Part shown: positions 1 through 32,000 of the stretch, one piece after another
Numbering within the stretch: the first letter of the stretch is position 1
Layout: each line of letters opens with the position of its first letter
Source: Pseudomonadota bacterium
Lineage (GTDB): Bacteria; Pseudomonadota; Gammaproteobacteria; Burkholderiales; Thiobacillaceae
DNA: 32,000 bases
Direction of reading: 5' to 3'
Assembly: GCA_021802555.1 (NCBI GenBank)
Contig: JAJZRU010000028.1
Coordinates: 5,937 to 37,936, forward strand
Program-made: the position numbers and the translations under genes
Notes under the pieces: model-generated
Database searches by the model: none
Seen by the model: the letters and a program-made list of their open reading frames with translations, nothing else
What the model was told of the DNA's origin: nothing

Positions 1-1279
1 CCGGCCGGTGCACACCACCTCGGTCATCCTCGGCTTCGGCGGCAGCGCGCTCTTCGCCACCTCCTATTACATCGTCCAGCGCACCTGTCAGGCGCGCTTG
101 ATTTCCGACTTTGCCGCGAGTTTCACCTTCTGGGGCTGGCAGGCCTGCGTCGTCCTGGCGGACGCCTCTTACATGATGGGGCATACGACCTCGCGCGAAT
201 ACGCGGAGATGGAGTGGCCCCTCGCGCTCCTGATCCTGGTGGTGTGGGTGGTGTACATGAATCTCTTCATCGGCACCATCATGCGCCGCAAGCAGCCGCA
301 CATCTATGTGGCCAACTGGTTTTACCTCGCCTTCATTCTGGCAGTGGCCATCCTGCATGTCTTCAATCACTTGGCCATCCCGGTGAGCATGTTCTCGATG
401 AAGTCCTACTCCCTGTTCTCCGGGGTGCAGGATGCCATGACCCAATGGTGGTACGGCCACAACATGGTGGGCTTCTATCTCACCGCGGCCTTCCTCGGCA
501 TGATGTATTACTTCGTGCCCAAGCAGGCCGGCCGGCCGATTTATTCCTACCGTCTGTCCATCGTCCACTTCTGGGCGCTGAGCTTCATGTACATGTGGGT
601 GGGCGCGCACCATCTGCACTGGACGGCGCTGCCCGACTGGACCTCGACGCTGGCCGCGACCTTCTCCATCCTGCTGCTCATGCCTTCCTGGGGCGGCATG
701 ATCAACGGCATCATGACCCTGTCGGGCGCCTGGGACAAGCTGCGCACCGACCCGGTGATGCGCTTCATGATCGTGGCGCTGTCCTTCTACGGCATGTCCA
801 CCTTCGAAGGCCCGATGATGGCGCTCAAGGAAGTGAACGCGCTGTCGCACTACACCAATTGGACGGTGGGGCACGTGCATTCCGGCGCGCTGGGCTGGGT
901 GGCGATGATCACTTTCGGTTCGCTCTATCACCTCATTCCCAAGCTCTGGAATACGCGCTTGTACAGCGTGCGTCTGGCCGCCATCCATTTCTGGCTGGCC
1001 ACCATAGGCATCTTGCTCTACATCGTCGCCATGTGGATTTCCGGCATCACCCAGGGCCTCATGTGGCGCGCTTATGACCAGTTCGGCAACCTGCAGTATT
1101 CCTTCATCGAGTCCGTGGCGGCCATCCATCCCTTCTATGTGATGCGCATGATCGGCGGGGTGTTCTTCCTCAGCGGCGTGCTGGTGATGGTCTTCAATGT
1201 CACCATGACCATACTGCAGGGCAAGCGCGAGGAGAGGCAGGCCCTGGCCGCGGGCGGCCTCGCCGGGGCCAACGTTTGA
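1..1279 (+). CDS. ccoN: cbb3-type cytochrome c oxidase subunit I (CcoN), 5' end cut by window edge
   Basis: The reading frame is open to the window start, and the tracked ORF 8..1279 begins at an internal GTG. It is a polytopic membrane protein with heme-copper oxidase His motifs ([24 protein letters not shown]). It is followed directly by ccoO, ccoQ and ccoP. Confidence 0.93.
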
Positions 1280-1299
1280 TTCCGAGTGGGTAAGAAAAG

Positions 1300-2049
1300 A
1301 TGAAACTGGGCTTCAAGCACGAGTGGATCGAAACCAACATCGGCCTCATGGTGGTGATCACCATGCTGGCCATCAGCGTGGCGGGCATGGTGGAAATCAT
1401 TCCTCTGTTCTTCATCAAGGGCACGGTGGAGAACGTGGCCGGCCCGCGCCCCTATACCCCGCTGGAATTGCGCGGCCGCGACATCTACCAGGATAACGGC
1501 TGCTTCTACTGCCACTCGCAGATGATCCGCCCCTTCCGCGACGAGGAGCTGCGCTACGGCCACTATTCGTTGGCCGCGGAGTCGCAGTACGACCATCCTT
1601 TTCTGTGGGGTTCGGAGCGCACCGGTCCCGACCTGGCGCGCATCGGCGGCAAATATTCCAACGCCTGGCATGTGCAGCACCTGATCGATCCGCGCTCGGT
1701 GGTGTCCCAGTCCATCATGCCGGGCTTCCCCTGGCTGGCGACCACGCCGCTGAACATGTCCGACATCGAGGCGCGCATGAAGGCCTTGCGCGACGTCGGC
1801 GTGCCCTATGCGCTGACCAAGCAGGAATACGAGGCCGATGTGAAGAAGTTCGGCCCTGAACTGGCCAAGCAGTACTACATCCCCAATGCCCAGCAGAACA
1901 TCATCGAGCAGGCCAACGCCAACGATTATGACGGACGCAAGAACGGCCCCATCACGGAGATGGATGCCGTCATCGCCTATCTGCAGAGCCTGGGCAACCA
2001 GGTCGACTGGAGCAAGGTGAACGAGAACCAGCTCGTGAAGGATCGCTGA
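1300..2049 (+). CDS. ccoO: cbb3-type cytochrome c oxidase subunit II, monoheme (CcoO)
   Basis: 249 aa with an N-terminal TM helix and a single CxxCH motif (CFYCHSQMIRP). It starts 20 nt after ccoN. Confidence 0.93.
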   Translation: MKLGFKHEWIETNIGLMVVITMLAISVAGMVEIIPLFFIKGTVENVAGPRPYTPLELRGRDIYQDNGCFYCHSQMIRPFRDEELRYGHYSLAAESQYDHPFLWGSERTGPDLARIGGKYSNAWHVQHLIDPRSVVSQSIMPGFPWLATTPLNMSDIEARMKALRDVGVPYALTKQEYEADVKKFGPELAKQYYIPNAQQNIIEQANANDYDGRKNGPITEMDAVIAYLQSLGNQVDWSKVNENQLVKDR

Positions 2050-2067
2050 GCGGAGCGGGGAAGCGCC

Positions 2068-2241
2068 ATGGAATGGTTCATGTGGTTCACCAAGTTCGAG
2101 CATACCCAGCCGCTGGTGCTGGTCATACTGGTGGTGCTGTTCGTGGGCATCAGCTATTACGTCTATGGCAGCAGCGCGCGCGGCAAGCGCATCGAATCGC
2201 ACAAGAACATGATTTTTTCTGACGACGATGACAAGCGATAG
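2068..2241 (+). CDS. ccoQ: cbb3-type cytochrome c oxidase small subunit CcoQ/FixQ (57 aa)
   Basis: Absent from the ORF track because it is under 60 aa; I translated it by hand as MEWFMWFTKFEHTQPLVLVILVVLFVGISYYVYGSSARGKRIESHKNMIFSDDDDKR. It has one TM helix and an acidic tail, high GC3, and sits in the canonical slot between ccoO and ccoP. Confidence 0.8.
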   Translation: MEWFMWFTKFEHTQPLVLVILVVLFVGISYYVYGSSARGKRIESHKNMIFSDDDDKR

Positions 2242-2253
2242 GAAGCGTCTTAG

Positions 2254-3180
2254 ATGAGCCAAAATCCTAGCCAACAGGGCCAACAGGCGGTGCAGACCAC
2301 GGGACACGTGTGGGATGGCGATCTGCAGGAGTTCAACAACCCCTTGCCGACCTGGTGGGTGTACACGTTTTTCGCGACCATTGTCTTTTCCATCGGCTAT
2401 TGGCTCATCTACCCCGCCTGGCCTATCGGCAACACCTATACCAGGGGCTTCGATACCATCACTTACGTGGACAAGGCCGGCCAGAAGGTCACCAGCCACT
2501 GGAACACGCGCGCGCTCCTGATGGAGGACATGAACAAGGCGGCGGCCTTCCAGAAGCCCTTCTTCGACAAGGTCTTGGCCACCCCCTACGAACAGATCGC
2601 CAAGGATCCCGAGCTGGAAAACTTCGTCATGGCCACGGGCCACTCCCTGTTCGAGAACAACTGCGCCTCCTGTCACCAGACCGGAGCGCAGGGGCTGGTC
2701 GGCCACTACCCCAACCTAACCGATGACGATTGGCTCTATGGCGGCCGCTACGCACAGATCAATTACACCATCACCGACGGCCGCCATGGCTATATGCCCA
2801 CTTTCGGCGAGGTGCTGGAGCCGGCGCAGATCGACGATCTGGCCAACTATGTCGCGAGCCTCTCGGGCATTCACGCGGATCCGGCCAAGGTGGCCGCGGG
2901 CAGGCAGCTGTTTCATTCCGATACCGCAGGGTGCTTCTACTGCCATGGCGAGCAGGCCACCGGCCGCCATGTGATCGGCGCGCCCAATCTGACCGACCAA
3001 ATTTGGCTGTGGGCCGACGTTCCTGCACACCACACCGCACAAGGCAAGATCGAGGCCATCCGCAAGGTCATCTACAATGGCGTGAACAAGGGTGTCATGC
3101 CGGCGTGGGGCGACCGGCTCTCGCCGGTGGATATCAAGGTGCTGACTTTCTACGTCCATAATCTGGGCGGCGGTCAGTAG
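2254..3180 (+). CDS. ccoP: cbb3-type cytochrome c oxidase subunit III, diheme (CcoP)
   Basis: 308 aa with an N-terminal TM region and two CxxCH motifs (CASCH, CFYCH). An AGGAAG Shine-Dalgarno lies 8 nt upstream of the ATG. Confidence 0.93.
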   Translation: MSQNPSQQGQQAVQTTGHVWDGDLQEFNNPLPTWWVYTFFATIVFSIGYWLIYPAWPIGNTYTRGFDTITYVDKAGQKVTSHWNTRALLMEDMNKAAAFQKPFFDKVLATPYEQIAKDPELENFVMATGHSLFENNCASCHQTGAQGLVGHYPNLTDDDWLYGGRYAQINYTITDGRHGYMPTFGEVLEPAQIDDLANYVASLSGIHADPAKVAAGRQLFHSDTAGCFYCHGEQATGRHVIGAPNLTDQIWLWADVPAHHTAQGKIEAIRKVIYNGVNKGVMPAWGDRLSPVDIKVLTFYVHNLGGGQ

Positions 3181-3200
3181 CATTGCGCTCGTTGTTGCAT

Positions 3201-3231
3201 GGGGCCCCCGCGCAACGGGGGCCCTTGTCTT
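3201..3231 (+). terminator. GC-rich hairpin plus T-rich tail after ccoP (intrinsic terminator or attenuator between ccoNOQP and ccoG)
   Basis: gggcccccg-cgcaa-cgggggccc forms a perfect 9-bp all-G/C stem with a 5-nt loop, followed by ttgtctt. It starts 21 nt after the ccoP stop. Confidence 0.6.
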
Positions 3232-3241
3232 GGAGTAAATC

Positions 3242-4693
3242 GTGCAGGCAGGTATGAACGGGGAAGCGGTGGCGGCGCCGCAAAAGCGCATGCTGATCTT
3301 CACCCGCTCGGTGAAAGGCAAGTTCAGGCGCTTCAAATGGAGCATGCTGGTGCTGGCCTACGCGGTTTATTTTCTGCTGCCCTGGCTGCCCTGGACGCGC
3401 CAGAGCGGGCCGTCGCAGCCCATTCTTTTCGACATTCCCGGCCGGCGCTTCTATGTCTTCGATCTGGTCATGTACCCGCAGGACGTGCTGTGGCTGGCCA
3501 TGCTGCTGTTCATCGCCGCCATCTTCCTGTTCTTCGTCACTGGGTTGGTAGGGCGCGCGTTCTGCGGCTATTACTGCTTCCAGACCCTGTGGACCGATTT
3601 TTTCATCTGGATCGAGGGCAAGATCCAGGGCGAGCGCCCCGCCCGCATCCGCCTGCACAAGCAGCCCTGGAATGCGGAAAAGGCGCTCAAGCTGGGAGCC
3701 ACCCACTTCGCCTGGCTGCTGGTTTCCTTCTGGACGGCGTTCACCTTCGTTGCCTATTACGCCCCTGCCGGCCAATTGCTGCGCGAATTCTTTGTCGGCG
3801 CGGCGCCTGCCGCGGCCTACACGACCACGGGTATCCTCACGTTCACGACCTATCTGGCCGCGGGTTTCATGCGCGAGCAGATCTGTGCCTTCGTGTGCCC
3901 CTACGGACGCTTCCAGAGCGTGATGTACGCGCCGCAGACGCTCGCGGTGCATTATGACGCGCGGCGCGGCGAGGGCGAGAAGGGCCGCCTGGCGCCCAGG
4001 CAGGGGCTCAAGACGCTTGAAGAACGGCATGCCCAAGGGCACGGCGATTGCGTCGATTGCGGCTATTGCGTGCAGGTCTGCCCGGCCGGCATCGACATCC
4101 GCGACGGCCTGCAGTATCGCTGCATCTCCTGCGGCCTGTGCATAGACGCCTGCAACCAGATCATGGATTCGGCGGGCTTCCCGCGCGGGCTGATCCGCTA
4201 CGATTCGGAGGAGAATCTGGCCCGGCCGGTGCCGGCCAAGCCGCACATCGAGCTGCGCAACTTCCGGGTCATCGGCTATGGCATCGCGCTTGCGCTCATG
4301 GTCGGTTTCCTGGTCTACAACATTGCCACCCACCAGCCCATGGCGGTGGTGGTGAACCAGGTTCGCCAGCCTTTGTACACCACCCTGGCGAACGGCGACG
4401 TGCGCGATGCCTACCACATACGCATCACCAACAGTTCGCGGCGCGACGAGGTCTATGCCATCTCCGCAAAGGGCCTGCCGGCCGGGGCGCTGCAACTGGC
4501 CTTCCACGACGTCCCCATCAAGACCGGCCGCAGCGTAGAGGTCTATGCCTGGGTGAGGCTGGGCCCCCAGCATGCCGCGGAGATTTCCCGGTTCCATTTC
4601 GTCGTTACGCCGCGCTCGGAGCCGGACAAGGCATGGACGGGAGTGGCGCGCTTCTTCAGCGCGGCGGGCGAGGCGGACGGCGACAACGAGTGA
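3242..4693 (+). CDS. ccoG: cytochrome c oxidase accessory protein CcoG/FixG (membrane 4Fe-4S ferredoxin)
   Basis: 483 aa with TM helices and two ferredoxin-type Cys clusters (CVDCGYCVQVCP, CISCGLCIDAC). The GTG start has a GGAG Shine-Dalgarno 6 nt upstream; ATG 3254 is an alternative start. Confidence 0.9.
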   Translation: MQAGMNGEAVAAPQKRMLIFTRSVKGKFRRFKWSMLVLAYAVYFLLPWLPWTRQSGPSQPILFDIPGRRFYVFDLVMYPQDVLWLAMLLFIAAIFLFFVTGLVGRAFCGYYCFQTLWTDFFIWIEGKIQGERPARIRLHKQPWNAEKALKLGATHFAWLLVSFWTAFTFVAYYAPAGQLLREFFVGAAPAAAYTTTGILTFTTYLAAGFMREQICAFVCPYGRFQSVMYAPQTLAVHYDARRGEGEKGRLAPRQGLKTLEERHAQGHGDCVDCGYCVQVCPAGIDIRDGLQYRCISCGLCIDACNQIMDSAGFPRGLIRYDSEENLARPVPAKPHIELRNFRVIGYGIALALMVGFLVYNIATHQPMAVVVNQVRQPLYTTLANGDVRDAYHIRITNSSRRDEVYAISAKGLPAGALQLAFHDVPIKTGRSVEVYAWVRLGPQHAAEISRFHFVVTPRSEPDKAWTGVARFFSAAGEADGDNE

Positions 4694-5463
4694 ACATTTT
4701 CCTGACCCTGTTCGGCGGCCTGTTCACGGTCATCCTGCTGTTCGTGGCCGGCGCCCGGCTGGGCATTCCGCCGGTCTTGCGCGGCATCGTCGCGGCAGGC
4801 TTCCCGCTGATCGCCTACGCCGTCGCCTCGGTGCGCTACTGGCCGGGGCTGGACGTGCTGAGCCTGCATATCGCCACCTTCGCGGTGGCGGGCTTCGTCA
4901 TGGTGGTGATGGCCAAGCAGCAGGCCAAGAGCGGCGCGAAAAAAATGCATTGGGCGCCCAAGGCCTTCGTGGTCTATGTCTTCATCCTGGTGCTGCTCAA
5001 TGCCGGCTTTCTCTATGTCGCCACGCAGGGCATCCCTACGGCCTGGGTGCATTATTTCCTGCCCGATCCCGGCGACAAGACCATACGCACCGGTTTTTCC
5101 GGGGTGGTCGAGCACGGCCAGGATGCGGCCAGCCCGGTGGCCTCCGAGCTGAGCGAAAGCAACCGCGAGCAGGCGCTGGGCTGGCAGGCGCAGGTGCAAG
5201 GGTTGGCCTTGCCGCGCCGCGGCGCCAACACGGTGTACATCAAGGTCATGGACAGTGATAGCCTATGGGTACACGGCCTGGATGCCGTCATGACGGTGAG
5301 CAGACCGGGAGGCGGCGCAGGCAGTACAGTGGCGTTCAAGGAGCAGGGCAATGCCTATGAAGGAACCCTGGATTTCGACAGCCCCGGCCGCTGGATCGTC
5401 GACATGCGCATAAGCAAGGGGCAGGCCCAGCTGCACCGTTCCTGGGCCATACAAGTGCCATGA
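4690..5463 (+). CDS. FixH/CcoH-like protein with an N-terminal approximately 3-TM extension (257 aa)
   Basis: This is the C-terminal part of tracked ORF 4048..5463. GTG 4690 overlaps the ccoG stop (GTGA). The N-terminus has hydrophobic helices with high GC3. A FixH-like TM anchor and periplasmic domain follow (WAPKAFVVYVFILVLLNAGFLYVA ... ALGWQAQV ... GRWIVDMRI). Confidence 0.75.
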   Translation: MNIFLTLFGGLFTVILLFVAGARLGIPPVLRGIVAAGFPLIAYAVASVRYWPGLDVLSLHIATFAVAGFVMVVMAKQQAKSGAKKMHWAPKAFVVYVFILVLLNAGFLYVATQGIPTAWVHYFLPDPGDKTIRTGFSGVVEHGQDAASPVASELSESNREQALGWQAQVQGLALPRRGANTVYIKVMDSDSLWVHGLDAVMTVSRPGGGAGSTVAFKEQGNAYEGTLDFDSPGRWIVDMRISKGQAQLHRSWAIQVP

Positions 5464-5672
5464 GCGGGGTACTCTGGCTGCTGCTTTCCCTCTCCGGCCT
5501 GTTCGTCATCAAGGCGCTGGTCGCCATGTTCTGGGCGATAAAGAACGGCCAGTTCGATGATATGGAAGGCCCGGCGGTGCGTATCCTCATGGACGAGGAC
5601 GACCCCCTGCTGCCGCAGAATAGCCGCGTATTGAAGAAGGACGACGGCTCGGATAAGATTTCTCAAGATTGA
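5460..5672 (+). CDS. ccoS: cbb3 oxidase maturation protein CcoS/FixS
   Basis: 70 aa with a single TM helix followed by the CcoS-type signature WAIKNGQFDDMEGPAVRILMDEDD. Its ATG overlaps the fixH-like stop (ATGA). Confidence 0.88.
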   Translation: MSGVLWLLLSLSGLFVIKALVAMFWAIKNGQFDDMEGPAVRILMDEDDPLLPQNSRVLKKDDGSDKISQD

Positions 5673-5684
5673 TAAGGATGCGCC

Positions 5685-5804
5685 ATGGACAAGTTTTTCC
5701 TCACCCAGAAACTCCCCCTCATCCTCGTTACCGGCCTCGTCGTCTGGGCCTGGTTCAGCATCCTTTCGGTTCTGGCCTACGAGTTCTTCACCCGCCTGCT
5801 GTGA
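5685..5804 (+). CDS. hypothetical 39-aa single-TM protein downstream of ccoS
   Basis: Hand-translated as MDKFFLTQKLPLILVTGLVVWAWFSILSVLAYEFFTRLL. An AAGGA Shine-Dalgarno lies 6 nt upstream of the ATG, which is 12 nt after the ccoS stop. Third codon positions are strongly G/C-biased, and a terminator follows. I do not recognise a family. Confidence 0.5.
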   Translation: MDKFFLTQKLPLILVTGLVVWAWFSILSVLAYEFFTRLL

Positions 5805-5835
5805 CGGCCGGCCAGCTTGGCTGGATGAAACCCAA

Positions 5836-5857
5836 GCTCCGCCCGGCGGGGCTTTTT
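5836..5857 (+). terminator. rho-independent terminator ending the ccoG-ccoS unit
   Basis: gctccgc-ccg-gcggggc forms a 7-bp stem with one G-U pair, followed by TTTTT. A second hairpin (agcttgg...ccaagct) precedes it. It lies between convergent genes, about 40 nt from the hemW stop. Confidence 0.7.
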
Positions 5858-5894
5858 GTCGGCCGGGGCCGGGCACCCGTTCTCCTGCGCGGAC

Positions 5895-7076
5895 TCACAG
5901 GAACAACTGTAGAAGATCGTTGAGAAAGCGCGCCCCCAAGGCCGTGGCCTGCAGGCGCGTGTCGTCATCCCGCATCAGCCCCTGCGCACGGGCGCGTGCC
6001 AGCGCCGCTGACAGCGAGAAAGGCGGCAGCCCGGTGCGCGCGGCGTACAAATCCATCTCGGCGCCCTCGCTCAGCCGCAGGGCATTCATCATGAATTCGA
6101 AAGGCAGTTCGGCTGCGCCGACGCGGCGGCGCTCGGCGATGTGGCCCGCGGGGGCCGCGCCCGGCAGCGCCTCCAGATACTGGCGCGGATGGCGCACGCG
6201 CGCCTCGCGCACGATGCCCCCGGGGAGGCTCAGCTTGCTGTGGGCGCCCGCGCCTATGCCCAGGTAGTCGCCGAAGCGCCAGTAATTGAGGTTGTGGCGG
6301 CAGCGCTGGCCCGCACGCGCGTAGGCCGAGGTTTCGTAGTGCTCGTAGCCGGCCTGCGCCGCGCGCGCCTCGATGAGCGCCTGCATGTCCGCCGCCACAT
6401 CGTCGTCCGGGAGATGTGCTGGCGGCGTGCGGCCGAAAGGGGTATTGGGCTCCAGCGTCAGATGGTAGTAGGACAGATGCGGCGGCGCGTAGCCCAGCGC
6501 TGCGTCCAGATCGCGGCGCAGATCCGCCAGGCTTTGGCCGGGCAGGGCGTACATGAGATCGAGGTTGTAGGTCTCGAAATGGCGCGCCGCCAGCTCCGCC
6601 GCGCGCCGCGCCTGCGCGGCGTCATGGATGCGCCCGAGTGCGGCGAGCTTGTCTGCGTCGAAACTCTGGATGCCCAATGACAGCCGCGTGATGCCAGCGG
6701 CGCGAAAGGCGCCGAAGCGATCGGCTTCCAGCGTGCCGGGGTTGGCCTCCAGGGTGATTTCCGCCAGCGGCGCCAGGCGCGCGCGCGCGCGGATCTCGCT
6801 CAGCAGACGGTCCATGCCGTCGGGCGAGAACAGGCTGGGCGTGCCGCCGCCGAAGAACACCGTCTCGACCCTGCGTCCCCAGATCTGCGGCAGCGCACCT
6901 TCCAGGTCGCACAGCAAGGCGGCGATGTAGGCATCCTCGGGCAGTTCGTCGCGCAGGGCATGGGAATTGAAATCGCAATAAGGGCACTTCTGCACGCACC
7001 ACGGCAGATGGATGTAGAGCGACAGGGGCGGCGGCGCCGCGAGCTGCCCCGGACCGCGCAGGGTATGTTCAGCCAT
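5895..7076 (-). CDS. hemW: radical SAM heme chaperone HemW (HemN-like, coproporphyrinogen III oxidase family)
   Basis: Starts MAEHTLRGPGQLAAPPPLSLYIHLPWCVQKCPYCDFNSH, which contains the CX3CX2C radical SAM motif. The 32 upstream codons of tracked ORF 5895..7172 look non-coding in this frame. Confidence 0.88.
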   Translation of the reverse strand: MAEHTLRGPGQLAAPPPLSLYIHLPWCVQKCPYCDFNSHALRDELPEDAYIAALLCDLEGALPQIWGRRVETVFFGGGTPSLFSPDGMDRLLSEIRARARLAPLAEITLEANPGTLEADRFGAFRAAGITRLSLGIQSFDADKLAALGRIHDAAQARRAAELAARHFETYNLDLMYALPGQSLADLRRDLDAALGYAPPHLSYYHLTLEPNTPFGRTPPAHLPDDDVAADMQALIEARAAQAGYEHYETSAYARAGQRCRHNLNYWRFGDYLGIGAGAHSKLSLPGGIVREARVRHPRQYLEALPGAAPAGHIAERRRVGAAELPFEFMMNALRLSEGAEMDLYAARTGLPPFSLSAALARARAQGLMRDDDTRLQATALGARFLNDLLQLFL

Positions 7077-7323
7077 GTTCCAGGATGGCCTTGACGATGG
7101 CCCCAGCCAGCATGAGGCCGAACAGCGGCGGCAGATAGCTGATGGTGCCGTTGACCGCGCGCGGGCGGCCATGCCCCTGGACGGGCTCGGGCGGCCGCGG
7201 CGGGCGGCCGGGTTCGTCCGAGTACACCGTCAGCACGCCGCGGCTGATGCCGCGCCGGCGCTTGCGCATGGGCGCGGCGAACGGGTCCCGGCTGCTGCGT
7301 TCGAACTGCGGCTGGGGGCTCAT
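7069..7323 (-). CDS. hypothetical 84-aa protein with a basic, Pro-rich N-terminal part and a C-terminal hydrophobic helix
   Basis: Its ATG overlaps the antiporter stop (ATGA), and its stop overlaps the hemW start by 8 nt (ATGGCTGA). GC3 is high and the C-terminus reads ISYLPPLFGLMLAGAIVKAILEHG. The middle part is low-complexity, so coding status is uncertain. Confidence 0.45.
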   Translation of the reverse strand: MSPQPQFERSSRDPFAAPMRKRRRGISRGVLTVYSDEPGRPPRPPEPVQGHGRPRAVNGTISYLPPLFGLMLAGAIVKAILEHG

Positions 7324-8570
7324 GCGTCGGCGGGCAAGCGTGCGCCGTAACGGCGGTAGAAGGCTTTCATCAGGAAAGGCGGCAGCGCCGTGGTGAGGGC
7401 GATGACGAGGAGCAGTGCGGCATAGAGCTGGCTGTCGAGGATGCCGTTGTTCAGGCCGAGCTGGGCGAAAATCAGCCCGACCTCGCCGCGCGGCACCATG
7501 GCCAGCCCGATGGCGGATTGCGTGAGGCGGGGCTCGCGCGCGCAGAAGCCCGCCAGCCATTTGCCGACGAAAGCCACCAGCAGCAGGTTCAGGCCCAGCG
7601 CCCAGATGAAACCCGAGCCCCAGTCCACTTCGCTCAGGTTGAGCGAGACCCCGACCATGACGAAGAACAGCGGCGTGAAGGTGTGGATCAGGGGGCGGAT
7701 CTGTTCTTCCAGGCGGTGCGTGAGCGCCGGGTTTTCCCGCAGCAGGTGGTTTAAGAACGACGTGTAGGGCAGTTTCAGGCGCTGTGCGATGCTGGCGCGG
7801 AAGCCCTGGCCCAGCGCCAGGCCGGCGGCAAAGCCGCCCAGGATTTCGGGCGCGCCCACGGCATGTGCCAGCCAGCTCATGAAGAGGATGAGCGCCAACA
7901 CCAGGGTGACGAGCAGGCCGGGGCTGGCGGCGCGCCGGTCGAAGTGGTCGATGAGGCTCGCCACCAGCTTGGCCAGAAAGGGCCCCAGCACCAGAAAAAG
8001 CAGGATGTACAGACCGACGTTGACGGTATTGGCGATGCTGGTCTCGCCCTTGATGGAAAAATCATAGAGAAAGGCCAGCAGCAGCACACCCAGGATGTCG
8101 TCCAGCACTGCGGCGCCCAGCACGATCTGGGCCTCGCGGCTGTGGCGGCGTTTGAGATCGGAGAGCACGCGCACGGTGATGCCTATGCTGGTGGCGGTGA
8201 GCGTGCCGGCGATGAACAGCGCGGCGGCCAGGCTCAGATCGAAGCCATAGCGCGCCACGGCAAAGCCGCCTGCGGCCGGCAGCAGCACGCCGCCTACCGC
8301 TACCAGAATGGGCTTGGCGCCCGTTTGCGCCAGGCGGAACACGTCCGTATCCATGCCCACTTCGAACAGCAGCAGGGTCACGCCAATTTCGGCCAACAGC
8401 TTCATGGTGGCGTCTGGGCTCACCCAGCCGAGCAGCGAGGGCCCCAGCACCAATCCCGCCGCCAGTTCGCCGATCACGCCCGGTACGCCCAGGCGTGTGC
8501 CAACCTCCGAGAACAGGCGCGCCGTGAGCAGCAGCACGGCCAGCATGAGAAAGAATTCGTGGATTTGCAA
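7320..8570 (-). CDS. cation:proton antiporter (CPA2 / Na+/H+ exchanger family)
   Basis: 416 aa, polytopic. The N-terminus LTARLFSEVGTRLGVPGVIGELAAGLVLGPSLLGWV is typical of Kef/NapA-type exchangers. TTG start with a GGAGG Shine-Dalgarno 5 nt upstream. There is no C-terminal TrkA/KTN domain. Confidence 0.85.
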   Translation of the reverse strand: MQIHEFFLMLAVLLLTARLFSEVGTRLGVPGVIGELAAGLVLGPSLLGWVSPDATMKLLAEIGVTLLLFEVGMDTDVFRLAQTGAKPILVAVGGVLLPAAGGFAVARYGFDLSLAAALFIAGTLTATSIGITVRVLSDLKRRHSREAQIVLGAAVLDDILGVLLLAFLYDFSIKGETSIANTVNVGLYILLFLVLGPFLAKLVASLIDHFDRRAASPGLLVTLVLALILFMSWLAHAVGAPEILGGFAAGLALGQGFRASIAQRLKLPYTSFLNHLLRENPALTHRLEEQIRPLIHTFTPLFFVMVGVSLNLSEVDWGSGFIWALGLNLLLVAFVGKWLAGFCAREPRLTQSAIGLAMVPRGEVGLIFAQLGLNNGILDSQLYAALLLVIALTTALPPFLMKAFYRRYGARLPADA

Positions 8571-8610
8571 AAATGCCTCCGTCGCAGGACAGGGATTCTA
8601 AAATACGGGC

Positions 8611-8811
8611 ATGGGCAAATGGCTCGTCACTCTCGGTCTTATCCTTGTCGCCGCCGGGCTGCTGTGGCCCTGGCTGGCGAAGCTGGGGCTGGGCAGCCTG
8701 CCGGGCGACATCCGCATCGAGCGCGGCAACAAGGTATTTTACTTCCCGCTGACCAGCAGCATCCTGGTGTCGCTGGTCTTGAGCCTGATTTTGTGGCTGC
8801 TCAGAAAATGA
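8611..8811 (+). CDS. DUF2905 family small membrane protein
   Basis: 66 aa with two TM helices flanking LPGDIRIERGNKVFYFPLTSSI, which I recognise as the DUF2905 pattern. Confidence 0.75.
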   Translation: MGKWLVTLGLILVAAGLLWPWLAKLGLGSLPGDIRIERGNKVFYFPLTSSILVSLVLSLILWLLRK

Positions 8812-9368
8812 ACAAAGCCTTCGTCAAGGAAAACGACGCGCCGGAAAGCATCGAGGACGACGAGGAAGGTCTGCCGATGCTGCCCCCCGGCAGCAAGAAT
8901 TACATGACTCCGGCGGGGCACGCCCGCATGGTCGCGGAGTTCGACCAGCTCTGGAAGGTCGAGCGCCCCAAGCTGGTGGAAACCATCGCCTGGGCGGCTT
9001 CCAACGGCGACCGCTCGGAGAACGGCGATTACATCTACGGCAAGAAGCGTTTGCGCGAAATCGACCGGCGCATCCGCTATCTGGCCAAGCGTCTGGAGGC
9101 GGCGGAAGTGGTGGATCCCGCTGCGCGCGAGGCCACCGACCAGATCTTCTTCGGCGCCACCGTCACGGTCGAGGATGCGGAAGGCGGCCACACCTACAGC
9201 ATCGTCGGCCTGGACGAAGCCGATGCCGGACGCGGCCGCATCGCCTGGACTTCGCCCATGGCGCGCGCCCTGCTGAAAGCGCGCGAGGGCGACACGGTGA
9301 TGGTGCAGACGCCTGGCGGGCGGCGCGAGCTGTACATTGCCGAAGTGGTTTACTTGGCGATCGAATAA
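8808..9368 (+). CDS. greB: transcription elongation factor GreB
   Basis: This is the 3' part of tracked ORF 7863..9368. The ATG overlaps the DUF2905 stop (ATGA). It carries the WAASNGDRSENGDYIYGKKRLREIDRRIRYL acidic-finger region and the Gre C-terminal domain (SPMARALLKAREGD). Confidence 0.9.
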   Translation: MNKAFVKENDAPESIEDDEEGLPMLPPGSKNYMTPAGHARMVAEFDQLWKVERPKLVETIAWAASNGDRSENGDYIYGKKRLREIDRRIRYLAKRLEAAEVVDPAAREATDQIFFGATVTVEDAEGGHTYSIVGLDEADAGRGRIAWTSPMARALLKAREGDTVMVQTPGGRRELYIAEVVYLAIE

Positions 9369-10007
9369 TCAGCCCAGCAGCCCGGGGAACAACTGGGCCA
9401 GCCCGCGCGCGATCATTTCCACGGAAATGGCGGCGATGATGAGGCCCATGAGGCGGGTGACCACGTGGATGCCCGTGGTGCCCAAGCGCCGGGCGATGAC
9501 GGGCGACAGCCGGAACGACAGCCACACGGTGAAGGCCACCAGCAGGATGGAGGGTAGCAGACTCACATGATGCAGCCATTGATGGGGGCCGCTGCCGCTG
9601 CTGCTGACGATGACATGGGTAATAGCGCCCGGCCCGGCCAGCAGCGGCACGCCCAGGGGCACGGCGCCCACGGCTTCCTTCTCCAAGGCCTCTTCGGCCT
9701 CCTCCGGCGTCTGGCGTATGGGGCTCACGCGCGCCTGCGCCATGGAAATGGCCAGCAGCAGCAGAAGAAAGCCGCCGCCCACCGCAAACGAAGCCAAACG
9801 CACCCCGAAGAAATCCAGCAGCGCCGTACCCGCCAGCGCGAACAGGCTCAATACTCCGAACACCGTGATGGAAGCGACCCAGGCGGCGGCGCGGCGCTGA
9901 GTTTCGTTGAAGCCGTCGGTGGAAGCGAGAAACACCGGGATGATGCCCACCGGGTCGACGATGGCGAACAGGCTCAGGGTGAACTTGGCGAGTTCCTGGA
10001 AATCCAT
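9369..10007 (-). CDS. MarC family (UPF0056) integral membrane protein
   Basis: Real start is MDFQELAKFTLSLFAIVDPVGIIPVFL (MarC-type N-terminus); the upstream part of tracked ORF 9369..10328 lies over trmB. Its stop abuts the greB stop with a 0-nt gap. Confidence 0.82.
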   Translation of the reverse strand: MDFQELAKFTLSLFAIVDPVGIIPVFLASTDGFNETQRRAAAWVASITVFGVLSLFALAGTALLDFFGVRLASFAVGGGFLLLLLAISMAQARVSPIRQTPEEAEEALEKEAVGAVPLGVPLLAGPGAITHVIVSSSGSGPHQWLHHVSLLPSILLVAFTVWLSFRLSPVIARRLGTTGIHVVTRLMGLIIAAISVEMIARGLAQLFPGLLG

Positions 10008-10008
10008 G

Positions 10009-10695
10009 TTACCCCGGGCGCCGGAACAGCAGATCCCACACGCCGTGGCCCAGCTTGAGCCCGCGCGCCTCGAATTTGGTCTGCGGGCGCCAGGCCGGGC
10101 GGGGCGCAAAATCCTTGGCGGTATTGACCAGCGCCGGCTCGGCATCCAGCACTGCCAGCATCTGCTCGGCATAGTCCTGCCAGTCGGTGGCGCAATGCAG
10201 ATAGCCGCCGTGCGCGAGCTTGCGCGCCGCCAACGCGGCGAATGCGGGCTGCACCAGGCGCCGCTTGTGGTGGCGTTTCTTGTGCCAGGGGTCGGGGAAG
10301 TAGACATGCATGCCGGCCAGTGCGCCATCGGCGATCATGTGCTCCAGCACTTCGTTGCCGTCGTGCTGGCAGACCCGCAGATTGGCGAGAGACAATTCCT
10401 CGATGCGCTTGAGCAGGGCGCCCACGCCGGGCGTATGCACTTCCACGGCGAGAAAATCCATCTCGGGATGAGCCTGCGCAATGGCGGCGGTGCTCTCCCC
10501 CATGCCGGAGCCGATTTCCAGTACCTTGGGCGCGCTGCGCCCGAACAGCGCATCCAGGTCCAGCGCGTCGGGCTGGTAAGCCACGCCCCACCGGCGCAGC
10601 AGCGTTTCGTAAGCGCGCGTTTGCGCCGGCGACATGCGTCCCTGGCGCAGCACGAAGCTGCGCACGGCGCGGCTGGAAAAGCGCGCGTGGGTCAC
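10009..10695 (-). CDS. trmB: tRNA (guanine46-N7)-methyltransferase TrmB
   Basis: 228 aa with the SAM-binding motif LEIGSGMGE and [14 protein letters not shown], which is characteristic of TrmB. GTG start. Its stop is 1 nt from the marC start. Confidence 0.9.
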
Positions 10696-10746
10696 GTTGC
10701 CGGCGGAAGCGGTGTCGATGACGGACTCCGGGCGTTGTCGCCGCGC

Positions 10747-11529
10747 TCAGCGGCCGATGAGCCCGCCGGTGGGCGAACTGGGGCTGGCCGTATAAATTTT
10801 CTTCGCCATGCGGCCCGCCAAGTAGGCGCGGCGGCCGGCGTCTACCGCCAGCTTCATCGCCTCGGCCATCAGCACGGGATTCTGTGCGCCGGCGATGGCC
10901 GTGTTCATGAGCACACCGTCGCAGCCCAGTTCCATGGCGATGGCCGCATCCGATGCGGTGCCCACGCCAGCGTCCACGATCAGCGGCACCTGGATGCGGT
11001 CGCGCATGATCCGCAGGTTCCAGGGATTGAGGATGCCCATGCCCGAGCCGATGAGCGAGGCCAGCGGCATGATGGCGACGCAGCCGAGGTCTTGCAGGCG
11101 CTGGGCGATGATGGGGTCGTCCGAGGTATAGACCATCACCTGGAAGCCGTCCCTGATCAGCACTTCGGCAGCCTTGAGCGTTTCCACCACGTTGGGGTAG
11201 AGGGTGTGCGCATCGCCTAACACCTCCAGCTTCACCAGCGCATGGCCGTCCAGCAGCTCGCGCGCCAGCCGCAGGGTGCGGATGGCTTCCTCCGCCGTGT
11301 AGCAGCCGGCCGTGTTGGGCAGATAGGTGTAGCGCGCGGGCGGCAGGGCGTCCAGCAGGGAGGGCTGGCCGGCATCCTGGCCGATGTTGGTGCGGCGGAT
11401 GGCCACGGTGACGATGTCCGCCCCAGAGGCCTCCACGGCGCGGCGGGTTTCGTCGAAATCCTTGTATTTGCCCGTGCCTACCAGGAGGCGGGAAGCATAG
11501 GACTTGCCGGCGATGACCAAGGGTTCCAT
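10747..11529 (-). CDS. thiG: thiazole synthase ThiG
   Basis: 260 aa. The N-terminus [19 protein letters not shown] and the TIM-barrel pattern are typical of ThiG. It lies downstream of thiS. Confidence 0.93.
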
Positions 11530-11595
11530 GTCTTACTCAAGCGAAGATGCAATAGAGGTTGATGGGCGTGCCTGTGACGGCGGGAAACGGACCAC

Positions 11596-11805
11596 TCAGC
11601 CGCCGCCCACGGCGGCGACGACTTCCAGCTTGTCGCCGTCGGCAAGCGCGATGTCGGCATAAGTGCTGCGCGGCACGATCTCCCCGTTGCGCTCGATGGC
11701 GACGCGCTTGCCGGCAAGCTCCAGGGCATCCACCAGCCCCGCCATCGTCAAGGGCGCGGGAAAAGACCGGGGCTCGCCGTTGATGGTCAGGCTCAATGAC
11801 TTCAT
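11596..11805 (-). CDS. thiS: sulfur carrier protein ThiS
   Basis: 69 aa starting MKSLSLTINGEP and ending in the ubiquitin-like C-terminal VGGG. The upstream part of tracked ORF 11596..11907 overlaps the tRNA gene and is not coding. Confidence 0.88.
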   Translation of the reverse strand: MKSLSLTINGEPRSFPAPLTMAGLVDALELAGKRVAIERNGEIVPRSTYADIALADGDKLEVVAAVGGG

Positions 11806-11870
11806 GGGAGCGGGGAATTCCAGTAAGATGCCTGCCTTGCAGAGCGCAAGGCTTGCGCAAAGTCTACCAT

Positions 11871-11944
11871 GCGGGTGTAGTTCAATGGTAGAACGGAAGC
11901 TTCCCAAGCTTCATACGAGGGTTCGATTCCCTTCACCCGCTCCA
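11871..11944 (+). tRNA. tRNA-Gly (anticodon CCC), CCA encoded
   Basis: Folds by hand into a cloverleaf. Acceptor stem is GCGGGTG/CACCCGC and D arm is GTTC-AATGGTA-GAAC. The anticodon arm is GAAGC-TTCCCAA-GCTTC, the variable loop is 4 nt, and the T arm is GAGGG-TTCGATT-CCCTT. The discriminator is T, followed by CCA. Confidence 0.93.
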
Positions 11945-11980
11945 TCTCCCACACAGCCGCGTCCGGCGGCGGGCCGCTCC

Positions 11981-12787
11981 TCAATGGGCGGCCGGTTTTT
12001 CGCTCGCCGGGGGCGCTTCCGGCTGCTCGGGGCCGAGCTGCTCCATCAGTTCGCGCGAGCTCAGGGCCCGTCCGCGGATCAGGTACTCCTGGTGCTGAAG
12101 CCAGGCGCTGCGCGCGAAGTAATAGGGAAACACGGCTTCCTTCACCATACGCACTGCGCCGCGCTCGGTGTAGCCCTCGTTCACCACGCCCAAGGTGGTG
12201 ATGCTCCACTGGGCCGGGGTGCTGCTCACGTAATAAAACGGGCTGGCGAGTATGGCCGCCGGAATGCCGGGCAGGCTGCGCAGGGAGGACGGACCGAAGA
12301 AGGGCAGCACCAGATAAGGGCCCTGCGGCACGCCCCATACGCCCAAGGTCACCCCCAGGTTGTTCTCATGCGGCGGCAGGTCGAAACGGTTCGCGAAATC
12401 GAACAGGCCGCCGACGCCGAATAGGGTGTTGCCCACGAAGCGGCTCACGTCGGACAGCCCCTGATGCACCCGCAGTTGCAGGAAGTCGTTGAGTATGATG
12501 TAAGGGTAGCCGGCGTTGGCGAAAAAATTGGCGACCCGTGTGCGCACGAACATCGGCGTGACTTGTTCGTAGCCTTTGGCTACGGGCTCGATCACATGAT
12601 CGTAGAGCCCCATGTTGAAATCGAAGACCTTCCGGTTCATGGGCTCCAGGGGGTCGGAGATCTCGGCGTCGGCGGCGTGCAGGCCGGGCTTGGTGCCGCC
12701 GCCGGTCGTCGCGCAACCCTGCAGGGAAGCCAGCGCCGCCGCCAGCAACAGGCCCATCGGCCACCTCTTGAACGCCGTCGGCATCAT
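11981..12787 (-). CDS. MlaA/VacJ family outer-membrane lipoprotein (last gene of the hopanoid cluster)
   Basis: 268 aa with a signal peptide and lipobox (LLAAALASLQGC). The VacJ-like core includes DPLEPMNRKVFDFN and GPYLVLPFFGPSSLR. Its ATG overlaps the hpnM stop (ATGA). Confidence 0.85.
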   Translation of the reverse strand: MMPTAFKRWPMGLLLAAALASLQGCATTGGGTKPGLHAADAEISDPLEPMNRKVFDFNMGLYDHVIEPVAKGYEQVTPMFVRTRVANFFANAGYPYIILNDFLQLRVHQGLSDVSRFVGNTLFGVGGLFDFANRFDLPPHENNLGVTLGVWGVPQGPYLVLPFFGPSSLRSLPGIPAAILASPFYYVSSTPAQWSITTLGVVNEGYTERGAVRMVKEAVFPYYFARSAWLQHQEYLIRGRALSSRELMEQLGPEQPEAPPASEKPAAH

Positions 12788-13428
12788 TCTTTTCCTTGCG
12801 CCATGCGCGCGATGTAGCCCTTGAGGCCGGCGATCAGGCCGGGGAAGCCTCGCTGCTCAAGCAGGTGGGTGAATTCCGCCTGCTTGAGCGCGAGGTCACT
12901 CACGCCGTCGGCGACGACGTTGATGACGCGCCACTGGCCGGCCACCGGCTGCATGAGGTAGTCGAGGCTGTGCACCTTGCCGCCGCTTTCGGTGAGCGTA
13001 CTGGAGACCACCATGCGGTTGGGCGGCAGCGGCTGGATGGACTTGATGGCGAAGCGCTCGCCGGCGTAGCCGTCGAAACGCGCCGCGTAGGTCGCTATGG
13101 TGTAGTCGCGCAGGGCGGCGACGAATTCCCGCTGCTGGGCGGGGCTGAGCCTGCTCCACTGGCCGCCCAGCACTAGGGCCGCCACGGCGGGGAAATCGTA
13201 GGTGCGCTCGATGACCGGCGCCAGGCTGCGGTAGCGCCCGGTGTAGCCGAGCTTGTGCGCCTGCTTCATGGCGGCGAGCAAGGCGTCGTCGAGCTGCTCG
13301 ACGACCAGGCGGGGCGCACCTGCCGCGGCAGCGTGCGGCGGCGCGGAGGCCGGCTCGGCCAGCGCGGCGGACGGGGCGGCGAGGGACAATCCGCCCAGCA
13401 GCAGAAAAACGAACGGCAGTTTTTTCAT
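12784..13428 (-). CDS. hpnM: HpnM, hopanoid-associated MlaC/Ttg2D-like periplasmic lipid-binding protein
   Basis: 214 aa with a Sec signal peptide (cleavage after AALA). The toluene-tolerance/MlaC-like pattern includes FDFPAVAALVLGGQW and WRVINVVADGVSDL. It starts 5 nt after hpnL. Confidence 0.82.
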   Translation of the reverse strand: MKKLPFVFLLLGGLSLAAPSAALAEPASAPPHAAAAGAPRLVVEQLDDALLAAMKQAHKLGYTGRYRSLAPVIERTYDFPAVAALVLGGQWSRLSPAQQREFVAALRDYTIATYAARFDGYAGERFAIKSIQPLPPNRMVVSSTLTESGGKVHSLDYLMQPVAGQWRVINVVADGVSDLALKQAEFTHLLEQRGFPGLIAGLKGYIARMAQGKE

Positions 13429-13433
13429 GGTCG

Positions 13434-14432
13434 TCAGCTCCTTGCGCGCGCGCGCCAGCGGCGATGCAGATTATGCCCTTCGGCTCCCTGCCACGCCAAC
13501 AGGAAGGGGAGGCCGAAAGCCACTTCGCGGAATCTGCGCGCGAGCGAAAAAGCCAGCGCCACATCCGGCGCGATGCCCACGCCTGCGCCGAACAGCATGA
13601 AGCCGCCTTCCTGTACGCCCAAGCCGGCCGGCACGACGAAGGTGGCGCTGCGCAGCGCCTGGCCCAGGCTTTCCAGCATCAGCGCCATGGCCAGGGAAAT
13701 GGGATGGTGCAGCAGTTGGAAAGTGAACCACACTTCCACGGCTCCCATGAGCAGGCCGGCCAGTTGCCAGAACAGGGCGACGGCCAGGGTCGATCGCCGC
13801 CGGTAAATCTGGCGCACGGTTTCGTCCAGGCGCGCCATGGTGCCGGCCCACGGGCTGTGGCGCCCCAGGATCGCCTTGAGCGCGCGCTCAAGGAACTGGA
13901 ACAAGCCCCAATGGTGCTGCAGCATGACGAACGCCGCGATCACCGGCAGCGTGACGAGCAGGCCCACCAGGATGTCGGCGATGAGCGCATGGTCGCGCAC
14001 GTAATGCGCCAGGATGGCGATGCCGATGAGGGTGAAAATCACCTGGCCCACCAGGGTCAGCGTGACCTCGACCACGATGCTGGCCGCCGCCATGTCGCCG
14101 GCGATGCCGCGCCGCGCGAGCAGGCGCACGCCCACCAGCTCGCCGCCCACGCGGGCGACGGGCAAGAGGCCGTTGACGGATTCGCGCACGCCGGCGACCC
14201 ACAGCAGGAAGGGGAAGCCGGCGCGCGGCTCGTCGCGCAGCAGCCTGCGCCAGCCCATGGCGTCCAGGCCGATGGGCAGGAGATGGAAGGGCACCAGCCA
14301 GAGCAGGCTCCACCCCGCCGTCAGGAGCATGCCGAAAATGTCGCCTGCGCCCTCCCGCACCACCAGCACGGTGGCCAGGGCCACGCCGAGCAGCGCAGCG
14401 GAATACATCCCGAGATGGACGATGCGCTTCAC
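13434..14432 (-). CDS. hpnL: HpnL, hopanoid-associated membrane protein (UPF0104 / MprF flippase-like TM domain)
   Basis: These are the last 332 codons of tracked ORF 13434..17039. GTG 14432 overlaps the hpnN stop (GTGA); ATG 14408 is an alternative start. It is polytopic, with the motif PARVGGELVGVRLL typical of the LPG-synthase-TM family. Confidence 0.8.
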   Translation of the reverse strand: MKRIVHLGMYSAALLGVALATVLVVREGAGDIFGMLLTAGWSLLWLVPFHLLPIGLDAMGWRRLLRDEPRAGFPFLLWVAGVRESVNGLLPVARVGGELVGVRLLARRGIAGDMAAASIVVEVTLTLVGQVIFTLIGIAILAHYVRDHALIADILVGLLVTLPVIAAFVMLQHHWGLFQFLERALKAILGRHSPWAGTMARLDETVRQIYRRRSTLAVALFWQLAGLLMGAVEVWFTFQLLHHPISLAMALMLESLGQALRSATFVVPAGLGVQEGGFMLFGAGVGIAPDVALAFSLARRFREVAFGLPFLLAWQGAEGHNLHRRWRARARS

Positions 14433-17110
14433 CCGTCTTCCTTGGGCGAGGGCGTGACCAACAGCAGCAGGGCGGGCAGCACGACGAGGATGCTCAGCAG
14501 CACCATGACCAGGGCCAGCGACAGCGTCCTGCCCAGGCTGGCCATGCCTGGGTCGTTGGAGATGGCCATGCTGCCGAAGGAGCTCAGGGTGGTGAGGCCG
14601 CTGAACAGCACCGCCGCCGGCGTGCTGGTCTGCAGCAGGTGGGAGATGCTCACGCCCTGGCGCCAGCGCGCTACCACATAAATGGCGAAGGCCACGCCCA
14701 GGCCGATGAGCAGGGGCAGGACGATGATGTTGCCGAGATTGAAGGGCAGGCCCAGCAGGGTCATGGCCGCCACGGTGTAGGCCGCCGCCAGCAGCAGCGG
14801 CAGCAGCACCAGCAGCACGTCCAGCCAGCGGCGCAGCACCAGCAGCAGCAGGCAGACGATGCCCGCCAGGGCGATGGCGCTGGCTTCCCGGAACGCGCCC
14901 GCCACGGCCTTGCCGCCGTCCACCAGCATGACCGGCGCGCCCACTGCCTGCGGCGCCACCGTGCGCACGGCGGCGACGAAGCGTTCCATGGCGACGGCCT
15001 GGCCGAGGTTGTGCTGCGGGAACACTTCCACGCGCGCCCGCCCGTCGGGCGCCAGGTAACGGCTGCGCAGATTTGCCGGCAGGTCGTCCAGGGTGACGGG
15101 GGCCGCACCGAGCGTGAGCGCCAGCCGGTTCAGTTCGGCGGGAAGCCCGCCCATGACGCGCCGCTGCAGTTGCGCCAGGTCGGCGCGGCCGGCGCCGAAG
15201 CGGGCGTGGAAAGCCTGCAAGGCGGCCAGCAGCGAGGCCGCGCTGCGGCGCACGGCGGCGTCGGCATCGTGCGCCGCCAGCGCGGCCAGGCTGTCCTGAA
15301 AGCGCGCCAGGGCGGCCGGCAGGCCGGGGCCGGGCAGCGCCGGCACGGCCCCGGCGTGCAGCGAGAAGGGCGGCACCAGCAGTTGCAGATTCTGCAGCAC
15401 GGCCAGTTTCTCGCCCTGCTGCGCGGGGACGTAGCTCGCCAGGGTAAGCGCCTGGGAGACCTCGGGCAGCCGTTGCAGGCGCGCCGCGAGCCGCTCGGCC
15501 GCGGCCAGGTCGGGCGCGACGATTTCGATGCGATAAGGCGACGTGGCGCGATCCTGCAGCAGTTGGCGGAACACGCGCACGCCTTCCGACTTCTGGTTGA
15601 TCATGTTGAGGGGGTCGAAGTCGAAGCGCACCTGGGCGATCAGCGGAATGGCGCCCAGGCTCAGCAGGAGCGCGCCCCCCACGATCCAGCGGCCGTAGCG
15701 GTGTATGGGATGGCGCGCCATCGCCACGCCTCCATGCACGCTCATGACCGGCTGCGCCGCGCCCGCCTTGCGCGGCGGCCAGAGCGTCAGCAGCGCCGGC
15801 AGGAGCGTGAGGGTGGCCAGCAGGGCGACGAACATGCTGATGCCCGAGATTAGTCCCAGGTCCACCATGCCGGCGTAGTGCGTCGGGACGAAGGAAAAAA
15901 AGCTGATGGCGGCGGCCGCCGCGGCCAGGCTCAGTGCGCTGCCCAGCCCTGCCGCAACGCGCCGCAGGGCCACCGGGTGCGGGGCGGCGTTGTGGACTTC
16001 TTCCTTGTAGCGCAGGCAGAACTGGATGCCGAAATCCACACCCAGGCCGATGAAGAGCACGGCAAAGGCCACCGACAAGAGATTGAACGGCCCGATGAAG
16101 GCGAGCGCCAAGGCGGCGGTCAGGATCATGCCGGTGATGAGGCTCGCCAGCACCGCGGCCACCAGGCGCGCCGAACGCAGGGCGACGGCCAGGAGCAGCA
16201 GCTCCAGGCCCAGGGTAAGCCCCAGGGCCAGGCCGGCGCTTTCCGCGACGGTCTTGATTTGCTCGGTGTCCAGCAGCGCGTCGCCGGTCAGCCCGATGCG
16301 CACGCCGTGGGCGGCATCCAGGCCGAGCGGGCCGAGCGCGGCGCGCAGGGCGCGGATGGGCCGCGCCGCAGGCTGCAGCGAGTGGTGATCGAGCACGGGG
16401 TTGAGGATGAGGAAGCGCTGCCGCGCGGCAGCCGCGCCGTCGCCGCCGGCCATCAGAGCGCCCCATCTCACGGCGTAAAAACGCCCGTCGGTCTGCGCCC
16501 GCACGGCCTGGTCCATCTGCTCCAGGAGCGGCGCCAGGCCCTGCACCTGCTGGCCCCCGTCGAGCCGCTGCTGCACGGCCGCGTGCAGGAGATCGACCAG
16601 GCCCTGCAGGCTGGCATCGCGCGCCAGGCTGGCGATCAGCGGCTGGGCGGCGACGATGCGGGCGGCGATCTGCCGCACCTGCGGCGGGTCGAGGTACAAC
16701 AGGCCGTTGCGCTGGAAGAATTCGCCTCCGCCCGGCGCATAGACGCCGGTGAACTCGGCCGGATGCGCGCGCGCCCAGGTTTCCAGCCGCTCCAGCGCGC
16801 TCGCCGCCAAGGCCGATGTGTCGCCGTCGATGACCACCACGAGGGTGTTGCCGGTCTGCGGAAACGCCTGGCGGTAGGCGTGCTCCAGGCGCTGGAACGG
16901 CAGGTCGCGCGACAGGATGCCGCTCGTGTCGGTGTCCATGCTGAAGTGCGTGGCGCTGTAGTACGCGGCTGCCAGCAGCATGGCCAGCGCGAGCGCCAGC
17001 ACGCTGCGCGCCCGGCTGTGCGAGCGCTCCACCAGCCACAGCAGGCCTTTCATGTAGCGGTGTCCGAGCGATCGCAGGCGCAGGTCAAGCGTGGACCAGA
17101 TGGAGTTCAC
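14429..17110 (-). CDS. hpnN: HpnN, hopanoid-associated RND-type transporter
   Basis: 893 aa with an RND/MMPL-like architecture: two TM bundles and two large periplasmic domains. GTG 17110 has a GGAGGA Shine-Dalgarno 9 nt upstream; ATG 17053 (MKGLLWLVERS) is an alternative start. Confidence 0.88.
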   Translation of the reverse strand: MNSIWSTLDLRLRSLGHRYMKGLLWLVERSHSRARSVLALALAMLLAAAYYSATHFSMDTDTSGILSRDLPFQRLEHAYRQAFPQTGNTLVVVIDGDTSALAASALERLETWARAHPAEFTGVYAPGGGEFFQRNGLLYLDPPQVRQIAARIVAAQPLIASLARDASLQGLVDLLHAAVQQRLDGGQQVQGLAPLLEQMDQAVRAQTDGRFYAVRWGALMAGGDGAAAARQRFLILNPVLDHHSLQPAARPIRALRAALGPLGLDAAHGVRIGLTGDALLDTEQIKTVAESAGLALGLTLGLELLLLAVALRSARLVAAVLASLITGMILTAALALAFIGPFNLLSVAFAVLFIGLGVDFGIQFCLRYKEEVHNAAPHPVALRRVAAGLGSALSLAAAAAAISFFSFVPTHYAGMVDLGLISGISMFVALLATLTLLPALLTLWPPRKAGAAQPVMSVHGGVAMARHPIHRYGRWIVGGALLLSLGAIPLIAQVRFDFDPLNMINQKSEGVRVFRQLLQDRATSPYRIEIVAPDLAAAERLAARLQRLPEVSQALTLASYVPAQQGEKLAVLQNLQLLVPPFSLHAGAVPALPGPGLPAALARFQDSLAALAAHDADAAVRRSAASLLAALQAFHARFGAGRADLAQLQRRVMGGLPAELNRLALTLGAAPVTLDDLPANLRSRYLAPDGRARVEVFPQHNLGQAVAMERFVAAVRTVAPQAVGAPVMLVDGGKAVAGAFREASAIALAGIVCLLLLVLRRWLDVLLVLLPLLLAAAYTVAAMTLLGLPFNLGNIIVLPLLIGLGVAFAIYVVARWRQGVSISHLLQTSTPAAVLFSGLTTLSSFGSMAISNDPGMASLGRTLSLALVMVLLSILVVLPALLLLVTPSPKEDG

Positions 17111-17978
17111 CGAAACTCGTCCTCCGGTAGCGCGGATCGTCCAGGACTCTCCTGACGGCCGGACTCAAAAGCGCGGCCAGTTCGTCCTCATGGCGATAGC
17201 CGGGCATGCGCCGCTTGAGCTCGGCGGTGCGCGCCGCCGCGGGATGGAAATAAAGCTCGCTTACGCCGTCGGGCAGACAGCGCAGCAGTTGCAAGAGCCT
17301 TGCCTCATCCCAGGCGCCGCTGTGGGCGAGCCCGAAGAGGTAATCGTTGTGGCCGATGTCGGCACGGCGCAGGCGCCGGCGCAGCAGGGCCAGCCAGGGC
17401 AGCAGGAACGCCGACCAGGCCAGGCGCCCGGCGACGTCTTCTTTCAGGCAGCGCGCGGTCTGCCACGGCTCGTAGGGCAGGCGCACGCAGCGCAGGCCGT
17501 AGGCACGGCCGATGTCCAGGATCAAGGCCAGAACGGTGGGATGCACGTGCATGTGCTTGTGGGCGTTCACGTGATCCAGGACCAGGCCCGTGGCGCGGAA
17601 GGCGTCGAACTGGGCGCGGATTTCCGCCGCCAGTTGGCGGCGCACGCGCGGCAGAAAGAAGAAGCGCACGCCCGGGCCGAATTGGCCGGCGCGGAATTCT
17701 CCCTCGGGGGTCGCCAGGTCGGGGATGGCGCGCGGCGGGAGCACGCAGCGGCCGTCCACCAGGGTGATGTGCAGGCCCACGCGCAGGCCCGGCAGGCGCC
17801 GGGCGCGCGCCACCGCGTCGGCGGCGGCCGGGGCGCCGACCATGAGGCTGGCGCCGGTCAGTATGCCGTCGCGGCAAGCGCGTTCCACCGCCTCGTTGAC
17901 TGCCTCGTCCAGGCCGAAATCGTCGGCGGTGACGATCAGGCGCTTCGCGGCTCCGTGCTTTCCTGAGTTCCCGCTCAA
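17085..17978 (-). CDS. hpnK: HpnK, YdjC-family deacetylase of the hopanoid pathway
   Basis: These are the last 297 codons of tracked ORF 17085..18953. It has the YdjC motif RLIVTADDFGLDEAVNEA and HVNAHKHMHVHP. No ATG or GTG lies in frame before the DD motif, so TTG 17978, which overlaps the hpnJ stop (TTGA), is the likely start. Confidence 0.82.
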   Translation of the reverse strand: MSGNSGKHGAAKRLIVTADDFGLDEAVNEAVERACRDGILTGASLMVGAPAAADAVARARRLPGLRVGLHITLVDGRCVLPPRAIPDLATPEGEFRAGQFGPGVRFFFLPRVRRQLAAEIRAQFDAFRATGLVLDHVNAHKHMHVHPTVLALILDIGRAYGLRCVRLPYEPWQTARCLKEDVAGRLAWSAFLLPWLALLRRRLRRADIGHNDYLFGLAHSGAWDEARLLQLLRCLPDGVSELYFHPAAARTAELKRRMPGYRHEDELAALLSPAVRRVLDDPRYRRTSFGELHLVHA

Positions 17979-19396
17979 TTGTGGCGCTGGCGCAGGAAGC
18001 GCATGAATTCGACGCCTTCGCGCAGGCGCCGCTTCATCATCTGCGTGCTGCGCAGCATTTCGCCGGTGATCTCGGCGATCTTGCCGGCGCGGAAATAAAA
18101 GCGCTTGTAGAAGGTTTCCACGGAATCGAAGATTTCGGTCGCACCCAGATGCGGATAGCTCAGCGGGCTGATCTGTATGCCGCGGTCGTTGACCAGATGA
18201 TCCTGGCTCTCCGTGCTCAGCCAACCCTCTTTTTTGGCCTGTTCGTAGAGATAGGTGCCGGGATAAGGCGCGGCGATGGAGACCTGTATGGTGTGGGGGT
18301 TGATCTCCTTGGCGAAGCGTATGGTTTCCTCGATGGTTTCCTTGGTCTCGCCCGGCAGGCCGAGGATGAAGGTGCCGTGGATGGCGATGCCCAGCTTGTG
18401 GCAGTTGCGCGTGAACTCGCGCGCCTTCTCCACCTTCAGCCCTTTCTTGATGTTGTTGAGGATCTGCTGGTTGCCCGCCTCGTAGCCCACCAGCAGCAGG
18501 CGCAGGCCGTTGTCCTTCAGCACCTTGAGGGTGTCGTAGGGGACGTTGGCCTTGGCGTTGCACGACCAGGTCACGCCCAGCGCGCCCAGTCCGCGCGCAA
18601 TGGCTTCGGCGCGCGGACGGTTGTCGGTGAAAGTGTCGTCGTCGAAAAAGATCTCCTGCACCTGCGGAAAGGTCTGTTGGATGTATTTCACTTCCTCCAG
18701 CACGTGCTCCGGGCTGCGCACGCGGTAGCGATGCCCGCCCACGGTCTGCGGCCACAGGCAGAAGGTGCAGCGCGAATGGCAGCCGCGCCCCGTGTAGAGG
18801 GACACATAGGGGTGCTTGAGATAGCCGATGAAATAGTCCTCCACGCGCAGATCGCGCTGATAGACCTTGGAGACGAAGGGCAGGCTGTCCATGTCCTCGA
18901 TCATGGCGCGCGGCGGCGTGTGCACGATGCGGCCGTCCCCATCGCGGAAGCACAGGCCGTCCACTTCCGCCAGAGGCCGCCCCTCGGCCACCTCCTTGAG
19001 GGTGAAGTCGAACTCCTCGCGCGCCACGAAATCGATGGCCGGCGAGGCCTGCAAAGACGCCTCGGGCTCCACCGCGACCTTGGCGCCCACCATGCCTATC
19101 ATCAGCCCCGGACAGGCTGCCTTGAGGGCCTCAGCCACGCGCACGTCGGAAGGAAAGGACGGCGTGCTGGTGTGGATCACGCACAGCTCGTAGTCGCGCG
19201 CGATGCGCAGCGTTTCCGCCAGGTCGATGCCGGAGGCGGGGGCGTCCACCAGGCGGCTGTCCGGCACCAGCGCCGCCGGCTGAGCGAGCCAGGTGGGGTA
19301 CCAGAAAGAACGAATTTCGCGCTTGGCCTGATAACGCGCGCCGGCCCCGCCGTCAAAGCCATCGAAGGACGGCGCCTGCAAAAAGAGGGTTTTCAT
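17975..19396 (-). CDS. hpnJ: HpnJ, B12-binding-domain radical SAM protein of the hopanoid pathway
   Basis: 473 aa starting MKTLFLQAPSFDG. It has an N-terminal B12-binding-like domain and a radical SAM motif (CHSRCTFC). Its ATG overlaps the hpnI stop (ATGA). Confidence 0.88.
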   Translation of the reverse strand: MKTLFLQAPSFDGFDGGAGARYQAKREIRSFWYPTWLAQPAALVPDSRLVDAPASGIDLAETLRIARDYELCVIHTSTPSFPSDVRVAEALKAACPGLMIGMVGAKVAVEPEASLQASPAIDFVAREEFDFTLKEVAEGRPLAEVDGLCFRDGDGRIVHTPPRAMIEDMDSLPFVSKVYQRDLRVEDYFIGYLKHPYVSLYTGRGCHSRCTFCLWPQTVGGHRYRVRSPEHVLEEVKYIQQTFPQVQEIFFDDDTFTDNRPRAEAIARGLGALGVTWSCNAKANVPYDTLKVLKDNGLRLLLVGYEAGNQQILNNIKKGLKVEKAREFTRNCHKLGIAIHGTFILGLPGETKETIEETIRFAKEINPHTIQVSIAAPYPGTYLYEQAKKEGWLSTESQDHLVNDRGIQISPLSYPHLGATEIFDSVETFYKRFYFRAGKIAEITGEMLRSTQMMKRRLREGVEFMRFLRQRHN

Positions 19397-20526
19397 CGCA
19401 ATGCTCCATGTGTTTTTTCCATCCGCCCATCGGCGCGGACGGAGAAATGCTCCTGCCGCCAATGCACCCGCCTGCCCAAAAGCGCATGCAGCCAGATGGC
19501 CAGGCCGAGGAAATCCGCCGCCAGGAAGGTCCAGTCCCCGGTGCGCGTGGCGCCCCCCCAGGCGCGCTGCGCCGCCAGATGCAGCGCGATCCGCAGGATC
19601 AGTGCCAGGCCGAGGGTGGCCAGGCCCAGGCCGCCCAGCGGCGCTGCCAGCAGAGCCAGGGGCAGGGGGTAAGTCAAAAATGAGAAAGCGTGCCCCAGCG
19701 GCTGCACCGTGCGGATGGTGCGGGACCAGCGCAGGGCGTGGCGGTAGCAGCTCGCCAGGCTGTCCTCGTGCACCCGCGTGTCCACCAGGGGGTGCGACAG
19801 CACGGTGCGCAACCCGAGCGCGCGGACGCGCGCGCCCAGCAGGTAGTCGTCCGCCAGGTGATCGGCCAGGGCGGCAAAACCGCCTATGGCGTCGAGCGTG
19901 GCGCGCCGCAGCGCCAGGGTCGCACCGCCGCAGAAGGTGTTCGGCCCGAGCCATTGCGCCACCAGGACCGACGGCGCGAAGCCCTCGTTGATGTGCTGGG
20001 CCAGCAGGCGCGAGCCTATACCGCGATCGGGCACGCCGCGGTACAAACAGGTCACCACGCCCACGGCAGGGTCTGCCAGCGGCGCCACCACGTCGCGCAG
20101 ATAATCCGGCGCCACGCGCACGTCGGCATCGCTCAACACCAGGATGTCATGCCGGGCGCTGCTCAGCATGTTGTGCAGATTGCCCACCTTGCGGTTCGCG
20201 CCCAGGGTGCGTTCGTCGATCACCAGCTCCAGGTCATGCTCCGGGAATTCTTCCTGCAGGCGGCGCACCACCGCCACGGCGGGATCGCCCGCATGGTGCA
20301 CGCCAAAGACGATCTGCAAGACGGGATAGCGCTGGCACACGAAGCTGCGCAGGTTTTCGTAGAGTTCTGGCTCCTCGCCGTGCAGGGGCTTGAGGAGAGT
20401 GACCGGGGGCGTGTAGGGCATCGTGGTCGCCGGGCGCCGCGGCCAGCGCAAGAGCGCCGCGATGGCCGCACCTTCATACGCCAGCGCCGGCCAAGCCAGC
20501 AGCGGCAACAGCTCGGCGGCGGCCAT
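19393..20526 (-). CDS. hpnI: HpnI, hopanoid-associated family-2 glycosyltransferase
   Basis: About 377 aa with a GT2 core (VTLLKPLHGEEP ... VLSDADV) and TM segments at both ends. ATG 20526 or GTG 20529 overlaps the hpnA stop. Confidence 0.85.
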   Translation of the reverse strand: MAAAELLPLLAWPALAYEGAAIAALLRWPRRPATTMPYTPPVTLLKPLHGEEPELYENLRSFVCQRYPVLQIVFGVHHAGDPAVAVVRRLQEEFPEHDLELVIDERTLGANRKVGNLHNMLSSARHDILVLSDADVRVAPDYLRDVVAPLADPAVGVVTCLYRGVPDRGIGSRLLAQHINEGFAPSVLVAQWLGPNTFCGGATLALRRATLDAIGGFAALADHLADDYLLGARVRALGLRTVLSHPLVDTRVHEDSLASCYRHALRWSRTIRTVQPLGHAFSFLTYPLPLALLAAPLGGLGLATLGLALILRIALHLAAQRAWGGATRTGDWTFLAADFLGLAIWLHALLGRRVHWRQEHFSVRADGRMEKTHGALR

Positions 20527-21536
20527 CACGCCCTTCCTTCCAATGCGCTGCCCAGTGAGATGTCGCGCCGAAACCAGCGCACCGCGTCAACGAAGGCCTC
20601 CTGCGCCGGACGGTGGACGTAGCCCAGTTCGCGCTCCGCCTTGGCGGAGCTGAAATACATTTTCCCGGCGCTCATGCGCAGCTCGTCCAGGGTCACCCGC
20701 GGCAGCCCGCCGCGCAGACGCGCCCAGGCCTCGGCGCCCGCCGCCAGGGGATAGAGCGCGCGACGCGGCAGGCGCAGGCGCGGCGGAGCGCAACCCGCGA
20801 TTTGCGCGATGCGCCCGAGGATCTGCTTGAGCGGCAGATTCTCGCCGCCCAGGATGTAGCGCTCGCCGATCCTGCCGCGCTGGAAGGCCAGCCAGTGGCC
20901 TTGGGCCACGTCGTCCACGTGCACGATGTTCAGGCCGGTATCCACATAGGCCGGCATGCGGCCCGCGGCGGCGTCGCGCACCATGCGCCCGGTGGGCGTC
21001 GGCTTGACGTCTCCCGGGCCTATGGGCGTGGAAGGATTGACGATGACCGCCGGCAGCCCCGCTTCGCGGCACAGCGCGCGCACCGCTTCCTCGGCCAGGA
21101 ACTTGGAACGTTTGTAATGCCCCACCATGTCCGCCAGGCTGGACGGTATTTCCTCGTCGGCCGGCTGGCCGTCGGAGCGCTTCCCCAGCACCGCCACGCT
21201 GCTGGTGTAGACGATGCGCTCCAGTCCCGCGTCCAAGGCCGCACGCATGAGCGCCGCCGTGCCGTCCACGTTGCTGGCATACATGGCCGCGGCATCGGGC
21301 ACCCACAGGCGGTAGTCCGCTGCCACATGGAAAAGAGTCTGGCAGCCGGACACGGCCAGCCGCAGGCTGGATGCATCCCTGAGATCGCCCGTCACGACTT
21401 CGATATCCGTCTGCCGCCAGGCGCTCGTGTCGCTGCCCGGGCGCACCAGGACGCGCAGCTCGATGCCCTGGGCGAGCAGCCGCCGCTGCACCGCCGCGCC
21501 CACGAATCCCGAGGCTCCGGTGAGCAAGGCCTTCAC
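20526..21536 (-). CDS. hpnA: HpnA, hopanoid-associated NAD-dependent sugar epimerase/dehydratase family protein
   Basis: 336 aa with the Rossmann motif LLTGASGFVG and the YxxxK motif (YKRSK) of SDR-type epimerases. The GTG start overlaps the hpnG stop (GTGA). Confidence 0.85.
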   Translation of the reverse strand: MKALLTGASGFVGAAVQRRLLAQGIELRVLVRPGSDTSAWRQTDIEVVTGDLRDASSLRLAVSGCQTLFHVAADYRLWVPDAAAMYASNVDGTAALMRAALDAGLERIVYTSSVAVLGKRSDGQPADEEIPSSLADMVGHYKRSKFLAEEAVRALCREAGLPAVIVNPSTPIGPGDVKPTPTGRMVRDAAAGRMPAYVDTGLNIVHVDDVAQGHWLAFQRGRIGERYILGGENLPLKQILGRIAQIAGCAPPRLRLPRRALYPLAAGAEAWARLRGGLPRVTLDELRMSAGKMYFSSAKAERELGYVHRPAQEAFVDAVRWFRRDISLGSALEGRA

Positions 21537-22234
21537 GTCGCCAGCCCTTCCGCGCCCAGTTGCGCCCAGGCGCGCCTGAGGCTGTTCAGCGCCAGCCGCA
21601 GATCGCCGCCCAGGCGCAGCAAGTCCACGATTTCCCGGGGCCGGTGCAGCAAAGCGCGCAGCAGGGGGGCGGCACGCGGCCGGCCGTAGGCATCGACGCC
21701 GGCTACGGCCGCCTGCGGCAGGGAGGTCGCGGCACCGTCCACCACCGCGCGCAGCACCAGGCCGGGCACGCCCGCCGCAGCGGCCACTTCCAGTACCGCG
21801 CCGCTCTCCATATCGACGGCGTCGGCCCCCGTTTCACGGTGCATCCGCGCCTTGTCCGCGGCCGTGGCGAGCGGCTGGGGCAGGGTCAGCAGCAGTCCCC
21901 CCGAGGGGCGGGGCGAGAGGCGTCGCTCGATGCGCTGTCTCCAGGACAAGTCCACGGCACGATACTCTCCCCGGAAGGCAACGCGCTCGGGCAGCAGCAG
22001 GGTGCCCGGTGCCAGCTCGGGTGCCAGCGCGCCCGCCAGGCCGTAGCTCACCAAGGCGGTGGCTCCGTCCGCCAGCAGGGCACGCGCCGCTGCGGCCGCC
22101 TTTTCCGGCCCCATGCCGCAAAGGCGCAGGGCGAGGGAAGTACCGATTGCCAGGGTTGCGCTCCGGAGCAAGTCACCGCGCGGCAGCAAGGTCCGGGCTT
22201 CGTTTTGCAGGGCCACTACCATACCCACTCTCAC
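21533..22234 (-). CDS. hpnG: HpnG, hopanoid-associated nucleoside phosphorylase family protein
   Basis: 233 aa with a PNP/MTAN-like fold signature (VDMESGAV). GTG 22234 overlaps the shc stop (GTGA); ATG 22222 is an alternative start. Confidence 0.82.
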   Translation of the reverse strand: MRVGMVVALQNEARTLLPRGDLLRSATLAIGTSLALRLCGMGPEKAAAAARALLADGATALVSYGLAGALAPELAPGTLLLPERVAFRGEYRAVDLSWRQRIERRLSPRPSGGLLLTLPQPLATAADKARMHRETGADAVDMESGAVLEVAAAAGVPGLVLRAVVDGAATSLPQAAVAGVDAYGRPRAAPLLRALLHRPREIVDLLRLGGDLRLALNSLRRAWAQLGAEGLAT

Positions 22235-24159
22235 GCGCCGGCCGTTTCCATCATGCGCCGGTAGCGCGCCAGCGCCCAGAGCGGGAAATAGCTGCGATAA
22301 CCGTGGTAGATGAGATAGAACACGCGCGGAAAGCCCGGGGCGTTGAAATAGGGATCGCGCCAGCAGCCGTCCTCCTGATGTTCCATCAGCCAGCTTATGC
22401 CGCGCCGCACCGCCGGATTATGTCCCTGGCCGGCGGCCATCAGGCCCAGGCAGGCCCAGGCCGTGTGCGCGGCGGCGGAAGGCTGGCCGCGGCCGGCGAG
22501 GCCGGGATCGAGATAGCTGTCGTTGGTTTCGCCCCAGCCGCCGTCGGCCTGCTGCACGGACATCAGCCAGGCCGCGGCGCGCTCCATCGCCTCCCGCGGC
22601 CGGGCGTCGCCCAGCAATTCGAGGGCCGTGAGCACCGACCAGGTGCCATAGATGTAATTGGTGCCCCAGCGCCCGAACCAGGCGCCGCTGCTTTCCTGCT
22701 CGCGCAGGAGGAACTGCACGCCGCGCTCCAGCGCCGGGCGATCCTGCGGGCGGCCCAGATGGGCCAGGAAGGCGACCACGCGCGCGGTCACGTCGGCGCT
22801 CGGCGGGTCCAGCAGGGCCTTGTGGTCCGCGAATGGTATCTCGTTGAGGTAATGATGGGTGTTGTCGGCATCGTAGGCGGCGAAGCCGCCGTTTTTGGAC
22901 TGCATGGCCACCAGCCAGTCCGCAGCGCGTTCCAGGGCGGCGCGCTGCCGGGGCCCGGCCACGCGCGCGATGGCCCAGGCCACCGCGGCCGTGTCGTCCA
23001 GGTCGGGGTAATAATCGTTGTGGTATTGGAAGGCCCAGCCGCCGCCGCGCACGCCGCGATGGTTGGCCTGCCAGTCGCCCGCCGCCTCGGTGATCTGGCG
23101 CTGCATGAGCCAGTCCACTGCGCCGTGCATCTGCGGGCCGGGCGTTTCGCTTTCGTGCAGGGCGTGGAGGGCCAGCGCCGTGTCCCAGGTGGGCGAGACG
23201 CAGGGCTGGCAATAGGCGTCCTCGGAGCGTTCTATGACCAGGCGCCGCAGCGCCGCGCCGGCTTGGCGTCGATAGGGGTGGTCCGGCGCGTAGCCCAGCA
23301 GCGCCAGTGCCTGGTAGGCGTTGACCATGGCCGGGAAGATGCCGTTGATGCCGTCTTCGCCGTTCAGGCGCGCGGTGAACCATTGCTCCGCCGCACGGAT
23401 GGCGCGCCGGCGCAGGGCAGCGGGAATCAGCGGCTCGATGCCGCGGCCCAGGCCGTCCAGGAGCAGGAATATCCGGCCCCAAAGTGTCGCGCCGCTGGCG
23501 CGCATGTAGTCCTTGATCTGCTGCGGATCCCCATGGAACAGTTCGCGGATGCCTATGCCGCCGGGATTGGCCGCACGGGCCTTGAGCGTGCACAGCACGA
23601 ACAGGGGCACCATCACCGTGCGCGCCCAGGAAGACACCTTGTAGATGTGGAAGAAGAACCAGCGCGGCAGCAGCATGATTTCCGCGGGTATGAAAGGCAC
23701 CGCGCGCCAGGGCAGTTGGCCGAAGTAGGCGAGCGTGATGCGCGTGAACACATTGCAGCGTTCCGCGCCGCCGCATGCCAGGATCGCCTGGCGGGCGCGG
23801 CGCATGTGCGGCGCCTCCGGGTCGTCGCCCGCCAGCTTGAGCGCGTAGTAGACCTTCACCGCGCAGCTGACGTCGGTCTGCCCGCCCCAGTACAGGGGCC
23901 AGCCGCCGTCGGCGTTCTGGCGCGCGCGGAGGTAGCGCGCCAGCTTGGCCTGCAGCGCGCCGTCGATCTCATCCATGAAATGCATCATCAGGATGTATTC
24001 GGCCGGGATGGTGCAATCGGCCTCGAATTCGAAGCACCAGTGCCCATCGGCACGCTGGCGGCTCAGCAAGGCGGCGCGCGCCTGCGCGATGGCCGCATCC
24101 AGCGGCGCATCCTTGGTTAGCGGCATGCTCAGCGGCCGCTCGGGCATGGCTTCAGGCAT
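22231..24159 (-). CDS. shc: squalene-hopene cyclase
   Basis: Has the catalytic DxDDTA motif (YYPDLDDTAAVAWAI) and multiple QW repeats (for example QADGGWGE, QSKNGGFA, QNADGGWP). The start is ambiguous: 24180 GTG, 24159, 24147 or 24126 ATG. ATG 24159 overlaps the sqs stop by 8 nt. Confidence 0.93.
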   Translation of the reverse strand: MPEAMPERPLSMPLTKDAPLDAAIAQARAALLSRQRADGHWCFEFEADCTIPAEYILMMHFMDEIDGALQAKLARYLRARQNADGGWPLYWGGQTDVSCAVKVYYALKLAGDDPEAPHMRRARQAILACGGAERCNVFTRITLAYFGQLPWRAVPFIPAEIMLLPRWFFFHIYKVSSWARTVMVPLFVLCTLKARAANPGGIGIRELFHGDPQQIKDYMRASGATLWGRIFLLLDGLGRGIEPLIPAALRRRAIRAAEQWFTARLNGEDGINGIFPAMVNAYQALALLGYAPDHPYRRQAGAALRRLVIERSEDAYCQPCVSPTWDTALALHALHESETPGPQMHGAVDWLMQRQITEAAGDWQANHRGVRGGGWAFQYHNDYYPDLDDTAAVAWAIARVAGPRQRAALERAADWLVAMQSKNGGFAAYDADNTHHYLNEIPFADHKALLDPPSADVTARVVAFLAHLGRPQDRPALERGVQFLLREQESSGAWFGRWGTNYIYGTWSVLTALELLGDARPREAMERAAAWLMSVQQADGGWGETNDSYLDPGLAGRGQPSAAAHTAWACLGLMAAGQGHNPAVRRGISWLMEHQEDGCWRDPYFNAPGFPRVFYLIYHGYRSYFPLWALARYRRMMETAGA

Positions 24160-25210
24160 CCGGCGCCGCCGCCCGCGCACAGGCCGCGCGCCGCGCGCCG
24201 CGCGGCAGGCCGATGCCCAGGGCGAAGAACAACTGGCGCAGCAGCCAGTCGCGCTGCGCCGCGAAACGGCTCACGCGTATGGTCGCCGCGACGCTGCGGC
24301 GGGTGATCTTGACCTGCCGGCCTTCGCTGAAATCGAGATGGCGGTGCAGTTTGCGCAAGGTGAGCATGGCCATGCCCGCGGCCCACAGGCAGAAATTGCG
24401 TATGCCTTCTTCCTCGCGCGGAATCAGCAGGGTGTAGTCCAGGGCGTCTTTCAGGCAGGTGCGGGCTTCTGCGATCAGCTTGTCCATGCCCTGGGCGAAG
24501 CCCGGGTTGTCGCGCCCCGGTTCCAGCCGGCTCAGATCACAGCCCTGGGCCAGGAAGACGTCGCGCGGCAGCCAGCAGGCGCCCCGGCGCCGGTCTTCCC
24601 AGACGTCCTTGAGGATGTTGGTCATCTGCAGGCCCTGGCCGAAGGACACGGCGCGGGCCATGAGGGCGTCGCGATTGCGCGCGACGGCCGGGGAATAATC
24701 GCAGAACAATCGGGTGAGCATCTCGCCCACCACGCCGGCCACATAATAGCAGTAGTGCGCATGTTCGGCCAGATCGGCGAGGCCGTCCAGGCTCTTGCGC
24801 TGCTGGAAATCCGCCATGCCGCCCGCCATGATGCGCACGCATTCCGTGATGGCCGCGCGCTGCGCGGGCGCGAAGCCGTGCATGATAGCGATGACCCTGG
24901 GCATGGCGCGCACCAGCGTGTGCTCGTAGGCGGAGGCCGTCGGCGCCAGCGCAGGGATCAGGCTGTCCACCCAGAGCTGGGCATCTTCCGCACCCTCCAC
25001 CGCGCGCACGAAGCGCGCATAGAACTCGCGCTTGCCGGCCACCGGCAGCGCAGTCTCGTCCTCTATGGTGTCGACGATGCGGCACAGCAGGTAGGCGTTG
25101 CCCACCACGCGCACCAGAGAGGCGGGCAGTTGCGGAATGGTGAGCGCGAAGGTGCGCGAAACTCCTTCCAGCAGCACTTCCTGGAAGTGGTCGTCGTCGG
25201 CGGGCTGCAT
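24152..25210 (-). CDS. sqs: squalene synthase (farnesyl-diphosphate farnesyltransferase, single-enzyme SQS type)
   Basis: Belongs to the squalene/phytoene synthase family, with SRTFALTIPQLP and the first Asp-rich motif (VDTIEDE). It also has YCYYVAGVVGEM and a second acidic motif (NILKDVWED). The ATG is at 25210; TTG 25240 is an alternative start with a GGAGGG Shine-Dalgarno 7 nt upstream. Confidence 0.82.
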   Translation of the reverse strand: MQPADDDHFQEVLLEGVSRTFALTIPQLPASLVRVVGNAYLLCRIVDTIEDETALPVAGKREFYARFVRAVEGAEDAQLWVDSLIPALAPTASAYEHTLVRAMPRVIAIMHGFAPAQRAAITECVRIMAGGMADFQQRKSLDGLADLAEHAHYCYYVAGVVGEMLTRLFCDYSPAVARNRDALMARAVSFGQGLQMTNILKDVWEDRRRGACWLPRDVFLAQGCDLSRLEPGRDNPGFAQGMDKLIAEARTCLKDALDYTLLIPREEEGIRNFCLWAAGMAMLTLRKLHRHLDFSEGRQVKITRRSVAATIRVSRFAAQRDWLLRQLFFALGIGLPRGARRAACARAAAPDA

Positions 25211-25290
25211 GAGCTCCGGGTTCGCGTCTTCAGCGGCCAAGGGGTTTTCCCTCCACCGCGATGTACGTCGCCTTGCCAGCTTGTACCATG

Positions 25291-26400
25291 TCAGCGCTGT
25301 TCCGCGCTTTCGCCGCCGGAGGCGATGGGTATGGCTTCGATGCCGCGGTAGCGCATGGTGGGTTCGGCGACCATGGCGCCCGCCGTGCGCGGCCCGCGCC
25401 AGTGGACCCACAAGGCCTTGAGTGGGTGGGCGACGGCGTCGTCCACGGCGCTGCCCTCGTAGCCGCAATGCGCCAGGCAGTTGTTGCAGGCCGGGTGCCG
25501 GCCGGTACCGTAGCGCTCCCAGGCGGTCTCTTCCATGAGGGCGTTAAAGCTCGCGGCATAGCCGCCCTCGGCCATGAGATAGCAGGGGCGCTGCCAGCCG
25601 AAGATGTTGCGCGTGGGGTTGCTCCAGGGCGTGCAGTGGTAGTCCTGGTTGCCGGCGAGAAAGTCCAGGAACAGGCTCGAATGGTTGAGCGGCCAGCGGC
25701 GCGGGCGCTGCGCGCCTCTTTTGAATATCTCGCGGAACAGGCGCTTGCTCTGGCGCCGCTGCAGGAACACGTCCTGGCGCGGCGCGCGTTCGTAATCGTA
25801 ACCCGGCGACACGGTGATGCCTTCCACGTCCAGCCCGCTGCAAAAATCGAAGAACTCGGCGACCTCGTCGGGGTCTTCGCCCTGGAACAGGGTGCAGTTG
25901 ACGTTGACCCGGAAGCCGCGGCGGCGCGCCTCGCGGATGGCGTCGATGGCGGTGTCGAACACGCCTTCGCGGCAGACGGAGGCGTCATGGCGCTCGCGCA
26001 GGCCGTCGAGATGGATGGAGAAAGTGAGATAGGGCGAGGGCCGGTAGTCGGCGAGCTTTTTCTTGAGCAGTATGGCATTGCTGCACAGATAGACGAATTT
26101 CTTGCGCGCCACGATGCCGGCGACGATCGCAGGCATGTCCTTGTGTATGAGTGGCTCGCCGCCGGGGATGGACACCACGGGTGCATCGCATTCGTCCACC
26201 GCGGCCAGGCATTCCTCGATGCTCAGGCGCCGACTCAGGATGTCCTGGGGGTAGTCGATCTTGCCGCAGCCGGCGCAGGCGAGGTTGCACTGGAACAGCG
26301 GCTCCAGCATCAGCACCAGGGGATAGCGCCGCCGGCCGCGCAGCTTCTGCTGCACGATATAGCGGGCGATGCGGTATTGCTGTTTCAGGGGAATGCTCAT
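25291..26400 (-). CDS. hpnH: HpnH, adenosylhopane-forming radical SAM enzyme
   Basis: 369 aa starting MSIPLKQQYRIARYIVQQKL, with a radical SAM motif (CNLACAGC). The upstream part of tracked ORF 25291..26781 overlaps ispH and is not coding. Confidence 0.88.
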   Translation of the reverse strand: MSIPLKQQYRIARYIVQQKLRGRRRYPLVLMLEPLFQCNLACAGCGKIDYPQDILSRRLSIEECLAAVDECDAPVVSIPGGEPLIHKDMPAIVAGIVARKKFVYLCSNAILLKKKLADYRPSPYLTFSIHLDGLRERHDASVCREGVFDTAIDAIREARRRGFRVNVNCTLFQGEDPDEVAEFFDFCSGLDVEGITVSPGYDYERAPRQDVFLQRRQSKRLFREIFKRGAQRPRRWPLNHSSLFLDFLAGNQDYHCTPWSNPTRNIFGWQRPCYLMAEGGYAASFNALMEETAWERYGTGRHPACNNCLAHCGYEGSAVDDAVAHPLKALWVHWRGPRTAGAMVAEPTMRYRGIEAIPIASGGESAEQR

Positions 26401-26405
26401 GGGGG

Positions 26406-27359
26406 TCAAGATCCTTGGCCGGCGGCTTTGCGCTGTCTTTGCAGCAGGGCGGCCGGCAGGTTGAAGCTTACGTGCTCCGGCTCGGCGGCCAGCTGCCGCA
26501 CCTCGATGTTCTCGATGCGCGCCAGCCTGTCCAACACTTCCTGCACCAGGCGCTCGGGCGTGGAGGCGCCGGCGGTTACGCCTACGCGCATGCCGGGGGC
26601 GAGCCAGGCCGGATCGATCTCCCCGGCATCCTGCACCAGATAGGCCGGCACGCCGGCCTGGGCGCCCACCTCCCGCAGCCGGTTGGAGTTGGAACTGTTC
26701 CGGGCGCCGACCACGAGCAGGAACTGTGCTTCCTGCGCCAGCGCGCGTACTGCATTCTGCCGGTTTTGGGTAGCATAGCAAATGCCGTCCAGTTCGCGCC
26801 CACGGATGGCCGGGAAGCGCGCGCGCAGGGCCGTGAGCACTTCGCGCGTGTCGTCCACGCTGAGCGTGGTCTGGGTCACGTAGGCCAGGCGCCGGGGGTC
26901 GCCCACGGCCAGGCCGGCCACGTCCTGCGGGGTGGACACGACATGCACCGGACCCGGAATGCGCCCGCGCGTGCCCTCGACTTCGGGATGGCCGGGATGC
27001 CCCACGATGACCACTTCCAGGCCGTCGCGGCTGTATTTCTGCGCCTGCATGTGCACCTTGGCCACCAGAGGGCAGGTGGCGTCTATCACTTCCAGCCGGC
27101 GGGCGCGCGCTTCTTCGACCCGCGCCTCGGACACGCCGTGGGCGCTGAAAATGGTGACCGCTCCGGCGGGCACGCTGGCGAGATCTTCGGTGAAGATTGC
27201 CCCGCGTGCGCGCAGGTCGGCGACCACGTGCTGGTTGTGTACGATCTCGTGCAGCACGTAGATGGGCGGGCCGTAGACTGCGAGCGCCTGTTCGACGATT
27301 TCGATGGCGCGCACCACGCCGGCGCAGAAGCCCCTGGGCTGGGCAAGCACGATTTCCAT
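26406..27359 (-). CDS. ispH: 4-hydroxy-3-methylbut-2-enyl diphosphate reductase IspH/LytB
   Basis: 317 aa starting MEIVLAQPRGFCAGVVRAIEIVE. The three cluster-ligand Cys contexts are present (GFCAGV, ATCPLV, ICYATQNRQ). An AAGGAGGA Shine-Dalgarno lies upstream of the ATG. Confidence 0.92.
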   Translation of the reverse strand: MEIVLAQPRGFCAGVVRAIEIVEQALAVYGPPIYVLHEIVHNQHVVADLRARGAIFTEDLASVPAGAVTIFSAHGVSEARVEEARARRLEVIDATCPLVAKVHMQAQKYSRDGLEVVIVGHPGHPEVEGTRGRIPGPVHVVSTPQDVAGLAVGDPRRLAYVTQTTLSVDDTREVLTALRARFPAIRGRELDGICYATQNRQNAVRALAQEAQFLLVVGARNSSNSNRLREVGAQAGVPAYLVQDAGEIDPAWLAPGMRVGVTAGASTPERLVQEVLDRLARIENIEVRQLAAEPEHVSFNLPAALLQRQRKAAGQGS

Positions 27360-27415
27360 GTTCTCCTCCTTATCGCAGGGGCGGCGGGCGACGCCCGGCT
27401 GGCTTGAATCGCCGC

Positions 27416-27442
27416 TCAGACAGCGCGCCCGGGGCAATGTTC
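27416..27442 (-). promoter_or_regulatory. candidate ECF sigma-E/AlgU-type promoter for the ispH-hpn operon
   Basis: The minus strand reads GAACAT-N16-TCTGA. This has one mismatch to the classical GAACTT-N16/17-TCTGA consensus. The predicted transcription start is about 50 nt upstream of the ispH ATG. Confidence 0.4.
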
Positions 27443-27464
27443 AACCGCTGCTCAATTCTGAACA
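27438..27464. promoter_or_regulatory. perfect inverted repeat TGTTCA-N15-TGAACA in the ispH upstream region (possible operator)
   Basis: Read directly from the sequence. One arm coincides with the -35 of the sigma-E-like candidate. Confidence 0.3.
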
Positions 27465-27483
27465 GCCGGGAGGCGGAGGGGGG

Positions 27484-27489
27484 ATTATA
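27484..27489 (-). promoter_or_regulatory. perfect TATAAT -10 hexamer (alternative sigma-70 promoter for the operon)
   Basis: The minus strand reads gcaTATAATccc, 20 nt downstream of the mutY stop. The best -35 at 17-nt spacing is weak (GTGAAT). Confidence 0.3.
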
Positions 27490-27508
27490 TGCGGCCCGCG
27501 CGGTGTAT

Positions 27509-28540
27509 TCACGCAAGGCCCGCCAGCAGGGTTCGCACCGGCTTGGGGAGCGGTGCCTGTGCGATGTCCGCCAGATCGAGCCAGAGCCAGCGCGCCTCTC
27601 CCAACGGAGCGGGCCGCTGCGGGTAGCTCAGCTCGACGGGAATAGCCTTGAGGCGGAAATGGGTAAAGCCGTGCATCAGCGGCGCCAGCTCGCGCATCTG
27701 CCCGGGCGGGCTGCCCAGCAGCGCAAGCGCCGCCTGCTCCGGCGCCGCCATGCTTTCGGGCAGAGCCCACAAGCCTCCCCACAGGCCGCTGGCGGGGCGC
27801 CTTTCCAACAGCACTTCGCGTTCGTGGCGGCATATCAGCCAGGTCACGGTTTTTTGCGGCAGGGCGCGGGCCGGGCGTGGCGCCGGCAATTCGGCCACGC
27901 GCCCCTGGGCGCGGGCGGCGCAGCTGGCCGCCACGGGGCAATCCGCGCAGCGCGGCCGGCTGCGCAGGCACACGGTGGCGCCCATGTCCATGAGCGCCTG
28001 GGTGTAAGTGGCCGCTTCCTCATCGGGCAGTTCCGCTTCCGCCCGCTGCCAGAGCGCGTGTTCCACGTCGGGAGCGCCGGGCCAGCCGGAGATGGCGAAA
28101 TGGCGCGCGAACACGCGCTTGGCGTTGCCGTCGAGGACGGCGCAGGGCTGCCCATAGGCCAGCGCGCAAATGGCCCCGGCGGTGGAGCGCCCTATGCCTG
28201 GCAGCGCCAGGATGCCGGCGTAGTCCTGCGGGAGCGCGCCGCCGTGCCGCTCGGCGATGATGCGCGCGGCGCGCTGCAGGTTGCGCGCGCGGCCGTAGTA
28301 GCCCAGCCCGCTCCACAGTCCCAGCACTTCGTCCGGCGCGGCCGCGGCCAGCGCGCCCACGTCGGGGAAACGCGCCATGAAGCGCCGGTAATAGGGAATG
28401 ACGGTGGCCACCTGGGTTTGCTGGAGCATGACCTCCGAAATCCAGGCGGCATAGGCGCCGCGTCCCTGCCAGGGCAGGTCGTGGCGGCCGTGGCTTTTCT
28501 GCCAGGCGATGAGTAGTCGGGCGAAGCTGCCGGCGCGCAT
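27509..28540 (-). CDS. mutY: A/G-specific adenine DNA glycosylase MutY
   Basis: 343 aa with an HhH-GPD region (LPGIGRSTAGAI) and a 4Fe-4S loop with C-x6-C-x2-C-x5-C spacing (CLRSRPRCADCPVAASC). A C-terminal NUDIX-like domain is present. Confidence 0.92.
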   Translation of the reverse strand: MRAGSFARLLIAWQKSHGRHDLPWQGRGAYAAWISEVMLQQTQVATVIPYYRRFMARFPDVGALAAAAPDEVLGLWSGLGYYGRARNLQRAARIIAERHGGALPQDYAGILALPGIGRSTAGAICALAYGQPCAVLDGNAKRVFARHFAISGWPGAPDVEHALWQRAEAELPDEEAATYTQALMDMGATVCLRSRPRCADCPVAASCAARAQGRVAELPAPRPARALPQKTVTWLICRHEREVLLERRPASGLWGGLWALPESMAAPEQAALALLGSPPGQMRELAPLMHGFTHFRLKAIPVELSYPQRPAPLGEARWLWLDLADIAQAPLPKPVRTLLAGLA

Positions 28541-28552
28541 GCCGGCATGCTA

Positions 28553-30727
28553 TCAGGCCGGTGCGGTTTTTTGCCGGAAAAATCCCAGGAGCTTGCCGAA
28601 GGCGCTTTCCGTGATGGGCTTGCGCTGGACGATCTGGGCCTCGCCGCTGCGCAGCTTTTCCGCCAGGCGGTGCACGTTGATGGAGAAGGTGTTGAGGCCG
28701 TCCTGGTCGGTGAAGAGGTAAATCCCTTTCATGCTGCCGGTCCATCCCAGCCGTGCCCAGCGGAAGGTGCCGTCGTCATAATGGAATTCGACCCAGTCGC
28801 CCTTGTTGAGATTGCGCGCCGCCTGGGTGTGCTGGTCTTCCATTTCCTCCTCTGCGGCATCCTCCGCGGGCGGCGGGGGCGGCGGTTCGGCGGCGGCCTG
28901 CTGCTCGGTTTCCGGCAGCGGCAGGGGGTGGTTCATGGAGCGCACGGCATTGGCGTGGAAGATCACCAGGTCGGCGAAGAAGCGCTCCATCTCGGCCTGC
29001 GGCATGTCGGTGTCGGCCAGCCCTTCGCGCAGGCGCTTGAGCAGGCCGGGCAGGATGCGCACCAGCATCAGGCGCGCGTCCATGTCGGTCTTGGTCTGCA
29101 CGCTCCAGACCACCTCGCGCATGGTTTCCATGCGCGAAATGTAGGCCGGGCTGGTTTCGCCGTGATGCGTGTAGCTGTAGCCCAGCGCCGCCGACCAATA
29201 GCTGTAGAGGAACTGGCTCAGCGCAAAGGGCACTTGCTGATCCACCAGCGCGCGCGAGATTTGGTCGTGCACCACATGGGGCGCGAGTTCCGCACGTTCT
29301 TCGCGTTCCAGTTCCTTGACCTGGGGTGCGATTTCCGCTTCGACGCGGGCTTCGCGCTGGCCCGCCAGCAGATCGAGCTGGGCGCAGGCGTCCTCGAACA
29401 CCGCGAAATCCGCGTCGAAATCGCGCAGCACGCGGTTGATGACGGTCTCGATCTCGACGATCAGCGGGTGCTTGCCTTCGAGCACCGGCGGCAGATCGGA
29501 GGCGAGCTGGGAAATTTTGTCCAGGAGCTGGCGCGCAGGGTGCTGCTTCCTGCCGAAGAAGCTGCGATCCAGCAGCGCGACCTTGAGCATGGGTACCTGC
29601 AGGCGCGCCACCAGGGTCTTGAGGCCGTCAGGGATGCCGGGGTCGTCGAAAATGAAATCGAACAGCATGGCGACGGCGTCGATGATCACCGCATCCAGCT
29701 GCGATGCCGCCTGCATCACCGGGCTTTGCTGCAAGTCGCGCAGGACGTTGCCGTAGCCCTCCGCAGGCAGGGCAAGCTCAAAGGAGCCGCCGCCGGGCAG
29801 CGCCAGGCCGCCGGCCTGCAGGCGGCCGAGGGCTTCCACCATGCTCACGCCCAGGCCGCCCCCGCCGGCGGCGGGGTAGCCCCAGCCGATGGCGCCGCCG
29901 CGGCTGCCCGCCACCGGCAGGGCGCCGGCCAGCGGCATGCCGCCGCCGGCTGCAGCATGTTCGAACAGCTTGACGAATTCGTCGGCCTCGCTGCCGCCGG
30001 AATGCTCGGAGGCGCCGGCCTTGCGGCTGGGCTGGCCGGCGCGGATGTCGGTGAGCACTCCCTTGTCCGCCAGGTAATGGTTGATGTCGCGGTAGATGCC
30101 CGCCAGTTCCTGGTTCAGCGCCAGGTCGAACTGGTTGAGCAGAATGAGCCGCACCCTCATGTCGAGATCCAGGCTGCCCAGGCCGTCCAGCCAGGATTGG
30201 CACAGGGCCTTGGTGCCGAGGGGGTTTTCCTCCTCGGCGAGCTGCGGGCGGTTGAGCAGCTGGCCTACGCGCAAATCCAGGGCCACCAATTCTTCGGCGC
30301 TGTTGTAGCGCAAGCGCGTGGCGGCTTTGTTGACGGCGAGCGCGGCCTCGAAATCCGTGTCGTCCAGGAGAGAGAGCTCGGCCTCGCCTTTAGGCGCGCG
30401 GGCGTGCTCGGTGCTCAGGACGGCGCTGTCGAAAGCCTGCAGATAACTCTGCTTGCAGGCGATGAAGGCTTCGTTGGCGCGGCGGTTGAGGGTGTTTTGG
30501 GCGGCGTAATAGAGATTGCGGGTTTCCAGCAGCGGCGAGCGCTCGGCCATGCTGAGCAGGACATTCTCCATGGCCTCGGCCTGGCGCGTGAGCAGGCGGC
30601 TGACGCCCTCCACCAGGCGGTTGCGGCATTCGTTAAGCAGGACGACGGCTTCCGCGCGCGAGCGCCGGCGTCCGCTGCCGAATTCGTTCAGATTGACTAC
30701 GTTGGGTTCAGACATGTCGCGCTCCAT
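28553..30727 (-). CDS. DUF1631 family protein (724 aa, function unknown)
   Basis: ATG 30727 has an AGGAGG Shine-Dalgarno 8 nt upstream. I recognise blocks typical of DUF1631 (IDAVAMLFDFIFDDPGIPDGLKTLVARLQVPMLKVALLDRSFFGRKQHPARQLLD). The C-terminal module reads GDWVEFHYDDGTFRWARLGWTGSMKGIYLFTDQDG. Confidence 0.8.
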   Translation of the reverse strand: MERDMSEPNVVNLNEFGSGRRRSRAEAVVLLNECRNRLVEGVSRLLTRQAEAMENVLLSMAERSPLLETRNLYYAAQNTLNRRANEAFIACKQSYLQAFDSAVLSTEHARAPKGEAELSLLDDTDFEAALAVNKAATRLRYNSAEELVALDLRVGQLLNRPQLAEEENPLGTKALCQSWLDGLGSLDLDMRVRLILLNQFDLALNQELAGIYRDINHYLADKGVLTDIRAGQPSRKAGASEHSGGSEADEFVKLFEHAAAGGGMPLAGALPVAGSRGGAIGWGYPAAGGGGLGVSMVEALGRLQAGGLALPGGGSFELALPAEGYGNVLRDLQQSPVMQAASQLDAVIIDAVAMLFDFIFDDPGIPDGLKTLVARLQVPMLKVALLDRSFFGRKQHPARQLLDKISQLASDLPPVLEGKHPLIVEIETVINRVLRDFDADFAVFEDACAQLDLLAGQREARVEAEIAPQVKELEREERAELAPHVVHDQISRALVDQQVPFALSQFLYSYWSAALGYSYTHHGETSPAYISRMETMREVVWSVQTKTDMDARLMLVRILPGLLKRLREGLADTDMPQAEMERFFADLVIFHANAVRSMNHPLPLPETEQQAAAEPPPPPPAEDAAEEEMEDQHTQAARNLNKGDWVEFHYDDGTFRWARLGWTGSMKGIYLFTDQDGLNTFSINVHRLAEKLRSGEAQIVQRKPITESAFGKLLGFFRQKTAPA

Positions 30728-30960
30728 AGCCACAACCTCCTGAAAGGCATGGAACAGGGCGCAAATCGATGCTCCGGCGATCCCGCTGTCTCGGCACAAA
30801 GTAGGCGCCGAGACCGGTGATTTTGCGTCCCCGCCTCGCGACGGGTTTGCCCTGATCGGATGCCCGCAGCGGGAGCAGCCTCCAATCCGGTCGGCTGCGG
30901 GCCCACTACGACTCAACCCTTATTGCGGAGCGCCGGAACAGAAACTTTAGGGCTGGCGCG

Positions 30961-30982
30961 AAAAAAATTTCCCGCGGGAGAT
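30961..30982 (-). terminator. intrinsic terminator after the OYE-family gene
   Basis: The minus strand reads atctcccgcgggaaat, a palindromic stem of about 6 bp with a cgcg loop, followed by TTTTTT. It lies 7 nt after the TAA stop. An A-tract/T-tract on both sides suggests it may work bidirectionally. Confidence 0.5.
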
Positions 30983-30988
30983 TTTCTT

Positions 30989-32000
30989 TTAAAACATTGG
31001 TTTGCCACGCTTGTACTGGGCCGGCCAGGGGATTTCCGCATGCAGCTGGGCGGCCGCGCGCAACGGCCAGTGCGGGTCGCGCAGCGAGGCGCGGGCGATG
31101 GCGACGGCGTCCGCGTCGCCGCAGGCCAGGATTTGTTCCGCCTGCGCCGCCTCGGTGATCAGGCCCACGGCGGCGGTGGGGATTGCCGCGGCGCGCCGGA
31201 TGGCGGCGGCGAAGGGCACTTGGTAGCCGGGCCGGGCAGGTATTTCGGCGTCGGCCGCCAGTCCGCCGCTGGAGCAGTCGATCAGGTCTGCGCCGGCTTC
31301 CCTGAGCCAGCGCGCCAGCTCGATCGACTGCTCCAGATCCCAGCCGCCGTCTTTCCAGTCCGTCGCCGAGATGCGCACCAGTAACGGCAGCTTTTCGGGC
31401 CATAGCGCGCGTACCGCGCGCGTCACTTCGAGCGGCAGGCGCGCGCGGTTTTCCAGGCTGCCGCCATACTCGTCGCTGCGCCGGTTGGAAAGCGGCGAGA
31501 GGAAATTGTGCAGCAGATAGCCGTGGGCCATGTGGATTTCCGCCACTTCGAAGCCGGCGTCCAGGGCGCGCCGCGCCGCGGCGCGAAAAGCCTCTACCAG
31601 CGCCGGCAGCTCCTCCCGCGCCAGGGCGCGCGGCGCGGGAAAATTACCGAAGGACAGGGCGCTGGGCGCCAGCGTGGTCCAGGCGCCCTGTTCCGGCGCC
31701 AGGGCCTGGCCGCCGTTCCAGGGCGCGGCGCAGGAAGCCTTGCGGCCCGCATGTGCGAGTTGAATCGCCGGCACTGCGCCCTGGGCACGGATGAAGGCGG
31801 CCACGGGGCGCAGCGCCTCGGCATGGGCGTCGCTCCACAGGCCCAGATCCGCCGGACTGATGCGCCCTTCCGGCGCCACGGCGGTGGCTTCCGCCATCAC
31901 CAGGCCGGCGCCGCCCACGGCGCGCGCGCCCAGATGCACCAGATGCCAGTCGTTCGCCAGTCCGTCCCGGCAGGAGTATTGGCACATGGGGGAAACGAAC
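30989..32000 (-). CDS. NADH:flavin oxidoreductase, Old Yellow Enzyme family (N-terminus beyond window edge)
   Basis: Contains SPMCQYSC ... WHLVHLG ... IQLAHAGRK, typical of YqjM/NamA-type OYEs. The frame stays open upstream of the tracked Met (FVSPMCQYS), so the true start lies past position 32000. Confidence 0.88.
   Translation of the reverse strand, partial: FVSPMCQYSCRDGLANDWHLVHLGARAVGGAGLVMAEATAVAPEGRISPADLGLWSDAHAEALRPVAAFIRAQGAVPAIQLAHAGRKASCAAPWNGGQALAPEQGAWTTLAPSALSFGNFPAPRALAREELPALVEAFRAAARRALDAGFEVAEIHMAHGYLLHNFLSPLSNRRSDEYGGSLENRARLPLEVTRAVRALWPEKLPLLVRISATDWKDGGWDLEQSIELARWLREAGADLIDCSSGGLAADAEIPARPGYQVPFAAAIRRAAAIPTAAVGLITEAAQAEQILACGDADAVAIARASLRDPHWPLRAAAQLHAEIPWPAQYKRGKPMF

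Follow-up and report, generated by a model that had tools for sequence, protein, structure and literature searches.

A hopanoid operon whose last four genes plausibly encode transport of hopanoids to the outer membrane

Do the four genes that close a hopanoid operon, hpnN, hpnL, hpnM and an mlaA-like gene, move hopanoids across the cell envelope? We analyzed a 32,000 nucleotide stretch of DNA (the window) that contains the operon. The four genes appear to be its transport end, and an inner-to-outer-membrane hopanoid route is the most likely reading, one that we favor somewhat. This hopanoid-export interpretation is plausible but not new.

Locus organization

The original prediction placed the four genes on one strand with GTGA, 5 nt, and ATGA junctions, and the sequence confirms positions, strand, and junctions (Table 1). 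The GTG start of hpnL (14432-14430) overlaps the hpnN stop TGA (14431-14429), 5 nt separate the hpnL stop (13434) from the hpnM ATG (13428), and the mlaA-like ATG (12787) overlaps the hpnM TGA. AAGGA-type ribosome-binding sites precede the starts of hpnL, hpnM, and the mlaA-like gene. An alternative hpnN start (ATG 17053) would give a protein of 874 aa; the GTG at 17110 gives 893 aa. An independent gene caller predicts the same four products (893, 332, 214, and 268 aa) on metagenome contigs of this organism in ENA.

The four genes stand at the end of a 13-gene hopanoid operon that runs from ispH to the mlaA-like gene. Almost all of its junctions are equally tight, with 4-nt overlaps also at shc/hpnG, hpnG/hpnA, hpnA/hpnI, hpnI/hpnJ, and hpnJ/hpnK, so the four genes form the last stretch of a long operon and not a separate unit. 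A tRNA-Gly(CCC) gene is convergent with the operon and sets the downstream boundary 37 nt past the mlaA-like stop codon. The hairpin that overlaps this stop codon is possibly a terminator shared by tRNA and operon, a weak reading given that the region has 16 terminator-like sites where 8.1 +/- 3.7 are expected.

Table 1. Features of the operon and its downstream boundary (positions in the window).
Feature	Position	Strand	Description
hpnN	14429..17110	-	Inner-membrane RND (MMPL/HAE3) hopanoid transporter, 893 aa
hpnL	13434..14432	-	Polytopic inner-membrane protein, 332 aa, candidate lipid translocator
hpnM	12784..13428	-	Soluble secreted periplasmic protein, MlaC/Ttg2D fold, 214 aa, candidate hopanoid carrier
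mlaA-like (= hpnS)	11981..12787	-	MlaA/VacJ-family outer-membrane lipoprotein, 268 aa
ispH, hpnH, sqs, shc, hpnG, hpnA, hpnI, hpnJ, hpnK	17085..27437	-	Upstream part, same operon
tRNA-Gly(CCC)	11871..11944	+	ARAGORN
Hairpin, G+C-rich	11972..11993		T-run on + strand; consensus scan only

The upstream genes (ispH to hpnK) are for hopanoid synthesis and side-chain elaboration. Their NCBIfam matches exceed the cut-off, except for sqs, which was matched by PF00494 (195 bits). The window contains hpnI, hpnJ, and hpnK, whereas hpnO is absent from the NCBIfam matches in the window. From this gene set we expect BHT-glucosamine and BHT cyclitol ether as polar products, and not the aminobacteriohopanepolyols that the proposed cargo included.

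Protein families and folds

Every HMM match predicted for the four proteins (TIGR03480/MMPL-RND, TIGR03476/PF03706, TIGR03481/PF05494, and PF04333) was obtained. HpnN scores 976 bits against TIGR03480 (cut-off 752) and also matches PF03176. It aligns over its full length with the solved HpnN (6WU0/5KHN, 467 bits), and it matches a model of BstA at 175 bits. Residues D359 and T840 correspond in this alignment to D344 and T818 of the solved structure, two residues to which Kumar et al. 2017 reportedly assign a role.

HpnL (TIGR03476, 339 bits, cut-off 196; PF03706, 83 bits) consists of the MprF/AglD-type transmembrane domain only. Its AF2 model (pLDDT 93.4) has paired half-helices, and the only real matches in a PDB search are MprF 6LVF (TMq 0.56) and 9GOE (TMq 0.54), both with a probability of 1.00. 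There is no match to the MprF chains at the sequence level, profile search included. The modeled fold thus bears out the description of HpnL as MprF-flippase-like, and it makes HpnL a candidate stand-alone lipid translocator.

HpnM scores 234 bits against TIGR03481 (cut-off 160) and 136 bits against PF05494, and only 52 bits against the MlaC equivalog NF011697 (cut-off 195). By these scores it belongs to an HMM family of its own, apart from the MlaC equivalog. The sequence read directly has a Sec-type signal, MKKLPFVFLLLGGLSLAAPSAALA, with AxA cleavage before EP, and no lipobox cysteine. The AF2 model has a pLDDT >90 over residues 39-214, and it resembles 5UWA, 2QGU, and 5UWB (TMt 0.77-0.81). 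Exported HpnM has been detected in proteomes (PMC4545795; PMC10853474).

The MlaA-like protein, for which we use the name HpnS from bioRxiv 10.1101/2025.07.29.667474, has a lipobox L-Q-G-C25 followed by Ala. It scores 214 bits against PF04333, 104 bits against the MlaA equivalog NF011672 (cut-off 375), and 92 bits against solved MlaA (5NUQ/5NUO). A Paraburkholderia control gene, located in mlaF-E-D-A-C-B away from hopanoid genes, shows what a housekeeping MlaA looks like. Canonical Paraburkholderia MlaA is about 41-43% identical to the window protein, and the median for HpnS is 40%. In a neighbor-joining tree the hpnM-adjacent proteins fall cleanly apart from canonical MlaA in only 51/100 bootstraps. 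We count this value, together with the equal similarity to canonical MlaA and to HpnS, against the export route.

Domain searches of the window and of ~6 kb to the left of it found no MlaD, MlaE, MlaF, or MlaB, in line with the expectation that the cluster lacks MlaFEDB-type ABC components.

Conservation of the gene neighborhood

We compared 80 hpnM loci from different species, 78 of them testable for the downstream neighbor. The expected conservation of an mlaA-like gene next to hpnM among hopanoid producers was borne out: 59 of the 78 have the gene immediately downstream and in the same orientation. Other hopanoid genes are present in 72 of the 80 loci, and linkage of hpnM with hpnH, hpnN, or shc holds across several phyla. 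Two more MlaA-like homologs, from a separate protein search, also adjoin hpnM inside hopanoid clusters. Of 43 loci, 28 have hpnL directly after hpnN. Taken together, these counts make the conserved units two pairs, hpnN-hpnL and hpnM-mlaA-like. The proposed four-gene coupling stands for this genome and close relatives, where the genes are contiguous, but not as a single conserved unit.

In lineages without the mlaA-like gene, hpnM still directly adjoins hpnN (loci L032, L034, L045, and L073). The adjacent mlaA-like gene is missing in some hpnM-bearing hopanoid producers (Nitrosomonas, Desulfobacterota, Salinisphaera, and Pelomicrobium), an absence that we count against the export route.

A proposed export route and its alternatives

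In the favored reading, hopanoid synthesis by Sqs, Shc, HpnH, HpnG, HpnI, HpnK, and HpnJ takes place on the cytoplasmic face, in line with established knowledge of these families. HpnL, with its MprF-type translocator domain, may bring polar-headed hopanoids to the periplasmic leaflet. HpnN, a proton-driven RND pump, would take hopanoids out of the inner membrane, by analogy with orthologs for which this step has been shown (R. palustris genetics and Burkholderia structures). HpnM could then ferry the lipid across the periplasm as a soluble MlaC-fold carrier, and HpnS could dock HpnM and hand the lipid into the outer membrane. Periplasmic and outer-membrane Mla hardware would thus be coupled to an RND pump in place of the MlaFEDB ABC complex. 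Several observations count for this route: the family and fold assignments, the tight operon coupling of all four genes with the biosynthesis genes, the neighbors of hpnM in other species (hpnN where the mlaA-like gene is absent), the separate location of canonical MlaA, the export of HpnM seen in proteomes, the translocating activity of the MprF domain, and the BstABC system described below; we only infer transport direction, cargo, and the flip step. MlaC holds its lipid very tightly, so delivery of a lipid from the carrier to MlaA has no known precedent, which counts against the route.

An HpnN-HpnM-HpnS route had already been predicted independently, by analogy with Mla, in bioRxiv 10.1101/2025.07.29.667474 (Lawrence, Pan, Ollikainen & Belin; v1 July 2025). 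The original prediction rightly described HpnL, HpnM, and the MlaA paralog as lacking experimentally defined roles, in agreement with PMC12583986 and the preprint. R. palustris localizes hopanoids with HpnN, and according to the preprint its lineage uses HpnT instead of HpnM/HpnS. We count the use of HpnT against the proposed route.

HpnL may be no hopanoid flippase and instead support HpnN, as a scaffold or as an accessory subunit, or take part in modifying the head groups of extended hopanoids. We consider this unlikely. The frequent position of hpnL after hpnN would also fit a structural partner, the preprint leaves HpnL function open and suggests aminoacyl-type chemistry by analogy with lysyl-PG synthase, and HpnL lacks the Subdomain 2 with which MprF Subdomain 1 is most effective (PMC8131360). 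Against it, PF03706 stands alone in HpnL and in all 120 listed homologs, with no GNAT/synthase or glycosyltransferase domain, which leaves no catalytic domain for aminoacyl-transfer chemistry. Moreover, the part of MprF that HpnL matches is the lipid-translocating domain (PMC8131360); in vitro, the solved transmembrane domain translocates lipids and scrambles them promiscuously (PMC8131360; PMC11980842).

The same parts could also run in the opposite direction or serve homeostasis, with HpnS taking hopanoids from the outer membrane and HpnM returning them to the inner membrane, possibly via HpnN. The NPC2-to-NPC1 hand-over, in which an RND-type protein receives its lipid from a soluble carrier, offers an analogy for such retrieval. 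Canonical Mla is generally described as moving lipid from the outer to the inner membrane, and MlaA-MlaC as retrograde, in PMC11131202 (for MlaA-MlaC also PMC11537012), and HpnS keeps 40 of the positions that canonical MlaA conserves, suggestive of a common channel architecture. We nevertheless judge it distinctly unlikely: when R. palustris loses HpnN, its outer membrane becomes depleted of hopanoids (Doughty 2011, cited by PMC12583986 and PMC10942540), which points to export, and co-transcription with biosynthesis genes is more in keeping with the delivery of newly made hopanoids than with their retrieval. Least probable, in our view very improbable, is that the cargo of HpnM and HpnS is phospholipid or some other envelope lipid, and that the two are co-regulated with hopanoid synthesis to rebalance the outer membrane upon hopanoid insertion. 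All solved MlaC/Ttg2D relatives bind phospholipid according to their structure descriptions, HpnS is barely closer to other HpnS than to canonical betaproteobacterial MlaA, and a single robust group-specific residue (W151 versus Tyr) separates the two. Hopanoid cargo is favored by the separate HMM family of HpnM, its hopanoid-gene linkage over several phyla, and the lack of a nearby MlaD/E/F partner. The preprint also models HpnM and HpnS together with diploptene in AF3, and this model, a prediction only, places diploptene in the HpnM pocket.

Comparison with known systems

HpnL shares its fold, Pfam domain, and size (~300 aa) with MprF Subdomain 1 (RtMprF 6LVF; PaMprF 9GOE), and the MprF flippase domain translocates lipids without ATP (PMC8131360; PMC11980842). 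HpnL differs in having neither Subdomain 2 nor the tRNA-dependent synthase domain.

BstABC sterol transport in Methylococcus capsulatus also combines an HpnN-like inner-membrane RND protein with a periplasmic protein that binds lipid and a third protein associated with the outer membrane, and the genes for all three accompany those for polycyclic triterpenoid biosynthesis (PMC10942540). However, BstB is PhnD-like and BstC is TRAP-T-type, without MlaC or MlaA folds, and the cargo is 4-methylsterols.

In the E. coli Mla system (MlaFEDB, MlaC, and MlaA/OmpC), MlaC has the fold of HpnM (TMt 0.81 to 5UWA), and MlaA is of the same family as the lipoprotein here (PF04333; 92 bits to 5NUQ). Our locus has an RND pump instead of an ABC/MCE inner-membrane complex, HpnM and HpnS score far short of the cut-offs for the MlaC and MlaA equivalogs, and cargo and direction are presumed to be different.

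As far as the preprint relates it, TIGRFAMs GenProp0761 (hopanoid lipid biosynthesis) already listed HpnL, HpnM, HpnN, and a "VacJ-like lipoprotein/PF04333", confusingly called HpnO, as hopanoid-associated. It gives a database association only, without mechanism.

The predicted pathway of Lawrence et al. 2025 has the same gene families and hypothesis: near shc/hpnN are encoded HpnM, which is MlaC-like, and HpnS, a lipoprotein with an MlaA domain. Our organism, uncultured and related to Burkholderiales bacterium GJ-E10, is not one of their model species. HpnL is outside the preprint's route, which never mentions flipping, whereas here hpnL sits in the operon between the hpnN and hpnM genes, and its product has the fold of the MprF flippase domain. 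HpnL as a lipid translocator is the sole unpublished part of the route.

Organization of the hopanoid operon

The four genes hpnN, hpnL, hpnM and an mlaA-like gene are present as originally predicted, all on the minus strand, and reading of the sequence confirms their junctions. The overlaps are GTGA for hpnN/hpnL and ATGA for hpnM/mlaA-like, with a gap of 5 nt between hpnL and hpnM. There are AAGGA-type ribosome-binding sites, found by reading the sequence, before the starts of hpnL, hpnM and the mlaA-like gene. The same organism is present on several ENA metagenome contigs, for which an independent gene caller gives identical products of 893, 332, 214 and 268 amino acids.

Features of the hopanoid operon and its surroundings (window positions)
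Feature	Position	Strand or orientation	Remark
hpnN	14429-17110	minus	ORF as originally predicted
hpnL	13434-14432	minus	ORF as originally predicted
hpnM	12784-13428	minus	ORF as originally predicted
mlaA-like (hpnS)	11981-12787	minus	ORF as originally predicted
tRNA-Gly(CCC)	11871-11944	convergent with operon	downstream boundary of gene string
thiS, thiG	10747-11860		beyond tRNA-Gly(CCC), downstream of operon
Hairpin	11972-11993	T-run on plus strand	possible bidirectional terminator (candidate)
sqs	24152-25468	minus	longest ORF; start probably internal
DUF1631 gene	28547-30916	minus	787 aa, 521 bits

The four genes close a 13-gene string on the minus strand: ispH, hpnH, sqs, shc, hpnG, hpnA, hpnI, hpnJ, hpnK, hpnN, hpnL, hpnM and the mlaA-like gene. 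The original prediction singled out the last four as physically coupled. Their overlaps are real, but this coupling is not peculiar to them: 4-nt start/stop overlaps occur at shc/hpnG, hpnG/hpnA, hpnA/hpnI, hpnI/hpnJ and hpnJ/hpnK (17085-24180), with several GTG or TTG starts. The tight coupling therefore marks a single long operon, not a four-gene unit. With a start at GTG 17110, hpnN shares 26 nt with hpnK; an alternative hpnN ATG is at 17053. A scan of the operon for promoters and terminators was uninformative (one promoter-like site, 1.2 expected).

The cluster encodes hpnI, hpnJ and hpnK and lacks hpnO, so BHT-glucosamine and BHT cyclitol ether are the expected polar products. The sqs gene encodes a lone eukaryote-type squalene synthase in place of HpnC/D/E (195 bits to PF00494; 112 bits to TIGR01559, under its cut-off). 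About 98 N-terminal residues of its longest ORF are unaligned and 178 nt of the ORF are shared with hpnH, which makes an internal start likely.

The G+C-rich hairpin that we list as a candidate terminator lies just past the tRNA gene and overlaps the mlaA-like stop codon. Genes thiS-thiG-thiE are also found directly upstream of the canonical mlaFEDACB locus of Paraburkholderia (locus L085, 3390-9047); the nearness of thiS-thiG to both mla-type loci may be a coincidence or a relic of a common ancestral neighborhood. Upstream of the operon are mutY and the DUF1631 gene. Antisense to the latter is a 757-aa ORF with no family matches, typical of the spurious long ORFs of 65-72% G+C DNA. Elsewhere the window encodes ccoNOP-ccoG, hemW, a CPA2 antiporter, greB, marC and trmB, and about 6 kb beyond its left end contains solely bioBFHCD genes, an Rrf2 regulator gene and ccoN. 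A domain search found no MlaD, MlaE, MlaF or MlaB in the whole window or in the ~6 kb past its left end, which bears out the claim that the cluster is without MlaFEDB-type ABC genes.

Family assignment of HpnN, HpnM and the MlaA-like protein

All of the HMM matches anticipated from the sequence were obtained (TIGR03480, TIGR03476/PF03706, TIGR03481/PF05494 and PF04333). HpnN scores 976.3 bits against TIGR03480 (cut-off 751.85), also matches PF03176, and falls short of a newer, stricter equivalog, NF052374 (718.9, cut-off 1100). Residues 29-882 align to solved HpnN 6WU0 with 467 bits, and the likeness to 6WU0 and 5KHN is full-length (about 465 bits). D359, T840 and M848 align with D344, T818 and L826 of the solved protein; the aspartate and threonine are thus kept. 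D344 and T818 are charged or polar transmembrane residues whose functional role, like the mechanism of HpnN, was reportedly described by Kumar and colleagues in 2017.

HpnM passes TIGR03481 (233.7 bits, cut-off 160.1) and PF05494 (136 bits, cut-off 26). It is not a canonical MlaC, with 52 bits against the MlaC equivalog NF011697 (cut-off 195). In the AF2 model pLDDT is above 90 from residue 39 on, and MlaC/Ttg2D structures match it with TMt 0.77-0.81. With a Sec signal peptide but without a lipobox cysteine, the protein is soluble and periplasmic, despite the database name "membrane protein". A tblastn search of HpnM against plasmids returned nothing but distant Azospirillum and Roseomonas matches; the Roseomonas plasmid locus is rearranged and adjoins a transposase. 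Vesicles of F. caldus contain HpnM and MlaC as two different proteins (PMC10853474), and a separate mlaDCEF cluster has been described in Acidithiobacillia (PMC8886135).

The MlaA-like protein scores 214 bits against PF04333 (cut-off 25) and only 104.2 against the MlaA equivalog NF011672 (cut-off 375). It has a lipobox, LQGC25, and matches solved MlaA by sequence. The start of its gene runs into the hpnM stop; hpnN is 1.6 kb away and shc about 9.4 kb. A PF04333/IPR007428 domain in a shc/hpnN neighborhood beside hpnM is the definition of hpnS in a 2025 preprint (10.1101/2025.07.29.667474), where the MlaA-domain family received this name; we use it here, and in the literature searched that preprint alone does so.

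HpnS and canonical MlaA have 40 conserved positions in common, including D45, P46 and N51, and the window protein is 40% identical to the median hpnM-adjacent sequence and 41% identical to the Paraburkholderia canonical MlaA. A neighbor-joining tree parts all 61 of the hpnM-adjacent sequences from 53 on the canonical side, which includes the Paraburkholderia canonical gene and solved enterobacterial MlaA; the split is clean in only 51 of 100 bootstraps, too few to claim monophyly of HpnS. W151 is the one robust group-specific residue, being Trp in 95% of hpnM-adjacent proteins and Tyr in 100% of canonical ones. The bootstrap value, the near-equal identities and the single group-specific residue make for a weak separation of the two groups; the low equivalog scores, the two sides of the tree and the gene neighborhoods of further homologs speak for a distinct gene. 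Among homologs of lower rank, one from Paraburkholderia sprentiae (43% identical) is the canonical gene within mlaF-E-D-A-C-B, and two ranked similarly adjoin hpnM inside hopanoid clusters. The W151 codon is at 12335-12337, and the residue is just ahead of a conserved GxxxGPY motif.

Conservation across species

The survey took in 80 hpnM loci, drawn from different GTDB species and flanked by at most 10 kb on either side; the 13 proteins of the window were mapped onto them by tblastn. The adjacency of hpnM and the MlaA-like gene, on which the original prediction depended, proved to be widespread: in 59 (76%) of the 78 loci whose sequence reaches far enough past hpnM, the gene that directly follows hpnM, on the same strand, is MlaA-like, and two further loci have one nearby that is not immediately downstream. 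At least one other hopanoid gene is present within the flanks of 72 of the 80. We considered whether the gene could be the housekeeping mlaA, located here by chance; the adjacency to hpnM in dozens of species and the score far below the MlaA equivalog cut-off contradict this.

Loci without an MlaA-like neighbor are mainly from Desulfobacterota, where hpnM adjoins hpnN or shc. Five of these (L025, L032, L034, L056 and L068) have no MlaA-like gene and instead a second, very divergent MlaC-like ORF (21-24% identity) 1-2.5 kb from hpnM; in L032 and L034 hpnN directly adjoins hpnM. This double MlaC-like arrangement may do the same job by a different architecture. Two Nitrosomonas loci (L063 and L069) have the order hpnH-hpnM-gyrA; they contain neither an MlaA-like gene nor, within 10 kb, hpnN. 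Salinisphaera and Pelomicrobium (hpnL-hpnM-hpnN) also lack the neighbor.

In 28 of the 43 hpnN loci that could be assessed, hpnL comes directly after hpnN; these 28 account for nearly all loci with an HpnN of 42% identity or more to that of the window. The synteny counts thus define two pairs, hpnN-hpnL and hpnM-hpnS, as the conserved units. The pairs are contiguous in the window and its close relatives, hpnH lies between them in Acidithiobacillia, and many Gammaproteobacteria have hpnH-hpnM-hpnS upstream of hpnA-hpnI-hpnJ-hpnK-hpnN-hpnL. The closest loci in the species-representative collection are from three "Proteobacteria bacterium" MAGs (L005-L007; HpnM 63-77% identical, HpnJ up to 98%). 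From shc through the mlaA-like gene, the gene order is the same in the complete genome of Burkholderiales bacterium GJ-E10 (AP014683); Acidithiobacillia follow in closeness, with 50-60% identity. Acidithiobacillus (CP127526 and CP175559) and Burkholderia multivorans are further complete genomes with this kind of arrangement.

HpnL as a candidate translocator

HpnL passes TIGR03476 (338.9, cut-off 195.65) and PF03706 (82.7, cut-off 33.4) and falls short of the generic TIGR00374 (37.1, cut-off 43.2). It is 332 aa long with PF03706 as its only domain, as in all 120 homologs listed. Neither HpnL nor any of these 120 has a synthase or glycosyltransferase domain, judging by domain content. The AF2 model (pLDDT 93.4, pTM 0.89) has as its top two PDB fold matches, the only real ones, the MprF proteins of R. 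tropici (6LVF, TMq 0.56) and P. aeruginosa (9GOE, 0.54), with the next-best match at or below 0.26. HpnL matches no PDB sequence, by single sequence or by a 49-sequence profile, even at E = 10; MprF came to light through the fold comparison alone. An hhalign comparison with E. coli YbhN is weak (probability 23%, E = 8.6e-4) and convincing in the region of the PAGxGVxE motif alone.

The fold shared with MprF is that of the flippase domain. The size of HpnL, its long helices and its two short helix pairs fit Subdomain 1, which in RtMprF comprises Leu24-Arg325 and contains the lipid-binding cavity (PMC8131360); in vitro, PaMprF scrambles lipids promiscuously and independently of energy (PMC11980842). 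MprF also has a C-terminal cytosolic synthase (GNAT) domain and a transmembrane Subdomain 2, whereas HpnL has neither and is therefore not an MprF, merely related to its translocator module. E275 and R300 of HpnL are invariant among the homologs compared; it is a guess that they may be the counterpart of the E280-R304 pair of RtMprF. In E. coli K-12 the gene for YbhN (PF03706) immediately follows clsB, the gene for cardiolipin synthase B, with overlapping stop and start (locus L090, 3543-5740); here too a lipid head-group enzyme is coupled with an MprF-type transmembrane domain that stands alone.

Across 45 hpnN loci, hpnL occurs together with hpnJ/K in 29, hpnL alone in three, hpnJ/K alone in three and neither in ten (Fisher p = 2e-5, a value that ignores phylogeny). 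We tentatively propose, at less than even odds, that HpnL is the missing inner-membrane translocator, a flippase or scramblase, of polar-headed hopanoids. This possibility draws on the fold of an MprF domain, on the way hpnL is paired with hpnN across loci and on its co-occurrence with hpnI/hpnJ/hpnK. HpnL would then be a stand-alone MprF flippase Subdomain 1, the split equivalent of the enzyme-PF03706 fusions MprF and AglD, and would pass BHT-glucosamine or BHT cyclitol ether on to HpnN. If this is true, the hpnN-hpnL and hpnM-hpnS pairs are two modules of a single route.

A predicted route and its alternatives

The best-supported reading is an anterograde route, and on balance we lean toward the four proteins acting together on hopanoid transport from the inner to the outer membrane. 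Synthesis on the cytoplasmic face would involve Sqs, Shc, HpnH, HpnG, HpnI, HpnK and HpnJ, as established for their families. HpnL may translocate the polar hopanoids across the inner membrane. HpnN is predicted to extract hopanoids from this membrane, as shown for its orthologs; HpnM could carry them across the periplasm, and HpnS could insert them at the outer membrane.

The modeled fold and the synteny argue that HpnL is a translocator belonging to the transport route, not a biosynthetic enzyme. That HpnL alone has an accessory or enzymatic role is rather improbable, and its enzymatic form is weakened by the lack of a catalytic domain. The same parts working in a retrograde or homeostatic manner seems a still less likely alternative, and we consider it quite improbable that HpnM and HpnS carry phospholipid and not hopanoid.

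Relation to known systems

The original prediction was accurate in observation and sound in reasoning, but the anterograde route it described is already in print as a prediction and so is not new. The bioRxiv preprint, by Lawrence, Pan, Ollikainen and Belin (version 1 July 2025, revised March 2026), reported from microsynteny an enrichment of hpnL, hpnM and the MlaA-domain family in the neighborhood of shc and hpnN, and proposed an Mla-like HpnN to HpnM to HpnS route, supported by an AF3 model of B. multivorans HpnM and HpnS with diploptene. As cited there, Tripathi et al. noted second mlaC copies beside hopanoid genes, and by the preprint's account, the hopanoid genes of TIGRFAMs GenProp0761 included a VacJ-like lipoprotein even earlier. 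The system has also been annotated in databases for years.

HpnL as the translocator of the route is the sole novel remainder. The preprint leaves HpnL unexplained and nowhere mentions flipping, a translocator role for HpnL was likewise absent from the other literature found, and a 2025 survey describes the functions of hpnL and hpnM as still elusive (PMC12583986). How hopanoids cross the periplasm after HpnN matters for the robustness of membranes, for the tolerance of Burkholderia and acidophiles to antibiotics and acid, and for the way in which Mla-type lipid carriers gain new cargo. The locus is a clean, compact example, with all candidate parts in one operon. A functionally analogous system for sterols is BstABC of Methylococcus (PMC10942540).
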